Shown here in pieces: positions 1 through 64,000 of a DNA stretch of 64,000 nucleotides (positions are counted from its first letter, which is position 1; the number at the start of each line of letters is the position of its first letter). The stretch covers positions 79,074 through 143,073 of the forward strand of contig JAZKFG010000002.1 of the NCBI GenBank assembly GCA_040386515.1, read 5' to 3'. The position numbers were made by a program, and so were the translations under genes. Below the pieces are notes generated by a model. That model ran no database searches and was not told the DNA's origin. It was given only the letters and a program-made list of their open reading frames with translations. Origin of the DNA: Patescibacteria group bacterium. GTDB taxonomy: Bacteria; Patescibacteriota; Minisyncoccia; Phycocordibacterales; CAIZLB01.

Positions 1-10
1 TAAAGATTAT

Positions 11-391
11 TTGTTGACAAAGGAATATCATGAGCGATGTAAGCAGGATACTGTGACAGTTCTATATTTCCATAATGTTGATTGTCCAGAATGTAGTAAG
101 CAGTCAATAATACTTGATAAACTTGTTGAGGAATACCCAGAGATTCGAGTGTATTACTTTGACCTAACTACAAATACACCAGCGCTTGATACACTGTCTT
201 CAATTTATAAAATACAACAAGCACCTGCGCTTGTCATAGATGATAAAGCTCATGTTGGATATCAAGATATTGATCAAGTTAAATCTTTTATTCCTGAAAT
301 AAAAGTTTGGGACAAAGAAAAACTTGCATCAAGTACTGCAGCAACAAGCACAGCTACAACATCAACAAAGAAAACAAAGATTAAAAATTAA
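11..391 (+). CDS. Thioredoxin-like protein with a CxxC (CPEC) motif and a low-complexity Ser/Thr/Ala tail. The reading frame is open to the window start, so the 5' end may be truncated or the gene may start at TTG.
   Basis: VLYFHNVDCPECSKQ...APALVIDD matches the thioredoxin-fold active-site layout; no in-frame stop upstream within the window. Confidence 0.45.
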   Translation: MLTKEYHERCKQDTVTVLYFHNVDCPECSKQSIILDKLVEEYPEIRVYYFDLTTNTPALDTLSSIYKIQQAPALVIDDKAHVGYQDIDQVKSFIPEIKVWDKEKLASSTAATSTATTSTKKTKIKN

Positions 392-400
392 TCAAACGCT

Positions 401-1138
401 ATGCATCCAATTACCCAAGCCATTGAACAGTTGACTGATATTTGTGCCAAGTATGGATTTGTACAATATACTGGTCCTGAGATTGAAACAGAATGGCATA
501 ATTTTGACGCACTTCGCGTTGAACCAAACCACCCAGCAAGAGATGCGCAGGATACGTTTTGGCTTGGAGATGAGTACACTGAGTCAGTGGAAGGAGTGGG
601 TACATATAAAATGCTCCCTCGAACGCATACATCAGGTGCGCAAATTCGTCGCATGATCGAAGGTGGAATTGATGCCAACAAAAAACCGCCATTTAAAATC
701 ATCTCTGCTGGGAAAGTTTTTAGAAATGAAGCAACGGACGCAACACATGAGGCAGAATTTTATCAGCTTGAAGGGTTGTGTGTAGGAAAAGATATTTCTA
801 TTGCTGATTTGAAAAATACAATTACTGATATATATAAAGAATTTTTCGGTCCTGAAACGCAGGTGCGATTTCGAGAAAGCTTTTTCCCATTCGTTAAGCC
901 GGGGCTTGAGATAGATATCTTTTGGAAAGATAAATGGCTTGAAGTATCTGGAGGGGGAATGGTACACCCGGAAGTTTTAGAGCATGGATTTTCTTCGCAT
1001 ATGTCAAAAGAGGAAATTGCAGGTTTAACAGGTTTTGCTTTTGGAATGGGAATAGATAGACTAGTTATGCTTAAGTATGGAATCGATGATATTAGAGATA
1101 TGTATTCTGGAGACCTTCGGTTTTCACGATGGTTCTAG
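401..1138 (+). CDS. pheS: Phenylalanine--tRNA ligase alpha subunit (short form lacking the N-terminal coiled coil)
   Basis: Class II aaRS motifs: FRNEATDATHEAEFYQLEG, FFPFVKPGLEIDIFW, GGGMVHPEVL. Confidence 0.85.
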   Translation: MHPITQAIEQLTDICAKYGFVQYTGPEIETEWHNFDALRVEPNHPARDAQDTFWLGDEYTESVEGVGTYKMLPRTHTSGAQIRRMIEGGIDANKKPPFKIISAGKVFRNEATDATHEAEFYQLEGLCVGKDISIADLKNTITDIYKEFFGPETQVRFRESFFPFVKPGLEIDIFWKDKWLEVSGGGMVHPEVLEHGFSSHMSKEEIAGLTGFAFGMGIDRLVMLKYGIDDIRDMYSGDLRFSRWF

Positions 1139-1164
1139 GGTGATATACTTGTAGAAACGTTTCT

Positions 1165-3648
1165 ATGCTCAAAAAAATTACCTTTTTCCTCCCTATAGTG
1201 CTTGCCATTACATTGTGGGGATTTTTTGATGCATACGAGAAAAAGAATTTTGAACCAAATCCAACGTATCCTTGTGTGAGTTATACACCGCATAATATAG
1301 ATCAAAAGGAAAGATATATTGAGTCAGAATTAAGAGCTGATATTTTAAAAATAAAAAGAATTTCTAATTGTATTCGAATATACAGCGTAACTAATGGTTT
1401 AGAAGTGGTACCAAAAATTGCTGAAGAATTAAAAATGGAAGTTATTATCGGTGCCTGGCTTGATAAATTTCCTGAAAAAAACAGAGCAGAATTAATAAAC
1501 GTTATCGCTCTTGCACAAACATACAAGAATATAAGATATGTCGTTGTTGGAAACGAAACAATTTTAATGCATAGAGTGAGACTTGAATATTTGATTGAAG
1601 CTCTTGTTGAAGTAAAAAAACATGTGTCCCAGCCTGTGACAACTGCTGACAATACTTTAAGTTGGGAGAATAATCCTATACTTTTTAAATATGTTGATTT
1701 TGTCGGACTGCATGAATTTCCATATTGGAGAGGGATAACACATACAGAATCTTTGGATGATCTCAAAGAAAAGTTTGAAACAATAATGAAGCTGACCAAT
1801 AAGGAGATAGTATTGCTTGAATTTGGATGGCCAAGCGATGGTATCATGGAACATGGTGCAGTACCTGGTTTAATCCAGCAGAGACAATATTTAAAAAATA
1901 CAATTGATTTCCTTGAATCAAATAATATACATTACAATATTATCGAAGGTATAGACGTGCCATCAAAGCTTAATACAACTGAGGGGCTGACTGGAATACA
2001 TTGGGGCCTTTTAACACAAAATGGGACGAACAAACATATTTTCACAGTATATAGTCTTCTTCAATTTATTCTTTTGTATGTGTTTTTATTTTCTATCATA
2101 TATCTGTATAACAAACCTATCCTTGTGCGCTTTAAGGATAAAATTAAAAGTACAGAATATATATTAATAATAGGTAGCACATGTGTTGCTGTACTTCTTG
2201 TAAAGTTTTACTTATTGTATTTAAGCGTAATGGTTATTTTTCAAATATGTTTTACACTACTTGCGATGTACGGATTTTTTGAATGTTTTCACAAATATAT
2301 ACAATTGCGATATGCAAAGCATGCGTTTATATTTGCTAGTACGTGTCCAATTAACACTACGTATAAGAACAGTTTAGTTTCAGTATTTGTTGCAGGGAAA
2401 AATGAATCCTCAAGCCAAGTAATTAAAACACTTGTAAGTATTTTGCAACAAACGCATGAGTTAATTGAAGTATTGTATATTGATAATAATTCAAAAAATA
2501 AAGATTCATTTAATGAGGTAAGTGAATATTTTTCTAAAAACCTTTTTCCTAAACTAAAGCTTTTCTACGAAGAACGAATTGTCGGCTTCAAGGCAGGTGC
2601 GTTAAATTATCTTTTAGAACAGGCGAATAAAGACTCTCAATTTGTGGCTGTTGTTGATGCCGATTATGTTGTGTATCCTAAGTGGATAGAAACAGCGCTT
2701 AAGTATGCAGATGATCGTACTGGATTTGTGCAGTTTCCTCAAGCATATAGACTATCTGAAGAATCATATAAGAGAAAACAAATTATTGAAATTGGATCTA
2801 CAGTTGAACAGCGATATGTATTTGATATCGTATACCCGATTCGGAGTCTGATAGGAAATGTGGTTCAGAATGGAACAATGGTAATGATTAGTCGCTCATG
2901 TTTAAACAATGGTTGGCCAACATATTCGATCTGCGAGGATGCGGCACTTGGCCTAGAGATGTCTGTCAAAGGTGCTACATCTGTATATGTACCAATTGTA
3001 ATGGGTCTTGGGAGTAATCTGCAAAATTTTACAAATTTGCGAAAGCAGAGAAATAGATGGGTATTTGGAGCAATGCAAATAATTCAAAGAGGCATTTTGC
3101 ATCCAAGGACACTTCTCAATAAAACCTTTTTATTATTCTGCATTGATTGGTTGGGATGGATAATGCATGGATTATATCCAATATTATTAATAAGCTCTTT
3201 GGGGTATGTATGCTTCTTATGGCTTGTGTATCTATATATTGTCGTGAACTGGGTAATGATAGTTGGATTTGTTTTTGTGATTATTTCTCTTGCACTTTTT
3301 ATTTTCACATACTTAAAAACTTATGCAAAAAATAAGCATAAGTTTTTAGAAATATATTCATTGCTTGCTATTGAATTTGGGCTTGTAAATACAATAACAA
3401 AATCAGTTCTTACTGCCTTAATACAATACAAAGCAATGTTTGTAACTACAAGGCAAAATATTGCATTTAAAACTTTTGATGTGTTAAGTATTGCAGTATC
3501 GGCTACTATTGTGTCGTTCGGAATATTTCTATATATTGTTTTAATTTTCCTCGGCATACCTGTTTCGGTAAAACTATTAGGTATTGCTCAACTATCTGTG
3601 GTGTTGTTTCCGCAATTTGCATACCTATGGCTTCGGTTTAAATACTAA
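1165..3648 (+). CDS. Membrane glucan synthase-like fusion: an N-terminal GH17-like glycoside hydrolase domain followed by TM helices and a processive GT2 (cellulose/curdlan synthase-like) domain
   Basis: The GH17 catalytic signatures VVGNET and EFGWPSDG are present. The GT2 part has VDADY (DxD), FVQFPQAY and QRNRW (QxxRW), with a multi-TM C-terminus. Confidence 0.6.
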   Translation: MLKKITFFLPIVLAITLWGFFDAYEKKNFEPNPTYPCVSYTPHNIDQKERYIESELRADILKIKRISNCIRIYSVTNGLEVVPKIAEELKMEVIIGAWLDKFPEKNRAELINVIALAQTYKNIRYVVVGNETILMHRVRLEYLIEALVEVKKHVSQPVTTADNTLSWENNPILFKYVDFVGLHEFPYWRGITHTESLDDLKEKFETIMKLTNKEIVLLEFGWPSDGIMEHGAVPGLIQQRQYLKNTIDFLESNNIHYNIIEGIDVPSKLNTTEGLTGIHWGLLTQNGTNKHIFTVYSLLQFILLYVFLFSIIYLYNKPILVRFKDKIKSTEYILIIGSTCVAVLLVKFYLLYLSVMVIFQICFTLLAMYGFFECFHKYIQLRYAKHAFIFASTCPINTTYKNSLVSVFVAGKNESSSQVIKTLVSILQQTHELIEVLYIDNNSKNKDSFNEVSEYFSKNLFPKLKLFYEERIVGFKAGALNYLLEQANKDSQFVAVVDADYVVYPKWIETALKYADDRTGFVQFPQAYRLSEESYKRKQIIEIGSTVEQRYVFDIVYPIRSLIGNVVQNGTMVMISRSCLNNGWPTYSICEDAALGLEMSVKGATSVYVPIVMGLGSNLQNFTNLRKQRNRWVFGAMQIIQRGILHPRTLLNKTFLLFCIDWLGWIMHGLYPILLISSLGYVCFLWLVYLYIVVNWVMIVGFVFVIISLALFIFTYLKTYAKNKHKFLEIYSLLAIEFGLVNTITKSVLTALIQYKAMFVTTRQNIAFKTFDVLSIAVSATIVSFGIFLYIVLIFLGIPVSVKLLGIAQLSVVLFPQFAYLWLRFKY

Positions 3649-3694
3649 CTGTTTACATATACCGCTCACCATATTTTTATGCTATATATAGCCT

Positions 3695-5734
3695 ATGATA
3701 GTATCCTATAACTGGTTGAAGTCATATATGACAAATCCTGAGGCAATGCCAAGTAAAGAAACGGTTGCCGATCTTTTTACTATGCGAGCTTTTGAGATTG
3801 AAAGTATAGAAGAAAAAAATGGCGATACTCTTTATGATCTTAAGGTTTTGCCAGATAGATCTCCATACGCATATGGTATTCGATATGTTGCACTTGAACT
3901 ATCTCTTTTTGTTCCAGAGCTTAATTTTAACCCATCGTTTTTATCATTTGCAAAAACAAATATTGAGGTTGATTCTGATGCATATGCAGTTTCTTCAAAA
4001 AGAGTACATAATGCTGCCCAAGAATTTTGTCCAGTATATACTTTGACTCTTATTGAAAATATTCACAATAATGCCTCACCGACAAATCATATTGAGGCAC
4101 TTCAGTCACTCAATCAACAGAGTAGGGGAACAATTGTTGATTTAACAAACCTTGTTATGTATGACACAGGGCAGCCTCTTCATGCATTTGACGCAGATAA
4201 GGTTGATGGCGAGATTCGAGTAGAAGTTCTAGATGTTGATACTGAAGTAAAAATACTTGGTGGTAAGAAAGTTGCATTGAAAAAAGGAATGTTAGTTATT
4301 GCTGATGATAAAGATGTTTTGGCTATCGCTGGTGTCAAGGGTTGTGTCAAGGCAGAGGTTACTGCGGAAACAAAAAACATTTATCTGGAGTCTGCTTTGT
4401 TCAACAGGGTAACTGTTCGGAAAACTTCTCGAGCGCTTGATATTATTAATGATTCTTCAAAACGATTTGAGCAAGGTGTGACTCGTGAGCGATCAATACT
4501 CGCAGTGGAGAGATTTAAACAAAAAGTATTGGAACTAATTCCCGAGGCCAATATTCATACAACAGAAACATCTGTTGATGTGCAAAGTATAATTTCGCAA
4601 AAGCACGCTGCTATTGAGGTAGATATTGAACAATGTGTAAAACTTATTGATGCACATGATACATCAATACAAGCAAAACTAATTGCATACATAGAAAACA
4701 CTCTGCCTAAAACTGGAGCTGACGTAGTTAAAAAAAGCGAAGGTAAGTATGTGATTACTGCACCAATGTATAGAACTGATTTGCAGATTGAAGCAGATGT
4801 TGTTGACGAGTTTATTCGTAACATTGGATATGAAGTTATTGTATATAAAAGAACTGATTTAGCATCGAATGTTGAACAGGAGAAAAGATATACGGTTCTT
4901 CACATGGTGAGAAAGTTTATTACAGAAAAAGGTTATACAGAGGTGTTACTTCATACGCTTGTGGATAGTAAAAAAAATGAAAAAGCAGTTCTTCTTGATA
5001 ATGCACTTACGTCAGAACGTGATGCTCTTCGTGCTGAGCTTGCGCCAGAGTTATTGCAGGCGATTGTAAAAAATTATCCTCATTTGGATACAGTTGAGAA
5101 AAAAGCTGTAGAGTTATTTGAAATTGGAATGGTAAACTACGTTGAACAAAAGGAGGGCAAGAAACAAGTGAAGCAAAAGCTACATCTTGCACTCGGAGTA
5201 GGTATGCCAAAATGGCCAAAGAAAACAGATGAGACTTCAACTCCAGCAAATATTTTAAAAGAACTAGCTATCTATCTGCAAATTGATGCAAATGCATTTG
5301 CAGAAGTTGCAGTATTCGAGAATAAAGATAAGAATGCTTTTGTTTCTGAGGCAGATATAACTAATCTAATAGATGATGTTGTATTGCCAAAACATACTGG
5401 AGAACAAAAAGAATACCTGTCACCAAATGCGCGAATCAAAACATTTCCATATAAAAAAGCATCTATATATCCAAGCATGAGTAGAGATATTGCATTCTTT
5501 GTGACGGGGGAGAGTAAAGAACATGTTGATGCAGAAATTCGAACTGTGGCAAAAAAATATGCACTGATTGAAACGGTAACATTGTTTGATGTCTTTACTA
5601 AAGAAGATAAAACTTCATATGGATATAGATTTGTATTTCAATCGTATGAAAAGACTTTAACTGAAGAAGAAGTGAAAACCATTATGGATGAGATTGGAAA
5701 ATTTGTGGATAATAAAGGATGGGTTATTAGATAA
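3695..5734 (+). CDS. pheT: Phenylalanine--tRNA ligase beta subunit
   Basis: MIVSYNWLKSYM N-terminus typical of PheT; B3/4 and B5-like regions and a C-terminal anticodon-binding-like domain. Confidence 0.85.
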   Translation: MIVSYNWLKSYMTNPEAMPSKETVADLFTMRAFEIESIEEKNGDTLYDLKVLPDRSPYAYGIRYVALELSLFVPELNFNPSFLSFAKTNIEVDSDAYAVSSKRVHNAAQEFCPVYTLTLIENIHNNASPTNHIEALQSLNQQSRGTIVDLTNLVMYDTGQPLHAFDADKVDGEIRVEVLDVDTEVKILGGKKVALKKGMLVIADDKDVLAIAGVKGCVKAEVTAETKNIYLESALFNRVTVRKTSRALDIINDSSKRFEQGVTRERSILAVERFKQKVLELIPEANIHTTETSVDVQSIISQKHAAIEVDIEQCVKLIDAHDTSIQAKLIAYIENTLPKTGADVVKKSEGKYVITAPMYRTDLQIEADVVDEFIRNIGYEVIVYKRTDLASNVEQEKRYTVLHMVRKFITEKGYTEVLLHTLVDSKKNEKAVLLDNALTSERDALRAELAPELLQAIVKNYPHLDTVEKKAVELFEIGMVNYVEQKEGKKQVKQKLHLALGVGMPKWPKKTDETSTPANILKELAIYLQIDANAFAEVAVFENKDKNAFVSEADITNLIDDVVLPKHTGEQKEYLSPNARIKTFPYKKASIYPSMSRDIAFFVTGESKEHVDAEIRTVAKKYALIETVTLFDVFTKEDKTSYGYRFVFQSYEKTLTEEEVKTIMDEIGKFVDNKGWVIR

Positions 5735-5765
5735 AGCATATATTAGCTGATACAATATACGCTAT

Positions 5766-5933
5766 ATGTCAAAAATAATGAGTACATTGGTTCTTCTGGT
5801 GGTTGTTGGGTTCACTGCATATTATAGTGGTACAGCAATTAAGGCTAATATGGCAGAGAAAAATCTAGCCAAGCCTGTTATTTTGGAGTCAGACACAGCT
5901 GCCACATCAACAGCCTCTTCTACATTAAATTAG
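5766..5933 (+). CDS. Small hypothetical membrane protein (55 aa), missed by the 60-aa ORF cutoff
   Basis: ATG..TAG open frame with one TM helix (MSKIMSTLVLLVVVGFTAYY) in the pheT-gyrB spacer. Confidence 0.25.
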   Translation: MSKIMSTLVLLVVVGFTAYYSGTAIKANMAEKNLAKPVILESDTAATSTASSTLN

Positions 5934-6005
5934 CTTAAACCATCCCACAAAACCCTCCAAAATCCATAGCACTCGCTATGGATTTTCTGATATACTTACT
6001 TCATT

Positions 6006-8111
6006 ATGGCAGAAAAAAAAGCAGCAAAATCAACGTATGATGCGAGTTCTATTCAGGTCCTAGAGGGTCTAGAACCGGTTAGAAAGCGACCAGGTATGTA
6101 CATTGGTACAACAGGACCAGACGGACTACACCACCTTATAAACGAGATTTTTGACAACTCACGAGATGAAGCCATGGGTGGTTTTGCTGATCGTGTTGAG
6201 GTTGCACTATTGCCAGGAGGTTACATGCGAGTGGTTGATAACGGACGAGGTATTCCAACTGGAATTCACCCAAAGACAAAAGTATCAGCTCTTGAGACCA
6301 CTATGACAGTGCTTCATGCTGGAGGAAAGTTCGGAGGAGAAGGGTATAAAGTATCAGGAGGACTTCATGGTGTAGGAGCATCTGTAGTAAACGCATTGTC
6401 AGTTCACACAATGGTTACAGTGCATCAAGATGGAGGAAAATTTTTCCAAGAATATGAAATAGGAAAGCCTAAAGCATCTGTTAAGAAAATCGGTACATCA
6501 AAAATTCATGGAACAATTACGATGTGGAAAGCGGATGATACTATTTTTAAGGATGGAATCAACTATGACTGGACAAAGATCATGTCTCACTTGCGACAGC
6601 AGGCATATCTTGTAAAAGGCCTAAAGATTCATGTGCTTGATTTGAGAGGATTGGAAATGTCAGACAAAGAAGTTTTGAAAATGACATCGGATGCTGTCTA
6701 TCTATATGATGAAGATTTGATTGCTCCATCAATGAGTTTCTTCTTTGAAGGAGGACTTCGATCGCTTGTTGCATTTTATAATCAGACACAAAAGGCGGTA
6801 CATAAAAATATTTTCTATGTTGAAAAAGATTATATATCAAACGACAAGGGGGCAGAGGGTGTGTCTGTCGCAGTTGAAGTTGCACTTCAGTATGTTGACG
6901 ATATAAGTTCACGACTCGTTCCTTTTGCGAACAATATTTACAACCCAGAACAAGGAACGCATATTACAGGATTCAAGACTGCGCTTACTCGTACGCTCAA
7001 CACATATGCAAAGAAAAATAACATTGTAAAAGATGATGAATCATTTACAGGAGACGATGTGCTTGAAGGTATATGCGCAGTAGTTTCTGTAAAGTTGCAA
7101 GAGATTCAGTTCGAGGGACAGACAAAAGCAAAGCTTGGATCTACAGAGGCACAATCTGCTGTGAGTTCAGTATTTGGCGAAGCTTTCTCTGCGTTTCTAG
7201 AAGAACATCCAGAGGATGCTAAATCTATCATTAACAAGGCTATTCTTGCGGTACGTGCACGTAAGGCTGCAAAAGCTGCTAAGGACTCTATTATGCGAAA
7301 GGGAGCGCTTGAAGGAATGACCCTTCCTGGAAAGCTTGCTGACTGTCAGAGTAGAAAAGCAGAGGAATCAGAGCTGTTTATTGTAGAGGGAGACTCAGCT
7401 GGTGGAACAGCAGTTATGGGGCGAGACAGAAAGACGCAGGCAGTGTTACCGCTTCGAGGTAAGATTTTGAACATCGAACGAGCTCGACTCGATAAGATTC
7501 TCGCTTCAGAGCAGGTGCGAAACCTTGTGATTGCGCTCGGAACTGCTATTGGAGACATATTTGATATTACTAAGCTTCGATACCATAAAATCATTATCGC
7601 AACCGATGCCGATGTTGACGGTGCCCATATTCGAACACTTATTCTGACCTTGTTGTACAGATACTTTAAGCCGCTTATTGAGGGAGGATTCGTATATATT
7701 GCGCAACCGCCGCTCTATAAGATTACGTATAATAAGACATTGAAATACGTATATTCTGATGACGAGAAAGCTTCATATATGAAGGAGCTTGGCTTTGGTG
7801 AGGAAGAAGCGGAAGTTATAAACGAAGATGGAGAAGAAGGCGAGCAACCTGCAGAAGAGGGGGAAGAAGAGGTGGAAAAAAATACGACAAAGAAGCGACC
7901 ATCTATACAGCGATATAAAGGTCTTGGAGAAATGAACGCTGAAGAGCTTGGAGAGACTACAATGGATGTAACAAAGCGAGTGCTCAAGCAAGTGCATATT
8001 CCTGATGCAGTTGAAGCAGACAGAGTGATTGACGTATTGATGGGTACTGACGTTGCGTCACGAAAAAGTTTCATTCAGACAAATGCTCGCACAGCTAGAT
8101 TGGATGTGTAA
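6006..8111 (+). CDS. gyrB: DNA gyrase subunit B
   Basis: GHKL ATPase N-terminus (LEGLEPVRKRPGMYIGTT), TOPRIM (EGDSAGG) and the C-terminal QRYKGLGEM motif. An acidic E-rich insertion sits near the C-terminus. No gyrA is adjacent. Confidence 0.9.
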   Translation: MAEKKAAKSTYDASSIQVLEGLEPVRKRPGMYIGTTGPDGLHHLINEIFDNSRDEAMGGFADRVEVALLPGGYMRVVDNGRGIPTGIHPKTKVSALETTMTVLHAGGKFGGEGYKVSGGLHGVGASVVNALSVHTMVTVHQDGGKFFQEYEIGKPKASVKKIGTSKIHGTITMWKADDTIFKDGINYDWTKIMSHLRQQAYLVKGLKIHVLDLRGLEMSDKEVLKMTSDAVYLYDEDLIAPSMSFFFEGGLRSLVAFYNQTQKAVHKNIFYVEKDYISNDKGAEGVSVAVEVALQYVDDISSRLVPFANNIYNPEQGTHITGFKTALTRTLNTYAKKNNIVKDDESFTGDDVLEGICAVVSVKLQEIQFEGQTKAKLGSTEAQSAVSSVFGEAFSAFLEEHPEDAKSIINKAILAVRARKAAKAAKDSIMRKGALEGMTLPGKLADCQSRKAEESELFIVEGDSAGGTAVMGRDRKTQAVLPLRGKILNIERARLDKILASEQVRNLVIALGTAIGDIFDITKLRYHKIIIATDADVDGAHIRTLILTLLYRYFKPLIEGGFVYIAQPPLYKITYNKTLKYVYSDDEKASYMKELGFGEEEAEVINEDGEEGEQPAEEGEEEVEKNTTKKRPSIQRYKGLGEMNAEELGETTMDVTKRVLKQVHIPDAVEADRVIDVLMGTDVASRKSFIQTNARTARLDV

Positions 8112-8122
8112 TAATATTTAGT

Positions 8123-10441
8123 ATGAGCTTAGGTAAAACTTGCGCAATACTCTTATTATTTTTTTGTGTAATTAGTAATATCCATACGCAGGCTGCAGAA
8201 TTTGTTCCAAAAGACATACGTCTTGTTAATCCTGCAACGAGTTTTAAAGCAGGAAGTGTGCAGGATATTGGCTTAGTGCGATCTGATATTAAAGGGCGAG
8301 CAAATCTTATATTCGATTATGGAGTTGCTCGAGTTATTACTGATGAGACTATTACTTCATATGAAATCATAAGCACAGAAACTTCTGCAAATACAAATCA
8401 GATTAAGTTTCCAGTCACTATTCCAAATACTATTCCTGAATATGCCACATCGACATATGTTATTTTTTTGAAATCTTATGCAATTCATCGGCCCGATACA
8501 CAAAACTTTTTTGTCACTAAGCCTTTTGTTATTGAGAGAAATGATTTGCCGTACATACATATTAAAAATATTAATCTTCTGCAAAGCAATAATACTCGTG
8601 CAGGACTTGAAGATGGTCCAATAATATATAACCCTGATTCAGCAGCATCTGAAGCCCAATCTATTAATACTTCTCTAGAAGTCTCATTTCAATCTGATCA
8701 AGAAACAATTTTAAAACCAGTTATTAAGTTTAACAAATTGAGATCAAATGCAAAGCTAGAAGATTTCACGCCTGCAGAAATAAGTGTAAGAAAGGGAATT
8801 ACAAATGTCACAATTCCTTTACCTGTATTTAATTATGAGCCGGGTGTGTATTTTGGGGAATTATTGTTACATAATAATCTACTGCCTGTAAAAGTTGAAT
8901 TTATATACATTATTGCTGGAGAAACAGCTTCTGTGGGATTAGTTACTGCAAGTCCGGAAGGCTTATTTACATTTAATATTTTTGGAACACCTGCCGATAT
9001 ACATAATACTACTGCCACAACTACGAAAGAGATTAAAACGTTTAAAACCACTTTCATGTTTAGGGGCAAGGAAGTATTTGCTACTACATCTGAAAGTATT
9101 GATTTTAATGCTGGGTCAACAACTATAGCGCTTCCTAAAAATGTTCAGAGTGTAGATTCTGTATGGGTTGAAGTAATTTCAAATACAACAAATAAAGTAT
9201 TATTCGCAGACACAAAGGGTATATCATTTTCTCGAGATACAGAGCCGAATCGATGGTATTTATATTACATATTAATACTTTGTATTATTATCGTCTGTGC
9301 CTTTAAGCAACATAAAACAAAATTTATTATAGCTCTACTATTATTATGTGCTCTCATTATTACTCAGAGAGTATACGGTGATATGTATAAGCCAGACGAG
9401 TTTATGACCACAAATAATGAATTTAGTGATCGTGTTTCTTTATATATAAATCAAAATATACAGCCACTTATTCAAACATGTGGAGAGCCTTTCAGTCTTT
9501 TATATGGTGTGTACTATACTGCTGCAGCAAGTGCATTTAACGGCAATACTGCTGGATTTTCTGTCCTAAGTGCAGGAGATGCAGATGCAAAACGTACTGA
9601 GGCAATAAGCGGAGACAAAATGTATGATATTAATAAAAGTCATGATAAGTGGTATCACATTTCTAACTGGTTTAAATATACAAGTCCAACGGTATTAACA
9701 ACTAATAAAACATTATATATAACCGTTGATTCAAACTCAGGAACTGCACGATATAAAATGCCTATTACTATTGGAGAGTGTTATGCCTGTACAAATGCAA
9801 CCAGTACGTCTAACATCCCTAATTTCCAAAAATTTAATAGAAATTATTATTATTCAACAAGTACGCAACAGCTGTATTATAGAAATATAAGCGATGGAGA
9901 TAGGCCATCAGAATGTAAAATAGATTTATGCACAAACACTGAATTTTCAGAAGAACAATATCCGGAAACACTGACGTGGTCACCACTTCCGGCAACTGGC
10001 TCTACTGATCCAGACAGATATGCATGTGTACCTGCAAAAGTTAATTGTGCCTGTGATAAGCGCAATATGGTATGTAAAAATGATACGACAGGGACAAGTA
10101 CTATTACTGTGAATGATACTGCTTGTAAATTCCAAGCTTTCTGTACTGCAACTGAAAACTCAATCAATGGTGGATGGGTAACCTTCGATGCCTATAATAA
10201 ATTGGGAAAAATCTCGTATAGCCAAAAAGGCAAAGGACTTCCACTTGTAACTGAAACCTCAACCACATCTACAAGTACACCCCAAAATGCCGCATTCGAC
10301 CAAAATGGAGGATACATGATGATTCAAATTCCTGTTGGAGGTAAAATTGTAACCAATACATTAACTGATAGTTTTGACGGATCAGTCTCTACAGCATCAT
10401 GTAAATTGATTGGTAACAGCACTACTACACCAGCACTTTAA
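8123..10441 (+). CDS. Large secreted/surface protein. It has a signal peptide, an internal TM segment followed by a basic patch (resembling a sorting-signal tail), and then a Cys-rich C-terminal domain.
   Basis: N-terminal signal peptide MSLGKTCAILLLFFCVISNIHTQA; mid-protein hydrophobic stretch LYYILILCIIIVCAFKQHKTK; C-terminal domain with multiple Cys. Confidence 0.5.
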   Translation: MSLGKTCAILLLFFCVISNIHTQAAEFVPKDIRLVNPATSFKAGSVQDIGLVRSDIKGRANLIFDYGVARVITDETITSYEIISTETSANTNQIKFPVTIPNTIPEYATSTYVIFLKSYAIHRPDTQNFFVTKPFVIERNDLPYIHIKNINLLQSNNTRAGLEDGPIIYNPDSAASEAQSINTSLEVSFQSDQETILKPVIKFNKLRSNAKLEDFTPAEISVRKGITNVTIPLPVFNYEPGVYFGELLLHNNLLPVKVEFIYIIAGETASVGLVTASPEGLFTFNIFGTPADIHNTTATTTKEIKTFKTTFMFRGKEVFATTSESIDFNAGSTTIALPKNVQSVDSVWVEVISNTTNKVLFADTKGISFSRDTEPNRWYLYYILILCIIIVCAFKQHKTKFIIALLLLCALIITQRVYGDMYKPDEFMTTNNEFSDRVSLYINQNIQPLIQTCGEPFSLLYGVYYTAAASAFNGNTAGFSVLSAGDADAKRTEAISGDKMYDINKSHDKWYHISNWFKYTSPTVLTTNKTLYITVDSNSGTARYKMPITIGECYACTNATSTSNIPNFQKFNRNYYYSTSTQQLYYRNISDGDRPSECKIDLCTNTEFSEEQYPETLTWSPLPATGSTDPDRYACVPAKVNCACDKRNMVCKNDTTGTSTITVNDTACKFQAFCTATENSINGGWVTFDAYNKLGKISYSQKGKGLPLVTETSTTSTSTPQNAAFDQNGGYMMIQIPVGGKIVTNTLTDSFDGSVSTASCKLIGNSTTTPAL

Positions 10442-10442
10442 A

Positions 10443-11762
10443 TTAGTTTACCTGAACGTATGTCTGGTACGTGTTGTCACTCTCATTTGATTCACTGATA
10501 TTATTTTGAGTATCAGTTACAAACATAATTCTATTACTTCCTCGACTTAGATTATAGCTATCGATTTCGTATTGAATAGTTGTCTCACTTCCTGATGATA
10601 ACCCAGATTCAGATCCTGGAACATAGTCTCGAGAATTTCCATTCGCATCAATTACTGAAATACGATTTGCCCAAGAGTTTGTGAAATAACTTCCATTATT
10701 TCTTACTTTGGCTCGAATAGCCAGTCTGTCGCCATAGTTTAAATAACTCTGTGCATAAAATGTACCATTTGTAATCTTTCCAGTTTCGAAAGAAATAATA
10801 TACAAGTTAGGCAGGTAAGAGTTATATGTAGTGTTGTTGTAATTACTGCAATATGTATTGTAGTTTGCACTATTTACATATCCAATTGATGAATAATAGG
10901 CACAGTTATAACTTACACCATTGGTATTATTGTTGTAATTATAATTAGTACCATAATTTGTATAAGGATTAGTATATGAGTTTGAATAATAATTATTCTG
11001 ATATACGTTTCTAAGTTCTGCAGAAAGTGTGTTATCACCCTCATTTGATTCGGCGATTTGATTATATGGATCTAGATTGATTCGTACAATCGGAGTTCCT
11101 TGTGAAAGATCAACGCCACTAAATCGTGCTTCGACAGTATATGTACTTTCTCCAGGAATACTATCAAGACTATTTAAAATCTTCACTCTATCTTCCGTAT
11201 CTATTGCAGGCATATCAACTCGTAGTGACCAAGGTCCTGTTGGAGTATCTTGTTCGTTTATAACAAGGAATCGAACTGAAATAGTATCTTGTGTATTAAA
11301 TGAATTAGCCGTCACATATTGTCCATTGGCATTAATGATTCCAATTGAAGAAAGACTTACGTGTAAGTTTTTTCTACCAGTCAGAACAGGGGCAGAAGGG
11401 TAATACGTGTATGAAGGAGTAGGTGAATATGTAACTGTTTTAGGTGCAGTTTGTGTCTTAGTTCCTGTCTTATTTGGAGTAGCCTCAAGAATAACTATAT
11501 CTCCTTTTGTTGTATATACACCATTTAGACCTGAATCAGTCACAGGAGCAGGGTTGGCTACCTGCTGAGGATATGTACTTGTAGCAGTAGTTGTTGCTAC
11601 GTTTGTTTGTCGGTCCGTTATAGCTACAGTGGCAGAGGCAAGCTGATTAATCCCTTTAGGTATAAGCTTAAATAGCGTCACACTTAAAAAGACTAGTATG
11701 CCGATTGCTATAGTTATAATGAGAAATCGAATGATTGTGCGTAATATTTCCATAATGCCCAT
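10443..11762 (-). CDS. Membrane-anchored surface protein, Asn/Tyr/Thr-rich, with two CARDB-like repeats
   Basis: N-terminal TM anchor; repeated E.NE.DN motifs (IAESNEGDNT, ISESNESDNT) typical of CARDB adhesion domains. Confidence 0.45.
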   Translation of the reverse strand: MGIMEILRTIIRFLIITIAIGILVFLSVTLFKLIPKGINQLASATVAITDRQTNVATTTATSTYPQQVANPAPVTDSGLNGVYTTKGDIVILEATPNKTGTKTQTAPKTVTYSPTPSYTYYPSAPVLTGRKNLHVSLSSIGIINANGQYVTANSFNTQDTISVRFLVINEQDTPTGPWSLRVDMPAIDTEDRVKILNSLDSIPGESTYTVEARFSGVDLSQGTPIVRINLDPYNQIAESNEGDNTLSAELRNVYQNNYYSNSYTNPYTNYGTNYNYNNNTNGVSYNCAYYSSIGYVNSANYNTYCSNYNNTTYNSYLPNLYIISFETGKITNGTFYAQSYLNYGDRLAIRAKVRNNGSYFTNSWANRISVIDANGNSRDYVPGSESGLSSGSETTIQYEIDSYNLSRGSNRIMFVTDTQNNISESNESDNTYQTYVQVN

Positions 11763-11820
11763 ACTATATACATATATTATGCAAATGTCAATAGGTAATC
11801 TATAGTATATTTAAGCTCAT

Positions 11821-12528
11821 ATGGCTCTTGATTTATTTACAAAAGAGGAGATTTGGATGGCAAAAAAGATTGCTAAATACGGTTTTATCCTATTAATTGC
11901 AACAGGTATTATTACCAGTCTAATCCGTGTCACTTTAGTGTATATAACTGATGGTCAAACAGGATTGCAAAACCTCATAAAAAAAGAAGCTAAGACTGAG
12001 CAAACAAATGCTCCTGAACAAAACCTAAAAGATACACTTCTGGTCAAAAAGGAAACTCAGGCACTCCCTACTCAAGTTGTTGCTGGAAAAGTTGAGGCGC
12101 CACTCTCTCTTGAGGTTCCGACTCTCGGCATAAAAACAGTAATTGAATCTCCTGAGACTACGAACGTGGACACTTTAGATAGTGCCCTCAGTAGATCTGC
12201 CGTGTACTATCAAGGTTCAGGAACACCAGGAAGTGGAAATATGCTTATTTTCGGTCACAGCACAGGATTTAAAATTGTACGTAATCAGGCCTATAAAGTA
12301 TTTAATAATCTGAAGCTTGCCAAAGTTGGTGCATACATTTATGTAAAAACTGCCAGCGGAACACATACGTATAAAGTTCGAGGCGTAAAGCATGTAAGTA
12401 AATATGACACATGGATTAATTTCCAAAGTAATACGTCTATGCTTACGCTTGCAACATGTGATAGTTTTGGAAAATCATCAGACCGATGGATTTTGGAGGC
12501 AGATTATGTTGGATTTACGGGGAATTAG
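11821..12528 (+). CDS. Sortase family transpeptidase
   Basis: N-terminal TM segment, conserved His (LIFGHST) and catalytic TLxTC (LTLATCD) followed by a conserved Arg (SSDRW). Confidence 0.7.
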   Translation: MALDLFTKEEIWMAKKIAKYGFILLIATGIITSLIRVTLVYITDGQTGLQNLIKKEAKTEQTNAPEQNLKDTLLVKKETQALPTQVVAGKVEAPLSLEVPTLGIKTVIESPETTNVDTLDSALSRSAVYYQGSGTPGSGNMLIFGHSTGFKIVRNQAYKVFNNLKLAKVGAYIYVKTASGTHTYKVRGVKHVSKYDTWINFQSNTSMLTLATCDSFGKSSDRWILEADYVGFTGN

Positions 12529-12549
12529 ATAGTGTGTTAGTATACAGAA

Positions 12550-14670
12550 ATGGCTCTACCAGAAAAGTACAAATCCCCATATGATGCAAGTCTAGTTGAG
12601 GAATCTATATATAAGAAAGAAACTGAATCAGGTTTTTTTACACCTGAAAATCTGGTCAAGGCTTATCCTTCAAGATATGAAAAAAGTGAGGCATGGACTA
12701 CGATTACACCCCCGCCAAACGCAAACGGGCATTTGCATGCAGGTCATGCCCTTGATGTAACGCTCAAAGATGTTATTGGGAGATTTCACCGTATGAATAA
12801 TAAGAGAGTGCTGATGATTCCAGGATCTGATCATGCTGGTTTTGAAACACAGGTAGTATATGAAAAGAAGCTGGAAAAAGAAGGGCGAAGCAGATTTGGT
12901 ATGGATAGAGATCTTTTGTATAAAGAGATTTATGATTTTACTATTGCAAACAAAGATACTGTAGCAGGGGAGGTAAAAAGAATTGGTGCATCATATGACT
13001 GGAGTCGAGATACATTTACCCTTGATGCAAAAGTTGTAACTGGCGTACAGGATACATTTATAAAAATGTATAATGACGGATTGATTTACCGAAGCAAGAG
13101 AGATGTGAACTGGTGTAGTAAGCATCAGACTTCTTTATCTGATTTAGAGACTACAAATAAAGAGATGACTGATACGTTTTATACATTTAAGATTGGTGAA
13201 TTTTTGATTGGTACATCACGACCTGAAACTAAGTTCGGGGATAAATATATTGTCGTACATCCTGAAGATGCTCGATACAGTAAGTATACTCAGGGCGATA
13301 CCTTTGAGGCTGAATGGATTCTTGGTCCAACAAAGTTTACTATCATAAAAGATGAATCAATTGATATGGAATTCGGAACTGGAGCCATGACTATTACTCC
13401 ATGGCACTCTGGAATTGATTTTCAAATTGCTAAAAAATATAATCTTGATATGGTTCAGGTTATTGATGAGAATGGAAAGCTTATGGATATTGCAGGTGAG
13501 CTAAAAGGACTTCGAGCAATCACAGAAGGGCGAAAGCGAACTGTTGAGATTCTTGAACAAAAAGGATTGCTTGTTGAGAAAAATGAAAAATACACGCACG
13601 TAGTGCCTGTATGTTACAAATGTGAAACTCCTATTGAGCCACAGCTTAAAGATCAATGGTTTGTTAAAATGGCTCCACTTGCCGAGAAGGCACTCGAAGC
13701 ATCAACGAAAGGTGAGATCGACTTCGTTACAGACCAGTTCAGAAAAACATATGAGTATTGGATGAGTAATCCTATAGACTGGAATATTTCACGACAAATT
13801 GTATGGGGTATTCGAATTCCGGCATGGTTTAAAAACAAGGGAACTGACACTGAAGAATATTATATCGGTCATGATAATCCAGGAGGAGAGTGGATTCAAG
13901 ATATTGATACATTTGATACATGGTTTTCATCTGGTCAGTGGCCAGTAGCTACGCTTGGTTTTGTTGGTGCTGATGATTTTAAAACATATTATCCAACACA
14001 GCTTATGGAGACAGGTCGGGATTTGATTTTTAAATGGGTACCACGAATGGTTATTTTCGGATTATATCTAACTGACTATAAACAAGTTCCATTTAAAGAT
14101 ATTTATCTTCACGGCATGGTATTGGATCCAAAAGGACAAAAAATGAGTAAATCAAAGGGTAATGTGATGAGTCCTATTGAACTTGCAGATGAGTTTGGAA
14201 TGGACGCACTCAGAATGGCTCTTGTTGTAGGTACTACTCCTGGCAGTGATCAGTCTATGTCTAAAGATAAAGTTAGAGCGTATAAGAAGTTTGTAAATAA
14301 GCTTTGGAATATTTCTCGATTTGTTTTGGAGAATACAGATAATGAAAATGAATGGGATAAGTCAATAATAGATAATGAATATATTAACAAACTGGAAAAT
14401 GTAAAAATGAATATTGGATTATATATTGAAAAATATCAATTACATCTTGCTTCTGAAGAACTATACCACTACGTATGGCATGAGTTTGCAGATGTTGTGA
14501 TCGAAGATGTTAAGAAAGATTTGACTGATGCAAACAAAGCAATGCTTCGATATATGCTCAAAGAAATTCTGACAATGGCGCATCCGTTTATGCCATTTGT
14601 AACAGAAGAGATTTGGAGCGATGTGAGAAATGATGGGGAGGTAGAGCTTCTTCTTGTTAAAGAATGGTAG
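12550..14670 (+). CDS. valS: Valine--tRNA ligase (short form without the C-terminal coiled coil)
   Basis: PPPNANGHLHAGHAL (HIGH), KMSKSKGNV (KMSKS) and WNISRQIVWGIRIPAW (the WCISRQ motif of ValRS). Confidence 0.75.
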   Translation: MALPEKYKSPYDASLVEESIYKKETESGFFTPENLVKAYPSRYEKSEAWTTITPPPNANGHLHAGHALDVTLKDVIGRFHRMNNKRVLMIPGSDHAGFETQVVYEKKLEKEGRSRFGMDRDLLYKEIYDFTIANKDTVAGEVKRIGASYDWSRDTFTLDAKVVTGVQDTFIKMYNDGLIYRSKRDVNWCSKHQTSLSDLETTNKEMTDTFYTFKIGEFLIGTSRPETKFGDKYIVVHPEDARYSKYTQGDTFEAEWILGPTKFTIIKDESIDMEFGTGAMTITPWHSGIDFQIAKKYNLDMVQVIDENGKLMDIAGELKGLRAITEGRKRTVEILEQKGLLVEKNEKYTHVVPVCYKCETPIEPQLKDQWFVKMAPLAEKALEASTKGEIDFVTDQFRKTYEYWMSNPIDWNISRQIVWGIRIPAWFKNKGTDTEEYYIGHDNPGGEWIQDIDTFDTWFSSGQWPVATLGFVGADDFKTYYPTQLMETGRDLIFKWVPRMVIFGLYLTDYKQVPFKDIYLHGMVLDPKGQKMSKSKGNVMSPIELADEFGMDALRMALVVGTTPGSDQSMSKDKVRAYKKFVNKLWNISRFVLENTDNENEWDKSIIDNEYINKLENVKMNIGLYIEKYQLHLASEELYHYVWHEFADVVIEDVKKDLTDANKAMLRYMLKEILTMAHPFMPFVTEEIWSDVRNDGEVELLLVKEW

Positions 14671-14696
14671 TTGTTGAAATATGCTATCATTAACCT

Positions 14697-15458
14697 ATGA
14701 ACAAAATAGTTGCTTTTGATCTCGACGGGACGCTCGCTGAAAGTAAACAAGCCATAACACACGAAGTGGCAACTATTCTTTATTCTCTATCACTCAAGAC
14801 AAAAGTTATTATTATCTCAGGCGGATCGTATGAACAATTCACAAAACAATTTGTTCCAGGAATAGTAAACGCTGCAAAAGTAAAAGGCAACACTCGAGGA
14901 CTTGAAAACGTTATTCTCATGCCAACAAATGGAAGCAAAAGATACGAGTATGATGTTGATATGCATATGTGGAAAGAAACACAAATGTATCCATTTAATG
15001 AAGAAATTAAAAAGAAAGTAATGCTTGAATTGAATTCAATTATTGCTGGAAATTTTGATGTACCCCGAAATCACTATGGAGAGTATATTGAAGATAGAGT
15101 GACGCAGATTACATTCTCAGCTCTAGGACAAACCGCACCACTTGAAGAAAAAAGTATATGGGACCCAACTCGATCAAAGAGATTGAAAATAAAAGAAGTT
15201 CTTGAGAAAGCAATTCCTGAAATACAAGCACATGTTGGAGGTATGACTTCTATTGATATTCTTCCAAAAAATTTTAACAAAGCTACAGGACTTCTTAGAT
15301 ATTTATCAGAAGAAAAATTATCAATACACGATATGCTATTTATTGGTGATGCAATTTTCGAAGGAGGGAATGATTACTCACCGCTTCAAGCCGGAATAGA
15401 AACTAAAAAAACATCAGGTCCAAAAGAAACAGTGGAGATCATGCAAACATTGCTTTAA
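14697..15458 (+). CDS. HAD-IIB hydrolase, eukaryote-type phosphomannomutase (PMM) family
   Basis: VAFDLDGTL HAD motif I; C-terminal FIGDAIFEGGNDYSP resembles the PMM motif F/GDKT..GGNDYEI. Confidence 0.6.
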   Translation: MNKIVAFDLDGTLAESKQAITHEVATILYSLSLKTKVIIISGGSYEQFTKQFVPGIVNAAKVKGNTRGLENVILMPTNGSKRYEYDVDMHMWKETQMYPFNEEIKKKVMLELNSIIAGNFDVPRNHYGEYIEDRVTQITFSALGQTAPLEEKSIWDPTRSKRLKIKEVLEKAIPEIQAHVGGMTSIDILPKNFNKATGLLRYLSEEKLSIHDMLFIGDAIFEGGNDYSPLQAGIETKKTSGPKETVEIMQTLL

Positions 15459-15487
15459 GTCGAATAATAAAGGTAAAATGAATACTA

Positions 15488-15847
15488 ATGACAGACATAC
15501 GGAAAGACATATACCAAGAAAGTCGACCATGGGGTAATTTCCGTCGATTTACTCTTAATAGTCCATCAACAGTTAAAATAATTGAAGTTTTGCCAGGGCA
15601 AAGTTTAAGTCTTCAAACTCACACAGCTCGAGGTGAATTTTGGCGTATACTTTCTGGAACTGGAACTGTCGAAATAGATGAAAAGCCAATACGTGCAAAA
15701 AAGGGCGATGAATTTTTTATTGAAACAGGAATGAAGCATAGAGCATTTACAGAAACTGATACATTGGAAATATTAGAAATCGCAGTAGGAGAGTTTGATG
15801 AAAATGACATAACTCGCTTTGAAGATAAATACGGAAGGACTAAGTAA
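15488..15847 (+). CDS. Cupin-family mannose-6-phosphate isomerase-like protein (COG0662 type)
   Basis: RPWGNF...SLQTHTARGEFWRILSGTGTVEI matches the cupin PMI/GMP C-terminal domain signature. Confidence 0.65.
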   Translation: MTDIRKDIYQESRPWGNFRRFTLNSPSTVKIIEVLPGQSLSLQTHTARGEFWRILSGTGTVEIDEKPIRAKKGDEFFIETGMKHRAFTETDTLEILEIAVGEFDENDITRFEDKYGRTK

Positions 15848-15861
15848 CATTTACACAAATC

Positions 15862-16968
15862 ATGTTTCAATTATCAAGAGTAGGGAATAAACCAGTATTA
15901 CAGCCTGATAAAAATATCTTTTGGGAAACAGAAGGTGTTTTTAATGCAGGTGTAACTGAGTTTGAGGGAAAGAATGGAAAAGAAATACTCATGCTCTATA
16001 GAGCAGTTGGGGAAAAGGATGCGTATGTATCACATTTTGGATTGGCCACAAGTAAAGATGGTATTACATTTGAAAGAGTAACAGATAAGCCAGTATTCGG
16101 TCCTTCAAAGCCGTATGACTTATGGGCAACTGAAGATCCTCGTATTACAAAAATAGAAGATGAATATTATATTACGTATGTTGCAGTGGCAGATAGAATT
16201 ATGGATCATGGTCGAAGTATTGAAAGAGAAATTCCTCTTGAAACTCGTACAGCCCTTTTGAAAACAAAAGACTTTTTAACATATGAACATTTAGGAATTA
16301 TTACACCTCCAGGTGCTGATGATAAGGATACTGTGTTATTTCCAAAAAAAATTCCATGCATTGATCCATCTGGAAATATGCGTATGCGATATGGAATGCT
16401 TCATCGACCGCATCGATGGTCAAAAGATTGGCTACATGGACCTTTTGCTGCTAAAGTTCCTATTGAACTTCCTTTTACAATTGATGATATGCCGCAAAAG
16501 CCAAGTGTATGGATTGCGTGGTCTGATGATTTAATTCATTGGGATATGCACACGCCTCTCATGAAGCCGGCACAAGTGAGTGCTGCTAAAAACGGTCCAG
16601 GTCTGCCACCAATTGAAACACCAGATGGATGGCTGGTTATTTATCATCATGTGACTGAAGATCCTTTAACAAAACGCCTTACCTATACTGCTCGAGCAGC
16701 ACTGTTTGAGCTTGAAAATCCTACAAAATATGTAGGAAAATTGGCATATAATATATTATCCCCTGAGGTATCCTTTGAAACGGAGCATGGAGCAGCTATT
16801 GTTTTCCCGACTGGAGGATTTGTAAAAGATGATATACTATATGTATATTATGGCTGCTCTGATACATATATAGCCTTGGCAACAGGGTCATTATCAGAGC
16901 TTATTGCAGAATTAAAAAAAGCTGGTCCTCCGGCTCCTGTAACAACTATTGCCCCTATTATCCGCTAA
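15862..16968 (+). CDS. Glycoside hydrolase family 130-like protein (beta-mannoside phosphorylase family)
   Basis: FNAGV..LYRAVGE..GLATSKDGITFERV..EDPRITKIEDEYYITY pattern typical of GH130. Confidence 0.6.
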   Translation: MFQLSRVGNKPVLQPDKNIFWETEGVFNAGVTEFEGKNGKEILMLYRAVGEKDAYVSHFGLATSKDGITFERVTDKPVFGPSKPYDLWATEDPRITKIEDEYYITYVAVADRIMDHGRSIEREIPLETRTALLKTKDFLTYEHLGIITPPGADDKDTVLFPKKIPCIDPSGNMRMRYGMLHRPHRWSKDWLHGPFAAKVPIELPFTIDDMPQKPSVWIAWSDDLIHWDMHTPLMKPAQVSAAKNGPGLPPIETPDGWLVIYHHVTEDPLTKRLTYTARAALFELENPTKYVGKLAYNILSPEVSFETEHGAAIVFPTGGFVKDDILYVYYGCSDTYIALATGSLSELIAELKKAGPPAPVTTIAPIIR

Positions 16969-16982
16969 TCAATACATCACAC

Positions 16983-19277
16983 ATGCCGCCACACCAACAA
17001 AAAACTAAAAATGATGCAATGTGGATTGTCTTCATGACAACTTTTCCACCTCGAGAATGTGGACTTGCAACATTTACAGCAGACTTGATAGATAGTTTTG
17101 ATAAGCTATTTTCTCCTCAAGAGGAAACTAAGGTTATTGCTATGGAGACTGAGTCTTCGGAAAATGCAGTAACTGGCGTTCCTGTTACAGACCCAAAAGT
17201 TATTTTTAGGATTTCTGAAAATAAAAAAGAAGATTATGTTGCTGCTGCGACGTATGTAAATAACTTGCCCCAAGTGAAAGTTGTCTCAATTCAACACGAG
17301 TTTGGCATTTACGGACAAAATGACGGAGAAAATGTTTTAGTTTTTTTAGAGGAAGTTAAAAAGCCGGTTGCAGTTACATTTCATACTGTGCTTCCTCGAC
17401 CATCGGAACATATTTTGCATATTGTGCAAGAGATTGGGAAAAAAGCAGAGCATATGATTGTTATGACTCAAAATTCTAAACTACTTCTTGAGACAGTCTA
17501 TGCAATTCCTTCAGAAAAAATTAAAGTTATTGCGCATGGTATTCATGCGTTGCCATACACTGAGTCACCAAGCATAAAGAAAATGCTGGACGCCAAGAAA
17601 ATGCCAAAGCTCGGAGAGCTTTCTGGAAAAAAAGTTATTTCTACATTTGGATTATTAAACAGAGGAAAGGGAATTGAGTTTGCAATCGATGCTTTGCCTG
17701 CAATCGTGAAAGAATTTCCTGAAACTCAATATCTTATTCTTGGAGCAACGCATCCAGTAGTATTTCGAAGAGAAGGGTCGGTATATTTAAATCAACTAAG
17801 ACAAAAAGCAGAAGCGCTCGGTGTACTTGAACATATTACATTTTACGATTCATATATAGAAACAAAGGATTTGCTGACATTTTTACAAGCGACTGATATA
17901 TATCTTTCACTTTCACAAAATCCTGATCAAGCAGTGTCAGGAACACTTACATATGCCCTTGGAGCAGGGAGAACAGTTGTATCAACGCCTTTTATGCAGG
18001 CTAAAGAAGTGATCACAGATGAGGTTGGTAGGCTTATTGAATTTAATGATAGCTCTACAATTGCCGATGCTGTAATTACGTTATTTAAAGATCAGAACGA
18101 TTTGAAAAATAAAAGTAAGGCGGCTTATTTTAGAACGAGAGGAATGGTTTGGCCAAATATTGCTCTTTCGTATATGCAAGAATTTATATCAGTATCGCCT
18201 GAACTTGCACTCAAAGAAAAAGCTTTGCCTCCATTAGACTTTTCGCACATTAAACATATGACGGATGATTTTGCCATGTTTCAGTTTGCAGTTTTTACTG
18301 AGCCTTCACCTGAGTCAGGATATACGCTTGATGACAATGCGAGGTCTCTTGTATGCATGGTCTGGGCAACTGATGAGCTTGGGAAACATGAAAGTGAAGT
18401 AAAATTGGCGGATACATATTTATCATTCCTAGAAACAGCTTCGCTTCCTGGAGGATTTGTAAATTATTATGACGTTGATCGAATAGAAAATCATGCAAAA
18501 AATTCTACAGAAAATCTTGAAGATTCAAATGCGCGAGCGCTTTGGGCAATTGCTGAAGTGTATGCAAGTTCAATAGGGGATGCAATAGAGGTACGGGCAT
18601 TCAATCTGTTCATGCATCAATTTGCGCATCATACTCGGGTGACATCACCGCGTGCTGCTGCATTCTATATCAAGGCTTTTTCTGTTTGGCTCTCTAAAGG
18701 GAAAGCAACTGAAGATGTGAAAGCACTTTTGATAGGACACATGACATATTATGCAGATTTTCTTATGTCTATTCTGCATGATAATGAGACATCAGATTGG
18801 ATTTGGTTTGAAAGTGCTATGACATATTCAAATGCAATTTTGCCTGAAGCGCTTTTCTTGGCATATACATGGACAAAATACGAACATTATCTCGCAGCTG
18901 CTAAACGAACTATGGATTTCTTAATACTACATTCATTCGACAATGATATGTGTGTGCCCATAGGACAAGCTGGATGGTTCAAGAGAGGTGGTGTAAAGCA
19001 ACCTTTTGATCAACAGCCGGAAGAAGTATCCGCACTCGTTCTCGGGCTGTACACTGCCTTTACCGTTTCAAAAGATGAAAAATATCAGACGTATATGAAC
19101 AGTGCCTTTGACTGGTTCCTTGGAAAGAATATTATTGGCCAAGTTATATATTCTCATGCTACGGGAGGGTGTTATGATGGGCTTGGAAATACCTATATAA
19201 ACCTTAATCAAGGGGCAGAATCAACCGTTTCATATCTTTTGGCTCGTCTTATAATGGAAAAATCGAAAAAAATATAA
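16983..19277 (+). CDS. Bifunctional-looking protein: an N-terminal GT4 glycosyltransferase (about 400 aa) fused to a C-terminal domain of unknown function (about 350 aa), possibly an alpha/alpha-toroid glycosidase-like fold
   Basis: GT4 hallmarks are present (the FPPRECGLATF start and an E-x7-E-like region around ALGAGRTVVSTPF). The C-terminal half has no recognisable motif. Confidence 0.5.
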   Translation: MPPHQQKTKNDAMWIVFMTTFPPRECGLATFTADLIDSFDKLFSPQEETKVIAMETESSENAVTGVPVTDPKVIFRISENKKEDYVAAATYVNNLPQVKVVSIQHEFGIYGQNDGENVLVFLEEVKKPVAVTFHTVLPRPSEHILHIVQEIGKKAEHMIVMTQNSKLLLETVYAIPSEKIKVIAHGIHALPYTESPSIKKMLDAKKMPKLGELSGKKVISTFGLLNRGKGIEFAIDALPAIVKEFPETQYLILGATHPVVFRREGSVYLNQLRQKAEALGVLEHITFYDSYIETKDLLTFLQATDIYLSLSQNPDQAVSGTLTYALGAGRTVVSTPFMQAKEVITDEVGRLIEFNDSSTIADAVITLFKDQNDLKNKSKAAYFRTRGMVWPNIALSYMQEFISVSPELALKEKALPPLDFSHIKHMTDDFAMFQFAVFTEPSPESGYTLDDNARSLVCMVWATDELGKHESEVKLADTYLSFLETASLPGGFVNYYDVDRIENHAKNSTENLEDSNARALWAIAEVYASSIGDAIEVRAFNLFMHQFAHHTRVTSPRAAAFYIKAFSVWLSKGKATEDVKALLIGHMTYYADFLMSILHDNETSDWIWFESAMTYSNAILPEALFLAYTWTKYEHYLAAAKRTMDFLILHSFDNDMCVPIGQAGWFKRGGVKQPFDQQPEEVSALVLGLYTAFTVSKDEKYQTYMNSAFDWFLGKNIIGQVIYSHATGGCYDGLGNTYINLNQGAESTVSYLLARLIMEKSKKI

Positions 19278-19296
19278 CCGTGCTATAATCCGGTGT

Positions 19297-20772
19297 ATGC
19301 TCCAATCAACCGCCCTCGACATACTCAAAACCGGCGCATCAGTTTTCCTTACCGGAGAACCTGGTTCAGGAAAAAGTTATACCATACGTCAGTATGTGGA
19401 TTTTTTGGCTGCAAATCATGTGTATGCATCGGTTACTGCTAGTACAGGTATTGCTGCTACGCATATTGGAGGAATGACTATTCACTCATGGGGAGGTATT
19501 GGCATTAAAGAATCTTTAAGTGTGTATGACATTGAAGCGCTTCATGAAAAGGAATATATTGTGAAGCGAATGCTTAAAGCTAAGGTTTTAATTATTGATG
19601 AGATTTCAATGTTGAGTGGAAATACATTTGATATGATTAATGCAGTTTGTAAAAGCGTTCGGCAAGTGCCTGACAAGCCATTCGGAGGATTGCAGGTAAT
19701 ATGTGTAGGAGACTTTTTTCAGCTTCCGCCTATTATTAAAAAAAATACAAACAGCCTTGAGCTCTTTGAAGATAATGGTTTTGTATTTTCTAGTTCTGCC
19801 TGGAGAGAGCTTAAACCATTGACATGCTACTTGACAGAACAGCATAGACAAAGCGATGCAGAGTTTATGAAAGCGCTTGCACAAATAAGAAACAATACCG
19901 TTGATGAAGAAACGCATAGTATTTTGCGCACCAGAGTTGTACGAGAGAAAACTGATTTGCCTGATGCTACAAAATTATATTCACACAACTCGCATGTTGA
20001 TACGGTAAATACACGAGAGATTGGCAAGCTTGATGGTAAAATAAAGATCTATGAAATGACTACTAAAGGGAAGGACACAATGACTGCAACACTTATTAAA
20101 AGCTGTTTGTCACCTGAAAAGCTTGAACTTAAAATCGGAGCTAAAGTTATGTTTACTAAAAACAATCCTGATAAAGGTTTTGTAAATGGTACGACAGGAA
20201 CTATTGTTGAATTCCATTTTGATATGCCGCGAGTTAAAGTGGCAAATGGCATGACTATAGATGTTGAGCCAATGGATTGGAGTATTATGGATCAAGGAAG
20301 GGTGTTGGCATCAATTACTCAAATTCCACTTCGGCTGGCATGGGCAATTACTATTCACAAAAGCCAAGGCATGAGTTTGGACGCGGCTATTATGGATCTT
20401 TCACAAGTGTTTGAATATGGGCAAGGTTATGTTGCGCTTTCACGTGTTCGGACACTGCAGGGATTGCATGTCATAGGATATAACGATAGAGCTCTTGAAG
20501 TTCACCCGCGAGTACAGGAAGAAGATCAGCTATTTAAAGAACAATCACAGGAAGCTGAGTTACGCATTTTCCAAATGGATAAAGGGGAGCTTAAAAGAAT
20601 TCAAGAAAGATATATTGGCTCTATTGCCGGAGCTCCTAAAAAAGAAGAAAAAGAGCCTAAGAAAACATCAGGATTCAAGGCTCGGGGTGGATGGAAAACT
20701 AAAAAGAAAAAGGAGGTAAATCTTGATGATGTGTATAAAGTTGAATATGAAGGGGATGGAGATGTTTGGTAA
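19297..20772 (+). CDS. RecD/PIF1-like superfamily 1 DNA helicase with a Lys-rich C-terminal tail
   Basis: Walker A LTGEPGSGKSY, Walker B VLIIDEISM, and the QLPPI and AITIHKSQGMSLD motifs of RecD/TraA/PIF1 helicases. Confidence 0.7.
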   Translation: MLQSTALDILKTGASVFLTGEPGSGKSYTIRQYVDFLAANHVYASVTASTGIAATHIGGMTIHSWGGIGIKESLSVYDIEALHEKEYIVKRMLKAKVLIIDEISMLSGNTFDMINAVCKSVRQVPDKPFGGLQVICVGDFFQLPPIIKKNTNSLELFEDNGFVFSSSAWRELKPLTCYLTEQHRQSDAEFMKALAQIRNNTVDEETHSILRTRVVREKTDLPDATKLYSHNSHVDTVNTREIGKLDGKIKIYEMTTKGKDTMTATLIKSCLSPEKLELKIGAKVMFTKNNPDKGFVNGTTGTIVEFHFDMPRVKVANGMTIDVEPMDWSIMDQGRVLASITQIPLRLAWAITIHKSQGMSLDAAIMDLSQVFEYGQGYVALSRVRTLQGLHVIGYNDRALEVHPRVQEEDQLFKEQSQEAELRIFQMDKGELKRIQERYIGSIAGAPKKEEKEPKKTSGFKARGGWKTKKKKEVNLDDVYKVEYEGDGDVW

Positions 20773-20817
20773 TTACTATGGACTTTTATTATAAAAAATA
20801 TTTGATATACTATATAT

Positions 20818-21117
20818 ATGACAGATCTAGAATTTAACGATAGCAATAACTTAATGCGAGGTTTTAAATCTCGAGCAATACTTGGTCAGCCGGAGACTCC
20901 AGGCATGATTAACTTTTTAATACGAAAAGGTATTGTTAAAAGTCAAAATCAAGCCTATTACATTCTTGTCGGAATAATGATTTTCTGTTTCGGTCTCGCA
21001 ATTGCACTCCCATTTATGTTTGGAACGGGGGGAACAACTATTTCTGCAGAGCAACAGAAAGCAATGGAAACTATGCAAACACAGGGTAATAATACACCAG
21101 CACCAGTACAGCAGTAA
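20818..21117 (+). CDS. Small membrane protein, member of a 3-paralog family in this window (see 62252 and 63074)
   Basis: Shares F(K/R)SR(A/V)ILG(Q/E)P..P.M...I.(R/K).G(I/V)VK(S/N) followed by one TM helix with ORFs 62252..62509 and 63074..63346. Confidence 0.5.
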   Translation: MTDLEFNDSNNLMRGFKSRAILGQPETPGMINFLIRKGIVKSQNQAYYILVGIMIFCFGLAIALPFMFGTGGTTISAEQQKAMETMQTQGNNTPAPVQQ

Positions 21118-21137
21118 TGCTGTTTTTTGTTATAGGG

Positions 21138-21569
21138 CTATCGTGTACACTTTAGAGTTTCTCGACTAAATGACATCGGTCCTTTTTGTCCTGTTGAGTC
21201 TATACAATAAAATTCTCCATCATTAAGTGCAGAGAATAATACCCATGTATCTATTGTTGCGAGGCATGTAATACCTGCTTCGTCTTGATTTGATGCATAT
21301 TCAAGAGGAGAATTGTTTATAATTCGTTTAGTAACAATATTGTCTGCAATTTTTCGCAAATCATCATTGCTGGTATTAATAAAACCGCCACCACAAAGCG
21401 AATCAGAAACAATGGTTCTATTGTTTTTTGTAAATGCATCAAAGTCTAGAAATACGTTTCGTATCTGATCATTCACTGTCAAAGTCTTGTAAGTTTTAAA
21501 ACGCATGCAAAAAAGAGTGATGCCTGCTATAACGAGTATGAGAAGAATAATTCTTAATGTTCGTTTCAT
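21138..21569 (-). CDS. Membrane-anchored hypothetical protein with a pilin-like C-terminal Cys loop
   Basis: N-terminal TM; FYCIDSTGQKG motif shared with both repeats of the 23393..24976 protein. Confidence 0.4.
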   Translation of the reverse strand: MKRTLRIILLILVIAGITLFCMRFKTYKTLTVNDQIRNVFLDFDAFTKNNRTIVSDSLCGGGFINTSNDDLRKIADNIVTKRIINNSPLEYASNQDEAGITCLATIDTWVLFSALNDGEFYCIDSTGQKGPMSFSRETLKCTR

Positions 21570-21583
21570 ATCTATATGATACC

Positions 21584-22096
21584 TTAGTTTTCATTTTTGA
21601 AAAATGTATTCAATCCAAATGAAAAAGCTATAACGAATAATATCCACGCAGAGGCATATGCAATCTTGGCCAATATGTCAGTTTGTACAAGCAGATTCAT
21701 GTGACCAAGTATAAAGTTCCAGTCATGAATAGCAGCTTCACCTCCAAGTAAGTTTAAATTCATTTTCAATGAATCGCCAATATAGACAGAAACGTATGCA
21801 ATATTTTCAGCTGCCCACATGGCAAGAATTGAGGCTGAGAACATATCTCTTCTTCTTAAGAAATAGCCTGCAAATACAAGCGGAACTAATATTTCAAATG
21901 CACTCCCACCGAGTGCTGTCATTACTTCACCTAGTATTGAGGTTGGTACTAATGCATGTCCTGCTTCGTGAATAATAAGATCAAGGGAATTTATAAAATG
22001 CCAATTACCGTTTAGTGTAGCTGGATTATATACGCAATTAAAGAAATATATTGTTGCCAGAATAAAGCCTAGGAGCTTGGGATAATTATTTTTCAT
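21584..22096 (-). CDS. Polytopic membrane protein with an HExxH motif, putative membrane zinc metalloprotease
   Basis: IIHEAGHALV embedded in a hydrophobic context, with 4-5 predicted TM helices. Confidence 0.35.
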   Translation of the reverse strand: MKNNYPKLLGFILATIYFFNCVYNPATLNGNWHFINSLDLIIHEAGHALVPTSILGEVMTALGGSAFEILVPLVFAGYFLRRRDMFSASILAMWAAENIAYVSVYIGDSLKMNLNLLGGEAAIHDWNFILGHMNLLVQTDILAKIAYASAWILFVIAFSFGLNTFFKNEN

Positions 22097-22121
22097 TTGT
22101 ATATGATTGTAACATTATAGT

Positions 22122-22778
22122 ATGATGAACCCAATGAAGTATATAATTATCGTTTTAATAGTTTTGATTGGTGGCGGCATATTTATGTATTCTGCTACAC
22201 GAGAAAAGGCACCTGCCGTACCTCAGAAAGAGTATAAGGTTGTGGCTTTTGGTGATTCTCTGACTGCTGGATTTAAAGTTGATCCTAAAGATAATTATCC
22301 GACAATACTCGAGCAAAGATTGAAAACAATAAATCCTAATATTACTATTGTGAATATGGGTGTGTCGGGGGATACCAGTGCTCAAGGGTTGGCACGAATA
22401 GATTCTGTCATCGCAGAAAAGCCAGATGTTGTCTTGCTGTGTCTTGGTGCGAATGATTTACTTCGATCACTTAGTCCATTTGAGGCAAAGAAAAATATAG
22501 AATCAATAATTGTGCAGCTTCAGGCAAAGGGAATAGTGGTTGTATTGCTTGGAGTAAAGACTTCTATTAATAATACTCCAGAATATAGAAAAGAATTTGA
22601 TGCAATATATCCTGACTTGGCTGAGAAATATAATTTGACACTAATTCCGTCTTTCTTGTCAGGCGTTGTACTTAATGGAAAATTAACAATTCCAGATCAT
22701 TTGCATCCAAATGCCGCGGGATATTTGAAAATCGTTGATGAAAATATATTTCCAGAGATAAAGAATATGTTTAAATAA
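22122..22778 (+). CDS. SGNH/GDSL hydrolase (TesA/arylesterase-like) with an N-terminal TM/signal segment
   Basis: GDS block VVAFGDSLTAG, a Gly block, GANDLL and DHLHPN (the DxxH catalytic block). Confidence 0.7.
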   Translation: MMNPMKYIIIVLIVLIGGGIFMYSATREKAPAVPQKEYKVVAFGDSLTAGFKVDPKDNYPTILEQRLKTINPNITIVNMGVSGDTSAQGLARIDSVIAEKPDVVLLCLGANDLLRSLSPFEAKKNIESIIVQLQAKGIVVVLLGVKTSINNTPEYRKEFDAIYPDLAEKYNLTLIPSFLSGVVLNGKLTIPDHLHPNAAGYLKIVDENIFPEIKNMFK

Positions 22779-22842
22779 AAAATGCACCCGGACGATAATT
22801 GTCGCGGGTACATTGAGTGAAACAGGTAGAGAATTGTATCTC

Positions 22843-23307
22843 TCAGATTGGCGTGCAAACGCCGTTTTTAAACATGACCCCTTGAGCATGTTCAGGAATG
22901 CAGGCTTCAAACCCATAGACAGTTGGGAAGGCACTCACGAATGGCTTATGACCTACAAGGATCAGAACGTCGCCTTCGTAGTGTTCGATTTTCATGACCA
23001 TAGCTCTGATGCTTCTGTTTTGATTCTCTGCAGAATCCCATAAGGCAGGTTCAGACTGTACTCCATTTGCGTGGAGTATTTCTTTAAGTATGAGTGCAGT
23101 ATCAACGGCCCGGGTTGCAGGTGATGAAATAATGTTGATCACATTTGAGCCATTAATATGAATTAAAATGGCTTGTCCAAGCAACTTTGCCTGCTTCCGT
23201 CCATCTTCGCTAATATGGGGATTTTGTTCCCCAACATGCACTGCTGCATTCGTAACAACGAATAATGTTAAATCAGCATTCATTTCCTTTATCCTCCAAA
23301 TGTACAA
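22843..23307 (-). CDS. Histidine-phosphatase-superfamily (SixA-like) protein, possibly degenerate; the true start is probably the internal Met (MNADLTL, at about 23283).
   Basis: Overall SixA-like layout (..EDGRKQAKLLG....ISSPATRAVDTA...VLILVGHKP), but the canonical RHG motif is not conserved. Confidence 0.3.
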   Translation of the reverse strand: MYIWRIKEMNADLTLFVVTNAAVHVGEQNPHISEDGRKQAKLLGQAILIHINGSNVINIISSPATRAVDTALILKEILHANGVQSEPALWDSAENQNRSIRAMVMKIEHYEGDVLILVGHKPFVSAFPTVYGFEACIPEHAQGVMFKNGVCTPI

Positions 23308-23392
23308 ACGTCCGACCGTTCATACTGTTTAAGTGCAACACTTCGTTCGGAAAGTGTGTATATACGGTATAATATTTACAAGATAAAGTCAA

Positions 23393-24976
23393 TTACTGAC
23401 ATTTAGTATCTGTTGGCAATCGCAAAGAAGTTTGTGTAAGCATACTTCCATTACTGTCAGAACAATAGTAATTTCCAGAAGTAGAAGACTTTGCACTAAC
23501 CATCCAAGATTTTCCCGTACTATTACATACAACGCCTGATACATTTGGAGTTAAATCAGATATAAGTGTACTTAATCCACCACTTGTTTTGTCAGTAAAT
23601 ATTCCTGCACTACATGATTGTGTTACTGCTCCGTAGCCATTGTTATTTGCATAAAACAATTCAGCCTGAGCTCTCATGTTTGAAAGGGTGGCTTGCACCG
23701 CAGCGTCTTGTCCTTTTGATCGAACTTCTGCATTGGCTTTTTCTGACGTTACTACATTACATAGGTCAGCATATCCTACAAACATATCAGCACACGTTAT
23801 AACATTTAAAGGAGTAAGTAATGAGATCGAGTTCGTATTTGGAATTATGCTAAATTTAAATGTATCAGTAGCTTTTGTTCCTACAACAGATGGAGTTTTT
23901 GATCGTATTGATTGTATTAATCCATTTTTAACTAGTACGGTAAAAAGAATCTTTTGATTACCATTAACTGCATTTGCTGCAGCATCAGCGCCAGCATACA
24001 TATTTCCATAAAGTCTCGAATTAAATATCATACTTGCTCCCATTGCAATATCGTAGGGTATTGATACTTCGAATGTTTGACTACCATCTGTACCTAGACT
24101 AATTGATCGAGCAGTAAAGTCTGATTTATATATTGCATCAAGCGTAAAATCAATTTTCTTAGTGTTTATTCCTTCGTATGCATTTAAATAATTTAATGTA
24201 TCTGGAATTGCTACATAATTATTTCTAACTTTATTGATTGTTGTCTGATTGAGTAATACCTCTCCGTCTTTTAAATACTTGAGCATTGAATCATTTACAA
24301 GCTTGTATGTAGTATTGCCTTTGGCAATTGTTTTTGCTGAAAATAAACCTCCTGCTCCTGACACACTTGAAGTGTAATCAACCTCATAGGTTGGACCAGA
24401 TTTTGGCATAAGATTAAATGTACCATCAGTAGTATATGTATTTGTCACGTCTGCAACCTTGGCAACTTTTGAACATTCCATAACTCCTTTCTTTGGAGCT
24501 GCTCCAACTACCAATGAATTTCCTGTACTATCTACGCAATGATATGATGCCGCATTTAATTTTGCAGATACTATAAATGTGTTTTTTGTTGATGCACATG
24601 TGACTACGGTTGAGTATTTCTTAGTGGCAGAAATCAATTTTCCAAGCCCTGTTGTTGTATCTGCAAACATTCCGGCAGTACAAGATTGTGTTGTTATTCC
24701 GTAACTATTGCTGTTGCTGTAGTATAGCTCAGCCTGTGCGCGCATATTTGAAAGACTTGACTGAATATTTACAGTTGTCATGTTAAAAACTGAAGCAGCA
24801 GTAGAAGGTCCGATTATTTTAATATCATGATGAGCTGTTAAAACTATGCTTGAGTTATTTGCTCGTGCATTTTCTATTGTTGCTTTTGCAGCATCGATAA
24901 GTATTTGTTCATTTGTTGCAGCGCTTGTGTTAATTGATAATGTAAGGAGTAAAAGTGCACATGTTATTTTTTTCAT
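23393..24976 (-). CDS. Secreted protein with two tandem pilin-like globular domains (internal duplication)
   Basis: Signal peptide MKKITCALLLLTLS (ATG at 24976; the ORF track extends to a GTG at 25009). The repeats are LSNMRAQAELYYSNSNSYG..TQSCTAG and LSNMRAQAELFYANNNGYG..TQSCSAG, each ending in Y(H/Y)C.DS.G. Confidence 0.5.
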   Translation of the reverse strand: MKKITCALLLLTLSINTSAATNEQILIDAAKATIENARANNSSIVLTAHHDIKIIGPSTAASVFNMTTVNIQSSLSNMRAQAELYYSNSNSYGITTQSCTAGMFADTTTGLGKLISATKKYSTVVTCASTKNTFIVSAKLNAASYHCVDSTGNSLVVGAAPKKGVMECSKVAKVADVTNTYTTDGTFNLMPKSGPTYEVDYTSSVSGAGGLFSAKTIAKGNTTYKLVNDSMLKYLKDGEVLLNQTTINKVRNNYVAIPDTLNYLNAYEGINTKKIDFTLDAIYKSDFTARSISLGTDGSQTFEVSIPYDIAMGASMIFNSRLYGNMYAGADAAANAVNGNQKILFTVLVKNGLIQSIRSKTPSVVGTKATDTFKFSIIPNTNSISLLTPLNVITCADMFVGYADLCNVVTSEKANAEVRSKGQDAAVQATLSNMRAQAELFYANNNGYGAVTQSCSAGIFTDKTSGGLSTLISDLTPNVSGVVCNSTGKSWMVSAKSSTSGNYYCSDSNGSMLTQTSLRLPTDTKCQ

Positions 24977-25008
24977 ATGTACTTCATAATAGCATGAATT
25001 AAAAAACA

Positions 25009-25046
25009 CCTTGCGCAGTGACCTCTTGGAAGAGGTGTGCGCAAGG
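25009..25046 (-). terminator. Nested inverted repeat (CCTTGCGCA..CCTCTT/AAGAGG..TGCGCAAGG) followed on the minus strand by a T-run. Putative intrinsic terminator of the GC-rich gene and left boundary of the GC island.
   Basis: Seen directly: the 9-bp arms are perfect reverse complements and the inner 6-bp arms as well; TGTTTTTTAATT follows on the minus strand. Confidence 0.5.
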
Positions 25047-25066
25047 CGATGGGGAAGTCGAGTTGT

Positions 25067-25690
25067 TTACTTGGCGGGTGTTGGTGCGGTAGGTTCGGCT
25101 ACCGGTGGAATGGTGGGTTGCATCGGCGCTTCAATGATGTCGGGATCTTTGGCAGGTTCCGTTTTATCCGGAGCGAGAGGATTGACCAATCGGCCAGGGG
25201 TCTCCTTGGGGACCGGAATTTCCACCATGCCGGGAGGGGTGTATCCTTTGGCGGACCAAGCGGTTCCAACTCCGCTGCTGGTTTCAGCAACTGGGTAGTT
25301 TTCACTACTGACGTAGTCGTAGTAGTACTCCCCGACGAATGGTGTAAACTGAATGTTTCCATCGTGGTCCACAGTCTTTACGAGCTTACTCGTCCCCGGA
25401 GGGAGGGATGTGTTCTCTCCTGTCACTTGGTCCATGGAGACCAAATACTCAATGCCGCCCTCGGCAACCAGGATTTGGTTTTTATCGGACTCGTACTGGC
25501 TGGTGAGCTTGCCCTCCATCAGGACGGTAACGACGGCTGGCTGTGTGGCAATGGTCTTGTTCTTCCCCTTGATCTGCAGTGATCCTGGTGCAACAAGTTG
25601 CACCAGGAGAACGACGATGAGGATAGTGATGAGGAGTTTGTTCACGGAGAATTTCGTCGCCGGAACTTCGTCTTCTGGAGTGTGAGGCAT
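25067..25690 (-). CDS. Membrane-anchored, Pro-rich hypothetical protein encoded by a GC-rich (about 55%) island. The ORF track extends to 25801, but the AT-rich 5' extension is probably not coding.
   Basis: ATG at 25690 (MPHTPEDEV..) is followed by the TM helix LLITILIVVLLVQLV and a Pro/Thr-rich C-terminus. The composition jump coincides with the gene boundaries. Confidence 0.45.
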   Translation of the reverse strand: MPHTPEDEVPATKFSVNKLLITILIVVLLVQLVAPGSLQIKGKNKTIATQPAVVTVLMEGKLTSQYESDKNQILVAEGGIEYLVSMDQVTGENTSLPPGTSKLVKTVDHDGNIQFTPFVGEYYYDYVSSENYPVAETSSGVGTAWSAKGYTPPGMVEIPVPKETPGRLVNPLAPDKTEPAKDPDIIEAPMQPTIPPVAEPTAPTPAK

Positions 25691-25744
25691 ATTAGCGGGT
25701 GGTGTTGGGTGGGTGAAACAGCTCGAGTTTAGGTGGCTGCATCT

Positions 25745-25788
25745 CTCAAAATATCTATATATACTAAGAGATGCAGCCAATTTTGTGT
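25745..25788. promoter_or_regulatory. Perfect 12-bp inverted repeat (GGCTGCATCTCT / AGAGATGCAGCC) with a 20-nt AT-rich loop, lying between the LamG-pilin gene and the GC-island gene
   Basis: Seen directly in sequence; no clear T-run on the minus strand, so it is either a terminator or an operator-like site. Confidence 0.4.
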
Positions 25789-25838
25789 GAAAGAACTGCA
25801 TGTATTATACACTTTTTTAGTGCAAAAGTCAATGATAC

Positions 25839-26615
25839 TTATTTCATCAAACTACTCTCCATTGCATATAAATCATGCACACCTGAGGCTGTTAAATCCT
25901 TTCCAAAAATACGAACATTATCAATATATCCAGTATATCCCCATTCATCAGCTGACCCTCCTGAAACAGTCTTTTTCATACCAATTATTAATGGCTGTGT
26001 TGATGTAATGGGTGCAGTGCCGCCTGTTCCTGATGAAAAAATCTTACCATCAAGATATGTTTTACTTACTGTCCCGTCAAATACTCGAGCAACATGATGC
26101 CAAACTCCAACTGTTGGAGTGAAGGATCCTGTAAATGTTATCCCATACGAAACGTCGTAGGCAACATCCTGACTTTTATTAATTGCAACATTGTATGTCT
26201 TATCCCATGCCTCTGATTTAAACCAAAATGAAATCGAATACTTACTTCCTAAGTCTAAGAAGTTTGAATCAGGAACTCGTACATAATCATTTACACCATC
26301 AAATCGTATAGAATATCCTGTCCCGTCTGGAGTATCAGTTGACCAACCGTATGGAGAGGCAATATTTGTTAGTGTTCCCGTATTGTTATTACCTGATAAA
26401 TCTCTGGTTGTTAATCCTGTTCCTTCATTAAAATCCCACATTGCTAAAGCTTGATCTCCTGCAACATGATACATGTTTGCTTCAAATTGCAATCCAGCCG
26501 CAACTCGACTTTTTTCTCTGGCTGCACTTAAAGACACTAAAGCTATACTAGCCAAAAGACTAATTATTGAAATAACTACAAGGAGTTCTATAAGTGTAAA
26601 TCCTTTCCGACGCAT
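25839..26615 (-). CDS. Type IV pilin-like protein with a C-terminal LamG/concanavalin-like lectin domain
   Basis: Prepilin leader MRRKG|FTLIELLVVISIISLL (G-F cleavage site with Glu at +5); LamG_3-like blocks WHHVARVFDG..TYLDGK and GYIDNVRIF. Confidence 0.7.
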   Translation of the reverse strand: MRRKGFTLIELLVVISIISLLASIALVSLSAAREKSRVAAGLQFEANMYHVAGDQALAMWDFNEGTGLTTRDLSGNNNTGTLTNIASPYGWSTDTPDGTGYSIRFDGVNDYVRVPDSNFLDLGSKYSISFWFKSEAWDKTYNVAINKSQDVAYDVSYGITFTGSFTPTVGVWHHVARVFDGTVSKTYLDGKIFSSGTGGTAPITSTQPLIIGMKKTVSGGSADEWGYTGYIDNVRIFGKDLTASGVHDLYAMESSLMK

Positions 26616-26633
26616 GTATATAGTATATCATTA

Positions 26634-27086
26634 TTACTTCAATTCTTGAGCGAGTCCGATAAGAAGTCCTTCTGGACCTCGAATATAACAAAGACGATAT
26701 GAATTCTCATATTGCACTACTTCATCAACTATTTCTGCTCCATGTTTTTTAAGTCTCTCAAGTACCTCATCAATATCACTTACAGTAAACATAGCTCTTA
26801 AATATCCAAGAGAATTAACCGGTGCATTGCGATGATCGGCAATTATTTTTGGAACAATAAATCGTGAGAGTTCAAGCCTACTGTGACCATCAGGAGTAAT
26901 CATCATTGCAATTTCAACTTGTTGATTGCCGAGTCCTGTAACTTTTCCTGCCCATTCTCCCTCAATCATTGCTCGTCCTTCAAGAGTGAGACCAAGTTCA
27001 ATAAAAAAGGAAATAACTTCGTCGAGAGATTCTACGACGATGCCGATGTTGTCCATTCTTAGTAATGTAGATTTTTGTGAGTTCAT
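26634..27086 (-). CDS. VOC/glyoxalase-family protein
   Basis: Paired beta-alpha-beta-beta-beta modules with IGIVVESLDEVISFF..GLTLEG typical of glyoxalase I-like proteins. Confidence 0.55.
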   Translation of the reverse strand: MNSQKSTLLRMDNIGIVVESLDEVISFFIELGLTLEGRAMIEGEWAGKVTGLGNQQVEIAMMITPDGHSRLELSRFIVPKIIADHRNAPVNSLGYLRAMFTVSDIDEVLERLKKHGAEIVDEVVQYENSYRLCYIRGPEGLLIGLAQELK

Positions 27087-27098
27087 ATATAAAATATC

Positions 27099-27365
27099 TT
27101 AAGATTTAATTTTTGCAATGACTATACTAATAATTAAAGGAAGTACGATTAAAGAAAGATTTGTAGCTCTAGAAAAATCATTAGTCAAAATAAATATAGT
27201 TGCTATTACTATGCAGATAATTAGTGCATAAAAAACAATCCAACCCTCCTTTGAAACTGGGATAAAAAATCCTTTATAACCTCCTTGAACTAAAGATTTA
27301 ATTCCATCAGGAAGCGTCTTAAAACTTTGAGTGTTACTAACTTTTCTAAACCAGATTTTATTCAT
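27099..27365 (-). CDS. Small hypothetical membrane protein (2 TM)
   Basis: ORF with two hydrophobic helices; no homolog recognised. Confidence 0.3.
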   Translation of the reverse strand: MNKIWFRKVSNTQSFKTLPDGIKSLVQGGYKGFFIPVSKEGWIVFYALIICIVIATIFILTNDFSRATNLSLIVLPLIISIVIAKIKS

Positions 27366-27450
27366 ACTTTCAGTATATCAGCTACCTTATTAAAGTTACA
27401 GTGTCTATAGCTTTTCAACTCTCCGCCGCATACAAAGCAGTTTGCATGCT

Positions 27451-27486
27451 TAGGGAAAAGGAAAACAGTCCCGACAAAAGTCGAGA
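27451..27486 (-). terminator. Intrinsic terminator downstream of tRNA-Glu
   Basis: On the minus strand: GTCTCGAC-TTTT-GTCGGGAC hairpin followed by TGTTTTCCTTTTCC. Confidence 0.5.
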
Positions 27487-27499
27487 CCGTTCCTATTTG

Positions 27500-27571
27500 T
27501 GACCCCACGGAGAGTCGAACTCCGGTTAACAGATTGAAAACCTGCTGTCCTAACCATTAGACGATGGGGCC
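27500..27571 (-). tRNA. tRNA-Glu (anticodon UUC)
   Basis: Reverse complement folds as a cloverleaf: acceptor GGCCCCA/TGGGGTC, D-arm TCGTCTAATGGTTAGGAC (near-identical to E. coli tRNA-Glu), anticodon loop TTTTCAA with U33 and TTC at positions 34-36, T-arm GGAGTTCGACTCTCC. CCA is not encoded. Confidence 0.8.
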
Positions 27572-27618
27572 GTCTTGTTGCATTCAAATATACCAGATTT
27601 TAGGATTTTATCAAGCAA

Positions 27619-27642
27619 TATAAAAACCCTACCGAAGTAGGG
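27619..27642 (-). terminator. Intrinsic terminator downstream of secG
   Basis: On the minus strand: CCCTAC-TTCG-GTAGGG stem-loop followed by TTTTTA. Confidence 0.5.
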
Positions 27643-27659
27643 TATTTACATATTGTCTA

Positions 27660-27890
27660 TTAACCTAGTAGGTCAAGAATAACAGAAGCGACGAATAGTA
27701 TTGCAACTACTATAGTTCCAGTAAAAATAGCTTTTTCAGCACCTCTTCGTGTATGCCATGTAGATACGGCACCACCTCCGAAACTTCCTCCTGCGTCAGC
27801 ATCTGTTGGCTGTAGAAGAATAAGGATTACGAGGATTACTGCAAGAGTGATCTGTATAAATGGAAGGATATGTAGGATAGTTTGTAACAT
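27660..27890 (-). CDS. secG: Preprotein translocase subunit SecG
   Basis: 76 aa, two TM helices separated by a Gly-rich loop (DADAGGSFGGGAVSTWHTRRG), which is the SecG architecture. Confidence 0.6.
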   Translation of the reverse strand: MLQTILHILPFIQITLAVILVILILLQPTDADAGGSFGGGAVSTWHTRRGAEKAIFTGTIVVAILFVASVILDLLG

Positions 27891-27931
27891 GGTTTGTAGT
27901 ATACACTAAATGCTTCATTTTGGGTAGGGGG

Positions 27932-28348
27932 CTACTTTTGTTCAAAATATGTCGCCAATATTCGAGAAATGTCATCAAGAGTCTGATATGTTTCAATTTT
28001 AAAATAAGAATTCCCAGAAACCATAGCTGATAATCTTTTACCTTCAGTCTCTCTGTATAAGCAAAGTACGGGTTTCCCGAGAGCTTCTGATTGTCCAAGC
28101 TCATATCCTACTCCAAGACTTGGAGTAGTTACTTCTGCAACAATCAAATCTGCTTCTTTAACCCAATCCATATCTCGGACAAAGATCTCTGTGTCAGTTC
28201 TTTGAACTTCGCCAAAACTTCCAAGATCTTTATTTCCAATATGTTCTGTTAATACTGTGGCATATTTTTGCAATTCAGCAATCATGCCAAAGTACAATTC
28301 CTGATCATCTCGTCCTCCTCGTATTGATCCTGCAAAATATATTTTCAT
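27932..28348 (-). CDS. Nucleoside 2-deoxyribosyltransferase / DNPH1 (Rcl)-like N-glycosidase
   Basis: MKIYFAGSIRGGRDD N-terminus and the overall length match the DNPH1 family. Confidence 0.55.
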   Translation of the reverse strand: MKIYFAGSIRGGRDDQELYFGMIAELQKYATVLTEHIGNKDLGSFGEVQRTDTEIFVRDMDWVKEADLIVAEVTTPSLGVGYELGQSEALGKPVLCLYRETEGKRLSAMVSGNSYFKIETYQTLDDISRILATYFEQK

Positions 28349-28412
28349 AAGGGAACTATATCATGCGCTTAATAAAACAAAAACCGATGTAGTAACACCG
28401 GTTTTTGTTTTA

Positions 28413-30215
28413 TTATTTTCCTTTCTTCATCATATCTCGATCAGTCTTTGTCAGACCCTGCTTTCGAAGTCGAACATTCATAGGTGTAACCTCTAGGTAT
28501 TCATCATCTTGCATAACTTCAAGACCTCGTTCGATTGTGATTTCATACGGCGGTACAAGCATAATCATTTCGTCAGTACCAGAAGCTCGCATGTTTGTAA
28601 GTTGCTTAGCTTTAGTTGGGTTAACTTCCATTTCTTCTCCTTTAGATGTGTTTCCAACAACCATACCAGCATATACTTCTGTACTTGGGGCAATATATAG
28701 AACACCTCGAGTCTGTAGGTTTCCAAGAGCAAATGTAAGAGCCTTTCCAGTTTCCATAGAAACCATAGAACCAACTTCTCGCTTCTCAATAACTCCTACA
28801 TGAGGTCGGAATTCGATAAATCGTGAAGATAGAATTCCTTCTCCTTTAGTATCAATTGTAAATTGTCCTCTGTATCCAAGCAGACCTCGTGTTGGCATTT
28901 CAAATACAAGTCGTGTGATTCCATTTCGTTCATTCATCTGAGTCATAAGACCTTTTCGTTTTCCAAGTTTTTCAATAACAGCACCTGAAAATTCTGAAGG
29001 TACATCAACAACCACTTCTTCAAATGGTTCTGATTTTACCCCATCAATATCTTTCATAATTACTTCCGGGTTTGAAACCTGCATTTCAAAACCTTCTCGT
29101 CGCATCTGCTCTAGAAGAACGGCGATGTGAAGTTCTCCTCGTCCGTATACTTTAAATGTATCTCCTGAAGCTGTATCAAAATCAACTTTAAGTCCTACGT
29201 TCACTTCAAGTTCTTTTTCTAGTCTATCTCGAATCTGTCGTGATGTAACATATTTACCTTCTCGTCCTGCGAAAGGTGAGTTGTTAACCAAGAAGTTAAG
29301 AGCAATAGTTGGCTCGTCAACTCCAATAGATGTAAGAAGCTCGATTGATGGATCAGAAGTAATAGTTTCTCCGATAAAGATATCAGTAAGACCGGCAAGC
29401 ATTACAATGTCTCCAACCTCTGCATGCTCTGATTCGATTCGTGACTGTCCTTCAAATGTAAACAATTTAATAATCTTTCCAGTTCGTGGAGCTTTGTCTT
29501 TATTTAAAATATGAACAGTCTGTCCAACTTTAGCTGATCCGTTCCAAACTCGGCAAAGTGCCAACCGTCCTACGAAGTTGTCGTATGCAAGGTTGAATGG
29601 CTGAGCTACGAATACATCATCAGATCGCATTGGCGTTGCTGCAGGAATATGATTTAAAATCATATCAAATAGAGGATCAAGGTTTACAAATTCTTCTTCC
29701 AAAGTTGTTTTTGCAACAGCACTTCGTCCGATTGCATATACAACAGGGAAGTCGAGCTGATCATCTCCAGCGCCAAGCTCAATAAACAATTCTAGGATTT
29801 CATCATGAACTCGTTTTGGATCAGCAGCTGGCTTGTCCAATTTGTTCATAATAATAATAGGCTTAAGTCCAAGCTCAAGTGACTTCTTAAGTACGAATCG
29901 AGTCTGAGGCATAGGTCCTTCCTGTGCATCAACAAGCAAAAGCACAGTATCAATAGAACGAAGTACTCGCTCTACCTCTGAACCGAAGTCGGCGTGACCT
30001 GGTGTGTCTACAATGTTAATCTTGTGCTCCTTATATATAAGAGAGGCGTTTTTAGCGTAAATAGTAATTCCTCGCTCCTGTTCAATAGAGTTAGAGTCCA
30101 TACTTCCGGCGTCTGCTTTGATGGCTCCTGTGTATTTAAGCATGGCGTCAACGAGAGTTGTCTTACCGTGGTCCACATGGGCAATAATAGCGATATTTCT
30201 TATGTCTGTTTTCAT
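28413..30215 (-). CDS. typA: Translational GTPase TypA/BipA
   Basis: IAIIAHVDHGKTTLVD, DTPGHADF, NKLD G-motifs; EF-G-like domains; 600 aa. Confidence 0.9.
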   Translation of the reverse strand: MKTDIRNIAIIAHVDHGKTTLVDAMLKYTGAIKADAGSMDSNSIEQERGITIYAKNASLIYKEHKINIVDTPGHADFGSEVERVLRSIDTVLLLVDAQEGPMPQTRFVLKKSLELGLKPIIIMNKLDKPAADPKRVHDEILELFIELGAGDDQLDFPVVYAIGRSAVAKTTLEEEFVNLDPLFDMILNHIPAATPMRSDDVFVAQPFNLAYDNFVGRLALCRVWNGSAKVGQTVHILNKDKAPRTGKIIKLFTFEGQSRIESEHAEVGDIVMLAGLTDIFIGETITSDPSIELLTSIGVDEPTIALNFLVNNSPFAGREGKYVTSRQIRDRLEKELEVNVGLKVDFDTASGDTFKVYGRGELHIAVLLEQMRREGFEMQVSNPEVIMKDIDGVKSEPFEEVVVDVPSEFSGAVIEKLGKRKGLMTQMNERNGITRLVFEMPTRGLLGYRGQFTIDTKGEGILSSRFIEFRPHVGVIEKREVGSMVSMETGKALTFALGNLQTRGVLYIAPSTEVYAGMVVGNTSKGEEMEVNPTKAKQLTNMRASGTDEMIMLVPPYEITIERGLEVMQDDEYLEVTPMNVRLRKQGLTKTDRDMMKKGK

Positions 30216-30323
30216 CGTATGATGATGACATAAATTTTGAGTTGGTGCAAGGTTGAAGAGTGGTCTAATATAAGGTAGGGCAGGTATTTGCCTTTATGTA
30301 GGGCTTATGCTATATTTTGCCCT

Positions 30324-30632
30324 ATGTTAAACATACGACTACAACGCGTTGGACGAAAGAACGATGCCTCATACAGACTAGTTGCAATCAACTCAAAGTA
30401 CGCTGCCCGAAGTGGTAAGGCTATTGAGATTCTTGGAGCTGTTGATTTTCGAAAAACAAAGATCGAAAAGGAGTCATTTAAAGCAGATAAAATAACTGCA
30501 TATATGAAAACAGGTGCTCAGCTTTCACCAACAGTTCACAACCTACTTATTTCAGTAGGTATTATTGAAGGAAAAAAGATCAACGTGCTATCACGAAAGA
30601 GTCCTATTAAAAAGAAAGAAGAGGCAAAGTAA
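30324..30632 (+). CDS. rpsP: 30S ribosomal protein S16
   Basis: MLNIRLQRVGRKNDASYRLVA matches the bS16 N-terminus. The ORF track's upstream Met (30288) is probably not used. Confidence 0.8.
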   Translation: MLNIRLQRVGRKNDASYRLVAINSKYAARSGKAIEILGAVDFRKTKIEKESFKADKITAYMKTGAQLSPTVHNLLISVGIIEGKKINVLSRKSPIKKKEEAK

Positions 30633-30652
30633 TAAATTTACAAAAATAAAAA

Positions 30653-30688
30653 AGCGGCAGTCCATCACTAATGCCGTTTTTTATTTTT
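30653..30688 (+). terminator. Intrinsic terminator after rpsP, embedded in a longer A/T palindrome
   Basis: GCGGCA-loop-TGCCG stem followed by TTTTTTATTTTT; flanking TTTACAAAAATAAAAAA / TTTTTTATTTTTGTAAA mirror arms. Confidence 0.55.
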
Positions 30689-30773
30689 GTAAATTTTTAA
30701 GACAAAGACATCTGAAAGGATGTTTTTTATTTTTATAAATTTCACTACATGTTGTATTAGTCACAGGTATGTA

Positions 30774-30782
30774 TGCTATAAT
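30774..30782 (+). promoter_or_regulatory. Extended -10 promoter (TGcTATAAT) upstream of the KH-domain gene
   Basis: TGCTATAAT lies 40 nt upstream of the ATG at 30822. A second small hairpin+T-run (ACATC-TGAAAG-GATGTTTTTT) precedes it. Confidence 0.35.
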
Positions 30783-30821
30783 TTTGACATATCAATCAAT
30801 AAACAAAATCAGTAATCAATT

Positions 30822-31088
30822 ATGACATCATCACAAGAAGCAGACGTACAATTTCTAACATTTATTATAAAATCTCTTGCAGAAAACCAAGATGCAATTA
30901 AGATTTCAAGAACTGTAGATGAAATGGGAGTTCTTCTAAGTCTTGAAGTTGATAGAGCAGATATGGGAAAAGTAATTGGACGAGATGGATCAACTGCAAA
31001 AGCAATTCGAACATTGCTACGAGTTTTTGGAATGAAAAATAATTCACGAGTCAATCTTAAGATTAACGAACCTGCAGCAACAGAGTAG
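30822..31088 (+). CDS. KH-domain RNA-binding protein (KhpA/YlqC family)
   Basis: Conserved partner of rpsP; the GxxG KH motif is within VIGRDGSTAKAIRTLL. Confidence 0.7.
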   Translation: MTSSQEADVQFLTFIIKSLAENQDAIKISRTVDEMGVLLSLEVDRADMGKVIGRDGSTAKAIRTLLRVFGMKNNSRVNLKINEPAATE

Positions 31089-31224
31089 TTATCCACAAGA
31101 TTTGTATGCATTAAACTCTTGCATACAGCAAAAAGAAATCATATACTAATATATGTTCTTTGCGAACCTAAAGCTCCGATCCGAAAGGGTCGGTGTTTTC
31201 GTTTCTATTAATGTCCTCTAAACT

Positions 31225-32319
31225 GTGCTATATTCAAGACTAATGTTCAGAAAACTCATACACACACTAAAGCGAAAGACAGTAGGAAAGGGAGATTTAG
31301 GTATCGGTATAGATTTAGGTACTGCTAATACGCTTGTATATATAGAAGGGAAAGGAATCGTTCTTGATGAGCCATCTGTGGTTGCAGTTAATCAAAAAAC
31401 AAGTCAGGTAGTAGCTGTAGGTAATCAGGCTAAGATTATGCTTGGAAAAACACCAGGACATATTCTTGCTATTCGTCCGCTTGTAGAAGGAGTTATTTCT
31501 GACTTTGAAGTAACAGAAGAGATGCTCGCATACGTAATACGAAAGACTGCAGAAGTTTTAAAAGTATCTTCTATTCCAACTGTTGTGATTGGAGTTCCGT
31601 ATGGAGTTACAAACGTAGAGCGAAGAGCTGTGCGTGATGCTGCTCGAAATGCAGGAGCGCGAGTTGTATATATTATAGAAGAGCCAATGGCTGCTGCTAT
31701 TGGAATCGGACTTCCTGTTCATGAGGCAAAGGGAAGTATGATTATTGATATCGGTGGAGGTACAACTGACATTGCAATTATTTCTCTTGGAGGAATTGTA
31801 AAAGGGAAAAATTTAAAAATAGCCGGAGATAGATTTAATACAGATATTATTTCATATATTAGAAATGAATATAAATTGCTTGTAGGAGAAAAAAGTGCAG
31901 AGCAGGTAAAGATTGCACTTTCAACTGTTTCTCCTGCACATCCAGAAATCACACATCCGATTCGCGGACGTGATCTTGTTACAGGATTGCCAAAAGAAAT
32001 TATTCTAACTGACAGTGATATTCATGACGCCATTCATTTATCGGCTGATTCTTTGTTTGAAGCTGTAAAAGAAGTGCTTGAATCAGCACCACCTGAAATT
32101 GTGTCTGATATTATGGTGCATGGTATATGGCTGACAGGTGGCGGCGCACTTATTAAAAATCTAGCAGAATCATTAACAGAATATACAGGTATTCCTGTGT
32201 ATGTTGCTGAAGATCCACTAACTGCAGTTGCTCGAGGGGCAGGTATTATTGCTCAAAATACAAATCTTTACGAAGACTTAATCATTGAAAACGAAGATGA
32301 GCTACCAATCAGGAGATAA
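31225..32319 (+). CDS. mreB: Rod shape-determining actin homolog MreB
   Basis: IGIDLGTANTLVY phosphate-1 motif, DIGGGTTD phosphate-2, actin-fold length. Confidence 0.85.
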   Translation: MLYSRLMFRKLIHTLKRKTVGKGDLGIGIDLGTANTLVYIEGKGIVLDEPSVVAVNQKTSQVVAVGNQAKIMLGKTPGHILAIRPLVEGVISDFEVTEEMLAYVIRKTAEVLKVSSIPTVVIGVPYGVTNVERRAVRDAARNAGARVVYIIEEPMAAAIGIGLPVHEAKGSMIIDIGGGTTDIAIISLGGIVKGKNLKIAGDRFNTDIISYIRNEYKLLVGEKSAEQVKIALSTVSPAHPEITHPIRGRDLVTGLPKEIILTDSDIHDAIHLSADSLFEAVKEVLESAPPEIVSDIMVHGIWLTGGGALIKNLAESLTEYTGIPVYVAEDPLTAVARGAGIIAQNTNLYEDLIIENEDELPIRR

Positions 32320-33226
32320 AAAAAATATATTAGGACATCGACTTTCAAATCGATATCTTTCAAGTGATGCATTCACAAGTTCTGCAGGTAAAACTGGAGG
32401 CAGAAGTATTTCTCGTTTAGGTTCATTATTTTCAAGACAAAAGCATAATCGAAGATTTTCAGGAACAGGACAAAAAGTTGGCTTGTTTGAGTTGAAAAAT
32501 ATTTTCATAAAGCTATGCGTTGTGGCTGCGTGCATTGCAGTTCTTGCGTACACGATTCCATTTACACGGTATAAAATACATGCGATATTTGCAAAATACG
32601 CTGACGTATATAACACAGTTGATGTTACTGAAGCAGATGATGTATTAGGTGTTGATGAAAAATATGTCTCTCCAGTGCTTACCAGTACGGATAGATTTTT
32701 GGTAAATGTTGATGATATGTCAATGTTGGCAAATGGTTCATATGTGTATGCATCGCCTATGAATACCCTTGTTGGAATATTTGAGCTTGCAACATCTTCT
32801 ACTCCACAAGTAGTTTTGTTTTCTGAAGTTGGATTTAAAAATAATCTTTTTCTTAAGGATTCTGCTAATACAATCCCATTTGATGCTGCTGCAACGAATA
32901 CAACTATTTTAAATGCTGGAGACACGGCATCAACTACAACAACTACTGTAAACAGTACAACAAGTGAAGTAGTGCAGATCGCGCATGTAAATGGATATTC
33001 TTCTATTATTTTCGAAGGACTTGGATACGGACAAATGTTAGCTAAAGTTCCACCACAAGTTGAAATTCCTGTAGGAACAATATTGTATGCGAGAACACAA
33101 TCAGGACTTAAACCTGCAGGAAGAGTGAGCTATATTGAAACCGATACAGGCTCTACATTTACAAACGTGTATGCGCAAATATTAACAGCTCCATATGCAA
33201 TATATAAGGTAAAGTTGACTGAGTAG
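32285..33226 (+). CDS. mreC: Probable rod shape-determining protein MreC (bitopic, beta-rich periplasmic domain)
   Basis: Position immediately after mreB and before PBP2; single TM; a C-terminal IPVGTILYARTQSG..GRVSYIE block resembling the MreC core. Confidence 0.45.
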   Translation: MKTKMSYQSGDKKNILGHRLSNRYLSSDAFTSSAGKTGGRSISRLGSLFSRQKHNRRFSGTGQKVGLFELKNIFIKLCVVAACIAVLAYTIPFTRYKIHAIFAKYADVYNTVDVTEADDVLGVDEKYVSPVLTSTDRFLVNVDDMSMLANGSYVYASPMNTLVGIFELATSSTPQVVLFSEVGFKNNLFLKDSANTIPFDAAATNTTILNAGDTASTTTTTVNSTTSEVVQIAHVNGYSSIIFEGLGYGQMLAKVPPQVEIPVGTILYARTQSGLKPAGRVSYIETDTGSTFTNVYAQILTAPYAIYKVKLTE

Positions 33227-33239
33227 GTATAATGTATAT

Positions 33240-35027
33240 ATGAAGCATAAAAAATACACTGAAATAGCTCCTGAAGATGTGCTTCTTGATCAAGCAAACC
33301 TTCCTGCATTTGATAAAACTCAGTTGCAGGGTCGTATTGTGCAATCTGTTGGCGGAGGAGTGCTGCAATTCATTTCTTTCGGAGTGATGTGTGTTATTGG
33401 TGTATTTATGTATTCAGCATATAAAACGCAAGTGGTGCAAGGGGCTTCATTTGCTGAGAAGGCTGAAAATAATAGATTTGAATCAATTCCAATATTTGCG
33501 CCTCGTGGTGCAATATATGATAGGAATAATATTCCTCTTGCCTGGAATACAGGAGATGAATCAGGAAGTATTGCAAATAGATTTTATACCCAAGAAGGAG
33601 GATTTGGAAATCTTTTGGGATATATCAAATTTCCGCGAAAAGATAAAAAAGGTTTTTATATAACTAAAGATACAATTCCTGTCGGAGGAGTGGAGGAATA
33701 TTATAATGATATTCTTGCTGGTAGGCCTGGATCATTATATATAGAAACAAATGCAACAGGGGATGTAGTGTCAGAAACCAAGGCAGATTTTCCGCTTAAG
33801 GGGAAAGATTTACATTTAACGCTTGATAGTGATATTCAGAAAAATTTATATGCCTCAATAAAAAAAGCCTCGCAAGAAAGTGGATACGTTGGCGGAGTAG
33901 GAATGGTTGTGGACGTTCGCGATGGTTCGATACTATCTGCTGTAACGTATCCAGATTTTGATGCAAATGTAATGACGAGCGCAACTGATACAGCTACAAT
34001 ACAAGGGTATCTTTCAAATAAAAGCAGTGTATTCCTGCATAGATATACAAGTGGTTTGTATGCACCAGGATCTATTGTAAAACCTGTATTTGCATATGCT
34101 GCTCTTAAAGAGCATATAGTAACTCCAGAAGAAAAAATATTAAGTACAGGAAAATTAGTTGTGCCAAATCCATATCAAAAAGATGCATTCACAGTCTTTC
34201 GAGACTGGAAAGCTCATGGATATACAAATGTGCGTGAAGCGATAGCAGTGTCTTCTGACGTTTACTTTTACACAGTGGGTGGAGGAGTTCCTGGAAAAGC
34301 AGGGCTCGGCATTAGTAAGCTTAGAGATTATGCAAAAGCCTTTGGTCTAGGAGAAACATTTGAAGGAACTTTTTTCTCATCTAAACAATCAGTTATTCCT
34401 GATCCTGAATGGAAAGCGCGAGTATTTGATGGTGACGAGTGGCGTCTTGGAAATACATATCACTCATCAATTGGTCAGTATGGATTTTCTATTACTCCTG
34501 TTCAGGTATTGGCTATGACAACATTGCTTGCAAATGAAGGAAAATCACTGCCAGTATTTAAATTAACTAAAGAAGAACCGACGCGGCAAATACCTGTTAA
34601 TTCGAATATGGTCGACGGAGGTGGTGCTATATATAATGAAATCCATGAAGGAATGCGATTAACTGTTACAGCTGGAACTGCACAGATTTTAAATATTGGT
34701 GATTTAAAAATTGCAGGAAAAACAGGAACAGCACAAACAGGAGTGGCTAACTCGCACATCAACTCGTGGTTTGTAGGATTTTGGCCATATACAAATCCAA
34801 AATATGCGGTTGCATATTTGCTTGAGAAGGCACCATCAAGTGCAACTAAAGGAGCAGCCTTTTATCTTCGAGATATGTTTGAATCATGTAAATCTTACGG
34901 CTGTGATTTAAGTGTTGCAAAAGAAAATCGTCGAACTGATGGTTCAACAGATTCAACTGAAACAGTGGGTATTGATAACTTAACGAGTACAGAAGATGTA
35001 CCTGCAGAATTGTATGAAAATAGATGA
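33240..35027 (+). CDS. mrdA: Penicillin-binding protein 2 (elongasome transpeptidase)
   Basis: N-terminal TM; SxxK (GSIVKP), SxD/N (SSD) and KTG (KTGTAQ) active-site triad; synteny with mreBC. Confidence 0.8.
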   Translation: MKHKKYTEIAPEDVLLDQANLPAFDKTQLQGRIVQSVGGGVLQFISFGVMCVIGVFMYSAYKTQVVQGASFAEKAENNRFESIPIFAPRGAIYDRNNIPLAWNTGDESGSIANRFYTQEGGFGNLLGYIKFPRKDKKGFYITKDTIPVGGVEEYYNDILAGRPGSLYIETNATGDVVSETKADFPLKGKDLHLTLDSDIQKNLYASIKKASQESGYVGGVGMVVDVRDGSILSAVTYPDFDANVMTSATDTATIQGYLSNKSSVFLHRYTSGLYAPGSIVKPVFAYAALKEHIVTPEEKILSTGKLVVPNPYQKDAFTVFRDWKAHGYTNVREAIAVSSDVYFYTVGGGVPGKAGLGISKLRDYAKAFGLGETFEGTFFSSKQSVIPDPEWKARVFDGDEWRLGNTYHSSIGQYGFSITPVQVLAMTTLLANEGKSLPVFKLTKEEPTRQIPVNSNMVDGGGAIYNEIHEGMRLTVTAGTAQILNIGDLKIAGKTGTAQTGVANSHINSWFVGFWPYTNPKYAVAYLLEKAPSSATKGAAFYLRDMFESCKSYGCDLSVAKENRRTDGSTDSTETVGIDNLTSTEDVPAELYENR

Positions 35028-36234
35028 TTTTAAAAAAATAAAATTACCTGATGCACCGGGTGTATATCTCTTTAAAAAAGGGGATGATATTTTGTATATC
35101 GGTAAAGCTACTTTTTTGACTGATAGAGTTAAAAGTTATTTTTCAGCTGATCTTATTAAGACACGCGGCATGTTATTGGTTGACATGGTGGCCAAAGCTG
35201 AGACTATTGAATATCAAGAAACTGGATCTGTACTTGAAGCATTGTTACTCGAAACTGAACTGATAAAACAGCACAAGCCGCATTATAATACAAAAGAAAA
35301 AGACGATAAAAGTTATTCATATGTTGTGATCACTAAAGAAGAGTATCCGACTATTTACATGCTTCGTGGGAGAAATCTTGAGCGACAAGATAAAAATCAT
35401 TACAGTCATATGTTTGGTCCATTTACATCCGGCGTACAATTGCGAGAGGCACTCCATATTATTCGAAAAATATTTCCATATAAAGATGAAAAATGTGTAG
35501 CAAACTCCGGCAAAATGTGTTTCAACGCCAGTATTGGATTGTGTCCTGGAGTTTGTGTAGGAAAAATTTCTGCAGCTGAGTATAAAAAAGAAGTAAAAAA
35601 GATTGTGCTGTTTTTAGGTGGAAAAACAAAACAGGTAACTGCATTGTTAAAGAAAGAGATGAATGCGCATGCTAAGGCGCTACATTTTGAAAAAGCTGAA
35701 GTGATTAAAAAACAAATATATGCCCTTGAGCATATTCGCGATGTTTCGCTTATCAAACAGGAAAGTATAAAGCCGAAAGTTGAGGGTAAGACAGGTGAGA
35801 CTCGAATAGAAGCATATGATATTGCCCATATGCAGGGGACAAATATGGTAGGAGTTATGGTTGTGATGATTGATGGCGAACTCACACCAAGCGAATATAA
35901 AAAATTTATTATTAAAAGCGTAAAAAGTTCTAACGATCCTGCAGCGCTTCGTGAAGTATTGCTTCGAAGATTTGGACATCCAGAATGGGGAATGCCAAAC
36001 ATTGTTGTAGTTGATGGAAATGATGTGCAAAAAAATGTTGCTCGAGAAATTGTTACTGATACAAGTATTCGTATACTTTCAGTTGTAAAGGATAATCGAC
36101 ACAAAGCTAAAGATATTTTAGGCGAGCTTCCAAAAACCGCATCGCCTGAGGAAATATATAAGATTAATGCTGAGGCTCATAGATTCGCTATTGCATATTT
36201 TAGAAGAAAGCAAAGAAAAAATGCATTGCTCTAG
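34996..36234 (+). CDS. uvrC: Excinuclease ABC subunit C, short form (GIY-YIG + Cys cluster + UVR domain + RNase H-like endonuclease domain, no C-terminal HhH). The start is probably MKIDDF at 35018.
   Basis: GVYLFKKGDDILYIGKA (GIY-YIG), CFNASIGLCPGVCVG, the UVR helix LHFEKAEVIKKQIYALE, and IEAYDIAHMQGT. Confidence 0.6.
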   Translation: MYLQNCMKIDDFKKIKLPDAPGVYLFKKGDDILYIGKATFLTDRVKSYFSADLIKTRGMLLVDMVAKAETIEYQETGSVLEALLLETELIKQHKPHYNTKEKDDKSYSYVVITKEEYPTIYMLRGRNLERQDKNHYSHMFGPFTSGVQLREALHIIRKIFPYKDEKCVANSGKMCFNASIGLCPGVCVGKISAAEYKKEVKKIVLFLGGKTKQVTALLKKEMNAHAKALHFEKAEVIKKQIYALEHIRDVSLIKQESIKPKVEGKTGETRIEAYDIAHMQGTNMVGVMVVMIDGELTPSEYKKFIIKSVKSSNDPAALREVLLRRFGHPEWGMPNIVVVDGNDVQKNVAREIVTDTSIRILSVVKDNRHKAKDILGELPKTASPEEIYKINAEAHRFAIAYFRRKQRKNALL

Positions 36235-36266
36235 TTTTTTCCGTGATATACTTATATATATAAATT

Positions 36267-37232
36267 ATGAGTATGAGATTTTTGCACATCAAACGAGCAT
36301 ATGTTGTTGATGCTACCTATACCTACGAGGTGGAGCGTGATCTTATGTCTAATAGTGCTCTTCTTGATTCAGTTTATGGAGTAAGTTTACATGATGTGTG
36401 TGCGATTACAGAAAATGGAGAGTGGCTAGTGCAGGGAAAGAAAATTGATCCAACAATTTTTTTGAAGTCATACGCAATAGTATTCGTATATATTCATAGC
36501 CCAAATAATGCATATGACAGGGCACAACTTATGTGCAAAGCCTATGCAGAAAAGCATGTTATGGTATATAAGGCAACTGATGCTATTGCGCACCATGCGG
36601 AACGACTAGCATCACTTATAGAGACATATAAGCTTGAAGCTAAAATCCCTCATCAAATACATGTTGATTTAACAGATCATAATCAGAACTTTACACCGTC
36701 TGAGATAATAGCAGGGAAGCATATTAGAAATGTATTTTTGCCGGTGCATGTAATCCCGTCACTGTATCGTCTGCATGTACCGGATATGCATAAAAAATTA
36801 TTGGCAAATAATCACGCTGAGCTATCGGAGCATATTGATTCTCTTCGACATGCAAATGATCACATTACGTTGAGATCGCAAATTACCGGCGAATCAATAT
36901 TCATCGCGGCGATTCCAGGCCTCAGAGAAAAAAAAATATATATTACTATGCCACTGATTTCAAAGACTATGGGTCCAGAAACTTTTTTTATCCCCGCACA
37001 ACTGAAAGAAAATCAAAAAAAGGAACTGCACAATGTGGTATTTGATATTTCTCATATTTTATTTCCAACAACAGGTGCAGTTTTTGCCCTTCAAGCACAT
37101 CCAAAAAGGGGGGTTTTTGTGCAAGCAACAGCGCCGCTTTATTTTTTTATGTTGCATAATCATAATTTTCTACAGGAGATTTCAGAAACCCATGGAATAC
37201 CTTTGAAAAATTTGTTTGAGAGTATGATTTAG
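36267..37232 (+). CDS. Hypothetical protein (321 aa, His-rich, no recognisable domain)
   Basis: Long ORF with gene-like composition; no motif recognised. Confidence 0.35.
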   Translation: MSMRFLHIKRAYVVDATYTYEVERDLMSNSALLDSVYGVSLHDVCAITENGEWLVQGKKIDPTIFLKSYAIVFVYIHSPNNAYDRAQLMCKAYAEKHVMVYKATDAIAHHAERLASLIETYKLEAKIPHQIHVDLTDHNQNFTPSEIIAGKHIRNVFLPVHVIPSLYRLHVPDMHKKLLANNHAELSEHIDSLRHANDHITLRSQITGESIFIAAIPGLREKKIYITMPLISKTMGPETFFIPAQLKENQKKELHNVVFDISHILFPTTGAVFALQAHPKRGVFVQATAPLYFFMLHNHNFLQEISETHGIPLKNLFESMI

Positions 37233-37256
37233 CGTATAATAATATACATATTAATT

Positions 37257-39770
37257 ATGAAGAAGAGATCTCTACTTATCATTTTAATTTCGGCCCTTAC
37301 TGTATTTTTTTCAAGTGCAAGCATTTTCGCTGCAGCTCCAAGTAAAGCTTTAGGATTTCAAGGTCAGTTGTTTAGCAATGGCACACCGCTCAGCAGTAGT
37401 GTAAACGCAACATTTACATTTTACAACTCTTTAAGTGGTGGCTCTACAACTGGCTCTCCAATCTCAAAAACAATTACAGTTGCTAACGGATATTTCGGTA
37501 CTCAATTCACAGAAGCAGACACTACAGGAGTAAACTTTGATCAGGATTTATATATTCAGGTAAACATCAACGGAACTGATTTGTCTCCACGAACAGCAAT
37601 CAACGCTGCACCAACTGCATTAAAAGCCTTTGGAACATTTTCATATGCAAGTGCACCAACTGTAGGTCCTGTGGGAAGTCTTTACTTCAATACTGTTGAC
37701 GGCAAATTATATACATCAAATGGAACAGCATGGTCATCAGCATCATCTGTATGGTCTACAAATGGAACATTTGCATATTACAATGCTGGAAGTGTTGGAA
37801 TTGGAACAACTACTGCTGCAAGTTCAACAACTGCACTAACCATTGATTTAGGTTTAAACCAGACACAAGGAATTCATATTACAGGTACAAAAGATAAATT
37901 TATTTTCCTTGAAAGACTCGGTTCAGGGGGAAGGGGTTTAGTAATTGGGCAACAAAATGGAGGACAGATGTATGGAGGAAATGCATCAGTTATTCGTTCT
38001 GCAGGAACTTTAGATGAAGTGATTGAAATTTCTCCTGGAAGAGATCTGTCTTTGAACAAAGGTTCTGTTCAGATTGCTCCTTTTGGAGGACTTGTATCGA
38101 TCGGTAATGCTTCACCTGCGTATAAACTCGATATTGCAAGTTCTTCTTCTGCAAATGCTGTAGACATGCTTAGATTCCAAAACACTGCAAATGCAGCTGC
38201 AAATACTGGAGCAAGCATATTATTTACAGCAAATAGAAGTGGGGAAACTGCAACAGATGTAGCACGATTGTCTGGAGCAATTACAGATATTACTGCAGGT
38301 GCATATAAAGGTGCTTTAATTTTCTCTACTGCAAATAATGCGGCTCCAGCTGAAAGAATGCGACTTGATAGTAACGGATTCTTAGGTATTGGTACAACTG
38401 CACCAACTGCACGTTTTGATATTAACGATGGAGGAATTGGTATGATCATTGGTGCCGATAACAATGGAAACCAAACTCGAACAAACAATACAACAAAGGT
38501 TGGACGAATTGCTTCTCCTCACTATACAAACAATGAAGAACCAATGGCTATGATTTTCAGTAGTTCTGGAACGTCAACAAGTATAGTGTCATTCGGAGGT
38601 GGTTCTGCAGTTATGAATGCTGCAACAGAAATTAGATTCTTTACTGCGGCAGATACTATAACTACTGGTGGAACTTCACGAATGGTAATTGATACAAATG
38701 GAAATGTTGGTATTGGTACTACAACTCCGACAACAGGATCAAGACTTGATATCTGGGGGAATATGCAGGTAGGAACATCGTCGCTCCCAGCATTCTTTGT
38801 TGATTCGTCAACATCACGAATAGGTGTAGGAACAACTACACCAGGACGAACTCTTACTGTCGCAGGACTGGGAATGCAGATATATAGATCAGGAGGCGGT
38901 GTACCACATATTGAAATAATTCAAGGAGGAGCAGCAGCAGATTTAAGAAACTGGAGACTTAACGGAGAGATAGACGGATCATTTAACATATATCCAATGA
39001 CTGATGCTAACTCAAACTTAAGACCGCTTCGATATACGCATGATGGGCGACTGCAAATAACAAACTCAACTATGTCTAACGTCGATGCACGACTCTATGT
39101 AGATAGTAATAGTGTTGCATCTACCTCAGCTGTATTTATGAATGGATTTGTTGGTATTGGAACAACAACTCCAACTGCAAACTTAACTGCGTCAGGAACA
39201 ATTAGATTTTCTTCACTTGTAGGTGGTGGGGCAAACCTAGTGGTAGATTCACTTGGAAATGTAACAGTTTCTTCTGATGAGCGATTGAAGGATATAAAAG
39301 GAATGTTTACAACAGGTCTTGATAAAATCCTTGCACTTAATCCGATTTCATATAAATGGAAACCAGAAACTGGATATGATACTACTAACACATACGCAGG
39401 ATTTAGTGCACAAAATGTTCAATCTGCCATTCCAGAAGCAGTGGGAACTGACAACCGAGGATTCCTAACGCTTGCCGACAGACCAATACTAGCTGCACTT
39501 GTGAATGCTGTAAAAGAGCTTGCTGTAAAAATTGGAAATATGTCAAACAAAGTGCAGACAAAAGAACTTTGTCTTGATGATGTATGTATCACAAAAGATC
39601 AGTTGAGAACAATTTTGCAGCAGCAAAATAATATAAACATTAATACGATTAATGTTGTAACTCCACCGCCAACAACTTCTACAACAACTGTTGAAATTAC
39701 TCCTGCGCCAGCTCCAACACCAGAGCTTGTTGCGCCGGTTGAGCCAGCAACTCCTCCTGCAACTGAATAG
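37257..39770 (+). CDS. Secreted fibre-like protein: Gly/Thr/Ala-rich with repeated (V/L)GIGTT(T/A)P motifs and a C-terminal peptidase-S74-type intramolecular chaperone (autoproteolytic) domain, followed by a Pro/Thr tail
   Basis: Signal peptide MKKRSLLIILISALTVFFSSASIFAAAP. There are four or more MRLDSNGFLGIGTTAPTARFDI-type repeats. The C-terminal block is SSDERLKDIKG..LNPISYKWKPE..AGFSAQNVQSAIPEAV. Confidence 0.6.
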   Translation: MKKRSLLIILISALTVFFSSASIFAAAPSKALGFQGQLFSNGTPLSSSVNATFTFYNSLSGGSTTGSPISKTITVANGYFGTQFTEADTTGVNFDQDLYIQVNINGTDLSPRTAINAAPTALKAFGTFSYASAPTVGPVGSLYFNTVDGKLYTSNGTAWSSASSVWSTNGTFAYYNAGSVGIGTTTAASSTTALTIDLGLNQTQGIHITGTKDKFIFLERLGSGGRGLVIGQQNGGQMYGGNASVIRSAGTLDEVIEISPGRDLSLNKGSVQIAPFGGLVSIGNASPAYKLDIASSSSANAVDMLRFQNTANAAANTGASILFTANRSGETATDVARLSGAITDITAGAYKGALIFSTANNAAPAERMRLDSNGFLGIGTTAPTARFDINDGGIGMIIGADNNGNQTRTNNTTKVGRIASPHYTNNEEPMAMIFSSSGTSTSIVSFGGGSAVMNAATEIRFFTAADTITTGGTSRMVIDTNGNVGIGTTTPTTGSRLDIWGNMQVGTSSLPAFFVDSSTSRIGVGTTTPGRTLTVAGLGMQIYRSGGGVPHIEIIQGGAAADLRNWRLNGEIDGSFNIYPMTDANSNLRPLRYTHDGRLQITNSTMSNVDARLYVDSNSVASTSAVFMNGFVGIGTTTPTANLTASGTIRFSSLVGGGANLVVDSLGNVTVSSDERLKDIKGMFTTGLDKILALNPISYKWKPETGYDTTNTYAGFSAQNVQSAIPEAVGTDNRGFLTLADRPILAALVNAVKELAVKIGNMSNKVQTKELCLDDVCITKDQLRTILQQQNNININTINVVTPPPTTSTTTVEITPAPAPTPELVAPVEPATPPATE

Positions 39771-39797
39771 ATTCTTATTACGTGGTAATATTATTAT

Positions 39798-40646
39798 ATG
39801 AGTTTCCATTCATTTCCGCGTCTCAATAATAAAAAAGGATTTACACTTATTGAACTCCTTGTAGTTATTTCTATTATTTCACTACTTTCATCAATTGTAT
39901 TCACTTCATTATCGAGTGCACGAGTTAGAGCTGCAAAAGTTGCAGGAATGGAATTTGCCTCACGAATGGATAGAACTATTGGATTGAACACTGCAGTGGA
40001 TATTGATTTTGATGAGGGAACTGGAACAAAAGTTGTAAATAAATCAGATGGAAACCAAGCAACCGCAGTAGGCGGTCCTACATGGTCAACTGATACGCCA
40101 ACAGGAATTGGCTATTCAATGGCATTTTCAGGTACTCAAAACATAAATGTATATGCAACAGGTGATGGAATGAATGCAACTAATGATGGAAGGGCTTTTA
40201 CATATGCCGCATGGTATGAACCAAGAGTAGTGAATCCGGCAACAGGGATTTATATATTAAACAGATCAGGATATCACTCAGGAATAACGCACTCAGCATC
40301 TGGAAGACTTGGCTGTACACAGTGGTTTACCGATATAACAAACATCAATATACAATATACAACGAACGTCGATGCGGGAAGATGGTATCATGTTGCGTGC
40401 ACAGTCGACAGTCTTAAAAAAACTATTACATTATATGTTAACGGTAATGCTGTTAATAAAGCAACATACACGACAGGTAAGATTTTATATGATTATTCAG
40501 CAGTTCCATATACAATAGGAGCATTTAGTTCTACGTATGCAGCAGATGGAAATATTGACCAAGTACGAGTATTTACACAATCTCTCGTTGCTCAACAAGT
40601 TAAGGATTTATACGATGCTACAAAGGCACAATTTGCCCTAAAGTAG
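39798..40646 (+). CDS. Type IV pilin-like protein with a C-terminal LamG/lectin-like domain (paralog of 25839..26615)
   Basis: KG|FTLIELLVVISIISLL prepilin motif; RWYHVACTVD..LYVNGN and GNIDQVRVF LamG blocks. Confidence 0.65.
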   Translation: MSFHSFPRLNNKKGFTLIELLVVISIISLLSSIVFTSLSSARVRAAKVAGMEFASRMDRTIGLNTAVDIDFDEGTGTKVVNKSDGNQATAVGGPTWSTDTPTGIGYSMAFSGTQNINVYATGDGMNATNDGRAFTYAAWYEPRVVNPATGIYILNRSGYHSGITHSASGRLGCTQWFTDITNINIQYTTNVDAGRWYHVACTVDSLKKTITLYVNGNAVNKATYTTGKILYDYSAVPYTIGAFSSTYAADGNIDQVRVFTQSLVAQQVKDLYDATKAQFALK

Positions 40647-40683
40647 AATAGAAAAAACCAATATTCATGCTATAATCCGTAGT

Positions 40684-41238
40684 ATGACTTACAATTTCAA
40701 CACATTCCAGACATCAGTAAAGGCAATTGAAGCATGGCTTCACAATGAATTTTCAAATATACGCACAGGGCGAGCAAGTATTTCATTTCTTGACCAAGTG
40801 CGCGTTGAAGCATATGGAGAAATGTCTCCACTTGCAAACGTAGCCTCAGTTGGTATCGAGGATGCAAAAACAATTAAAATCTCACCATGGGATGCGTCGC
40901 TTATTCGAGCGATTGAAAAGGGTATAGCAGCAGCTGATCTTGGTATTTCAACAGCTGTTGATTCAAATGGTATTCGAGTAATATTTCCTGATCTAACAGG
41001 AGAGAGACGACAACAGCTTGCAAAGCAGGCTAAGGCAAAGCTTGAAGAAGCTAAAGTACAGCTTCGATTAGTGCGAAGTGATGTAAATGATGACATGAGC
41101 AATAAAAAGAAAGATGGGGAAATGACAGAGGATGAAGTTTCTCGAGGAAAAAAGGATTTAGATGCGCATATGGCTACAGCATCAGCAGGATTAGATACAA
41201 TATTTAGCAAAAAAGAACAAGAAATCTTAACCCAATAA
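40684..41238 (+). CDS. frr: Ribosome recycling factor
   Basis: 184 aa; RTGRASISFLDQVRVEAYG and IPDLTGERRQQL blocks. Confidence 0.85.
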   Translation: MTYNFNTFQTSVKAIEAWLHNEFSNIRTGRASISFLDQVRVEAYGEMSPLANVASVGIEDAKTIKISPWDASLIRAIEKGIAAADLGISTAVDSNGIRVIFPDLTGERRQQLAKQAKAKLEEAKVQLRLVRSDVNDDMSNKKKDGEMTEDEVSRGKKDLDAHMATASAGLDTIFSKKEQEILTQ

Positions 41239-41239
41239 T

Positions 41240-42292
41240 ATGATCACTACAATTTTATTTTTACTCGTTCTTTCAATACTTGTATTCGTACACGAGTTAG
41301 GTCATTTTCTTTTTGCAAAATTGTTTAAGATTCGTGTTGATGAGTTTGCAATTGGATTTCCTCCTCGAATATTTGGTAAAAAATATGGTGAGACGACATA
41401 CGCAGTAAACCTATTGCCACTTGGTGGATATGTAAAAATTCACGGAGAAAATCCTGAAGATGTAACTGATACAAAAGATAAAAGAAATTTTCAAAATGTA
41501 TCGTGGTGGAAGCAGGTAATTGTGCTTGTAGCTGGCGTTACATTTAACATTATATTCGCATGGTTGCTACTTTCATTGTCGCTCATGATTGGAACTACAA
41601 AGGCTTCAACAGAAGGTATTCCTGCGGAATATATTAAAGGAACACAGTCAGTTGTTATTCAGGCAGTATTCGTTGACACACCAGCTGCTGTTGCAGGATT
41701 GCTTCCAGGAGAAATTATTCGTTCAGTACAAAATACGCCTGTTACTTCTGCACAAGATGTTCAAAATATTATACATGCTGCTACCGGAACTGTGGTTGTT
41801 GAAACTGAAAAAGCTGGTGAGAAGGTTACTCATACAATTACTCCACAAAATGCAGCTATCGGTGTGTCTCTTGCTGAAGTCGCTTCTATTCGAATGCCAC
41901 TATTGCCAGCGCTTTCATATGGAGCACAAGGAACATACAATCTTACACAACAGCTAGGTACTGGAGTGTTTCAATTCTTTGGAAAACTATTTGTGGGAAA
42001 TGCTTCATGGAATGAAGTGTCAGGTCCAGTAGGTATTGCAAAAGTTGTAGGTGGAGCAGGAAGAGAGGGTGTTACGTCACTTCTCTTTGTTGCTGCGCTC
42101 ATCTCTATATCACTTGCTATTATGAATATTCTACCGTTTCCAGCGCTTGATGGAGGGCGAGTTGTGGTTGCATTAATTGAGGGTGTTATTCGAAAACGAC
42201 TGAATGCAAAAATTGTAAATGCAGTGAACACGGTTGGATTTGTCCTTCTTATTACTCTTATGATAATCGTAACATTTAAAGATATATTTTAA
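41240..42292 (+). CDS. rseP: RIP zinc metalloprotease RseP (site-2 protease, M50) with a PDZ domain
   Basis: HELGHFLFAKLF in TM1, internal PDZ, and the C-terminal LDGG motif (NILPFPALDGGRVV). Confidence 0.8.
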   Translation: MITTILFLLVLSILVFVHELGHFLFAKLFKIRVDEFAIGFPPRIFGKKYGETTYAVNLLPLGGYVKIHGENPEDVTDTKDKRNFQNVSWWKQVIVLVAGVTFNIIFAWLLLSLSLMIGTTKASTEGIPAEYIKGTQSVVIQAVFVDTPAAVAGLLPGEIIRSVQNTPVTSAQDVQNIIHAATGTVVVETEKAGEKVTHTITPQNAAIGVSLAEVASIRMPLLPALSYGAQGTYNLTQQLGTGVFQFFGKLFVGNASWNEVSGPVGIAKVVGGAGREGVTSLLFVAALISISLAIMNILPFPALDGGRVVVALIEGVIRKRLNAKIVNAVNTVGFVLLITLMIIVTFKDIF

Positions 42293-42308
42293 TTCTATGT
42301 AGCTGCTT

Positions 42309-43703
42309 ATGAATGAATACTCAAAAGATTTAAAATCAAAACTAGAACAAGTCGAAGACTATGTGGTGCATCAGGATACTCCTCGAATGACCAATGTTTT
42401 TTCTGATGATTCTGGATTTCGATCTTCAAAGTCTGTATTCACATTCAAAAACTTTTTGTGGATTATAGGTATCGCTGTGATTGGAGTATCTGTTGTTGCA
42501 TTTTTTACACAGGCAGTGCTCTTGGTAATTGATAATGCAAAGTCAAAATACGGCAGCAATCAGCAAAATCCAAATCTTATCGCAGGAAATACGCAAAATG
42601 CTAGTGGCACATCTCAGAGTATGTACATTAGAACTGACTTGGATCATCCTGTTTTTGAACCAGCAGTTGTTGCACCAGCAACGACTACGGCGACAACTAC
42701 AACAGGTACATCAACACCACTTCTGACAGATGTATCAGTACGACAGATTCCGAAGTCTATTGAGCTTGGAATTCCAGGCGTAACACGTATTGGATATGAT
42801 GATACGGTAGGAGACAAGGTTCTTACAGATAATATTAATAAATACAGCAACAATACTCTAGTGCTTGGTGCTGCACGTGATGTTCAGGCAGGTGGGCAAA
42901 ATCAAACAATTGGAGGGGGTGATGATGCTGGTCCTGCTACAGACAGATATGAAGAACTGCCAAAAGCAGTACAACCTGTTTTAAGTTCAAAAGCATATCT
43001 TATTGCCGATCTTCATTCAGGGGAAATTATTTTAGAAAAAAATGGTGACACAATTTATCCTCTCGCTTCAGTAAGTAAGTTGATGACAGCCCTTGTTGCA
43101 AGAGAAAAAATGAATATGCAGGACATTGCTATTGTGTCACGTGATGCATCGGGTGCGTATGGTGCGCAAGGATCACTGGCTCTTGGTGAAAAGATTCGAC
43201 TTCGAGATTTATTGTTCCCACTACTTATGGAATCAAGTAATGACGCAGCAGAAGTGTTTGCAGATCAATACGGTCATGCACGATTTATGGAAGAGATGAA
43301 TAAAAAAGCTGTATCACTTGGTATGTATGATACGTATTATGGTGATCCGAGTGGTCTAGATCCTCAAAACACATCAAATCCAAAAGATATGCTCACGCTT
43401 GCTCGATACATTGTTGAAAATGATCCCGAAATATTTGATATTACACGAGTAAAACAATTTTCTATAAAAGGGCATACATGGAATAATGCAAACAGACTTT
43501 TGCCTGTTGTGGGATTTGCTGGAGGAAAAAATGGATTTATTGATCAAGCGCTACAGACAACTGTTTCGCTATTTGACATACCGCTTGCAAAAGGAGGAGT
43601 AAGAACTGTAGTAATAGTCGTTCTTAAGAGTAATGCTAAAGATGCTGATGTGGCAAAACTAATAAACTATCTTAAAAAGTTTGTTGAGTATCGGGTTGAG
43701 TAG
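42309..43703 (+). CDS. D-alanyl-D-alanine carboxypeptidase (S11, PBP5/DacA-like) with an N-terminal TM and a disordered linker
   Basis: SxxK ASVSKLMT, SxN ESSNDAA and KTG-like GGKNGF motifs. Confidence 0.7.
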   Translation: MNEYSKDLKSKLEQVEDYVVHQDTPRMTNVFSDDSGFRSSKSVFTFKNFLWIIGIAVIGVSVVAFFTQAVLLVIDNAKSKYGSNQQNPNLIAGNTQNASGTSQSMYIRTDLDHPVFEPAVVAPATTTATTTTGTSTPLLTDVSVRQIPKSIELGIPGVTRIGYDDTVGDKVLTDNINKYSNNTLVLGAARDVQAGGQNQTIGGGDDAGPATDRYEELPKAVQPVLSSKAYLIADLHSGEIILEKNGDTIYPLASVSKLMTALVAREKMNMQDIAIVSRDASGAYGAQGSLALGEKIRLRDLLFPLLMESSNDAAEVFADQYGHARFMEEMNKKAVSLGMYDTYYGDPSGLDPQNTSNPKDMLTLARYIVENDPEIFDITRVKQFSIKGHTWNNANRLLPVVGFAGGKNGFIDQALQTTVSLFDIPLAKGGVRTVVIVVLKSNAKDADVAKLINYLKKFVEYRVE

Positions 43704-44301
43704 CTGGAACTAGAATTGGCGCAGCTACTGGTAATATTACTTTTCCTGCAATAAGTTTAGCTATACTTACTTTACATCCCCCAAGGCAATAGCCAATTCG
43801 CATAGTAGCTGCATTTTCAAGATCTGCTAAAAGATCTTCATTTATTGTAAGTTTGTATTTTTTTACTACATTTTGCTGTTCGTTGAAAACAGTTTTTAGA
43901 AATACTCTCTTTGATGGAAACCCACTCGCAGTGTAGGCTAGAACAAATAAATCGATAGGAGTTGCAGGATCAAGTTTTGATTTAAGGGAAATTGTCACAT
44001 CATCACCAAGTACAACAGTTTTATCTATTGCTTGTGCAGTCTGAGTTGTCACAGGCAAAGCATTTTTCTGATAAATAATATCTTCTATAACAGTAGTTGT
44101 AGCAGTTGATGGAAATGTTCCAAGTGTCTGTGATTGGGCTGCTTCATTAGCTGCTTGTTGTTGCAGAAGATATTGATAAAAATCATCAGTTGCCCCAATA
44201 GACGTAGTCTGTGCATGGGCAAAGTGAGGTATAACTGCAGATACTCCAAAAAGAGCAGTATATATAAGGATAGATTTGATTCGTTTCTCTAAAATATTCA
44301 T
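43672..44301 (-). CDS. Secreted hypothetical protein
   Basis: Signal peptide (ILIYTALFGVSAVIPHFAHAQ) after the internal Met MNILEKR; no domain recognised. Confidence 0.4.
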   Translation of the reverse strand: MNILEKRIKSILIYTALFGVSAVIPHFAHAQTTSIGATDDFYQYLLQQQAANEAAQSQTLGTFPSTATTTVIEDIIYQKNALPVTTQTAQAIDKTVVLGDDVTISLKSKLDPATPIDLFVLAYTASGFPSKRVFLKTVFNEQQNVVKKYKLTINEDLLADLENAATMRIGYCLGGCKVSIAKLIAGKVILPVAAPILVPATQPDTQQTF

Positions 44302-44387
44302 AGTATAAGTATACGGCATGATCATTAAATTCGCTACAAATAAACTTCATTCATAAGAGGTCTAAGTCATGGTACAATGTACCTATT

Positions 44388-46166
44388 ATGAATGACGACA
44401 AAAGAGTGACATATTTCGGTTTGACCGATGCCAGAAATCAAGAGAGAAAATTTGGTATTTATGACGAGGATAGACTTCGTCATATGTATGCTATTGGTAA
44501 GACTGGTATGGGTAAATCAACTTTGCTCGAAAACATGGCCATTCAAGATATTCAAAATGGCCAAGGTTTGGCATTTCTCGATCCTCATGGAAAAACAGTT
44601 GAGCTTCTTCTTGAGCATGTTCCAAAGCATCGTATTAAAGATGTTATTTATATTGCACCATTTGATCTTGAGCATCCTATTGCCTTTAACGTGCTTGAAG
44701 ATGTGGGCGATCCAGATCCAGTTCGACGTCAGCTTATCGTTTCAGGCTTGATGAGTACATTTAAAAAGCTGTGGCAAGATCAGTGGAGTGCTCGAATGGA
44801 ATACATATTGAACTATGCACTTCTCGCACTTTTGGAAATTCCTGATGCAACACTTCTTGATGTGAACCGTATGCTTTCTGATAAGCAGTTCAGAAACAAT
44901 GTTGTTCGTCAGCTTAAAGAGCCAACTGTGAAAATGTATTGGGAAAAAGAATTTGCAGCCTATACTGATAAAGTTGTTGCTGAAGCCATGCCTGCTATTC
45001 AAAACAAAGTAGGGCAATTTATTTCAAATAGTTTGATTCGAAATATTATCGGACAAACAAAATCTTCTTTTGATATTCGAGAAATCATGGATCAGCGAAA
45101 GATTTTGCTTATCAATCTTTCAATCGGACGAATCGGTGAAGATGCGGTAAACCTTTTAGGGTCATTGTTTGTGACAAAGATTTATCTTGCTGCCATGTCG
45201 CGTGCTTCTATACCAGATCGGGAAATGAAGCATTTGCCAAACTTCTATTTATACGTGGATGAGTTTCAGAACTTTACCAACGATTCATTTGCCCAAATTC
45301 TTGCCCAGGCCAGAAAGTATAAGCTGAGTTTGATTGTAGCGCACCAGTATGTAAAGCAAATGACAGAAGTTGTGCATGATGCAATTTTCGGTAACGTAGG
45401 AACTATGATTACATTTCGAGTAGGTGCGGATGATGGTGAATCTCTTGAAAAAGAATTTCAGCCAACATTCGTTGTAGAGGATTTCGTAAACCTTGGACGT
45501 TTTCAGATGTATTTAAAGCTTATGATAAATGGAGTAACATCTGGAGCTTTTTCTGCAAAGGGAATGGGTCCATGGCCATCTCCAACTGAATCATATGTTG
45601 ATGAAATTCTTGCCTCATCACGTGAGCAATATACACATCCACGAAAAGAGGTAGAAGATCATATATTACAGTGGACTCTTGGTGGTGCCTCGGGTACAGC
45701 TGCAGGAGGTGCTCCTAAGCCTGTTTCTAGTGATAATGAGAATATGCAAGGTCCAGTTGCAGCGAATACCAATAATGCCCCAAGAGAACCTCGACAGCAA
45801 TCATCACAACCAATGCAGGGACCTCGAGATAATAGAGGTGGTGAGAGAGGTGTAGATAATCGTTCTCAGTCGTCACGACCATCACAACCTCAATCTCCAA
45901 GACAGCCTGAACGAAGTCGAGATGGTAATAGAGACGAGAGAGCACCAGTTCGAGAACGAGAGCAACAGCCTCGTAGAGACATGCAACAGAATTCAGCACA
46001 CAACTCTGCACCAAAAGTTCATAATCCATTTGCAACGGCCTTTAAAGCAGTGCTTGAAAAACCGGTCGAAGAAAAAAAAGATGCATCAACTGAATCGTCT
46101 TCGTCTCAGCAGAAGAGAGACATAGACCCTGACGTTTTGAAAAGCATGCTTGGTCTTCAAGAATAA
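44388..46166 (+). CDS. VirD4/TraG/TraD-like P-loop ATPase (type IV coupling protein family) with a long disordered Q/R/S/P-rich C-terminal tail. No TM segments and no other T4SS genes nearby.
   Basis: Walker A GKTGMGKST, Walker B LYVDEFQNF, the AHQY sensor motif, and an ILLINLSIG block typical of TraG-D_C. Confidence 0.5.
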   Translation: MNDDKRVTYFGLTDARNQERKFGIYDEDRLRHMYAIGKTGMGKSTLLENMAIQDIQNGQGLAFLDPHGKTVELLLEHVPKHRIKDVIYIAPFDLEHPIAFNVLEDVGDPDPVRRQLIVSGLMSTFKKLWQDQWSARMEYILNYALLALLEIPDATLLDVNRMLSDKQFRNNVVRQLKEPTVKMYWEKEFAAYTDKVVAEAMPAIQNKVGQFISNSLIRNIIGQTKSSFDIREIMDQRKILLINLSIGRIGEDAVNLLGSLFVTKIYLAAMSRASIPDREMKHLPNFYLYVDEFQNFTNDSFAQILAQARKYKLSLIVAHQYVKQMTEVVHDAIFGNVGTMITFRVGADDGESLEKEFQPTFVVEDFVNLGRFQMYLKLMINGVTSGAFSAKGMGPWPSPTESYVDEILASSREQYTHPRKEVEDHILQWTLGGASGTAAGGAPKPVSSDNENMQGPVAANTNNAPREPRQQSSQPMQGPRDNRGGERGVDNRSQSSRPSQPQSPRQPERSRDGNRDERAPVREREQQPRRDMQQNSAHNSAPKVHNPFATAFKAVLEKPVEEKKDASTESSSSQQKRDIDPDVLKSMLGLQE

Positions 46167-46169
46167 CTT

Positions 46170-46943
46170 ATGAAGTACTCAATCATTATTCCAACCTACA
46201 AGCGACCAGATAAGCTTATACGCGCGGTTCAATCTGTTTTTGCCCAAAAGATTAAGTCTTTTGAAATCATTATCGCAAATGATAGTCCTGGATATTCGTA
46301 TGCAGCATTTGAAACATATTGCATAGGATTGACGGATGATCAAAAAGATCAAATCGTCTACATTCAAAACCTGCAAAATAGTGGATCAAATTTCTCAAAG
46401 AATGCTGCCTTAGGACAAGTGTCAAAGTCTACTGATTATGTGATGTTTTTGGACGATGATGATTGGCTTTCATCGAACGCGCTTGTTGATATAGACGGTT
46501 ACTTGAAACGAAACATGGTTGCATGGCTTGTAACCAATCGGGTTTTGAAAGATGGAAAAAGCCTGACGTTTTCCCCTAAAGAAAAAATACATTATTTTTG
46601 GGATTATTTAATAACCAAAAGGGTAAAAGGGGATGCAACGCATATTATTAAGAGGGCATATGCAACACGATATTCATTTTCTAAAAATGCCAAGAATACA
46701 GAGGAGTGGTTTTACTTTATTCAATTGCCTGTGGATGCCATTTATAAGCCGTATAACACGACGGAAAGCGAAGGATACGATCAAGACGGGATAACGACAA
46801 ACTTACAAATGATATATGCCGATAATACAAAACTGCTAATGAGAGAAGCTCGAGGATTTAAAATGCACATATATCTTATCATACGATATGTATACGGTAT
46901 GCTAAAAAAACAAAAATCAACTGGCAATAATGCTCAGGGTTAA
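46170..46943 (+). CDS. Family 2 glycosyltransferase
   Basis: IIIPTYKRPDKL N-terminus and the DDDD (DxD) motif. Confidence 0.7.
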   Translation: MKYSIIIPTYKRPDKLIRAVQSVFAQKIKSFEIIIANDSPGYSYAAFETYCIGLTDDQKDQIVYIQNLQNSGSNFSKNAALGQVSKSTDYVMFLDDDDWLSSNALVDIDGYLKRNMVAWLVTNRVLKDGKSLTFSPKEKIHYFWDYLITKRVKGDATHIIKRAYATRYSFSKNAKNTEEWFYFIQLPVDAIYKPYNTTESEGYDQDGITTNLQMIYADNTKLLMREARGFKMHIYLIIRYVYGMLKKQKSTGNNAQG

Positions 46944-47023
46944 TTCGTTTAAGGATTTTGAAGTGTCGCGGGACATCAATGTATACAAAGGAACGCAAAT
47001 TAATGTATACTGTTTTAAACACT

Positions 47024-47779
47024 ATGAAAATATTCGTCATCAACCTACGAAGAAGAATGGACAGAAGAATCAGCATGGAAACACAGCTTAATCGGGAAAA
47101 GCTGCCTTTTGAGATTATTCCGGCACTCGAACTTAAAGATATTCAGAAAAGCGACGTGAGTGGTGTATTCAACAAAGGAACCATGTATCAGCCAAACGAA
47201 ATCGCGTGTTCAGCCTCTCATCGATTGATATACGCGCGCATGATTAAGGACAACATTCCAAAGGCTATGATATTCGAGGATGACGTGGTTATGCCTGTTG
47301 ATTTTAGTAATATTGTTGAAGCGTTGGATAATCATACGTATGATGACATTGATTGGCTTCAAGTAGATTATCCCAGCGTTGGATTTGGCTTTATACGACA
47401 ATGGACGAAGGTATACGTAGGGTTTTTTGAATTCAAAATAACCTATATGCTCAAGTTCTTCGTTAAGTTTCCGATTGTGGTTGCAGTATCGCTATACGAG
47501 CAGTTTCTGCTCTGGTTTGTTGGACAAACTTTTCAGTCACGCATTCCAACGGTAGTTCGGTTTTACCGTGACGTGTATTTTGCGAGTTGTTATATAGTGA
47601 CACTAAGCGCAGCAAAGAAGTTGCTTGCAGCCCAGACACCGCTTATGTACACGGCAGACAAGCTCCCAAACATGCTTAAAAAAGAAGGGTTTAAAATGCG
47701 GATTTGCATCCCTCGATTTACGTATCAAGACAATCAGTCGTTCGGCTCAGACCTAACTCCTGTTATTCCTCGTAAGTAA
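47024..47779 (+). CDS. Family 25 glycosyltransferase (LPS/LOS beta-1,4-galactosyltransferase-like), paralog 1
   Basis: MKIFVINLRRRMDRR start characteristic of GT25; about 65% identical to 49616..50362. Confidence 0.6.
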   Translation: MKIFVINLRRRMDRRISMETQLNREKLPFEIIPALELKDIQKSDVSGVFNKGTMYQPNEIACSASHRLIYARMIKDNIPKAMIFEDDVVMPVDFSNIVEALDNHTYDDIDWLQVDYPSVGFGFIRQWTKVYVGFFEFKITYMLKFFVKFPIVVAVSLYEQFLLWFVGQTFQSRIPTVVRFYRDVYFASCYIVTLSAAKKLLAAQTPLMYTADKLPNMLKKEGFKMRICIPRFTYQDNQSFGSDLTPVIPRK

Positions 47780-47781
47780 TA

Positions 47782-48588
47782 TTAGATAACGTTTGAATAA
47801 TCTTTTTCATCGTATATATATCGAAGTCCGAATCCAATATCAAATGACTGGTATCCAAGTTCTGCATAGTGTTTTGCCAAGATCTTGCTTGTCGGTCCTG
47901 TTGAAATTGCAAGCACGACTTTTTTGTCGGCAAGGTTTGAAAGGACGTTGTCAACAGTTGCTATTATATTATGAAGTTTGTCGAAAGAATTTTCCTTTGG
48001 CGTGTCAACGTAGGTTGCTGAGGCAAAGGGTATGGTCGTTTTACGTATCTCTGCATTCGCATCCTCATTCGTTACGAATACCACATGCTTGTCCTGTAAA
48101 AATTCGTTAAAAAACCGGAGCATGAGGTTTCTATAATAAAAGAAGTGCGCATCCGCGTACGCGGCGTCTTTGTTGAACATCTTTCTAAATTCAACCTTAA
48201 GGGGGAGCCAACAAGAAAGCTTGCCGTCTGTCTTCGAAAGTTCCTGATTAGTGTAATTTACAAAAACTGGGATGCTTAGGATATAGGGTGACTCAAGAGT
48301 GTATTCCTTAATAATTTTCCGAAGACCAAGCTCAAGCTCCTTTTCGTGCGGCTGGTAGTGAATGTCTCGACCGTGAAGTAGGCCTATTTCTCCATCCCCG
48401 ATACGGATGATTGATTTGCCTTTTGCTATTTGATCAAAAAGCTCGTGCTCGGAATAAAAGCGCGCGGAATTAGGGTAGGTTTTTTGGGGATAAGCCATTG
48501 CATAGGCGAGTACAAAAGAAGGATACCGTAAAAGGTAGTTTTTGAAAAAATTAACGATTCTCTTAAGGAATGCGATTTTAGAATCCAT
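47782..48588 (-). CDS. DUF1792-like (GT-D type) putative glycosyltransferase, paralog 1
   Basis: Conserved IIRIGDGEIGLLHGRDIHYQ block (DxE-like metal motif); paralog of 51930..52724. Confidence 0.4.
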   Translation of the reverse strand: MDSKIAFLKRIVNFFKNYLLRYPSFVLAYAMAYPQKTYPNSARFYSEHELFDQIAKGKSIIRIGDGEIGLLHGRDIHYQPHEKELELGLRKIIKEYTLESPYILSIPVFVNYTNQELSKTDGKLSCWLPLKVEFRKMFNKDAAYADAHFFYYRNLMLRFFNEFLQDKHVVFVTNEDANAEIRKTTIPFASATYVDTPKENSFDKLHNIIATVDNVLSNLADKKVVLAISTGPTSKILAKHYAELGYQSFDIGFGLRYIYDEKDYSNVI

Positions 48589-48620
48589 GCCAGTAGTATA
48601 GCGTATTTATAAAGTTGTGT

Positions 48621-48668
48621 ATCCTAGATTTTCAGTATATTTCGGATTCTAATATGAAGAGGTTTTAA
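48621..48668. repeat. Conserved ~45-nt intergenic motif (copy 1), CTAGATTTT.A..ATATTTCGGATTCTAATATGAAG.GG.TTT; the second copy is at 53621..53670
   Basis: Near-identical strings seen at both sites, each 35-80 nt upstream of a minus-strand gene start (DUF1792-like and FkbM respectively); likely a shared promoter/operator. Confidence 0.35.
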
Positions 48669-48731
48669 GTTGAAACTCTATATGTTGATACGACTTTTCT
48701 ATGTTATAATAAGAAAATAAATATACCGATT

Positions 48732-49619
48732 ATGACCCTATTCATCAAGAACTTCTTTAAAAAACACTTTTTCTACCTCTACAAGGCTATTCGAAGTGTC
48801 TTATTTCCAATATATAAACTGTATCAAAAGCTGTCATTAAAGAAATTTACTGAAACAGTATTATTTGATTTTAACTATGCCGATATTGGCTTTAAAATTT
48901 TTCTAAATCCGAAGAACGGATTTATCGATAAGGAGATTTTTTGGAAGGGTGTGTATGAAGAAGATTTTCTGGATTTTTTAAAGCAAGAGATTCACTCTGA
49001 AGATGTATATATTGATATCGGAGCAAATATTGGCCAGCACGCATTGTTTGTATCGCGTATTGTAAAGCGAGGACTTGTATATGCTTTTGAACCGAATCCT
49101 GCCATATATGATCAGTTTACTAAAAGCATAGAGGCAAATGGCATTAAAAATATTCAGCAATATAATATTGGCCTAGGTGCAGAAAAATCAGAGCAAAAGC
49201 TATTTTTGAATACTGAAAATATAGGAGGCTCATCACAGCTGCAGTACAAAGATGCAATGAGTGAAATCACAATGCATATTGAAAAAGGTGATGATATCTT
49301 AGGTCCTATTTGCAGCAAAGTTGATTTTATAAAAATAGATGTAGAAGGTTTTGAATATGAGGCACTTGTTGGTTTGACTGAAACTATTAAAAAATATAAG
49401 CCAAAAATGCTTATTGAGTTTACTCCTGTTTTCTATAATAAAAAGAATTCACAAGATGCTCAGCATATTTTGGATTTTCTTCTTGCACACGGATATAGTT
49501 TTAGAGACTTGGAAGCAGCACATAGTTCGACTGTATATAAGACAAAAGAGGAAATGACAGCATGGCTGACTTCAATGACAAAAGATCAAACAAATATATT
49601 TTGTTTTAATGCAATATGA
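48732..49619 (+). CDS. FkbM-family SAM-dependent methyltransferase, paralog 1
   Basis: DIGANIGQHALF..VYAFEPNP motif set of MT FkbM. Confidence 0.65.
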   Translation: MTLFIKNFFKKHFFYLYKAIRSVLFPIYKLYQKLSLKKFTETVLFDFNYADIGFKIFLNPKNGFIDKEIFWKGVYEEDFLDFLKQEIHSEDVYIDIGANIGQHALFVSRIVKRGLVYAFEPNPAIYDQFTKSIEANGIKNIQQYNIGLGAEKSEQKLFLNTENIGGSSQLQYKDAMSEITMHIEKGDDILGPICSKVDFIKIDVEGFEYEALVGLTETIKKYKPKMLIEFTPVFYNKKNSQDAQHILDFLLAHGYSFRDLEAAHSSTVYKTKEEMTAWLTSMTKDQTNIFCFNAI

Positions 49620-50362
49620 AAATCTTTGTAATTAATTTAAAAAGTAGAACTGACCGAAGAAGCAACATGGAAAATCAGTTGCGAAGGGAAAAGTTGGCAT
49701 ATGAAATCGTAGAGGCAACTGAACCGAGTGATATTCCTCGAGGTGAAATACACGACGTATACAGTAGAGGGAGCATGTACCAGCCTAATGAAATCGCATG
49801 TTCTGCCTCACATAGATCTATATATGCTCGTATGATGCGCGAGAATATTGAAAAGGCTATGATTTTCGAAGATAATGTGGTGATTCCCGTTAACTTCAGT
49901 AAAGTATTTGAAGCATTGGACAAGAGAAAATATAATGATATTGATTGGCTTCAAATAGATTATCCAAGTTCAGGCTTTGGATTTATTCGACAATGGCTTA
50001 AAACATATGGTGACTTTTTTGATTTGAAAATAAAGTATATTGCTAAGTTTTTTATAATATTCCCTGCAGTTGTAGTACTTGCATTGTACGAGCAAATTCT
50101 CCTGTGGTTTGTCGCTAATACTGTTCAATCAAGAGTTCCAACAGTTGTTCGATTCTATAGAGATGTGTACTCAGCAAGCTGCTATATAGTTACTAAGCAA
50201 GCCGCAGAGAAATTATATAAGGCACAAACTCCACTCACATATACTGCAGACAAATTGCCGAACACGCTAAAGAAAGATGGTTTTGTTATTCGAATTTGTA
50301 TACCTCGATTTGTATATCAGAATAATGAAGCATTTGGATCAAACCTTGCGCCAAGAGATTAG
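49616..50362 (+). CDS. Family 25 glycosyltransferase, paralog 2 (ATGA overlap with the upstream gene)
   Basis: MKIFVINLKSRTDRR; collinear similarity with 47024..47779. Confidence 0.6.
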   Translation: MKIFVINLKSRTDRRSNMENQLRREKLAYEIVEATEPSDIPRGEIHDVYSRGSMYQPNEIACSASHRSIYARMMRENIEKAMIFEDNVVIPVNFSKVFEALDKRKYNDIDWLQIDYPSSGFGFIRQWLKTYGDFFDLKIKYIAKFFIIFPAVVVLALYEQILLWFVANTVQSRVPTVVRFYRDVYSASCYIVTKQAAEKLYKAQTPLTYTADKLPNTLKKDGFVIRICIPRFVYQNNEAFGSNLAPRD

Positions 50363-51129
50363 TACGTAATATTGTTCTTTATTTTCTCTTTCAGCTTCTT
50401 TGGAAGAGTCTTTAATATGATGGCTTTAATCTGAAGATAGAAGGGGATTTTATACAGAGCTTTTTTATACCATGGAATCCATGAGCTATTTCCAAGATGA
50501 TATGAATATGTATCGTCGTTAAAATCTTCCGGATTCAGCGGGTAAAAATATTCCTGAGGAAATATGTGAATATTATTTTTTGCATAAAAGTCTGCATCAG
50601 CTGCAATTTCTGCATTTAACAAATCAGACAAGATTTTGTTAATGATAATATACTCCATCGGCTTATCTTTTTGTGTTTCAAATGCAGCATAAAACTGTAT
50701 AATCTTTTGCATAATAGAGCTACCCATTGCAGTACCTACATATTGAAAGCCAAAGTATGTCGTAACTTCATGGAAATATGCAGTAAAGAATGCATATTGT
50801 AAAAAACTTTCAGGAATATCCCTAATAAGCACTTGATCGGTGTCAAAATAAAATCCTCCATATCTATATAGTATATGAACCCTAAGTACATCTGACGCGA
50901 AAGCCCATTTCTTATCTGCAATGGCTCTATGATAATAATCTGGCAAATCAAATTCTTCTGCATCTTTTTCATTCCACTCACGTATCTCAAATCCTTTGCC
51001 ATGAGTTTTCCAGCCTTCTAATACACTATCAAAAGATTTTGGTTTATCATTTGGTCCAAGCCATATATAATGTATAATTTTTGGAATCATAAAATATGCG
51101 CAAATTAATTTCTTCGAAGAATTGCCCAC
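50359..51129 (-). CDS. GT32-type glycosyltransferase (Gly_transf_sug, DXD), paralog 1
   Basis: IPKIIHYIWLG N-terminal signature; an FDTDQ DxD-like motif. Confidence 0.6.
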   Translation of the reverse strand: MGNSSKKLICAYFMIPKIIHYIWLGPNDKPKSFDSVLEGWKTHGKGFEIREWNEKDAEEFDLPDYYHRAIADKKWAFASDVLRVHILYRYGGFYFDTDQVLIRDIPESFLQYAFFTAYFHEVTTYFGFQYVGTAMGSSIMQKIIQFYAAFETQKDKPMEYIIINKILSDLLNAEIAADADFYAKNNIHIFPQEYFYPLNPEDFNDDTYSYHLGNSSWIPWYKKALYKIPFYLQIKAIILKTLPKKLKEKIKNNITY

Positions 51130-51920
51130 TCTTGATTTTGTATTCCTCGCTCTCGCAATAGGGTATATACATGCTGTGGATTCGATATATTTCGAAGGAA
51201 TGAAAAATCTATAGGGTTGGCCATTTTAAATTGAACAATTTCAATACTATGAGTATCCTTAAAATAAGAATTAACAGCTTCTTTGCAACCAGGCACTAAT
51301 TCATCATGCAATTCGATAATACCATATGCAATTTTTGAAAATAGATTTTTGTCTGCTATATCAAGTATTGTTTTTTCAGCACCTTCGCAATCACAAATAA
51401 GCAATGTGTTATCTTTGATTTCGGGAACAATATTAGTATTGTTTGCTTCACTCTGTATTGAAAGGGGATTTGTTAAACCATTAAGTGTATACATTTCCTG
51501 TGTAAGCTTTCGTCCTTGCTCATCCATTTCAAATGCTGAGATAGAAGCATTGGGAAATATTCTTCCAAAACCAGTTGTGTAATATCCTTCAGCACTTCCG
51601 ATATCGAGTATGTGTTGAATGTTAAGCTTTTTAACTTCCTCTACGTACGGAATAAGTACTGCCTCATAGTAACCAGCAAGCTTATGTACAAATGAAGAAC
51701 CAACAGCTGACGTAACATATTTTAATCCTTTAAACGGACCTTCAATAACCACATAGCCGCTTTGTGCAAGGAGCTGCGTTGTATATTGTTCAATCACTGC
51801 ATTATCGTTGTTGTTGAAAAGCGGAGCACCGTGCTTAATATATGCAGCTCGAACTTTGTCGAAAGCTTTTTTAGGTAAAATTGAATGTAATATGTTTTTT
51901 ATTGTTGTTCGTGCGTTCAT
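51105..51920 (-). CDS. Class I SAM-dependent methyltransferase
   Basis: ILDIGSAEGYYT (motif I) and the acidic FEMDE (motif II). Confidence 0.5.
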   Translation of the reverse strand: MNARTTIKNILHSILPKKAFDKVRAAYIKHGAPLFNNNDNAVIEQYTTQLLAQSGYVVIEGPFKGLKYVTSAVGSSFVHKLAGYYEAVLIPYVEEVKKLNIQHILDIGSAEGYYTTGFGRIFPNASISAFEMDEQGRKLTQEMYTLNGLTNPLSIQSEANNTNIVPEIKDNTLLICDCEGAEKTILDIADKNLFSKIAYGIIELHDELVPGCKEAVNSYFKDTHSIEIVQFKMANPIDFSFLRNISNPQHVYTLLRERGIQNQEWAILRRN

Positions 51921-51929
51921 ATATGTGTT

Positions 51930-52724
51930 TTAAATAACGTCTGAATAATCTTTTTGATCATATAAATATCTAAGACCAAATCCTATGTCAAATGACTGAT
52001 ACCCAAGATCTGCGTAATGCTTAGCTAAAATCTTGCTTGTTGGGCCAGTTGATATGGCAAGCACTACATTTTTATCAGCATATGTCTTAAGAGTCTCGTC
52101 AACACTGACTATTATATCATGAAGTTTAGCAAAAGAATTTTCCTTTGGAGTGTGTACATAGTGAGCAGAAGCAAAGGGAATTGAAGTAGATTTGATTTGA
52201 GTATTAGTCTCTTCATTTGAAATAAAGACTACATGCTTGTTTTGCAAGAACTGGGCAAAGAACTTAAGCATAAGCTCTCTGTAATAAAAATAGTGAGCGT
52301 CCGCATATGAAGCGGTTTTATTGAACATTCTTCTGAATTCAACTTTGAGTGGAAGCCAACATGAAATCTTTCCATTTGTTGTTGAAAGTTCCTGATTAGT
52401 AAAATTTACAAAAACAGGAATACTCAATATATATGGTGAGGTAGGGGAATAGTTTTTTATAATATCTTTTAATCCTTGCTCAAGTTCAGGTGAATGTACT
52501 TGATAGTGAATATCTCTACCGTGCAATAATCCTATTTCACCATCTCCAATTCGTATAATTGATTTGCCTTCTGTTATTGCTGCAAAAAACTCTTGCTCAG
52601 TATAAAAGCGCGCCTTATTTTTATAATTCTTTTGAAAATATCCAAGTGCATATAAAAGTACAAAAAAAGGATCCTTGAGAAAATGGTGTTTGAAGAATTT
52701 AATAACTTTTTTTATGAATGCCAT
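51930..52724 (-). CDS. DUF1792-like (GT-D type) putative glycosyltransferase, paralog 2
   Basis: IIRIGDGEIGLLHGRDIHYQ is identical to the block in 47782..48588. Confidence 0.4.
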   Translation of the reverse strand: MAFIKKVIKFFKHHFLKDPFFVLLYALGYFQKNYKNKARFYTEQEFFAAITEGKSIIRIGDGEIGLLHGRDIHYQVHSPELEQGLKDIIKNYSPTSPYILSIPVFVNFTNQELSTTNGKISCWLPLKVEFRRMFNKTASYADAHYFYYRELMLKFFAQFLQNKHVVFISNEETNTQIKSTSIPFASAHYVHTPKENSFAKLHDIIVSVDETLKTYADKNVVLAISTGPTSKILAKHYADLGYQSFDIGFGLRYLYDQKDYSDVI

Positions 52725-52727
52725 ATA

Positions 52728-53591
52728 CTATAGACAGAGAATATTTGTTTGAATTGGTGTAGATTCTAGAAATGCTTGAATAGTGTCTTTAGTGATTTCT
52801 TTTTTATTTTGATCAATATCATATATTCGATATCCAAGATCGAGTATGAATGTCAATAACTCCTCGCTGCTAATATTCATTTTCTTATAGAAAAGAGGTG
52901 TAAATTCTATAAGCATTTTTGGATGATATGTTGCAATATTTTTTTTCATGCCTTGCAGCGCATAATACTCATAGCCCTCAACATCCATTTTCATAAAATC
53001 AATTCGATCTGATTCATTCCAGAAATCATCAAACACTTTCACTTCTGCTCGCTCTACTGAAGTGGCCTCGTCTCGCTTGTCGAAGGTTGTTCTTCCGATG
53101 TTGAGGTTGTCCAAGTATATTTCCTTTACTTCATTCTTATTTGATAGACCAAAGTTGCACACGGTAACATTGGTAAAATTATTTGCCTGAATACTTTGAT
53201 TGATTTGATTCACAAGTTTTGGCAATGGCTCAAAAGAATATACTTTTCCTTTTTTTGCTATGGCTGCCATACACATAGAGTGTTGCCCAATATTTGCGCC
53301 TATATCTAAACACTTACTATTTTCTTGAACATGTTCTTTTAATATTTCTAATATCTCAGGCTCCCATATGCCATTATTGTAAATGTCTTTATCGATAAGT
53401 CCATTCTCAGGATCAATCATTATCTTGTATGAAATATCTTTGTAGGTAACATCCTTAAGAGTCGGCTTTGTAAAATGCACAAGATTGATATTTTCTTTCT
53501 TATTGAGAAAAATATATTGTCCGTATTTGTATGCTTTGTACACAGCAATATAGAGCGAATGAGGAAGATACTTTTTTAGTGTTGAATTCAT
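52728..53591 (-). CDS. FkbM-family methyltransferase, paralog 2
   Basis: CLDIGANIGQHSM..VYSFEPLP. Confidence 0.65.
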   Translation of the reverse strand: MNSTLKKYLPHSLYIAVYKAYKYGQYIFLNKKENINLVHFTKPTLKDVTYKDISYKIMIDPENGLIDKDIYNNGIWEPEILEILKEHVQENSKCLDIGANIGQHSMCMAAIAKKGKVYSFEPLPKLVNQINQSIQANNFTNVTVCNFGLSNKNEVKEIYLDNLNIGRTTFDKRDEATSVERAEVKVFDDFWNESDRIDFMKMDVEGYEYYALQGMKKNIATYHPKMLIEFTPLFYKKMNISSEELLTFILDLGYRIYDIDQNKKEITKDTIQAFLESTPIQTNILCL

Positions 53592-53620
53592 GACTACATA
53601 ATAGCGTATATATATCCTTA

Positions 53621-53670
53621 ATCCTACCTAGATTTTTAACATATTTCGGATTCTAATATGAAGCGGCTTT
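53621..53670. repeat. Conserved ~45-nt intergenic motif (copy 2)
   Basis: See copy 1 at 48621..48668. Confidence 0.35.
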
Positions 53671-53894
53671 CGGAGTTTTACTTCTCCAATACTGATAAAA
53701 TATGAGGCGCAAATCATAAGTAGGGCAATGCATACCGATATGACTGAGATCTTTCCAAACTTTTCAAATAATCCTGTTGGTATCTGTATTTTCCTTAATG
53801 GCATTTGAAAAATAATGGAAGACTAGAACTGAGCAGGCGGCAAAAAAACTGAGTAAATCGAGTATCGGAAAATAAGTCTTCTTCATAAATGTGT

Positions 53895-55169
53895 TTATAC
53901 TGCCTTAAGTTTTTCTTTGTGTGTTAGTAGTAAATATACCCCAATTGCTCCTACAATAAAGTTTTTCGCAAGTACTGCTATAACTATTCCGAGAATTCCT
54001 AGCTTAAACGTATATACAAAAAGAATATAGAGAAGAATTTGAATAACAGGATCGCCAATATGGTAGAGATAGTTTTTACCCAAATGTTCCTGTGCCAAGA
54101 ATATATACCATACGATTGAAACAGGAGTTAAAATTACTACAGCAAAAAATAGTCTAGATAAAGAGATGGCCTCCATGTATTTTGGGAATAAGTAGCTAAA
54201 GATGAGTGGGGCAGAGAAATAATATACAGCTGTTAATATAGTCATTGCAAAGGTTGATGCAAGCAGAATATATGTAAATTTTTTCTTAAAAGCTCTATTT
54301 CCAATATCGGTATGTACAAAGCGTGGAAGGTAAATATTTGAAATCTGGGAAATGAATCGCTGTGCTTCGGTAGGTATTGTGGTTGCAATCCAATATGAAG
54401 CAAGCGCTGCTGAACCAAAGAATTGAAACAAAATAAGCTTGTCTGCCTGCGTACCAAGAGCAAAGACTATGCCCATTAAACTATAATGTATTGAATTTTT
54501 GAGCAATTCTTTATCGATTGTTGGTTGAGTTGAAGTGTCTTCCAGCTTTTTGTGCAATGAATATATATAGAGCAATTGAATAATTCCAATAATCGTAATA
54601 TTTGAAAAAAGCAAAATATATGAATTTGTAAGCTTTAAAGCAAAAACAAAAAATACAATGCATACAAGGGATGCAACTTTATTTACAATTAAAAACTTTG
54701 AAGAAGATTTGAAATCTTCGCGACCCTGCAAAAACGATGTATACAGACCAGATAACTCAAGAATAGGCATCGAAACTGCAAGAATGGTAAACCCCCAAAA
54801 TAATTCACTATTTCCATTCGCAAAATAGTATGCACCAATTCCAAGACTGGTAAAAACACCGATCAAAGAAAACCAACCCTTATATATAAATGCTCGCTTT
54901 AAAGAATTGAAGCCTTTAGCAATAGATATGGTTAATGCAGAGGTTATACCTGAAAGCATAAGGCTTCCAAGTACTCCATACCAAGAAAAGATATATCTAT
55001 ATACACCTGTTTCATGCTCGTTGATGTTATTGGCAATAATATATGTCACCGCAAGTGTGCACGCAATAGAGATAATATATGCAGAAATATTATAAAAAGA
55101 ATTCTTTATAAGAAACTGCAAATCTATTTTCAAAAACTTATTATTAATATGTGTAATTATTTTTTTCAT
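53895..55169 (-). CDS. Wzx-like oligosaccharide flippase (MOP/PST superfamily)
   Basis: 424 aa, about 12 TM helices, with a charged loop pattern typical of polysaccharide transport (PST) proteins. Confidence 0.65.
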   Translation of the reverse strand: MKKIITHINNKFLKIDLQFLIKNSFYNISAYIISIACTLAVTYIIANNINEHETGVYRYIFSWYGVLGSLMLSGITSALTISIAKGFNSLKRAFIYKGWFSLIGVFTSLGIGAYYFANGNSELFWGFTILAVSMPILELSGLYTSFLQGREDFKSSSKFLIVNKVASLVCIVFFVFALKLTNSYILLFSNITIIGIIQLLYIYSLHKKLEDTSTQPTIDKELLKNSIHYSLMGIVFALGTQADKLILFQFFGSAALASYWIATTIPTEAQRFISQISNIYLPRFVHTDIGNRAFKKKFTYILLASTFAMTILTAVYYFSAPLIFSYLFPKYMEAISLSRLFFAVVILTPVSIVWYIFLAQEHLGKNYLYHIGDPVIQILLYILFVYTFKLGILGIVIAVLAKNFIVGAIGVYLLLTHKEKLKAV

Positions 55170-55822
55170 TTTCCTAAAACAAATTTAATAGCATTCATTA
55201 CGCCAATTCTTCGAGCAAATTTTCTAAGTCTTCGAAAGGGTACCCAGCTTTCCGCCCATAAATTATCCGCGTAGGCATTCTTAAGTTTTTCAGGTGTTCT
55301 TTTTTCTCCGTCAGAACATGGATTGAAGTATGAACTATCATAAATCTTAACGCCTGCAGGTTTTTTATCTTTAAATATTTTGGTAACAATAATAGGGGAT
55401 GTTTCTTCGCGAGTTTGGGATTTGGTTGGATTATTATAATGAGCAAGAATATCTTGTATAAAAGAATCGTGTGCCGCAGCTCCGATTACTCCGCATCCGA
55501 TGTACCCATCTGGCGTATATCCAAAGAATGTTGTATGCAAAAGCTTGTCATCAAAATTCTTCAAGACCAATGTGTCTGTGTCTAAGTATATTCCACCTTC
55601 TTTTTCTAGAACCCAAAATCTAATATAATCAGATACGAATGCCCACAATTTTTGGTCATACATAGCCTTAACATATGCATTGTCCATAGGGCTATTTGTT
55701 TCATCCCATCGAATGATTTCGAAATCAGGCAGTTTTTCTTTCCAACTAGCAAGACACTTTTTGGCCATTTCAGGAAGCTCTTTTCCACCAACCCATACAT
55801 AGTGAATCTTTTTTGGAATCAT
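55166..55822 (-). CDS. GT32-type glycosyltransferase, paralog 2
   Basis: MIPKKIHYVWVGG..IYLDTDT (DxD). Confidence 0.6.
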   Translation of the reverse strand: MIPKKIHYVWVGGKELPEMAKKCLASWKEKLPDFEIIRWDETNSPMDNAYVKAMYDQKLWAFVSDYIRFWVLEKEGGIYLDTDTLVLKNFDDKLLHTTFFGYTPDGYIGCGVIGAAAHDSFIQDILAHYNNPTKSQTREETSPIIVTKIFKDKKPAGVKIYDSSYFNPCSDGEKRTPEKLKNAYADNLWAESWVPFRRLRKFARRIGVMNAIKFVLGK

Positions 55823-55847
55823 ACTTATCTATGCTACCATAGTCTGT

Positions 55848-58100
55848 ATGAACACAAAACATACACCTGATCCAACAATAGTTAAAGCCTTGCGCGTTTC
55901 AATTATTACTTCCATTTGTATCGCCTTGTGCACACCTCTTATTGTTACGTTGACGCTCTATTTTCCATATATTACAGGTAAGGCATATTTTATGAGAAGC
56001 TTTATCTTGCTCGCTGCAGTTCTGTATACAATGCTTGCTACAATTGATAAAACATATCGTCCAAGAAAATCCGTACTTATGTATTCTGTACTCGGATTTA
56101 TGGCGGTGCTTGCTATATCATGCTTTAACAGTGTAAATCCAATTAAAAGCTTTTGGAGTAACTTCGAGAGAATGGAAGGATTAGTTACTCTATTATATAT
56201 GGGTGCTTTGTTTATAATCAGTGCATCAGTTATCAAGAAGAGAGAATGGACTTGGGTAATGAATGCCTCACTTGCTATATCGGTTGCAGTGGGAATGATG
56301 GGTCTACAGGATTTTGCCAAAGCAGCTCCTGGAGATGTTGTTCGATTGTCTGGAACTCTTGGAAACTCTTCATATCTTGGAGTATATGCACTTATTCATA
56401 TTTTCTTGGCATTGCTTGGACTGCTTATGATTTACAGAGGGAAGAGAGAGGAAGAGCTTTTAAAATCAGGTAATCATGATGCTGCCACACGACTAGACCA
56501 GACTTCATACATATATATGGCCATATATGCTGTCTTGGCTATTTTCAATACATATATAATGTTTAATACAGGTACTCGAGGATCTTTTGTGGGACTTGTA
56601 ATAGGGTTACTTGTAACATCTGGATTTTTGGCCATAAAGGAGAGAAATAAAATATTGCGTTTTGGATCAATGGGTGTACTTGCTGCAGTATTCTTATTTG
56701 TAGTTATTCTTGGAACTTTTAAGAATAGTGATTATGTCGCGGCATCACCAATGCTTTCTCGATTCGGTGCGCTTATTACAACTGATATAAAAGGAGTATT
56801 GGCAACACAAGGGGCTGCACGTACAACGCTATGGCGTATGGCATATCAAGGTGTAAAAGAAAAACCAATGCTAGGATGGGGACAGGATACCTTTGGGTAT
56901 GTATTTGCTAAACACTATGATCCAGCAATGTATCAGCAAGAGCAATGGTTTGATAGATCACATAATGTGTTTATGGATTGGCTTATCTCAGCTGGAGTAT
57001 TGGGACTTATTGGGTATTTGCTTTTGTTTGTGACAGCCATAATTTGCTTATTCTCGTCACGAGCACGATTAACTGTAATTGAAAAATCAATTTTGATGGG
57101 ATTGCTTGCGGCGTACTTTATTCACAATCTTTTTGTATTTGATAACTTGTCAACGTACGTATTATTCTTCGTATTGCTTGGATATATTCATGATAGATAT
57201 ACGCATGATCGAGTAGTATCTGCATCAGAATCAAAGAATGGAGTTGATATGGGTACTCTTATGATTGCAGCAGGATTCTTTGCAGTTCTATGTGCATCAT
57301 ATATTGGCTACAAGACTATATATCAGCCATATGCACAAAATGCAGCATTGATTGATGCGCTACGAATGGCTAATGATCAATCGCAAGTTACAAAGGAAAT
57401 GCTTCCACGAATGAAAAAAGTTCCTATGGACGTAGCCTATGAAGATTTTGTAAAAGTATTTTCATTAGGACATACAGGTGAAGTTGAAGGATATGAGCAG
57501 CTGATGAATGTTGCTCTAGGTGCAGCAACATCAGAGACTGTGTCAGAAGAAACTAAAATTAAATTTATTGAGCTATTCCAAAATCGAATTGTGTACCATC
57601 AGGAACATAATGCAGCTGATCCTCGTTTTGCATTCTTTGCCTCAAACTTCTACTCTAAAGTAGATGCTCTTGATCCTGCTATTGCATACGCAAAGCTTGC
57701 ATACGATCTGTCTCCACAAAAACAATCATTTGCATATTCGCTTGCTGTGCTTGAATACAGAAAGGGAAATATTGCTACTGCTCTACAAATTGTAAAGAAA
57801 GCATATGAAGATGCACCACTGAATTCGGATGCATTCTCTTATTACGTATCGACTCTACTTGAAGAAGCTAAGACTGCAAAGGGAACATCATACGATGCAG
57901 TTAAGCTCGGAGGTATTGCACAGGTACTTGCTGATGGGTATACAAAATACAATCAAACATTGGTTATTGACCAAAGATTCTGGGATGTATTTATGACAAC
58001 AGGACATGAGAAGTCTGCAAAGCTTCTTGCTAATCGATTGGCTGAACTTATTCCTGAGAAAAAGGCTGAATTTGCTACATTTACGACTGTGAAGAAATAG
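55848..58100 (+). CDS. Wzy_C-family membrane protein (O-antigen ligase / polymerase / O-oligosaccharyltransferase superfamily) fused to a C-terminal TPR-like soluble domain
   Basis: About 12 TM helices with a large loop containing RSHNVFMDWLISAGVLGLIGY (the H-N..L..G..G signature of Wzy_C). The C-terminal 330 aa are helical-repeat (TPR-like). Confidence 0.55.
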   Translation: MNTKHTPDPTIVKALRVSIITSICIALCTPLIVTLTLYFPYITGKAYFMRSFILLAAVLYTMLATIDKTYRPRKSVLMYSVLGFMAVLAISCFNSVNPIKSFWSNFERMEGLVTLLYMGALFIISASVIKKREWTWVMNASLAISVAVGMMGLQDFAKAAPGDVVRLSGTLGNSSYLGVYALIHIFLALLGLLMIYRGKREEELLKSGNHDAATRLDQTSYIYMAIYAVLAIFNTYIMFNTGTRGSFVGLVIGLLVTSGFLAIKERNKILRFGSMGVLAAVFLFVVILGTFKNSDYVAASPMLSRFGALITTDIKGVLATQGAARTTLWRMAYQGVKEKPMLGWGQDTFGYVFAKHYDPAMYQQEQWFDRSHNVFMDWLISAGVLGLIGYLLLFVTAIICLFSSRARLTVIEKSILMGLLAAYFIHNLFVFDNLSTYVLFFVLLGYIHDRYTHDRVVSASESKNGVDMGTLMIAAGFFAVLCASYIGYKTIYQPYAQNAALIDALRMANDQSQVTKEMLPRMKKVPMDVAYEDFVKVFSLGHTGEVEGYEQLMNVALGAATSETVSEETKIKFIELFQNRIVYHQEHNAADPRFAFFASNFYSKVDALDPAIAYAKLAYDLSPQKQSFAYSLAVLEYRKGNIATALQIVKKAYEDAPLNSDAFSYYVSTLLEEAKTAKGTSYDAVKLGGIAQVLADGYTKYNQTLVIDQRFWDVFMTTGHEKSAKLLANRLAELIPEKKAEFATFTTVKK

Positions 58101-58175
58101 TGAAGTTTGCTTGACATATCTGTATCATGTGGTAGACATAAAGTATGCCGACATCTGGTGTGATTCTGATCCAGT

Positions 58176-59420
58176 GTGGATCTTGATACACGCCTAAACT
58201 CTGAAACCACGAACCTAATAAACCTCATGAAAACGTTAAAAAACTTGGTGATGTATTTCATTGCCTGGGCACTATTGACTGTGCCTACTTTCGCCCTTGA
58301 TACATTCGAGGGAATGATTACATTCAGCCGCACATTGACTATGAAGTCTGCGGTCGAATTGCTGGTACCTGACTACAATGTTGTGTGCCCTAGTCGAGTT
58401 CATCCTCGCGGCATTCGGCATACGGTGGATACTTCCTACTATATCGAAGGTTTCTTCAGACGCGGAAAAGGAGAATTCGTTCTCCGAGAAGTATGGCCAA
58501 CGAAGACTATAGAAGAGGGGAGGTTGAAGGCGTCCGGTAAGGTGAAAGAAATTTCTCCTACACCCGATCCTGTGACACCTCCTATTACTCCTCCTCTGGC
58601 TGAACAACCTAAACCTCTTCCACCTGTGACTCCTCCGATTGCTGCTGCTCCTGCACCAGTAATTGATTCTCCTGCCTCTGAAATTTCTGAAAACGTTATC
58701 GACATGTTTACGTCTTTCTCTGCACCTCCGCCTACTGCCTCTTTCGAGACGGTATTCGCACAAACCACTTTTCCGTCTACAACGACGACCATTGGTTCGT
58801 TCGAAAACTTTAACTTCACAGAGCCGGTAGATGAGGGAGTTGCTCTTGATGGAAAGATTGTCTTTGAGGACAACATTGATTTGTCCAAGACAATTAAAGG
58901 TGATGGTCCTGTCATACAGAATTCTCAACCTGGGAATGCATTTTCTACAACTGATACGCAACCTGCAAAACCCTCCCCTCAAGAAGGTCCAATGATTTTT
59001 CCTTCAAAAAATGATCGGAGAAGCATTGCTGAAAGTAATGCGGCGAAAATTGATGCAGTAAGTTCTACGACTAGTGAAGAAACTGGAGCCGCTGTGGTTA
59101 AAAAACATTTGACTGCAGATCAGTTCGTGATGATTATTGTCGGATGTGTTGCACTCGCAGCGTACTTGTTGTATCTCCTGTGGCATAAACGTGTCTGGAG
59201 AAAAATTTTTTCAAAAGACGAACTGGGTATTGGTGTTGAAAGTAAATTACCTACAGTGAATACTTTTCCTATTGCTGCACCTGCACCATCACCAGGTAAA
59301 ACAATTTTGCCTCCAGAGAAAAAACCTCTGCCGGAAAGAAAGCCTGTTGACGCTCAAGCATCGCACTCAAGGGAACACTTGCTAAGTACCTTCGGTGTCC
59401 AAGTTGATGACGAATCATGA
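58176..59420 (+). CDS. Pro-rich surface protein with a signal peptide and a C-terminal TM anchor
   Basis: VTPPITPP/VTPPIAAAPAP repeats; C-terminal FVMIIVGCVALAAYLLYLLWHKR TM. Confidence 0.45.
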   Translation: MDLDTRLNSETTNLINLMKTLKNLVMYFIAWALLTVPTFALDTFEGMITFSRTLTMKSAVELLVPDYNVVCPSRVHPRGIRHTVDTSYYIEGFFRRGKGEFVLREVWPTKTIEEGRLKASGKVKEISPTPDPVTPPITPPLAEQPKPLPPVTPPIAAAPAPVIDSPASEISENVIDMFTSFSAPPPTASFETVFAQTTFPSTTTTIGSFENFNFTEPVDEGVALDGKIVFEDNIDLSKTIKGDGPVIQNSQPGNAFSTTDTQPAKPSPQEGPMIFPSKNDRRSIAESNAAKIDAVSSTTSEETGAAVVKKHLTADQFVMIIVGCVALAAYLLYLLWHKRVWRKIFSKDELGIGVESKLPTVNTFPIAAPAPSPGKTILPPEKKPLPERKPVDAQASHSREHLLSTFGVQVDDES

Positions 59421-59460
59421 TCAGTTGCTACAGAATAAAAAACTGTCAGCAAAAAATTTC

Positions 59461-59505
59461 AGTCCGCACTCCTCCTAGTTGGGGAGGCGGACTTTTTCTT
59501 TTTCC
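59461..59505 (+). terminator. Intrinsic terminator
   Basis: AGTCCGCACTCCTCC-TAGTT-GGGGAGGCGGACT stem-loop followed by TTTTTCTTTTTCC. Confidence 0.6.
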
Positions 59506-59626
59506 AATTTTCATACAAACACAAAGAAAATATTTTTTTATTTTATATTTTTACAGAAAAAATTTAGAAAAAAATAAAAATAATTTTAAAAAATAATTAT
59601 CCACAATTTATTTTCGTAAAAAAAGT

Positions 59627-59655
59627 TTGCATGCAAAAAAAATATGCGCGATAAT
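59627..59655 (+). promoter_or_regulatory. Candidate sigma70-like promoter (TTGCAT -17 nt- GATAAT) within a 230-bp very AT-rich spacer
   Basis: Hexamers read directly; poly-A tracts throughout 59510..59740. Confidence 0.25.
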
Positions 59656-59740
59656 ATAAGTACGTGTTGAGAAAAATATTTGTCGAATATTTTAATCACG
59701 CACGCAATAGTTCTTTATAAAAATATTTTCAAAAAAAATT

Positions 59741-59875
59741 ATGGCAGTAAAAAAAGCAGCTAAGAAAACTACTAAGAAAGCAGCTCCTAAAAAAGCAGCT
59801 AAGAAAGTAGTTAAGAAAGCAGTTAAGAAAGCGGCTCCTAAAAAAGCAGCTAAGAAAACTACAAAAAAGAAATAG
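59741..59875 (+). CDS. Small (44 aa) Lys/Ala-repeat protein, histone H1/Hc1-like low-complexity DNA-binding-type peptide
   Basis: MAVKKAAKKTTKKAAPKKAAKKVVKKAVKKAAPKKAAKKTTKKK, with a TAG stop at 59873. Confidence 0.35.
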   Translation: MAVKKAAKKTTKKAAPKKAAKKVVKKAVKKAAPKKAAKKTTKKK

Positions 59876-59962
59876 TCTTACCACTATTCCACTTGCAAAA
59901 CACGCAATGTCCCAAAAAGACAGAGCGTGTTTTGCTTTTGGATATATGGTATATATATACCT

Positions 59963-62239
59963 ATGAATTTACTTAATATATTCGGATCACCGATAAAGAA
60001 ATATCAGAAAATAGCCCTAGAAATCAACGATCTTGAGAAAAACCTTACAGATCTTAGTGATGAGGCGCTTAAAGAGAAGTCGTTAGAGCTCAAGGGTAAG
60101 CTTGCCAATGCAAGTAAAGAATTGCTCGCAGAGAATTTACCTATGGCGTTTGCTCTTGTTCGTGAGTCTGCTAAAAGAACACTTAATCAGCGACACTATG
60201 ATGTGCAGCTTGTTGGAGGTATGATTTTGCATGATGGAAATGTAGCAGAAATGAAAACAGGAGAAGGAAAGACACAGATGGCAACTCTCCCTACATATCT
60301 TAACGCTCTGACAGGTCTTGGTGTGCATGTGGTTACAGTGAACGATTATCTTTCGCGGCGAGATGCAGCATGGATGGGACAGATTTATTATGCACTTGGA
60401 TTAACAACTTCAGTTATTACTCAGGATCAAGCATATATGTATGATCCAACTCACGTGAGTGCGGAAACAGAAAAGACAGAAGATGAACTTGGAAGCTTTA
60501 AAGTTGGATATGAATTTTTGCGTCCTTGTACAAAGCGAGAAGCATATGAAGCAGACATAACATATGGAACTAACAGTGCATTTGGATTCGATTATCTATT
60601 TGATAACATCAGTGCTCATAAAAACGACCTGCGACAGAGACTTCCTAACTATGCAATTATCGACGAAGCTGACTCTATTCTTATTGACGAGGCACGTACA
60701 CCTCTTATTGTCTCTCAACCTGCAGCAGAATCAGATGAAATGTATAAGACATTTGCAAAACTAGTTAGAGGAATGAAAAGAGATGAGCATTATACAGTTG
60801 ATGAAAAATTTAGAAATACATTTATTACAGATGAAGGTATTACATTTGCAGAAAAAAGCTTAAATGTATCAGATATGTATTCTCCAGAGCATATTCAGCT
60901 TGTACATCACTTGGAGACTGCTATTAAGGCACTTGCACTCTATCAGAAAGAAGTTGACTACATTATTAAGGATAATGAAGTTATTATCGTTGATGTTTCA
61001 ACTGGACGAATTCAACCAGGACGACGATGGTCAGAAGGAATTCATCAGGCAATTGAAGCAAAGGAAGGTGTGAAAATTCAGCGAGAAAGTAAAACAGCTG
61101 CGTCTATTACATATCAAAACTTCTTTAGACTATATCCAAAGCTTGCAGGTATGACAGGAACAGGACTTACAAGTAGAGAAGAGTTTGTGAAAGTGTATGG
61201 GCTGGACGTACTTGAAGTTCCAACTCATAAGCCTATTGCACGAAAGGATTTACATGATCTTATATATATGACAGAGCTTGGCAAATTTAAAGCCATAGCA
61301 AAGAAAATTAAAGAGCTGAGTGCAAAAGGTCAGCCTGTACTTGTTGGTACAGTTTCTATTGAAAAAAATGAATTGCTTTCAAAGTATTTGAAAATTGCAG
61401 GTGTTCAGCATACACTTTTGAACGCTAAGCCTGAGTTTGCAGAGAAAGAGGGAACAACTGTTGCACAAGCTGGAAAAAAAGGTGCTGTAACTATTGCTAC
61501 AAACATGGCAGGACGAGGAGTTGATATTAAGCTTGGAGGTATTCCATCAACTCAAGAAGAGGCAGATGAGATTCGGTCTCTTGGTGGCTTGTACGTGATT
61601 GGTACAGAGCGTCACGAAGCACGACGAATCGATAATCAGCTTAGAGGGCGATCAGGACGACAGGGAGATCCTGGAGAGACTCAGTTCTATGTATCGCTTG
61701 AAGATAATCTTATGAGAATATTTGCCAACAGTGCCGTTAAAGGACTTATGGCGCGAATGAATCTCCCTGAAGATGAAGCTATTCAGCATCCAATGGTGTC
61801 TCGAGCACTCGAATCCGCACAAAAGAAAATTGAAGGTTTTCATTTTGATAGTCGAAAACAAGTTCTAGAATACGACGATGTACTTAATCAGCAACGACAG
61901 GGAATATATAGACGACGAAGAGCTGTTCTTGTTGCAGAAGGTGAAGAATTAAAAACAATTATAGATGAAATATTAACTCGAAAAGGTTTTGTGCCGAAAG
62001 AAGGTTATGTGCAAGATGAGACATTTTATAGAACTGCACAAACTCTCTGGCTACAAATTGTAGACTATTTCTGGATGAATCATTTGGATGCTATGGATCA
62101 TTTAAGGCAGAGTGTAGGGCTACGAGGAATTGGACAGCGAGATCCTCTGGTTGAATATAAGAGAGAGGGACTTGTTATGTTTAAGGATCTTGAGCAGAAA
62201 GTTGAGAATGAATTTGTTACTGCCCTCGGAAGAATATAG
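59963..62239 (+). CDS. secA: Preprotein translocase ATPase SecA (short form without the C-terminal zinc-binding tail)
   Basis: MKTGEGKT Walker A, DEADSILIDEARTPLI, the IRA/helical wing, GRSGRQGDPG. The start is taken at MNLLNIF rather than the upstream Met of the ORF track. Confidence 0.9.
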   Translation: MNLLNIFGSPIKKYQKIALEINDLEKNLTDLSDEALKEKSLELKGKLANASKELLAENLPMAFALVRESAKRTLNQRHYDVQLVGGMILHDGNVAEMKTGEGKTQMATLPTYLNALTGLGVHVVTVNDYLSRRDAAWMGQIYYALGLTTSVITQDQAYMYDPTHVSAETEKTEDELGSFKVGYEFLRPCTKREAYEADITYGTNSAFGFDYLFDNISAHKNDLRQRLPNYAIIDEADSILIDEARTPLIVSQPAAESDEMYKTFAKLVRGMKRDEHYTVDEKFRNTFITDEGITFAEKSLNVSDMYSPEHIQLVHHLETAIKALALYQKEVDYIIKDNEVIIVDVSTGRIQPGRRWSEGIHQAIEAKEGVKIQRESKTAASITYQNFFRLYPKLAGMTGTGLTSREEFVKVYGLDVLEVPTHKPIARKDLHDLIYMTELGKFKAIAKKIKELSAKGQPVLVGTVSIEKNELLSKYLKIAGVQHTLLNAKPEFAEKEGTTVAQAGKKGAVTIATNMAGRGVDIKLGGIPSTQEEADEIRSLGGLYVIGTERHEARRIDNQLRGRSGRQGDPGETQFYVSLEDNLMRIFANSAVKGLMARMNLPEDEAIQHPMVSRALESAQKKIEGFHFDSRKQVLEYDDVLNQQRQGIYRRRRAVLVAEGEELKTIIDEILTRKGFVPKEGYVQDETFYRTAQTLWLQIVDYFWMNHLDAMDHLRQSVGLRGIGQRDPLVEYKREGLVMFKDLEQKVENEFVTALGRI

Positions 62240-62251
62240 TATACTATATGC

Positions 62252-62509
62252 ATGTCAGAACTAGAGTTAGGAACGTCAAATACCCTTCCAAATCAATTTA
62301 GATCTCGAGTAATTTTAGGTGAATTAAAACATCCTAAGATGCTGGATTTGATTTTGAAAACAGGAATTGTAAAAAATGAAGCAGGAGCCGTAAGGGTCTT
62401 GCTTTTTGGTGCTTTACTTATATTTGCTGCATCAGTTTTTGTTTTTGTATATGCATTTTCAAGCCCTGATTCAGCTACTCCAGAAGAATTATCTAAGCTT
62501 CCTTTTTAA
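62252..62509 (+). CDS. Small membrane protein, pilin-associated family (paralog 2)
   Basis: MSELELGTSNTLPNQFRSRVILGE..GIVKNE followed by a TM helix; immediately upstream of a pilin gene. Confidence 0.5.
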   Translation: MSELELGTSNTLPNQFRSRVILGELKHPKMLDLILKTGIVKNEAGAVRVLLFGALLIFAASVFVFVYAFSSPDSATPEELSKLPF

Positions 62510-62520
62510 AAATAACATAT

Positions 62521-63027
62521 ATGAAATTCAATTCATCGCATAATAAAGGATTTACGCTCATAGAACTTCTTGTTGTGGTTGCTATCATAAGTTTGTTAAG
62601 TTCTATTGTTCTTGCCAGCTTAAAATCAGCAAAGGATAGAGCTGATGTTGCTAAAATCGTAACGGAAGCAAGACAGTTCAAGCAAGCGATGGAAACATAT
62701 AGAGCAAATAACAATTCATATCCGCCAATAACTTCTTCAGCCACATATCTGTATGATTTAAACGATGCTTCTTATCCTGGGGGAACTGTATTCAGAAATG
62801 CTTTATTGCCGTACATAGATATTAATAAAATATCTTTCTTGAAAAAACCAGGTTCTTTCATTCTTCAAGAGTATTATAATGGAGCCACATGTGCAGGGCA
62901 GAATCCTCCTCCAGGTGGGTATATGATTATATTTGCTGAGCCAAAATTGACTACGCAATTTAAAAAATGGCAGTATTCAGACGGAACTCTTGATACAGAT
63001 GGTAGATTTTGTTTTGTAAATGAATAA
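62521..63027 (+). CDS. Type IV pilin / pseudopilin (prepilin-type N-terminal methylation domain)
   Basis: MKFNSSHNKG|FTLIELLVVVAIISLLSSIVLASL with Glu at +5; C-terminal Cys pair (TCAG...RFCF). Confidence 0.75.
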   Translation: MKFNSSHNKGFTLIELLVVVAIISLLSSIVLASLKSAKDRADVAKIVTEARQFKQAMETYRANNNSYPPITSSATYLYDLNDASYPGGTVFRNALLPYIDINKISFLKKPGSFILQEYYNGATCAGQNPPPGGYMIIFAEPKLTTQFKKWQYSDGTLDTDGRFCFVNE

Positions 63028-63073
63028 ACTGCTTGTTGTTGGTCTCTAGGTGCTGGTGTAGTATAATTTAAGC

Positions 63074-63346
63074 ATGTCAGAACTAGAGTTAGGAACATCA
63101 AATACACTCCCAAATCAATTTAGATCTCGAGTAATTTTAGGAGAACCTAAGTCACCAAAAATTCTTGAAATTATTTTAAAAACTGGTGTTGTTAAATCTG
63201 AAAAAGGAGCACTTGTGATTTTGTGTTTATTCGCTGTATTGGTGATTGGTGCCACATGTACAATTCTTGCAAAAACATATTCAACTGAAACACCTCCTAA
63301 GTTAGATCTAGAAGCACTTAAAAATAATCCTGTAATGCCTAAATAG
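63074..63346 (+). CDS. Small membrane protein, pilin-associated family (paralog 3)
   Basis: The first 24 aa are identical to 62252..62509 and the 5' DNA is nearly identical over about 70 nt; TM helix; precedes a pilin gene. Confidence 0.5.
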   Translation: MSELELGTSNTLPNQFRSRVILGEPKSPKILEIILKTGVVKSEKGALVILCLFAVLVIGATCTILAKTYSTETPPKLDLEALKNNPVMPK

Positions 63347-63347
63347 T

Positions 63348-63836
63348 ATGTCTAAGAAAAAACATTACAAAAAAGGATTTACACTCATAGAGCTTCTGGT
63401 AGTGGTAGCAATTATTGGATTGTTGAGTTCTATCGTTTTGGCAAGTCTAAAAACTGCAAAAGATAAGGCCACTGCTTCAAAAATTGTACAAGAAACTCAG
63501 CAATATAAACGAGCTATGGAAACATTTAGAACTAATAACGGGTTCTATCCTGGTCCTCAGGCTGTAGGTGTATATGCCATAATGCCTGATGCTGCAATTG
63601 CTGCTGCTTTAGCACCATACATAGATATCAATAAAATGTTGATATTTAAAACAGAGTCATATCAATTATCGCCTTTATATGTGCCAAATGTGTATACATG
63701 CGCGGGTGTTAATGCTCCTGATGGAGGATATATGATATTGATAACAAACCCTGTACTTAAAAATGAGCTCAAGCAATGGTATGCAAATGGCACAGTATAC
63801 AGTAACGGTGAGAGATTTTGTTTTATTAATGATTAA
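63348..63836 (+). CDS. Type IV pilin / pseudopilin
   Basis: MSKKKHYKKG|FTLIELLVVVAIIGLLSSIVLASL; C-terminal YTCAG...RFCFIND. Confidence 0.75.
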   Translation: MSKKKHYKKGFTLIELLVVVAIIGLLSSIVLASLKTAKDKATASKIVQETQQYKRAMETFRTNNGFYPGPQAVGVYAIMPDAAIAAALAPYIDINKMLIFKTESYQLSPLYVPNVYTCAGVNAPDGGYMILITNPVLKNELKQWYANGTVYSNGERFCFIND

Positions 63837-63846
63837 TACTCTTATA

Positions 63847-64000
63847 TGACTTTACGAACATCTTACAATAAAGGATTTACACTCATAGAACTTCTGGTTG
63901 TGATTTCTATTATCAGTCTTTTAAGTTCAATAGTGTTGGCCAGCCTTCAATCTGCTAAAAACAGAGCACAAGCAACAAAAGTTGTCTCAGAGGTTAGACA
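63847..64000 (+). CDS. Type IV pilin-like protein, 3' truncated by the window end
   Basis: MTLRTSYNKG|FTLIELLVVISIISLLSSIVLASLQSAKNRAQATK. Confidence 0.6.

Follow-up and report, generated by a model that had tools for sequence, protein, structure and literature searches.

Why does a gene for a large membrane protein lie between pheS and pheT, the usually adjacent and co-transcribed genes for the two subunits of phenylalanyl-tRNA synthetase, and what might its product make? The arrangement lies at the start of the window, by which we mean the whole 64-kb stretch of Patescibacterial DNA that was analysed, and involves the following genes:

11..391, + strand: thioredoxin-like ORF with weak Pfam thioredoxin-family matches; conserved neighbour upstream of pheS
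401..1138, + strand: pheS, phenylalanyl-tRNA synthetase alpha subunit, 245 aa; Pfam tRNA-synt_2d, E 1e-82
1165..3648, + strand: inserted GH17-GT2 gene, 827 aa
3695..5734, + strand: pheT, phenylalanyl-tRNA synthetase beta subunit, 679 aa; Pfam B3_4 (2e-46), B5, CLM and FDX-ACB
6006..8111, + strand: gyrB, conserved downstream anchor of the syntenic block; Pfam DNA_gyraseB, Toprim and HATPase_c

The positions and common orientation that a sequence-only reading of this DNA had given for pheS, the 827-aa gene and pheT are those found here, and the ORF list leaves spacers of 26 and 46 nt between them. The two synthetase genes are 2,556 bp apart with one unrelated gene between, and so fall outside the adjacency that defines a pheST operon; since this is an observation of gene order, a test against chance does not apply. 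Both subunits are short forms. PheS reaches 250.7 bits against TIGR00468 (cutoff 237) over profile positions 71-319 of 324, and is devoid of the usual N-terminal ~70 residues. PheT scores 320 bits against TIGR00472, with the best stretch beginning at profile position 159; its N-terminus, MIVSYNWL, is kept in relatives, and no match to an N-terminal tRNA-binding domain was obtained. In three related loci (L085-L087) a 238-241-aa gene lies directly upstream of pheS; the thioredoxin-like ORF has 67-76% identity to its C-terminal half, and is probably the corresponding half of a ~241-aa protein cut by the window start.

Domains and family of the 827-aa protein

The 827-aa protein exactly matches the NCBI entry 'MAG: glycosyltransferase [Patescibacteria group bacterium]', and a protein database search found this sequence in one assembly only. 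It has more than 1000 homologues, most of them matched by both PF00332 and GT2 models, the closest being at most 38% identical by BLASTP among 5.8 billion proteins. Pfam, phmmer and an AF2 model together give, within one polypeptide, the order signal anchor, GH17, membrane helices, GT2 and membrane helices. The alignment with the proteobacterial GH17-GT2 protein P0031 is collinear (residues 17-762, 781 columns, E 9e-93), and the pseudomonad NdvB/'Orphan' proteins likewise have GH17 followed by GT2 (PMC10237404); the opposite domain order that the sequence-only reading had ascribed to NdvB is thus contradicted. The predicted domains and catalytic residues are:

1267..2034, + strand: extracytoplasmic GH17-type TIM-barrel domain, aa ~35-290, from phmmer to 4WTP and Foldseek to 4wtr
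1555-1557, + strand: GH17 proton donor Glu131 in VGNE (aa 128-131), from motif position and alignment
1819-1821, + strand: GH17 nucleophile Glu219 in EFGWPS (aa 219-224), from motif position and alignment
2377..3099, + strand: cytoplasmic processive GT2 domain, aa ~405-645, from three Pfam GT2 models above threshold

The GH17-type nature of the N-terminal domain is borne out by sequence, fold and catalytic residues. Residues 56-283 match the GH17 structure 4WTP by phmmer (E 2.5e-14), and Foldseek superposes the domain on 4wtr with a TMt of 0.82 and an rmsd of 2.9. A family profile searched against structures recovers 4WTP at 1.3e-44, the GH17 structure 6FCG at 1.7e-20, the plant protein CJP38 (6JMS, which we take to be a GH17 enzyme) at 2.9e-7 and the cellulose synthase BcsA at 2.4e-35. 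Moreover, N130, E131, E219, G221, W222 and P223 are invariant in a 30-sequence family alignment, the EFGWPS motif having F where T, S or V is usual. PF00332 itself matches neither the whole protein nor, even at E<=10, the isolated N-terminal domain, and its gathering threshold of 28.2 bits is not reached. The relative P0003 scores 20.1 bits, and three scanned proteobacterial members of the family score 27.6-32.4 bits, only around the cutoff, which makes this profile a poor test for GH17-GT2 proteins. The Pfam search that had been proposed for both domains therefore divides: it recovers GT2 but not GH17, which is formally the outcome that the sequence-only reading had named as counting against it. 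Judged by homology, fold and both catalytic glutamates the domain belongs to GH17; judged by the PF00332 threshold it does not.

The processive GT2 domain between membrane helices stands as proposed, with Glycos_transf_2 (5e-18), Glyco_tranf_2_3 (6e-14) and Glyco_trans_2_3 (1e-11) all above threshold. It carries DADY at aa 498 (the DxD pair D498/D500), the ED pair E591/D592 and QRNRW at 628-632, and D498, D500, E591, D592, Q628, R629, R631 and W632 are invariant in the same 30 sequences. The AF2 model (pLDDT 75.7 overall, about 90 in both catalytic domains) places predicted membrane helices on either side of the domain, in residues 295-391 and 647-826. Foldseek on this model finds BcsA (E 2e-16) and hyaluronan synthase (E 1e-13), and single-sequence phmmer gives a weaker match to BcsA (4hg6, E 3.5e-6) than the family profile does. 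NCBIfam yields weak CelA and NodC matches, and Pfam finds no PilZ domain in the protein. In a neighbour-joining tree the Patescibacterial GH17-GT2 proteins form a clade of their own, and the C-terminal end of the 827-aa protein is at the same position as in its homologues P0002 and P0003. By sequence and predicted fold, this is a full-length member of the NdvB/'Orphan' GH17-GT2 family.

The pheS-pheT junction in related loci and the probable origin of the inserted gene

A search with a single pheT query found nothing, and one with a pheT alignment gave 80 loci, across which the neighbourhood of a thioredoxin-like gene, pheS, pheT and gyrB is conserved; in most related loci pheT is followed by gyrB in the same orientation. 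The junction itself was compared in 82 related Paceibacteria loci, none of which has the GH17-GT2 gene between pheS and pheT. The gap is at most 100 bp in 64 of them, exceeds 100 bp in 18 and exceeds 300 bp in 14; those 18 hold other DNA at the junction, some of it on the opposite strand. Of the relatives whose junction could be read, the five closest (L084, L004, L085, L086 and L087) have a gap of 26-64 bp; in L005 it is 751 bp. The synteny comparison that the sequence-only reading had called for thus identifies the gene as an insertion relative to related genomes. Some relatives also share a conserved non-coding element between pheS and pheT, absent from the window, for which Rfam returned nothing relevant at its gathering and E-value thresholds; a T-box reading of this element was dropped, the putative Phe-codon stretch being base-paired in the consensus fold and not conserved.

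Four short sequences bear on where the insertion begins and ends:

1115..1123, + strand: left copy of the 9-nt direct repeat CTTCGGTTT, Leu-Arg-Phe codons near the pheS 3' end
3631..3639, + strand: right copy of CTTCGGTTT, Leu-Arg-Phe codons near the 3' end of the inserted gene
3636..3648, + strand: 13 nt GTTTAAATACTAA, covering the inserted gene from the end of codon 824 through its three final codons to the stop
3675..3697, + strand: conserved 23-nt motif TTTTATGCTATATATAGCCTATG, with the pheT start codon as its last three bases

The 9-nt repeat occurs only twice in the window, counting both strands, with 0.43 occurrences expected. The 13-mer is identical to a sequence in the pheS-pheT spacer of L004 and marks the probable right-hand boundary of the insertion. 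The 23-nt motif is identical in the window, L004 and L086, and directly follows pheS in the latter two. Part of the L086 spacer is kept 3' of the window gene, in keeping with an insertion into an ancestral spacer of ~60 nt. The event suggested by these junctions would be a ~2.5-kb single-gene insertion just after the pheS stop, in the window lineage only, bringing 26 nt of its own upstream sequence. We found neither long direct or inverted repeats flanking the gene nor integrase, transposase or other mobile-element genes around it, and its GC3 of 0.26 is that of the window as a whole (mean 0.272), giving no sign of a recent foreign origin.

In 197 of 200 bootstraps L004 and L086 together form the sister group of the window, with L085 and L087 outside, and all four are without the gene; as both sister loci are empty, the history that needs the fewest changes is a gain of this single gene in the window lineage. 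The gene could instead be ancestral, at the pheS-pheT junction or elsewhere in the pheST-gyrB block, and have been lost by the relatives and kept or relocated in the window lineage. Such a history would account for the 13 nt shared between the L004 spacer and the end of the inserted gene, whose last codons could be native, since the protein ends where P0002 and P0003 end; it also agrees with the native-like GC3. In addition, L001, L018, L088 and L090 carry GH17-GT2 homologues within the same pheST-gyrB-CARDB-sortase block, elsewhere than at the pheS-pheT junction, a pattern that a local move of an old resident gene could likewise produce. However, one gain beats the two or more losses that the tree would then require, the spacer part retained by L086 is another one and also persists downstream of the window gene, and no orthologue is known from near relatives, given the ceiling of 38% identity. 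On balance we hold an ancestral gene to be rather unlikely. The L004 match as a remnant of a deletion is likewise rated below a gain on species-tree parsimony, and a deletion between the two CTTCGGTTT copies was rejected as the origin of the L004 spacer: in this locus the 3' end of pheS is complete ahead of the 13-mer.

That the order is an artefact of a metagenome-assembled contig might be suspected, as a single contig in one assembly carries the 827-aa protein. Yet the sequence runs cleanly across both junctions, the ORF is unbroken and has every catalytic residue, its GC3 is typical of the window, and homology to the relatives' spacers persists in the downstream spacer at just the place expected after an insertion, so that we regard a misassembly as highly improbable. 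The best explanation overall, and in our judgement a probable one, combines a glucan synthase of the NdvB/'Orphan' type with a lineage-specific insertion of its single gene.

Expression and the proposed mechanism and product

The sequence-only reading had proposed that insertion into an essential translation operon would tie expression of the gene to growth. Terminator-like hairpins were found neither between pheS and the inserted gene nor between the latter and pheT, and with the short spacers this makes read-through transcription from pheS into pheT plausible. The essential-operon argument is weakened by the conserved motif that pheT keeps upstream, and by the other DNA at the junction in 18 of the 82 relatives. 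The motif TTTTATGCTATATATAGCCTATG could serve pheT as a promoter or translation signal of its own, in which case pheT may be independent of read-through. A consensus scan also returned one site upstream of the inserted gene:

1121..1149, + strand: promoter-like site, hexamers TTTTCA and TATACT 17 nt apart, the latter preceded by TG

It ends 16 nt before the start codon, and is a positional hint only, since the scan overall was not enriched over shuffles.

By analogy with NdvB, the cytoplasmic GT2 domain, through its DxD, ED and QRxRW motifs, would polymerise a beta-glucan, with beta-1,3 linkage and from UDP-glucose, and the membrane helices of the same protein would form the channel by which the chain moves outward. 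The signal-anchor helix would hold the N-terminal GH17 barrel outside the membrane, where the Glu131/Glu219 pair could cleave the nascent chain and transfer it to an acceptor, yielding a cyclic, branched or elongated product. We infer substrate, linkage and product form from characterised members that are only about 28-30% identical, so that beta-1,3 linkage, like any cyclisation, is an extrapolation.

The polymer might also be of another kind (cellulose-like, chitin-like or of mixed linkage), with the N-terminal domain acting as a plain trimming or releasing hydrolase rather than a transglycosylase. The best solved GT2 relatives are indeed cellulose and hyaluronan synthases, the only NCBIfam matches are the weak ones to CelA and NodC, identity to NdvB-type proteins is about 28%, and the Patescibacterial proteins branch as a separate clade. 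Nevertheless, the collinear GH17-GT2 homology (E 9e-93) is much stronger than that to BcsA, a PilZ domain is absent, the closest solved GH17 structure is a beta-1,3-glucanosyltransferase, and GH17 enzymes act on beta-1,3-glucans (CAZy). Such a polymer is in our view unlikely, and a beta-1,3-glucan is retained as the proposed product.

The window organism has a sortase gene, which suggests that an outer membrane is absent, and the periplasmic cyclic-glucan role of the proteobacterial proteins would then not be simply transferable. Patescibacteria seem to be without an outer membrane and often live attached to host cells. They may use the NdvB-type enzyme to build and remodel a surface or wall-associated beta-1,3-glucan outside the cell, and the repeated placement of these genes in the pheST-gyrB-CARDB-sortase block may reflect selection for growth-linked expression, a proposal that we consider speculative and quite doubtful. 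If true, the glucan would be not a periplasmic osmoprotectant but a parallel to the wall remodelling of fungal GH17 enzymes, and expression would be linked to growth, in the window genome even by transcription through the tRNA-synthetase genes.

Significance and comparison with known systems

These results extend the NdvB/'Orphan' GH17-GT2 family to Patescibacteria; among the organism-named homologue matches it is otherwise confined to Proteobacteria, and our literature search found no report of such proteins in Patescibacteria. To our knowledge the surface polymers of episymbiotic Patescibacteria are almost unstudied, and how the accepted periplasmic cyclic-glucan role would fit these organisms is not obvious. 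The split between pheS and pheT in the window is a local quirk of one lineage, and is less exceptional in view of the other insertions at this junction in 18 of the 82 loci and of the homologues placed elsewhere in the pheST-gyrB block. Across this bacterial class, the near-universal adjacency of the two genes is relaxed, which bears on subunit balance in very small genomes; a literature search returned no report on pheS/pheT separation in CPR bacteria. Neither the family extension nor the relaxed adjacency overturns current understanding, and the protein already stands in GenBank as a generic 'glycosyltransferase'.

Compared with known systems, the protein is most like the NdvB/'Orphan' proteins, which consist of a signal sequence, GH17, membrane helices, GT2 and membrane helices, with a VG(S/N)E proton donor and an E(T/S)GWP(T/S) nucleophile motif (PMC10237404). 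Of these, P. aeruginosa PA1163 and the Orphan protein of P. fluorescens SBW25 are proposed cyclic beta-(1,3)-glucan synthases, and the mechanism proposed for them matches the one put forward here (PMC10237404). The 827-aa protein has in common with them the architecture and domain order, the absence of PilZ, the motifs VGNE, ExGWPS, DxD, ED and Q(R/Q)xRW, and 4WTP and BcsA as best structural templates. It differs in an identity of only about 27-30%, in being about 40-70 aa shorter and without a PF00332 match, and in its separate Patescibacterial clade; moreover, its gene lies inside pheST rather than next to dapE, and its host, probably without an outer membrane, would have no true periplasm for a cyclic glucan.

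The GH17 domain resembles Rhizomucor miehei Bgt17A (4WTP/4WTR), a GH17 beta-1,3-glucanosyltransferase, in sequence, fold and both catalytic glutamates, and the residue that is mutated in 4WTR aligns with the nucleophile; the fungal enzyme stands free, whereas the window domain is fused to a synthase and membrane-tethered. With BcsA (4HG6/4P00) the protein shares a processive membrane-embedded GT2 domain, QxxRW and a helix bundle that forms a channel (predicted here), at about 16% identity in structural alignment, but it has no PilZ domain and no nearby BcsB partner, and carries the additional N-terminal GH17 domain. Finally, the window keeps the gene order and strand of the canonical pheS-pheT operon and departs from it in the 2,556 bp and the unrelated gene that separate the two.

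Gene order at the pheS-pheT locus

Five plus-strand genes lie in the first 8 kb of the window:

11-391, +, thioredoxin-like ORF
401-1138, +, pheS (245 aa; Pfam tRNA-synt_2d, E 1e-82; TIGR00468 above cutoff)
1165-3648, +, ORF of 827 aa
3695-5734, +, pheT (679 aa; B3_4, B5, CLM and FDX-ACB domains)
6006-8111, +, gyrB

The Pfam and TIGR matches identify pheS and pheT securely. The spacers measure 26 nt from the pheS stop to the 827-aa gene and 46 nt from the stop of the latter to pheT. ORF positions, domain matches and spacers thus confirm the layout described in the sequence-only reading, in which the 827-aa gene separates pheS from pheT. No terminator-like hairpins were found between the three genes, and promoter-like matches are not commoner than in shuffled sequence.

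Both PheRS subunits are short. PheS aligns from position 71 onwards in the TIGR00468 profile (324 positions), the best match of PheT begins at profile position 159 of 798, and no match to the tRNA-binding domain is present in the window PheT. Because PheT has a similar length (~630-730 aa) in most full-length relatives found, this looks like a clade-wide reduction. Upstream of pheS, the closest relatives carry an Acyl_transf_3 gene, a 416-aa chitin-synthase-like processive GT2 and a ~241-aa protein (L085 2032-5203, L086 2077-5207, L087 1972-5199). The C-terminal half of the last corresponds to the thioredoxin-like ORF, the window beginning inside that gene.

The junction in related genomes

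A pheT alignment was used to collect 80 related genome loci; to these we added four loci from metagenomes, surrounding the nearest relatives of pheT, and further loci around homologues of the synthase. The block formed by the thioredoxin-like gene, pheS, pheT and gyrB is kept throughout the related loci. Among the 82 loci with a complete junction, the pheS-pheT gap is at most 100 bp in 64, 100-300 bp in 4 and more than 300 bp in 14 (largest 1.6 kb), and none holds a GH17-GT2 gene there. The closest relatives (pheS 78-86% and gyrB 88-93% identical to those of the window) have gaps of 26-64 bp, with the exception of L005 (751 bp), and harbor no synthase homologue within the fetched regions. In a neighbor-joining (NJ) tree of pheS, pheT and gyrB (1,574 columns), the window is sister to two of these loci, L004 and L086 (197/200 bootstraps), and L085 and L087 fall outside, so that a single gain of the synthase gene in the window lineage is the most parsimonious scenario. 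The proposal of an insertion is therefore borne out by the 82 junctions and by this tree. The GC3 of the inserted gene (0.26) equals the window mean (0.272; z -0.2), and no transposase or integrase genes or long repeats were found at the insert.

A 23-nt motif, TTTTATGCTATATATAGCCTATG (3675-3697), ends in the pheT ATG and is identical directly before pheT in L004 and L086. Moreover, 13 nt of the inserted gene (3636-3648: end of codon 824, last three codons and stop) are identical to part of the 37-nt spacer of L004, and the sequence between the two elements resembles the spacer of L086. These features fit an ancestral spacer of ~60 nt that received the new DNA immediately behind the pheS stop, the ORF now extending a few codons into the old spacer. 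The 9-mer CTTCGGTTT has only two copies in the 64-kb window (1115-1123 and 3631-3639; 0.43 expected), one close to the 3' end of pheS and the other close to that of the inserted gene, and this pair may be a microhomology left by the recombination event. Within the 23-nt motif, TGCTATATA looks like an extended -10 element; if it acts as such, the pheT leader would be very short or absent.

The junction is interrupted by unrelated genes in 18 of the 82 relatives. These loci include L005, L083 and the following, given with the intervening genes:

L013: DUF3800
L015: IS-type (rve) integrase, opposite strand
L044: DUF1653
L060: fumarase-class lyase
L076: CYTH plus NDK genes
L081: GIY-YIG gene

Adjacency is thus relaxed across the class, and in these genomes pheT cannot always depend on pheS transcription. 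The sequence-only reading proposes that the position of the synthase gene would couple its expression to growth. In an NJ tree, the Patescibacterial synthase homologues group in a separate clade; the homologue of L001 lies between pheT and gyrB, and those of L018, L088 and L090 just after gyrB. Either the synthase gene has long resided in the block, being often lost and moved about locally, or the block preferentially receives genes exchanged between lineages. Together, the variable junction and the recurrent placement of homologues in the block make the insertion less singular than it looks.

Neighboring genes and spacer elements

The same CARDB gene as in the window is found near the Patescibacterial homologues (syntenic with gyrB in L001, L018 and L088), as is the sortase gene in one locus (L088, also syntenic). 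P0002, the closest synthase homologue, is flanked in L001 by ORFs of ~117-132 aa without Pfam match, three upstream and three downstream (5525-6727 and 9707-10854), the upstream ones being paralogous to one another and carrying a hydrophobic helix at the N-terminus. Elsewhere in that genome, a second synthase paralogue, P0003, adjoins a large cadherin/PG-binding surface protein.

One subclade of relatives has a ~170-nt conserved non-coding element in the pheS-pheT spacer that is absent from the window (L007 9735-9905, L011 9812-9975, L013 2448-2612, L014 9747-9910, L015 7971-8135). With three predicted hairpins, compensatory changes in 3/47 pairs and no Rfam match, it may represent an RNA or leader that has yet to be described. 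In L012 and L017, a different conserved element, common to both, occupies this spacer.

The window gene that follows gyrB (8123-10441) has a product of 772 aa, for which a signal sequence and a membrane segment are predicted and no Pfam match was found. A sugar-metabolism cluster (14697-19277) encodes a phosphomannomutase-like HAD, a GH130 protein (mannoside phosphorylase family) and a 764-aa GT1-family glycosyltransferase. An 837-aa protein (37257-39770) contains Peptidase_S74, an endosialidase chaperone domain characteristic of phage tail fibres or spikes, and may point to a prophage or to surface proteins derived from phage. Finally, two adjacent genes on opposite strands (46958-48588; 273 and 268 aa) stand out by a GC3 of 0.43-0.44 (window mean 0.27, z ~3) and are candidates for recent acquisition from a foreign source.

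The 827-aa protein and its proposed role

The C-terminal two-thirds of the protein score above threshold in three Pfam GT2 models and also match the cellulose synthase BcsA. The N-terminal 300 residues miss the Pfam GH17 profile even at E<=10, which says little because this model (PF00332) is itself marginal in the three proteobacterial family members scanned (27.6-32.4 bits vs a cutoff of 28.2). Residues 56-283 match 4WTP, the solved GH17 beta-1,3-glucanosyltransferase of Rhizomucor miehei (E 2.5e-14), and the nucleophile Glu is aligned to the residue mutated in 4WTR. In a 30-sequence alignment, the GH17 proton-donor (N130, E131) and nucleophile (E219, G221, W222, P223) motifs are invariant, as are the GT2 motifs DxD (D498, D500), ED (E591, D592) and QRxRW (628-632). 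The family profile matches 4WTP (1.3e-44), the GH17 structure 6FCG (1.7e-20) and BcsA (2.4e-35). In an AlphaFold2 model (mean pLDDT 75.7, both catalytic domains ~90), an N-terminal helix precedes a TIM-barrel-like domain; three long helices separate this domain from a GT-A domain, and a helix bundle forms the C-terminus. Foldseek relates the model to BcsA (E 2e-16) and to RmBgt17A (TMt 0.82, rmsd 2.9). These results show which domains are present, that their motifs are conserved and what topology is predicted, and the assignment as a GH17-type plus GT2 protein holds.

GenBank already lists an identical protein, encoded on a 292-kb contig ("MAG: glycosyltransferase [Patescibacteria group bacterium]"). 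Its homologues number more than 1000 and are mostly proteobacterial, of ~870-900 aa and with both PF00332 and GT2 matches; that of Zavarzinia (P0031) aligns collinearly over residues 17-762 (E 9e-93). P0002 and P0003 are the nearest proteins (38% BLASTP identity; 39-43% in MAFFT alignments), and BLASTP identity above 38% was not found in a collection of 5.8 billion proteins.

By homology, the cytoplasmic GT2 domain would polymerise a beta-glucan; characterised family members use UDP-glucose to build a beta-1,3 chain. The glucan would be exported via the helix bundle of the synthase itself, and the outward-facing GH17 domain would cut and transfer it, so that the product would be cyclic, branched or elongated. 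The proposed substrate, linkage and form of the product are extrapolated from the family. The window also encodes a CARDB-domain surface protein (minus strand) and a sortase at 10443-12528, after the 772-aa gene. The sortase hints at a wall without outer membrane; if so, a glucan that is released or bound to the surface would be easier to reconcile with it than a cyclic one retained in the periplasm. In a speculative reading of low probability, host-attached bacteria without outer membrane would use the synthase for a surface beta-1,3-glucan.

The interpretation given in the sequence-only reading is supported in part. Its statement that NdvB-type proteins have the opposite domain order is contradicted by the published proteins: in pseudomonad NdvB/'Orphan', a signal peptide precedes a periplasmic GH17 domain (residues ~37-306), and the cytoplasmic GT2 domain comes after a membrane region; these proteins lack PilZ and were analyzed with 4WTP and BcsA as templates (PMC10237404). 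Architecture and templates are the same for the 827-aa protein, which is therefore an ordinary family member in domain order. Within this known enzyme family it is a new and divergent member, in a host and at a position that are both unusual.

What the first reader, a model, noticed from the sequence alone, without database searches (positions are those of the whole stretch)
14697..19277. Phosphorolytic mannoside module: eukaryote-type PMM, cupin PMI, GH130 phosphorylase and a GT4-fusion protein
Four co-oriented genes. GH130-family enzymes phosphorolyse beta-mannosides to mannose-1-phosphate (established for the family). The HAD protein carries the eukaryotic PMM signature (GGNDY) rather than the bacterial PGM/PMM type. 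The 119-aa cupin matches COG0662 mannose-6-P isomerase. Together they would convert mannosides to Fru-6-P without spending ATP on phosphorylation, which is attractive for an energy-limited fermenter. The downstream 764-aa GT4 fused to an unknown 350-aa domain could synthesise or remodel a mannosyl compound.
Basis: partly seen in the sequence, partly recalled or inferred. Interest (0 to 1): 0.6.

Follow-up and report, generated by a model that had tools for sequence, protein, structure and literature searches.

The report
Mannose-phosphate module with GH130–glycosyltransferase pair
Four adjacent genes in a tiny uncultured (Patescibacteria) bacterium link mannose-phosphate metabolism to a beta-1,2-type mannoside phosphorylase. 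That phosphorylase is paired, and in some organisms fused, with an unusual two-domain glycosyltransferase across many bacteria and archaea, which suggests the cell builds and recycles its own mannoside rather than simply eating plant mannan.

Summary
Four tightly packed, co-oriented genes encode a PMM-family HAD mutase, a 119-aa cupin of the type II PMI family, a GH130 protein, and a 764-aa GT4-like protein fused to a predicted (alpha/alpha)6 barrel.

- **GH130:** it keeps the proton donor, the phosphate-binding Arg/His, and the Glu/Lys pair that marks beta-1,2 specificity. Its nearest solved relatives are beta-1,2-mannoside phosphorylases, not beta-1,4 enzymes.
- **HAD protein:** its closest solved relative is a bacterial alpha-phosphoglucomutase that also carries GGNDY. 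That motif therefore does not show mannose specificity or a eukaryotic origin.
- **GT4 fusion:** it is the core partner of the GH130, not an accessory gene. Relatives were confirmed in 595 stretches of species-representative genomes (CPR, DPANN, Asgard, Bacteroidota). In 43 of 73 informative loci a GH130 gene lies immediately upstream, and single-chain GH130–GT4–barrel fusions exist. Split versions sit next to GH130 or GH94 phosphorylases.
- **Four-gene block:** it recurs with different flanks in relatives 51–72% identical.

No transporter or secreted mannanase accompanies the module. I favour reversible turnover of an endogenous beta-1,2-mannoside fed from Fru-6-P through Man-1-P. Substrate and direction are untested. 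This is a new variant of a known kind, of moderate to high interest.

The parts
14697..15458 (+). HAD-IIB hexose-phosphate mutase of the PMM family (253 aa), of the bacterial APGM-like type. It carries DxDGT (AFDLDGTL) and GGNDY motifs. It probably interconverts Man-6-P and Man-1-P, and perhaps also or instead Glc-6-P and Glc-1-P.
   Evidence: Pfam PMM 43.7 bits and Hydrolase_3 40.5 bits. TIGR01484 HAD-IIB 66.5 bits. Best solved relative is Lactococcus alpha-phosphoglucomutase 4bnd (E 3.4e-30, 108.7 bits), against at most 50.7 bits for phosphomannomutases. Present in the block in L081, L082, L085, L004 and L001.
15488..15847 (+). Stand-alone 119-aa cupin of the type II mannose-6-phosphate isomerase family. 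Inferred reaction: Fru-6-P <-> Man-6-P.
   Evidence: PF01050 70.2 bits, covering profile positions 13-116 of 116. It matches only the C-terminal 360-467 region of the bifunctional GMP/PMI model TIGR01479. No close solved structure. Found directly upstream of GH130-GT4f in L081, L082, L084, L085, L086, L003 and L004.
15862..16968 (+). GH130 beta-mannoside phosphorylase (368 aa) of beta-1,2 type. Key residues: proton donor D92, +1 subsite R47/E91/K155/D334, phosphate-binding R182 and H262.
   Evidence: PF04041 136.3 bits. Best NCBIfam model is beta-1,2-mannobiose phosphorylase, 189 bits, below the 450 cut-off. Best PDB matches are 9fj8 (1,2-beta-oligomannan phosphorylase, E 3e-44) and 7fip (E 1e-42). 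Key residues are conserved in 43-44 of the 44 aligned GT4f-adjacent GH130 sequences, window protein included. Criteria are from PMC7660257.
16408..16494 (+). About 27-29 residue insertion in GH130 (roughly residues 183-211) directly after the phosphate-binding HRP motif, that is, in loop L2. It is specific to the window-type GH130 clade.
   Evidence: The alignment of 44 partner GH130s shows it only in WIN, L001, L002, L003 (the fused protein) and L004. There is a gap against 9fj8/7fip between query residues 164 and 213. Loop L2 is reported to decide whether GDP-mannose can be accommodated (PMC12814180).
16983..18194 (+). GT-B, GT4-like glycosyltransferase domain (residues 1-404) with an atypical active-site signature. 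It has a conserved N-terminal PPRxCG motif and keeps K229. The canonical EX7E glutamates are replaced (P314 with flanking N/D, and Y324).
   Evidence: PF00534 60.7 bits and PF13692 54 bits. AF2 model pLDDT 90.6. Foldseek matches HepE, MshA, GlgM, SPS, PimB' and BshA with TMt 0.76-0.83 at 14-18% identity. In the alignment to MshA, E316 corresponds to P314 and E324 to Y324. Y324 is present in 77/81 and Q316/S319/G320/T321/K229 in 81/81 homologues.
18195..19277 (+). C-terminal (alpha/alpha)6 six-hairpin barrel domain (residues 405-764). It belongs to an uncharacterised family related to Yersinia YPO2471. Signature: GYTxDDNAR ... RALW ... WxWFE ... YxN ... DG ... NxNQGAES. Candidate catalytic residues are D450/D451, D732 and E746.
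   Evidence: AF2 pLDDT 94.7, pTM 0.93. Foldseek PDB best match is 7tem (E 2e-14, TMq 0.77), then AGE-family epimerases/isomerases and GH9. Profile against 7tem gives E 4.5e-17. 3032 cluster representatives at E<=1e-3, both fused and free-standing. No Pfam family of its own; weak scattered hits to C5-epim_C, GH88, GH127 and GH76.

Best explanation
This is a cytoplasmic mannose-phosphate module built around a conserved enzyme pair.

Shown by sequence: a GH130 with all residues expected of a beta-1,2-mannoside phosphorylase, and next to it a GT4-like glycosyltransferase fused to a six-hairpin barrel. This second protein is its regular genomic partner and in some organisms its fusion partner.

Inferred:
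- The cupin (PMI) and the HAD mutase connect Fru-6-P <-> Man-6-P <-> alpha-Man-1-P.
- The GH130 reversibly transfers mannose between Man-1-P and the non-reducing end of an acceptor (Man-1-P + acceptor <-> beta-1,2-mannoside + Pi).
- The GT4-barrel protein makes, primes or trims the glycoside on which the GH130 works.

The net function I favour is build-up and phosphorolytic mobilisation of an endogenous beta-1,2-mannosylated oligosaccharide or glycoside, acting as a reserve or solute. Mannose would enter and leave glycolysis without ATP or nucleotide-sugar cost for the beta-mannosyl steps. I do not favour scavenging of plant beta-1,4-mannan. The identity of the acceptor, the donor of the GT4 domain, the chemistry of the barrel domain and the net direction in vivo are all unknown.
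For: - GH130 family and beta-1,2 type. D92, E91/K155, R182/H262, R47 and D334 are conserved in 43-44 of the 44 aligned partner GH130s, window protein included, using the published criteria.
- Partner relationship: relatives of the GT4-barrel protein were confirmed in 595 stretches of species-representative genomes. A GH130 lies immediately upstream on the same strand in 43 of 73 loci with enough upstream DNA, and somewhere in 58 of 80 loci.
- Fusions: GH130-GT4-barrel proteins of 1086-1091 aa have the same domain order as the window genes.
- Shared contigs: 52 of the 120 best GT4f homologues share a contig length with the best GH130 homologues.
- Split versions: GT4 plus barrel genes lie next to GH130 (L090). 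In L088 they lie next to a GH94 phosphorylase, a phosphohexomutase and a sugar-1-P nucleotidyltransferase.
- PMI and mutase link: the four-gene or three-gene block is kept at 50-72% identity, with different flanks in L082, L084, L085 and L086. A PGI/PMI gene sits in the Liptonbacteria version.
- Cytoplasmic and endogenous: no 19-residue window with hydropathy above 1.4 in any of the four proteins. No sugar transporter, SusC/D or secreted mannanase among the recurrent neighbour clusters or the Bacteroidota neighbours that were annotated.
- Precedents: Thermoanaerobacter beta-1,2 GH130s sit with ManC and a GT4. Beta-1,2 GH130s synthesise oligomannan from Man-1-P and weakly from GDP-Man. Leishmania mannogen is cycled by related GT108 enzymes.
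Against: - No enzyme here has been assayed.
- Linkage specificity rests on a two-residue rule derived from characterised GH130s. The window protein scores only 189 bits against a 450-bit cut-off for the beta-1,2-mannobiose phosphorylase model, and its 27-aa L2 insertion has unknown effect.
- The HAD protein is closest to a glucose-phosphate mutase. It accompanies the pair only in a subset of relatives: 10 of the 120 best GT4f contigs.
- The stand-alone cupin has never, to my knowledge, been shown to have PMI activity.
- A retaining GT4 cannot itself make beta-mannosides, so its role is conjecture. Its missing EX7E glutamates could even mean altered or lost transferase chemistry.
- Absence of transporters is negative evidence taken from flanks of 10 kb or less.
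- In other lineages the pair travels with PIG-L deacetylase, a second GT4, a GDE_C-like protein and NagB. That points to a GlcN(Ac)-containing compound, which this model does not explain.
Confidence: 0.5

Rival explanations
1. Catabolic salvage, which is the first reader's reading extended by the Thermoanaerobacter model. Imported beta-mannosides, perhaps host- or fungus-derived beta-1,2-oligomannan, are phosphorolysed by GH130. Man-1-P then goes through the HAD mutase and the cupin to Fru-6-P for fermentation. Part of it is diverted, after activation, to the GT4 protein for glycoconjugate synthesis.
For: This is established logic for GH130 pathways and it saves ATP. The Thermoanaerobacter cluster combines beta-1,2 GH130s with ManC and a GT4. 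L088 has a sugar-1-P nucleotidyltransferase between the phosphorylase and the GT4. PMI and the mutase are in the block. CPR genomes were noted to carry intracellular GH130s.
Against: No transporter, binding protein, SusC/D or secreted glycanase accompanies the module in the window, in the recurrent neighbour clusters of the 80 loci, or in the annotated Bacteroidota neighbours. The Thermoanaerobacter cluster does have them. No NDP-sugar pyrophosphorylase was found among the window ORFs I annotated. Physical fusion of a degradative phosphorylase to a transferase is not explained by this reading.
Confidence: 0.28
2. Envelope or protein glycan assembly. The GT4 domain adds an alpha-linked sugar to a lipid- or protein-linked acceptor. 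The GH130 works in the synthetic direction as a nucleotide-independent (Man-1-P) or GDP-Man-dependent beta-mannosyltransferase. The barrel domain trims or transfers the product.
For: Beta-1,2 GH130s have weak GDP-Man transferase activity. In other lineages the neighbours include PIG-L deacetylase and a second GT4, a pairing that recalls GlcNAc-glycoside and GPI-type first steps. The window genome invests heavily in surface glycan genes.
Against: None of the four proteins has a membrane segment or signal sequence. The module lies 27 kb from the Wzx/Wzy cluster. No polyprenyl-phosphate transferase or flippase is a recurrent neighbour. The authors of the GT-activity study themselves doubt its physiological relevance.
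Confidence: 0.12
3. The GT4-like domain is not a nucleotide-sugar transferase. It would be a retaining sugar-1-phosphate-dependent enzyme (a phosphorylase, like GT4 trehalose phosphorylase). The whole module would then run on hexose-1-phosphates supplied by the HAD mutase, which may handle Glc-1-P as well as Man-1-P.
For: Both EX7E glutamates are replaced, including the second one (in canonical GT4 enzymes it contacts the nucleotide ribose, from my own knowledge). The phosphate-binding Lys229 is invariant. No pyrophosphorylase is in the window block. The HAD protein is nearest to an alpha-phosphoglucomutase. GT4 is a family known to contain phosphorylases.
Against: L088 places a sugar-1-P nucleotidyltransferase directly upstream of the split GT4, which suggests an NDP-sugar donor. 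R227 is not conserved across the family. I did not check whether characterised GT4 phosphorylases lack EX7E.
Confidence: 0.1

Closest known systems
Thermoanaerobacter sp. X-514 beta-1,2-mannoside phosphorylases Teth514_1788/1789 (GH130_6) and their gene cluster (PMC4264767; structures 9FJ8, 7FIP)
   Same: Closest solved relatives of the window GH130 (E 3e-44 and 1e-42). Same catalytic Asp, phosphate-binding Arg/His and beta-1,2 Glu/Lys pair. No signal peptide. The genes neighbour a GT4 glycosyltransferase and mannose-phosphate enzymes.
   Different: The window enzyme has a 27-aa insertion in loop L2 and fails the equivalog cut-off (189 bits against 450). Its GT4 partner carries an extra six-hairpin domain and lacks EX7E. 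The Thermoanaerobacter cluster has an ABC sugar transporter, a GH5 and ManC, none of which is present here. It has no PMM or PMI.
Leishmania mannogen cycle (GT108 dual mannosyltransferase/phosphorylases)
   Same: Five-bladed propeller enzymes related to GH130. They build and phosphorolyse an intracellular beta-1,2-mannan reserve using Man-1-P or GDP-Man. Turnover is cytoplasmic and linked to hexose-phosphate metabolism.
   Different: A different CAZy family (GT108, not GH130) in a eukaryotic parasite. No GT4-barrel partner is known there. No mannan has been demonstrated in any carrier of the present module.
Bacteroides/Ruminococcus beta-1,4-mannan pathway (cellobiose 2-epimerase + GH130 mannosylglucose phosphorylase + PMM + PMI)
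   Same: GH130 phosphorolysis feeding Man-1-P -> Man-6-P -> Fru-6-P. An (alpha/alpha)6 AGE-fold enzyme works alongside the GH130.
   Different: Those GH130s carry the Tyr/Arg beta-1,4 signature, whereas this one has Glu/Lys. The barrel domain here resembles epimerases only in fold (11-14% identity), and only one His is conserved in it (H422, at its N-terminal edge). Those pathways sit with transporters and mannanases.
Cyclic beta-1,2-glucan synthase Cgs (GT84 + (alpha/alpha)6 cyclase + GH94 phosphorylase in one protein); from my own knowledge, not tested here
   Same: It combines a glycosyltransferase, a six-hairpin barrel and an inverting beta-1,2-glycan phosphorylase in one polypeptide to make and size a cytoplasmically synthesised beta-1,2-glycan. 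A split GT4 plus barrel pair next to a GH94 was seen in L088.
   Different: None of the three domains belongs to the same family. GT84 is inverting and GT4 is retaining. Cgs is a large membrane protein. This is an analogy of architecture only.
Lactococcus lactis alpha-phosphoglucomutase PgmH/APGM (PDB 4BND)
   Same: Closest solved relative of the HAD protein (108.7 bits, full length). Both share the DxDGT and GGNDY motifs.
   Different: APGM is described as a glucose-phosphate mutase. The window gene sits between no glucose enzymes but next to a PMI-type cupin and a mannoside phosphorylase. Specificity is untested.

Membership tests
GH130 (beta-mannoside phosphorylases/hydrolases) | Sequence membership: Pfam PF04041 above the gathering score | tested here: met
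   136.3 bits against a cut-off of 26, covering residues 24-349. 18 GH130 structures matched at E<=1e-3.
GH130 (beta-mannoside phosphorylases/hydrolases) | Phosphorylase rather than hydrolase: proton-donor Asp plus the phosphate-binding Arg/His pair, and no signal peptide | tested here: met
   D92 in EDPR, R182 in HRP and H262 in IYH. All three are present in 44/44 aligned partner GH130s, window protein included, using the criteria of PMC7660257. No hydrophobic N-terminus. Absence of a catalytic base was not checked directly.
GH130 beta-1,2-specific phosphorylases (GH130_4/_6-like) | Glu/Lys pair at the +1 subsite (Tyr/Arg marks beta-1,4; Glu/Arg marks beta-1,3) | tested here: met
   E91 and K155, both in 44/44 partners. 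Nearest structures are beta-1,2 enzymes.
Beta-1,2-mannobiose phosphorylase equivalog (NCBIfam NF052550) | Score above the curated equivalog cut-off | tested here: not met
   189.3 bits against a cut-off of 450. The match is split in two by the insertion. CAZy subfamily assignment (dbCAN-sub) was not available.
GH130 enzymatic activity | Reversible phosphorolysis of a beta-mannoside to alpha-Man-1-P | not testable with these tools
   Needs an enzyme assay.
Eukaryote-type phosphomannomutase family (HAD-IIB, PF03332) | Family membership and HAD catalytic motifs (DxDGT, GGNDY) | tested here: met
   PF03332 43.7 bits against 22.4. TIGR01484 66.5 bits against 41.8. AFDLDGTL and EGGNDY are read directly from the sequence.
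Eukaryote-type phosphomannomutase family (HAD-IIB, PF03332) | Closer to true PMMs than to other members; mannose specificity | tested here: not met
   Alpha-phosphoglucomutase 4bnd scores 108.7 bits, against at most 50.7 for PMMs. GGNDY is shared with 4bnd. Substrate preference itself is not testable here.
Type II mannose-6-phosphate isomerase cupin (PF01050) | Family membership over the full domain | tested here: met
   70.2 bits against 23.6, profile positions 13-116 of 116.
Bifunctional GMP/PMI (TIGR01479) | Nucleotidyltransferase domain plus PMI domain; score above cut-off | tested here: not met
   70 bits against 373. Only model positions 360-467 match. The protein is 119 aa long.
GT4 retaining glycosyltransferases | GT-B fold and Glycos_transf_1 membership | tested here: met
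   PF00534 60.7 bits against 26.4. Model pLDDT 90.6. Foldseek TMt 0.76-0.83 to HepE, MshA, PimB' and BshA.
GT4 retaining glycosyltransferases | Canonical EX7E motif in the C-terminal Rossmann domain | tested here: not met
   In profile alignments to MshA and 5i45 the first Glu aligns with P314 and the second with Y324. Y324 is present in 77/81 homologues, and position 314 is Pro in 62/81.
AGE superfamily (N-acylglucosamine / cellobiose 2-epimerases, mannose isomerase) | (alpha/alpha)6 fold plus sequence family PF07221 and the catalytic His pair | tested here: inconclusive
   The fold matches (E 5.6e-9 to 1e-7, TMq 0.63-0.72, 11-14% identity). The window domain has no PF07221 hit, and only 4 of 44 relatives have a weak one. 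The only conserved His is H422, at the domain's N-terminal edge. I could not map residues structurally.
YPO2471-like six-hairpin family (uncharacterised) | Homology detectable by sequence profile and by fold | tested here: met
   Profile E 4.5e-17 over 307 positions, with shared DDxAR, RALWAL, DG and NxNxGAEST motifs. Foldseek E 2e-14. The function of that family is unknown, and no paper was found.

The most novel reading that the evidence does not exclude
GH130 + GT4 + six-hairpin barrel is a widespread, so far undescribed three-component machine, sometimes a single polypeptide. It would make, size and phosphorolytically recycle an intracellular beta-1,2-mannoside or oligomannan, a prokaryotic counterpart of Leishmania mannogen. 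In architecture it would parallel cyclic beta-1,2-glucan synthase. In small-genome CPR bacteria and DPANN/Asgard archaea it would serve as a nucleotide-free carbohydrate buffer fed directly from Fru-6-P. This would give the synthetic activity of bacterial beta-1,2 GH130 enzymes a physiological role.
Probability: 0.3. Interest if true: 0.8.

Novelty: new variant of a known kind. Interest (0 to 1): 0.6.

Why it matters
GH130 enzymes are treated almost entirely as catabolic enzymes for plant, fungal and host mannosides. The most recent structural study of the beta-1,2 enzymes leaves open whether their synthetic activity has any physiological meaning (PMC12814180).

This window shows a beta-1,2-type GH130 that is systematically adjacent to, and sometimes fused with, a dedicated transferase-plus-barrel protein. 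The pairing appears in CPR bacteria, DPANN, Asgard and Altiarchaeota archaea, Bacteroidota and others, without uptake genes. That makes the question directly testable, because cultivable carriers exist (Arcicella rigui; several Flavobacterium).

It also defines three things:
- a large uncharacterised six-hairpin family (about 3000 50%-identity clusters);
- an atypical GT4 lineage lacking EX7E;
- in ultra-small genomes, a possible ATP- and nucleotide-free carbohydrate store or solute pathway, which bears on how these energy-limited episymbionts manage carbon.

If instead the ordinary catabolic reading holds, the finding is a modest extension of known GH130 pathways.

Tried and rejected
- **Empty locus search.** The single-sequence locus search with the C-terminal domain found nothing. 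The alignment-based search worked.
- **Window proteins not on record.** Exact-sequence contig look-ups of the window's own GT4 protein found no record, so the neighbourhood was studied through homologues.
- **Cgs lead rejected.** A 2809-aa ORF upstream of the pair in L013 was checked as a possible cyclic-glucan-synthase-like protein. It has only HAD and B12-binding domains and may be an ORF-calling artefact.
- **Unrelated Flavobacterium neighbours.** The large neighbours in Flavobacterium loci are glutamine synthetase III, OmpA-like proteins and similar.
- **No operon signals.** The promoter and terminator scans gave chance-level counts and say nothing about operon structure.
- **Literature gaps.** Searches for YPO2471 and for the substrate range of Lactococcus alpha-phosphoglucomutase returned nothing usable. 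My statement that APGM is a glucose-phosphate mutase rests on the PDB name and my own recollection.
- **Truncated 'free-standing' barrel.** The 360-aa 'free-standing' barrel protein P0248 begins 3 bases from a contig end, so it may be cut off. Only L088 and L090 are accepted as true split versions.
- **Other GH folds rejected.** GH43/GH32 assignment of the GH130 protein was considered and rejected (16.7 bits, below cut-off).
- **Chance clustering rejected.** Chance co-orientation was rejected on the comparative evidence.

Full report
**What is in the sequence.** Window 14697-19277 holds four ORFs on the + strand, at exactly the coordinates given: 253, 119, 368 and 764 aa, separated by 29, 14 and 14 nt. 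They lie in a longer same-strand run: sortase 11821-12528, ValRS 12550-14670, the four genes, then a Pif1-type helicase 19297-20772. G+C is about 35-39% throughout. The identical proteins are recorded from a 292-kb contig of a Patescibacteria (CPR) MAG. Promoter-like and terminator-like matches are at chance level, so co-orientation alone proves nothing in such a genome.

**Family assignments.** Pfam places the four proteins in PMM/Hydrolase_3, MannoseP_isomer/Cupin_2, Glyco_hydro_130 and Glycos_transf_1, each above its curated cut-off. The GH32N hit of the third protein is sub-threshold. The HAD protein is HAD-IIB (TIGR01484), not a beta-phosphoglucomutase type. None of the four has a hydrophobic stretch suggesting a membrane segment or signal peptide.

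**The GH130.**
- Its best solved relatives are 1,2-beta-oligomannan phosphorylase Teth514_1788 (9FJ8, E 3e-44) and beta-1,2-mannobiose phosphorylase Teth514_1789 (7FIP, E 1e-42). Beta-1,4 enzymes come far behind at E 1e-11 to 1e-25.
- Its best NCBIfam model is also beta-1,2-mannobiose phosphorylase, though below the equivalog cut-off (189 bits against 450).
- Li et al. 2020 give sequence criteria for GH130: a proton-donor Asp, an Arg/His pair for phosphate, and a +1-subsite pair that is Tyr/Arg for beta-1,4, Glu/Arg for beta-1,3 and Glu/Lys for beta-1,2.
- The window protein has D92 (EDPR), R182 (HRP), H262 (IYH), E91 and K155, plus R47 and D334. By these criteria it is a beta-1,2-type phosphorylase.
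- It differs from the solved enzymes by an insertion of about 27 residues directly after R182. This is loop L2, which Ladevèze et al. 2025 identify as deciding whether GDP-mannose can enter the site. I could not model the consequence.

**The HAD protein.** It has the DxDGT and GGNDY motifs. [quoted passage not shown] Phosphomannomutases reach at most 50.7 bits. More than 4000 homologues were found; the few of the 120 best that carry an organism name are from Patescibacteria and Paceibacterota, variously auto-named HAD-IIB hydrolase or phosphomannomutase. The protein therefore belongs to the PMM family in the wide sense. The motif does not establish mannose specificity or a eukaryotic origin. 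Its position next to a PMI-type cupin and a mannoside phosphorylase argues for Man-1-P <-> Man-6-P. That is inference.

**The cupin.** It matches PF01050 over the whole profile. It matches only the C-terminal PMI part of the bifunctional GMP/PMI model, and it has no nucleotidyltransferase domain. It has no close solved relative.

**The 764-aa protein.**
- AlphaFold2 with a 67-sequence alignment gives a confident two-domain model (pLDDT 90.6, pTM 0.87). The C-terminal 360 residues modelled alone reach pLDDT 94.7.
- The N-terminal half is a GT-B fold resembling many GT4 enzymes equally (HepE, MshA, GlgM, SPS, PimB', BshA; 14-18% identity).
- It is atypical. In profile alignments to MshA and to 5I45, the two glutamates of the EX7E motif align with P314 and Y324. 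Across 81 homologues from many phyla Y324 is present in 77, Q316/S319/G320/T321 in all, and the phosphate-binding K229 in all.
- The C-terminal half is an (alpha/alpha)6 barrel. Its best structural and profile match is the uncharacterised exported protein YPO2471 of Yersinia pestis (Foldseek E 2e-14; profile E 4.5e-17, with shared DDxAR, RALWAL, DG and NxNxGAEST motifs). AGE-family epimerases/isomerases and GH9 follow at 10-14% identity.
- It has no Pfam family of its own. Relatives give scattered weak hits to C5-epim_C, GH88, GH127, GH76 and, rarely, GlcNAc_2-epim.
- Conserved polar residues are Asp, Glu, Arg, Asn and Trp (D450, D451, R454, R518, R557, E610, D732, E746). The only conserved His (H422) is at the domain edge. 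This looks more like glycoside hydrolase or transglycosylase chemistry than His/His epimerase chemistry, but I could not map residues on structures.
- The domain family has about 3000 50%-identity clusters at E<=1e-3, both fused and free-standing.

**Comparative genomics: the central result.**
- An alignment-based scan of one genome per species confirmed relatives of the 764-aa protein in 595 stretches (more exist). They occur in Patescibacteria, Woese-, Pace- and Nanoarchaeota, Promethearchaeota (Asgard), Altiarchaeota, Omnitrophota, Ignavibacteria and Bacteroidota, including cultured Arcicella rigui and Flavobacterium species.
- In the 80 loci kept, a GH130 gene lies immediately upstream on the same strand in 43 of the 73 with enough upstream DNA. 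One is present somewhere in 58 of 80.
- Proteins of 1086-1091 aa fuse GH130, GT4 and barrel in the order of the window genes. The fused GH130 in L003 is of the window type and carries the L2 insertion.
- All 44 aligned partner GH130s, window protein included, keep the phosphorylase residues and the beta-1,2 pair. They fall into two structural types: the window type, and a majority type with a 40-residue helical insertion before K155.
- Where GT4 and barrel are separate genes they overlap and again sit near a GH130 (L090). In L088 they sit behind a phosphohexomutase, a GH94 phosphorylase and a sugar-1-P nucleotidyltransferase.
- The recurring theme is an inverting beta-glycoside phosphorylase together with the GT4 and the barrel.

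**The PMI and mutase genes.** The full block HAD-cupin-GH130-GT4f is found in L081 (GT4 protein 72% identical, syntenic), L082/L083 (68%, entirely different flanks), L085 (53%, different flanks) and L004 (51%). The trio cupin-GH130-GT4f is found in L084, L086 and the fusion locus L003. HAD-GH130-GT4f is found in L001. In a Liptonbacteria locus a bifunctional PGI/PMI-type gene takes the place of the cupin.

**Other lineages.** Elsewhere the pair is accompanied by a GDE_C/GH100-like protein, a canonical 380-aa GT4, a PIG-L-family deacetylase and a NagB-like gene. None of these is in the window, and my model does not explain them.

**Direction and substrate.** Nothing here shows direction. Three points argue against simple scavenging of external mannan:
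- the physical fusion of the phosphorylase to a transferase;
- the absence of any sugar transporter, binding protein or secreted glycanase among recurrent neighbours;
- the absence of SusC/D around the pair in Bacteroidota, where catabolic glycan genes normally sit in such loci (the last clause is from my own knowledge).

No NDP-sugar pyrophosphorylase was found among the window ORFs I annotated, although most of the genome is unseen.

Precedents exist for both readings. Thermoanaerobacter beta-1,2 GH130s lie with ManC, a GT4, a transporter and a GH5, and were proposed to salvage Man-1-P. Beta-1,2 GH130s readily synthesise oligomannan from Man-1-P and weakly from GDP-Man. Leishmania uses related GT108 enzymes to cycle a beta-1,2-mannan reserve.

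I therefore favour, at about even odds, reversible turnover of an endogenous beta-1,2-mannoside fed through PMI and the mutase. Catabolic salvage is the main rival. Envelope glycan synthesis and a sugar-1-phosphate-dependent GT4 are lesser alternatives.

**Novelty.** The four families and the phosphorolytic route to Fru-6-P are known. As of 2018 the only multi-modular GH130 combinations listed in CAZy were GH130-GT81 and GH130-GH130. The searchable library holds no description of a GH130-GT4-barrel association in CPR or DPANN genomes. One CPR genome paper merely notes intracellular GH130s. I rate this a new variant of a known kind. The conserved three-component architecture, the EX7E-less GT4 lineage and the unassigned six-hairpin family are the new elements.

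Noticed in passing
window 1165-3648 (+), between 401-1138 and 3695-5734: An 827-aa protein with a GT2 glycosyltransferase domain (residues about 405-705) is wedged between the genes for the alpha and beta subunits of phenylalanyl-tRNA synthetase, which are usually adjacent.
   Followed up: no
window 46170-58100, both strands: A Wzx/Wzy-type surface glycan cluster: GT2, two GT25, two GT-D-fold transferases, two FkbM-type methyltransferases, two GT32-like DXD proteins, a Polysacc_synt flippase and a 750-aa Wzy_C protein. It is separate from the mannoside module, and no nucleotide-sugar synthesis gene was seen in it.
   Followed up: partly
window 25839-26615 (-), 39798-40646 (+), 37257-39770 (+): Two type IV pilin-like proteins (N-terminal methylation motif) carry Laminin_G_3 lectin-like domains. 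An 837-aa protein has an endosialidase-chaperone (Peptidase_S74) domain, which is more usual in phage tail fibres.
   Followed up: no
window 8123-10441 (+), 23393-25009 (-), 58176-59420 (+): Large ORFs (772, 538 and 414 aa) have no Pfam match at E<=1e-5. The 538-aa protein has internally repeated Cys-containing segments near both ends (sequence).
   Followed up: no
L053 4142-8072; also L031, L034, L042, L054, L052, L049, L071, L064: In other CPR and DPANN lineages the GH130-GT4f pair is extended by a GDE_C/GH100-like protein, a canonical 380-aa GT4, a PIG-L-family deacetylase, and a NagB-like or PGI/PMI gene. This hints at a GlcN(Ac)-containing glycoside.
   Followed up: partly
L088 1-7104: Split GT4 (417 aa) and barrel (367 aa) genes are preceded by an alpha-D-phosphohexomutase, an 821-aa GH94 phosphorylase and a GMPPB-like sugar-1-P nucleotidyltransferase. 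The GT4-barrel unit can therefore pair with a phosphorylase of a different family.
   Followed up: partly
L016 7244-8191; also L019, L024, L027, L044, L047: In six loci that lack an adjacent GH130, a conserved protein of about 315 aa with no Pfam match lies directly downstream of the GT4-barrel gene. It might be a very divergent propeller replacing GH130. Not tested.
   Followed up: no
window 44388-46166 (+): A 592-aa protein has weak similarity to type IV secretion coupling proteins (TrwB/VirD4-like), in a genome region otherwise made of housekeeping and glycan genes.
   Followed up: no
window 19297-20772 (+): A Pif1-family helicase with a Lys-rich C-terminal tail lies directly downstream of the module. 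It is syntenic in the closest relative L081 but not in L082, L084, L085 or L086, so it is not part of the module.
   Followed up: yes

Follow-up and report, generated by a model that had tools for sequence, protein, structure and literature searches.

Patescibacteria (CPR) are ultra-small episymbionts, and their determinants of host attachment and host range are, to our knowledge, poorly understood. Bacterial loci at which surface proteins are replaced hold divergent alleles within conserved flanking DNA; homologous recombination exchanges these alleles, and diversifying selection keeps them. Such loci usually match the composition of the surrounding genome or are AT-richer than it. Phage morons consist of a single open reading frame (ORF) with its own promoter and terminator, lodged between adjacent genes and unlike them in composition (PMC4378225). 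Among CPR bacteria, a hypervariable surface protein of Gracilibacteria varies in repeat number and at synonymous sites within a single gene (PMC6851277), and horizontal gene transfer (HGT) is frequent among Patescibacteria, in which competence pili have also been described (PMC12455944). Here we describe a GC-rich single-gene island in a 64-kb stretch of Patescibacteria DNA (64,000 nt, hereafter the window); the island appears to be a unit that varies between strains and is exchanged horizontally, and not a one-off import or an assembly error. The comparisons involve L002, an independent JGI contig from a near-identical conspecific genome, and the Logan assemblies L001, L003, L004, L126 and L127.

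The island resembles a phage moron in having one ORF, a predicted sigma-70-type promoter, a predicted stem-loop terminator and an atypical composition, in that related genomes either have or lack an analogous unit, seen in L126, at a junction of two conserved neighbouring genes, and in lacking a recognisable recombinase target. Unlike a moron, it sits in an ordinary chromosome, has no PHROGs matches and no viral relatives, is GC-richer than its host and not merely different from it, and occupies a slot that holds divergent homologous alleles in conspecifics, which amounts to replacement and not to gain or loss. With replacement loci for surface proteins it shares a 39%-identical allele between 99.5%-identical flanks, mosaic breakpoints, a membrane-anchored and predicted extracellular product, and a neighbourhood of pilus and surface genes; unlike the usual loci of that kind, every one of its alleles exceeds the background by about 17-20 GC points and is rich in C at third positions, and unlike the Gracilibacteria gene (PMC6851277), it exchanges whole alleles. 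As in HGT islets undergoing amelioration, GC, GC3 and RSCU depart widely from those of native genes, occurrence is sporadic and strain-variable, and the product is an orphan; in contrast to such islets, no donor can be identified, copies on the two sides of a species split show no amelioration, and the atypical part is confined to CDS and terminator, with the L126 unit having brought along a promoter and leader that are AT-rich. Integron gene cassettes are likewise modular single-gene units, and the adjacent units g1 and g2 of L001 look like a small array in which relatives differ at the second position, but here we find no attC site and no integrase, a promoter and terminator for each unit, and breakpoints that vary.

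The GC-rich block and its predicted expression signals

In 650-nt sliding windows over the 64 kb (mean GC 0.371, sd 0.033), the strongest outlier is a peak of 0.545 at 25031-25680 (z 5.27), and the runner-up reaches 0.474. Maximum-likelihood segmentation gives the block in Table 1, with GC of 0.546 inside and 0.352 outside (logLR 42), and finds the same extent from start codon to terminator for g1 and g2 of L001 and for L002, L003 and L004. GC3 of the island CDS is 0.62 compared with the 0.26 expected for the same protein written in native codons, so the shift is not an amino-acid effect; the 49 other ORFs of the window range from 0.17 to 0.44, both flanking genes having a GC3 of 0.20-0.22. 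That the composition of the block is foreign-like appears very probable. An earlier sequence-only reading of this DNA had proposed a GC-rich island, which these measurements confirm, and they also support its picture of a discrete single-gene unit of foreign-looking composition. The long ORFs that it saw on other frames are likewise present. Among them, the plus-strand ORF at 25037-25582 (181 aa) shares its codon register with the island gene and was rejected as a gene: its stops correspond to the sense codons TTA, CTA and TCA, which GC-rich usage avoids, and it is therefore a shadow ORF.

Table 1. Coordinates in the window of the GC-rich block, the gene, its predicted signals and the exchanged segment.
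Feature	Position	Strand	Remarks
GC-rich block as a whole	25007-25740	.	two-changepoint maximum-likelihood segmentation
CDS of 207-aa orphan protein	25067-25690	minus	single ORF; MES2622883.1, V4576_00570 (NCBI)
Predicted sigma-70-type promoter	25804-25832	minus	TTGACT-17 nt-TATAAT; in AT-rich DNA just past the LamG-pilin stop codon
Leader stem-loop (5' UTR)	25734-25779	minus	arms 25734-25754 and 25759-25779
16-codon upstream ORF	25692-25742	minus	MQPPKLELFHPPNTTR*; AUG in 3' arm of the hairpin, stop 1 nt before the main AUG
Predicted intrinsic terminator	24997-25046	minus	nested GC-rich hairpin 25046-25009 and U-run 25008-24997
Segment differing between window and L002	25061-25697	minus	CDS and about 7 nt on each side

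We are highly confident of the anatomy of the unit, which comprises a promoter, a structured leader, the CDS and an intrinsic terminator, the promoter and terminator being predictions from consensus and fold. The putative promoter of the island gene matches 11 of 12 consensus positions, is the best match within 23-28 kb, and is 100% conserved in L002. The leader of about 105 nt has a predicted RNA fold of -34 kcal/mol (z -6.7), and its hairpin, with arms of 21 nt each that are 86% complementary and a perfect 13-bp outer stem, is identical in sequence in L002; long leader hairpins of comparable kind occur in L001 g2 and in the unit inserted in L126. The minus strand has no U-run after the hairpin, which therefore does not terminate the LamG gene and probably serves to stabilise the mRNA or to regulate it. 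The upstream ORF spans a C/A-rich unstructured tract (25695-25715), and in L002 its AUG is joined in frame with the main ORF, so that there it is not a separate ORF.

At the other end, the stem-loop lies 20 nt past the TAA, is followed by UGUUUUUU, and has the features of a rho-independent terminator: its arms, CCTTGCGCA and TGCGCAAGG, precede a T-run, the minus-strand sequence directly after the hairpin reads UGUUUUUUAAUU, and the fold is -27.3 kcal/mol (z -6.2). The element is identical in L002, and a comparable hairpin with a T-run ends every GC-rich unit that we examined. The sequence-only reading had noticed this 3' hairpin and T-run, which the fold bears out, as well as a 5' inverted repeat, which is real although the position given for it (25745-25788) was off by about 10 nt. 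Its view of the two hairpins as the ends of a cassette is not supported, the 3' hairpin being the gene's own intrinsic terminator and the 5' one part of a leader that lies downstream of the gene's own promoter and is conserved between alleles. Nor do the hairpin arms appear to be a recurring uptake or att-like site: neither arm recurs as a site, TGCGCAAGG having one additional exact copy and GGCTGCATCTCT occurring at chance-level frequency.

Exchange of alleles between close relatives

Comparison with L002 reveals flanks that are 99.5% identical, with 383 of 385 nt matching up to window position 25698 and 79 of 80 nt matching over 25060-24981, and the LamG gene has a pS of 0.037. Past 25698 the alignment passes into unalignable DNA and then returns to about 80-90% in the C-terminal tail. 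The L002 allele has 39% amino acid identity to the island protein, and its synonymous sites are saturated (pS 0.65-1.0). Identical flanks around so divergent and saturated an allele point to allele replacement by recombination, and from these alignments we consider it highly likely that an allele was replaced between near-identical genomes. The horizontal exchange proposed in the sequence-only reading is supported by this pair; the proposed insertion between two pilin genes is not, as the slot in L002 holds the other allele and it is only in another lineage that an analogous unit gives an occupied-versus-empty pair. At the window locus, L002 is the sole relative and no empty site was seen in any relative; homologues of the LamG-pilin do not exceed 46% identity, and neither of the two contexts examined is syntenic or offers an empty-site comparison. 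Distribution among close relatives is patchy, with the L002 allele on one side and, in L001, L126 and L003, replaced alleles together with an indel.

The same pattern of replacement is seen between L001 and L003/L004, where the breakpoint lies 123 nt inside the CDS, and the difference in breakpoints among allele pairs suggests homologous rather than site-specific recombination. Between L001 and L126, both g2 and a cytidylate kinase gene, at 3164-3835 in L001 and 5714-6415 in L126, have been replaced by 28-36%-identical alleles that are GC-rich too, and the N-terminal anchor of g1 has been swapped. Apart from import, little would account for a GC-rich allele taking the place of a housekeeping kinase gene. 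In addition, a complete 720-nt unit is present in L126 and absent from L001; its promoter and leader are AT-rich, only its CDS and terminator are GC-rich, and the indel junctions share just 3-5 nt.

Among the 50 ORFs of the window we found no integrase, transposase, tyrosine recombinase, reverse transcriptase or other recombinase, and no phage or structural gene, with 0 matches to PHROGs. A diversity-generating retroelement target was also considered and rejected: the window has no reverse transcriptase, the CDS has no internal or nearby repeat, and the alleles differ over their full length, with indels.

We propose that the block may be expressed autonomously, as a monocistronic unit of an ordinary Patescibacteria chromosome, and that its product would be a strain-variable, membrane-anchored extracytoplasmic protein. 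Alleles of the gene would move horizontally among related Patescibacteria and, as we infer, replace one another through homologous recombination, the crossovers falling within the leader and terminator, which are conserved, probably after natural transformation, a route made probable by the competence-type pili that these organisms carry. The alleles would come from a compositionally distinct pool, of about 50-58% GC and with C-rich third positions, which may also be the source of other orphan single-gene units in such genomes. Taken as a whole package (autonomous unit, horizontal alleles and distinct gene pool), this reading has in our estimation slightly better than an even chance of being correct.

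Source of the GC-rich composition

The third-position shift in the island is mainly from T to C, with little from A to G. NNC/(NNC+NNT) is 0.68 compared with a native value of 0.24 +/- 0.08, and among two-fold codons those ending in pyrimidines move strongly (z 3.4-7) whereas those ending in purines barely move (z -1.2 to 2.2). The resulting C3/(C3+G3) of 0.56-0.73 violates the parity rule, NNC codons being favoured while AAA, GAA and CAA are largely kept. This RSCU signature is common to island genes of two lineages (r 0.43-0.65) and is anticorrelated with that of native genes. It is also persistent: GC3 remains at 0.52-0.65 among the alleles despite synonymous saturation, and between two species it is 0.65/0.65 for g1 and 0.61/0.64 for g3, that is, without decay. 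The pS of g1 and g3 (0.29-0.30) lies near the lower limit of native values and is not elevated as would be expected for decaying imports, and in the conserved N-terminal 41 codons of the L001/L003 pair, pS is 0.38 (0.42 and 0.65 in flanking native genes), with a GC3 of 0.66 in both.

The family comprises four clusters among 5.8 billion proteins and five alleles, all of them GC-rich genes and all in AT-rich Patescibacteria contigs. No homologue was found outside such contigs among 1.84 and 5.8 billion proteins and in viral, plasmid, phage and GTDB collections, undersampling being possible, and the other unit proteins were found in AT-rich contigs only. Viral scans with three further unit proteins and a tblastn search against phage records were negative, as was a profile scan of the GTDB representatives, which do not include the source genome; a metagenome scan with a 30-nt conserved leader sequence gave 0 matches in a collection that lacks L002's own contig. 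Three HMMER matches (P0003-P0005), to FG-GAP/Ig, Calx-beta and DUF6263 proteins, were discarded as repeat-inflated, with 2-11 stretches, and none of them came up again in the profile search. Exact look-ups of P0001, the LamG pilin and the glyoxalase gave no record. The higher-GC donor invoked by the sequence-only reading is thus not borne out: there is no homologue beyond AT-rich Patescibacteria, the alleles are all GC-rich in situ, and sister-species orthologues show no GC3 decay. Such a donor is plausible but unproven, because donor, phage, plasmid, integrase and att site are all unfound, and we would give a little less than an even chance to a higher-GC pool as the origin, perhaps one of higher-GC Patescibacteria, as opposed to in-situ selection.

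Selection in place would mean that the gene belongs to a resident class whose GC-rich codon dialect is held by selection on synonymous sites, acting through translation speed or accuracy (GNN-anticodon tRNAs), through control of expression by tRNA supply or through mRNA stability, with old alleles kept by balancing selection and reshuffled through recombination. The persistence described above favours this reading, as five alleles are all GC-rich though synonymously saturated, the N-terminal 41 codons of L001 and L003 combine a native-like pS with the same GC3, and in g1 and g3 a low pS goes with equal GC3 between two species. So does the placement of the signal, which in every unit sets in within 10-40 nt of the ATG and stops at the terminator, including those whose recombination breakpoints lie elsewhere, and which in one indel unit leaves an AT-rich promoter and leader travelling with a GC-rich CDS. 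Parity violation with NNC preference is a selection-like pattern, and a consensus promoter, 5' hairpin and strong terminator would suit high or tight expression. The CDS mRNA is also slightly more structured than its shuffles, but with a z of merely -2.55 over 20 shuffles, mRNA structure was rejected as the explanation of the composition. Against a resident class stand the well-expressed native genes, which are either unshifted (MreB 0.20, SecA 0.21) or mildly shifted (TypA 0.42, GyrB 0.36), the about 1 Mb of loci containing no EF-Tu, GroEL, DnaK or r-protein gene for this comparison, and the weak translational selection expected in slow-growing symbionts with reduced genomes. Moreover, the preference for C-ending codons in four-fold families is atypical of the optimal codons of AT-rich bacteria, a cytoplasmic ImmA/IrrE-like gene (L099, a sub-threshold match) and the replaced cytidylate kinase are GC-rich as well, and the spread of allele GC3, from 0.50 to 0.65, is as expected from differing residence times. 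We regard a resident class as unlikely, if still to be reckoned with. GC-biased gene conversion, in which repeated heteroduplex repair at a hot spot of allele exchange would drive the locus toward G+C, would fit both the evident recombination and the elevation of GC exactly where alleles differ, yet it should raise G and C alike, which the contrast between purine- and pyrimidine-ending codons contradicts; the GC boundary, furthermore, tracks the CDS and terminator and not recombination tracts, and the leader between promoter and hairpin remains AT-rich, so that we hold conversion to be very unlikely.

The remaining explanations concern what kind of object the block is. A site-specific cassette, integron-like or served by another recombinase, with the hairpins as recombination sites, is suggested by a single-gene unit having hairpins near both ends, by the presence and absence of the 720-nt unit, and by a motif, TTTT[CT]TTGCAC, that follows the terminators of three L001 units (3 of its 5 total matches in 2 Mb). 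The idea is nevertheless largely refuted and highly improbable: the 64 kb hold no integrase, transposase or reverse transcriptase, the gene has its own promoter, there are no attC-type R/L boxes (the 3' hairpin lacks the core sites RYYYAAC/GTTRRRY), the hairpin arms do not recur, breakpoints vary among allele pairs, the indel junctions have just 3-5 nt in common, and the L001 motif is missing from the window unit. An assembly chimera or contaminant join would account for the abrupt change in GC, and a structured non-coding RNA might be suspected from the several open frames, GC-rich islands in AT-rich genomes being a classic signature of such RNAs. However, L002, assembled independently, repeats both AT-to-GC junctions, which excludes chimerism, and junctions between AT-rich flank and GC-rich gene are repeated in L001, L003, L004, L126 and L127 as well. 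The only Rfam match in the window is a tRNA-Glu, with zero matches in the other islands, the additional frames are shadow ORFs, and the family is conserved with pN below pS: against L002, the core of the CDS has a pN of 0.33-0.38 and a pS of 0.71-0.76, and the tail a pN of 0.07 and a pS of 0.42. By this measure purifying selection is acting on the CDS, and family conservation together with pN < pS in the conserved parts makes it, with little doubt, protein-coding; a chimera or non-coding RNA can hardly be credited.

Whether the preferred reading of a distinct pool or selection in place is correct, orphan units that are unrelated to one another and come from at least two lineages have in common a GC-rich, C3-rich coding signature within genomes of about 35% GC, and GC-rich units are replaced only by equally GC-rich alleles, amelioration being absent from both sides of a species split. 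A higher-GC gene pool, if one lies hidden, would represent an important and so far unsampled source of CPR accessory genes, and selection would amount to an unusual locus-specific maintenance of codon usage in reduced genomes; on either reading, atypical GC may mislead as a sign of recent foreign import in these organisms. A further, speculative idea, which we think quite unlikely, is that AT-rich Patescibacteria harbour a distinct class of autonomous single-gene units, each with a promoter, hairpin leader, CDS and terminator, and that the coding regions of these units are actively kept at a GC of about 55% and rich in C at third positions, as the second codon dialect of a mobile, strain-variable orphan accessory pool that includes many surface proteins. 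If so, GC-richness would be a selected property of the units and not a fading donor signature, possibly for control of expression by tRNA supply, mRNA longevity, or recognition and retention in DNA uptake and recombination, and the gene in the window would be one hypervariable member.

The island protein and its surroundings

The island lies among surface and pilus genes. On one side, the gene at 25839-26615 encodes the LamG/N-methyl pilin (Pfam, 3.7e-18 and 1e-8) named by the sequence-only reading; the pilin-like secreted protein that it placed on the other side is a 528-aa secreted protein with just weak ComP-like similarity. A strain-variable, membrane-anchored orphan protein whose gene lies between pilin genes and is swapped between near-identical genomes is a candidate determinant of host or phage interaction, and topology and neighbourhood lead us to suggest, tentatively, a surface or interaction role under diversifying selection.

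The predicted product consists of a short cytoplasmic N-terminus, a transmembrane anchor, a small beta-rich domain (residues about 50-130) and a Pro-rich disordered tail. Its sole hydrophobic anchor by hydropathy covers residues about 16-38, and Pro makes up 12% of the protein and 27% of its final 52 residues, as foreseen in the description of a TM-anchored, Pro-rich minus-strand product; the tail carries the motif NPLAPDKTEpAKDPdIIEAPMQP. No Pfam family was found in the protein at E<=1, and the family and the other unit proteins have no significant matches in Pfam, PHROGs or PDB sequences. AF2 models contain a helix at 16-33 and six strands, with a core pLDDT of 62-79; the single-sequence model has a pLDDT of 42, and the 4-sequence model, with a small beta core, a pLDDT of 54. 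Foldseek matches in PDB to an OB/cold-shock-like fold were weak (E >= 0.07) and were not used. Identification as a type IV pilin or pseudopilin was rejected, given the lack of a Pfam N_methyl match and the polar 15-residue N-terminus; all alleles begin with MPH, MPA or MSN within such a polar stretch of 15 residues.

Composition of the GC-rich block and its protein

GC content is 37.1% over the whole window and averages 0.371 (sd 0.033) in 650-nt sliding windows across the 64 kb; the top window, 25031-25680, reaches 0.545, 5.3 sd over the mean, and the runner-up only 0.474. Two-changepoint likelihood segmentation places the limits of the block at 25007-25740 (0.546 inside, 0.352 outside, logLR 42), which bears out the GC-rich single-gene island described in the sequence-only reading and, with it, that observation as a whole. 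The gene it described, on the minus strand and encoding a TM-anchored, Pro-rich protein, is likewise present (25067-25690): the product begins with a short polar N-terminus and a single TM segment at ~16-38, followed by a small beta-rich core at ~50-130 (pLDDT 62-79 by AF2 with a family alignment) and a 27%-Pro tail.

Amino acid content is not the cause of the GC shift, because the ORF has a GC3 of 0.62, and recoding the same protein with native codons of the window would give a GC3 of 0.26 (GC 0.42). The remaining 49 window ORFs of at least 120 aa span 0.17-0.44. Among the island genes (this gene and its GC-rich counterparts in other lineages), the third-position shift is chiefly from T to C, with only a small shift from A to G: C3 rises from 0.09-0.14 in native genes to 0.31-0.40, and NNC/(NNC+NNT) is 0.51-0.79 against 0.24 +/- 0.08. 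In RSCU, island genes from separate lineages resemble one another (r 0.43-0.65) and are anticorrelated with native ones; between the native gene sets of the two lineages, r is 0.90. The C-ending shift is absent in MreB and SecA and mild in TypA and GyrB. The long ORFs reported in other frames of the block do exist and are shadow ORFs; one, a 181-aa plus-strand ORF in the codon register of the island gene, stays open because its stops correspond to sense TTA, CTA and TCA, which GC-rich usage avoids.

Two glycosyltransferase genes of the polysaccharide cluster, GT25 at 46979-47779 (+) and GT-D at 47782-48588 (-), have raised GC3 (0.43-0.44) and the top native C-ending preference (0.40-0.51); possibly they are imports of an older or milder kind. 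The second-highest GC window (0.474) belongs to a 397-aa ORF just upstream of secA (58227-59420, +; gene GC 0.447, GC3 0.36) with no match in Pfam or PHROG.

A word-indexed search of 5.8 billion proteins returned only the island protein itself (NCBI MES2622883.1, "Patescibacteria group bacterium", on a 292-kb contig). Two true relatives came from an exhaustive HMMER search against 1.84 billion representatives, a fourth family cluster from a profile search, and a fifth allele from a 90%-cluster variant; three large repeat proteins among the HMMER matches look repeat-inflated and were set aside. Pfam, PHROG and PDB hold no relatives. All family members are GC-rich (GC 0.50-0.55, GC3 0.52-0.65, on a background of ~0.33-0.38 GC), and in every one the block opens 10-40 nt ahead of the true ATG and closes where the terminator hairpin ends.

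Expression signals of the island gene

Features of the island unit and of native gene starts
Feature	Position	Strand	Remarks
LamG-pilin gene end	25839	-	last element before the island unit
Promoter TTGACT-17-TATAAT (predicted)	25832-25804	-	11/12, best match within 5 kb
Leader	~105 nt	-	holds a 46-nt stem-loop
5' hairpin	25734-25779	-	21-nt arms; leader fold dG -34, z -6.7
uORF, 16 codons, MQPPKLELFHPPNTTR*	25692-25742	-	AUG in 3' arm of hairpin; stop 1 nt before main AUG
C/A-rich unstructured tract in leader	25695-25715	-	no Shine-Dalgarno
Island CDS	25067-25690	-	624 nt
3' hairpin	25009-25046	-	nested, GC-rich, 20 nt past CDS, then UGUUUUUUAAUU; dG -27 kcal/mol, z -6.2
Example native gene starts	19297, 40684, 3695, 31243, 47782-48588 (-), 52728-53591 (-), 23393-24976 (-)		

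Both hairpins said to bracket the island exist, the 5' one about 10 nt from where it had first been placed, but they are not cassette ends. Because the elements follow the order promoter, leader, CDS, hairpin, they are expression signals of the island gene itself, namely its own leader structure and its intrinsic terminator. In many native genes, by contrast, a TGnTATAAT-like -10 box ends 5-10 nt ahead of the ATG, and only 3/49 native window genes have an SD-like sequence; this architecture suggests that mRNAs of this genome are as a rule leaderless or nearly so, from which the island gene departs by its structured leader.

The uORF shows variable relationships to the main ORF. In L002, a contig carrying the same locus in a near-identical genome, the same ATG is joined in frame to the main ORF; in the leaders of L001 and L003, contigs with related GC-rich units, the uORF overlaps the main ORF in one and is fused to it in the other. 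Translational coupling is possible, as is chance. Within the CDS, a perfect 12-bp palindrome with a 2-nt spacer (25583-25608, TCCTGGTGCAAC/GTTGCACCAGGA) lies where the TM-anchor coding part ends and forms the strongest local stem of the mRNA fold.

Allele replacement at the locus and its surroundings

We compared the window with L002, an independent JGI assembly, at the same locus. Upstream, 383/385 nt are identical from the LamG 3' end through promoter, hairpin and leader to window position 25698 (LamG pS 0.037). From 7 nt before the ATG the CDS DNA is unalignable, and the proteins share 39% amino acid identity (pS 0.65-1.0); similarity is partly regained in the C-terminal tail (pS 0.42, pN 0.07), and 79/80 nt are identical from ~7 nt past the stop through the terminator and beyond. 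This pattern refutes the possibility of an assembly chimera and shows that the CDS has been replaced horizontally between genomes of one species. With a pN of 0.33-0.38 against a pS of 0.71-0.76, roughly one half, the conserved core marks the gene as translated and under constraint; the alleles are accordingly old and did not arise by local hypermutation.

The same replacement pattern separates L001 from L003 and L004 (also contigs with related units), with another 5' breakpoint, 123 nt inside the CDS, whereas between L001 and its congener L126 (80-88% DNA identity) the N-terminal anchor is exchanged instead. Such variable breakpoints argue for homologous, rather than site-specific, recombination. 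The proposed horizontal acquisition of a cassette is supported as an allele exchange; the higher-GC donor is plausible but unproven.

The window is ordinary chromosome rich in surface functions, including four N-methyl pilins, a sortase, a CARDB protein, PBPs and a polysaccharide cluster. No integrase, transposase, reverse transcriptase or phage gene was found among all 50 window ORFs scanned, the hairpin arms do not occur as dispersed repeats, viral, plasmid, phage and GTDB searches gave no homologues, and an Rfam scan of the window found only tRNA-Glu (27499-27571). The downstream neighbour (23393-24979, -) encodes 528 aa with a signal peptide and two similar modules near its termini bearing the motif SNMRAQAEL(Y/F)Y(S/A)NN..YG; its sole similarity is a weak, sub-threshold match to the ComP DNA-uptake pilin family (E 0.023). 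Elsewhere, an 837-aa protein with a Peptidase_S74 (endosialidase-chaperone, tail-spike-type) domain (37257-39770, +) directly precedes a second LamG/N-methyl pilin (39798-40646, +), and a TrwB/T4SS coupling-protein homologue (44388-46166, +) follows 4 kb beyond that pilin.

Related units and the cause of GC-richness

The L001 lineage has several GC-rich unit genes. After g1, its island-family allele, comes g2, a lipoprotein gene that has a promoter of its own (TTGACA-17-TAATAT) and a 24-bp hairpin in the leader, and a third unit (g3) lies 5 kb away. In L126, 6/27 genes are GC-rich, and the g2 slot holds a 28%-identical allele that is again GC-rich. The cytidylate kinases of the two contigs (L001 3164-3835, L126 5714-6415) are only 34-36% identical between neighbours at 82-96%, and both are GC-rich (GC3 0.48 and 0.53 vs ~0.3), which has the look of a housekeeping gene replaced by a xenologue. 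A ~720-nt segment present in L126 and absent in L001 is a complete unit of AT-rich promoter, hairpin leader, GC-rich 202-aa CDS and terminator, with a junction repeat of only 3-5 nt. To its left, 91 nt are 100% identical (L126 16890-16981, L001 13500-13591) in genomes otherwise ~85% identical, a hint that a recent recombination tract stops at the indel.

Further sharp GC islands that code for protein turn up now and then in ~0.93 Mb of other, mostly Patescibacteria, loci. One, seen on two contigs of Patescibacteria type at 0.33 GC (L099 5195-5707, -; L100 10698-11210, -), is a 170-aa ImmA/IrrE-like gene (GC 0.52, GC3 0.65; Peptidase_M78 match sub-threshold) flanked by genes for a lipoprotein and a GreA-like protein; L114 and L077 carry weaker islands. 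No Rfam RNA was found among these islands.

A foreign, higher-GC gene pool is a plausible origin: codon usage as a whole looks like that of a genome at 50-58% GC, the housekeeping kinase and the cytoplasmic ImmA-like gene share the composition, replacement alleles are GC-rich every time, and GC3 differs among alleles as expected from residence time. HGT is reported to be frequent among Patescibacteria (PMC12455944), and lineages of 45-55% GC exist in the phylum (e.g., contigs L010 and L031). Against this origin, the searches turned up no donor. Synonymous sites are saturated between alleles that are nonetheless uniformly GC-rich, and the L126 indel unit combines an AT-rich promoter and leader with its GC-rich CDS; both points sit better with GC-richness maintained in situ. 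So do the vertically shared g1 and g3: their GC3 is equal in two species, and their pS of 0.29-0.30 is low among native values (0.22-0.70), where an excess of synonymous change would be expected of imports in decay. GC-biased gene conversion is a poor fit, given the C/G asymmetry of the third-position shift and a GC boundary that tracks the CDS and not recombination tracts. The point of interest is that GC-richness is family-wide and apparently stable.

The nearest anatomical analogue is the phage "moron", likewise an ORF of atypical composition that brings its own promoter and terminator (PMC4378225); the island unit, however, is chromosomal, and its slot is filled by divergent homologous alleles. 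The unit behaves much like the strain-variable replacement loci of surface proteins.

The motif TTTT[CT]TTGCAC follows the terminators of all three L001 units (7796, 8701 and 14301, +), which account for 3/5 of its occurrences in 2 Mb on both strands; it is absent from the window unit. Possible readings are an end-sequence shared among the units and a terminator habit particular to the lineage.
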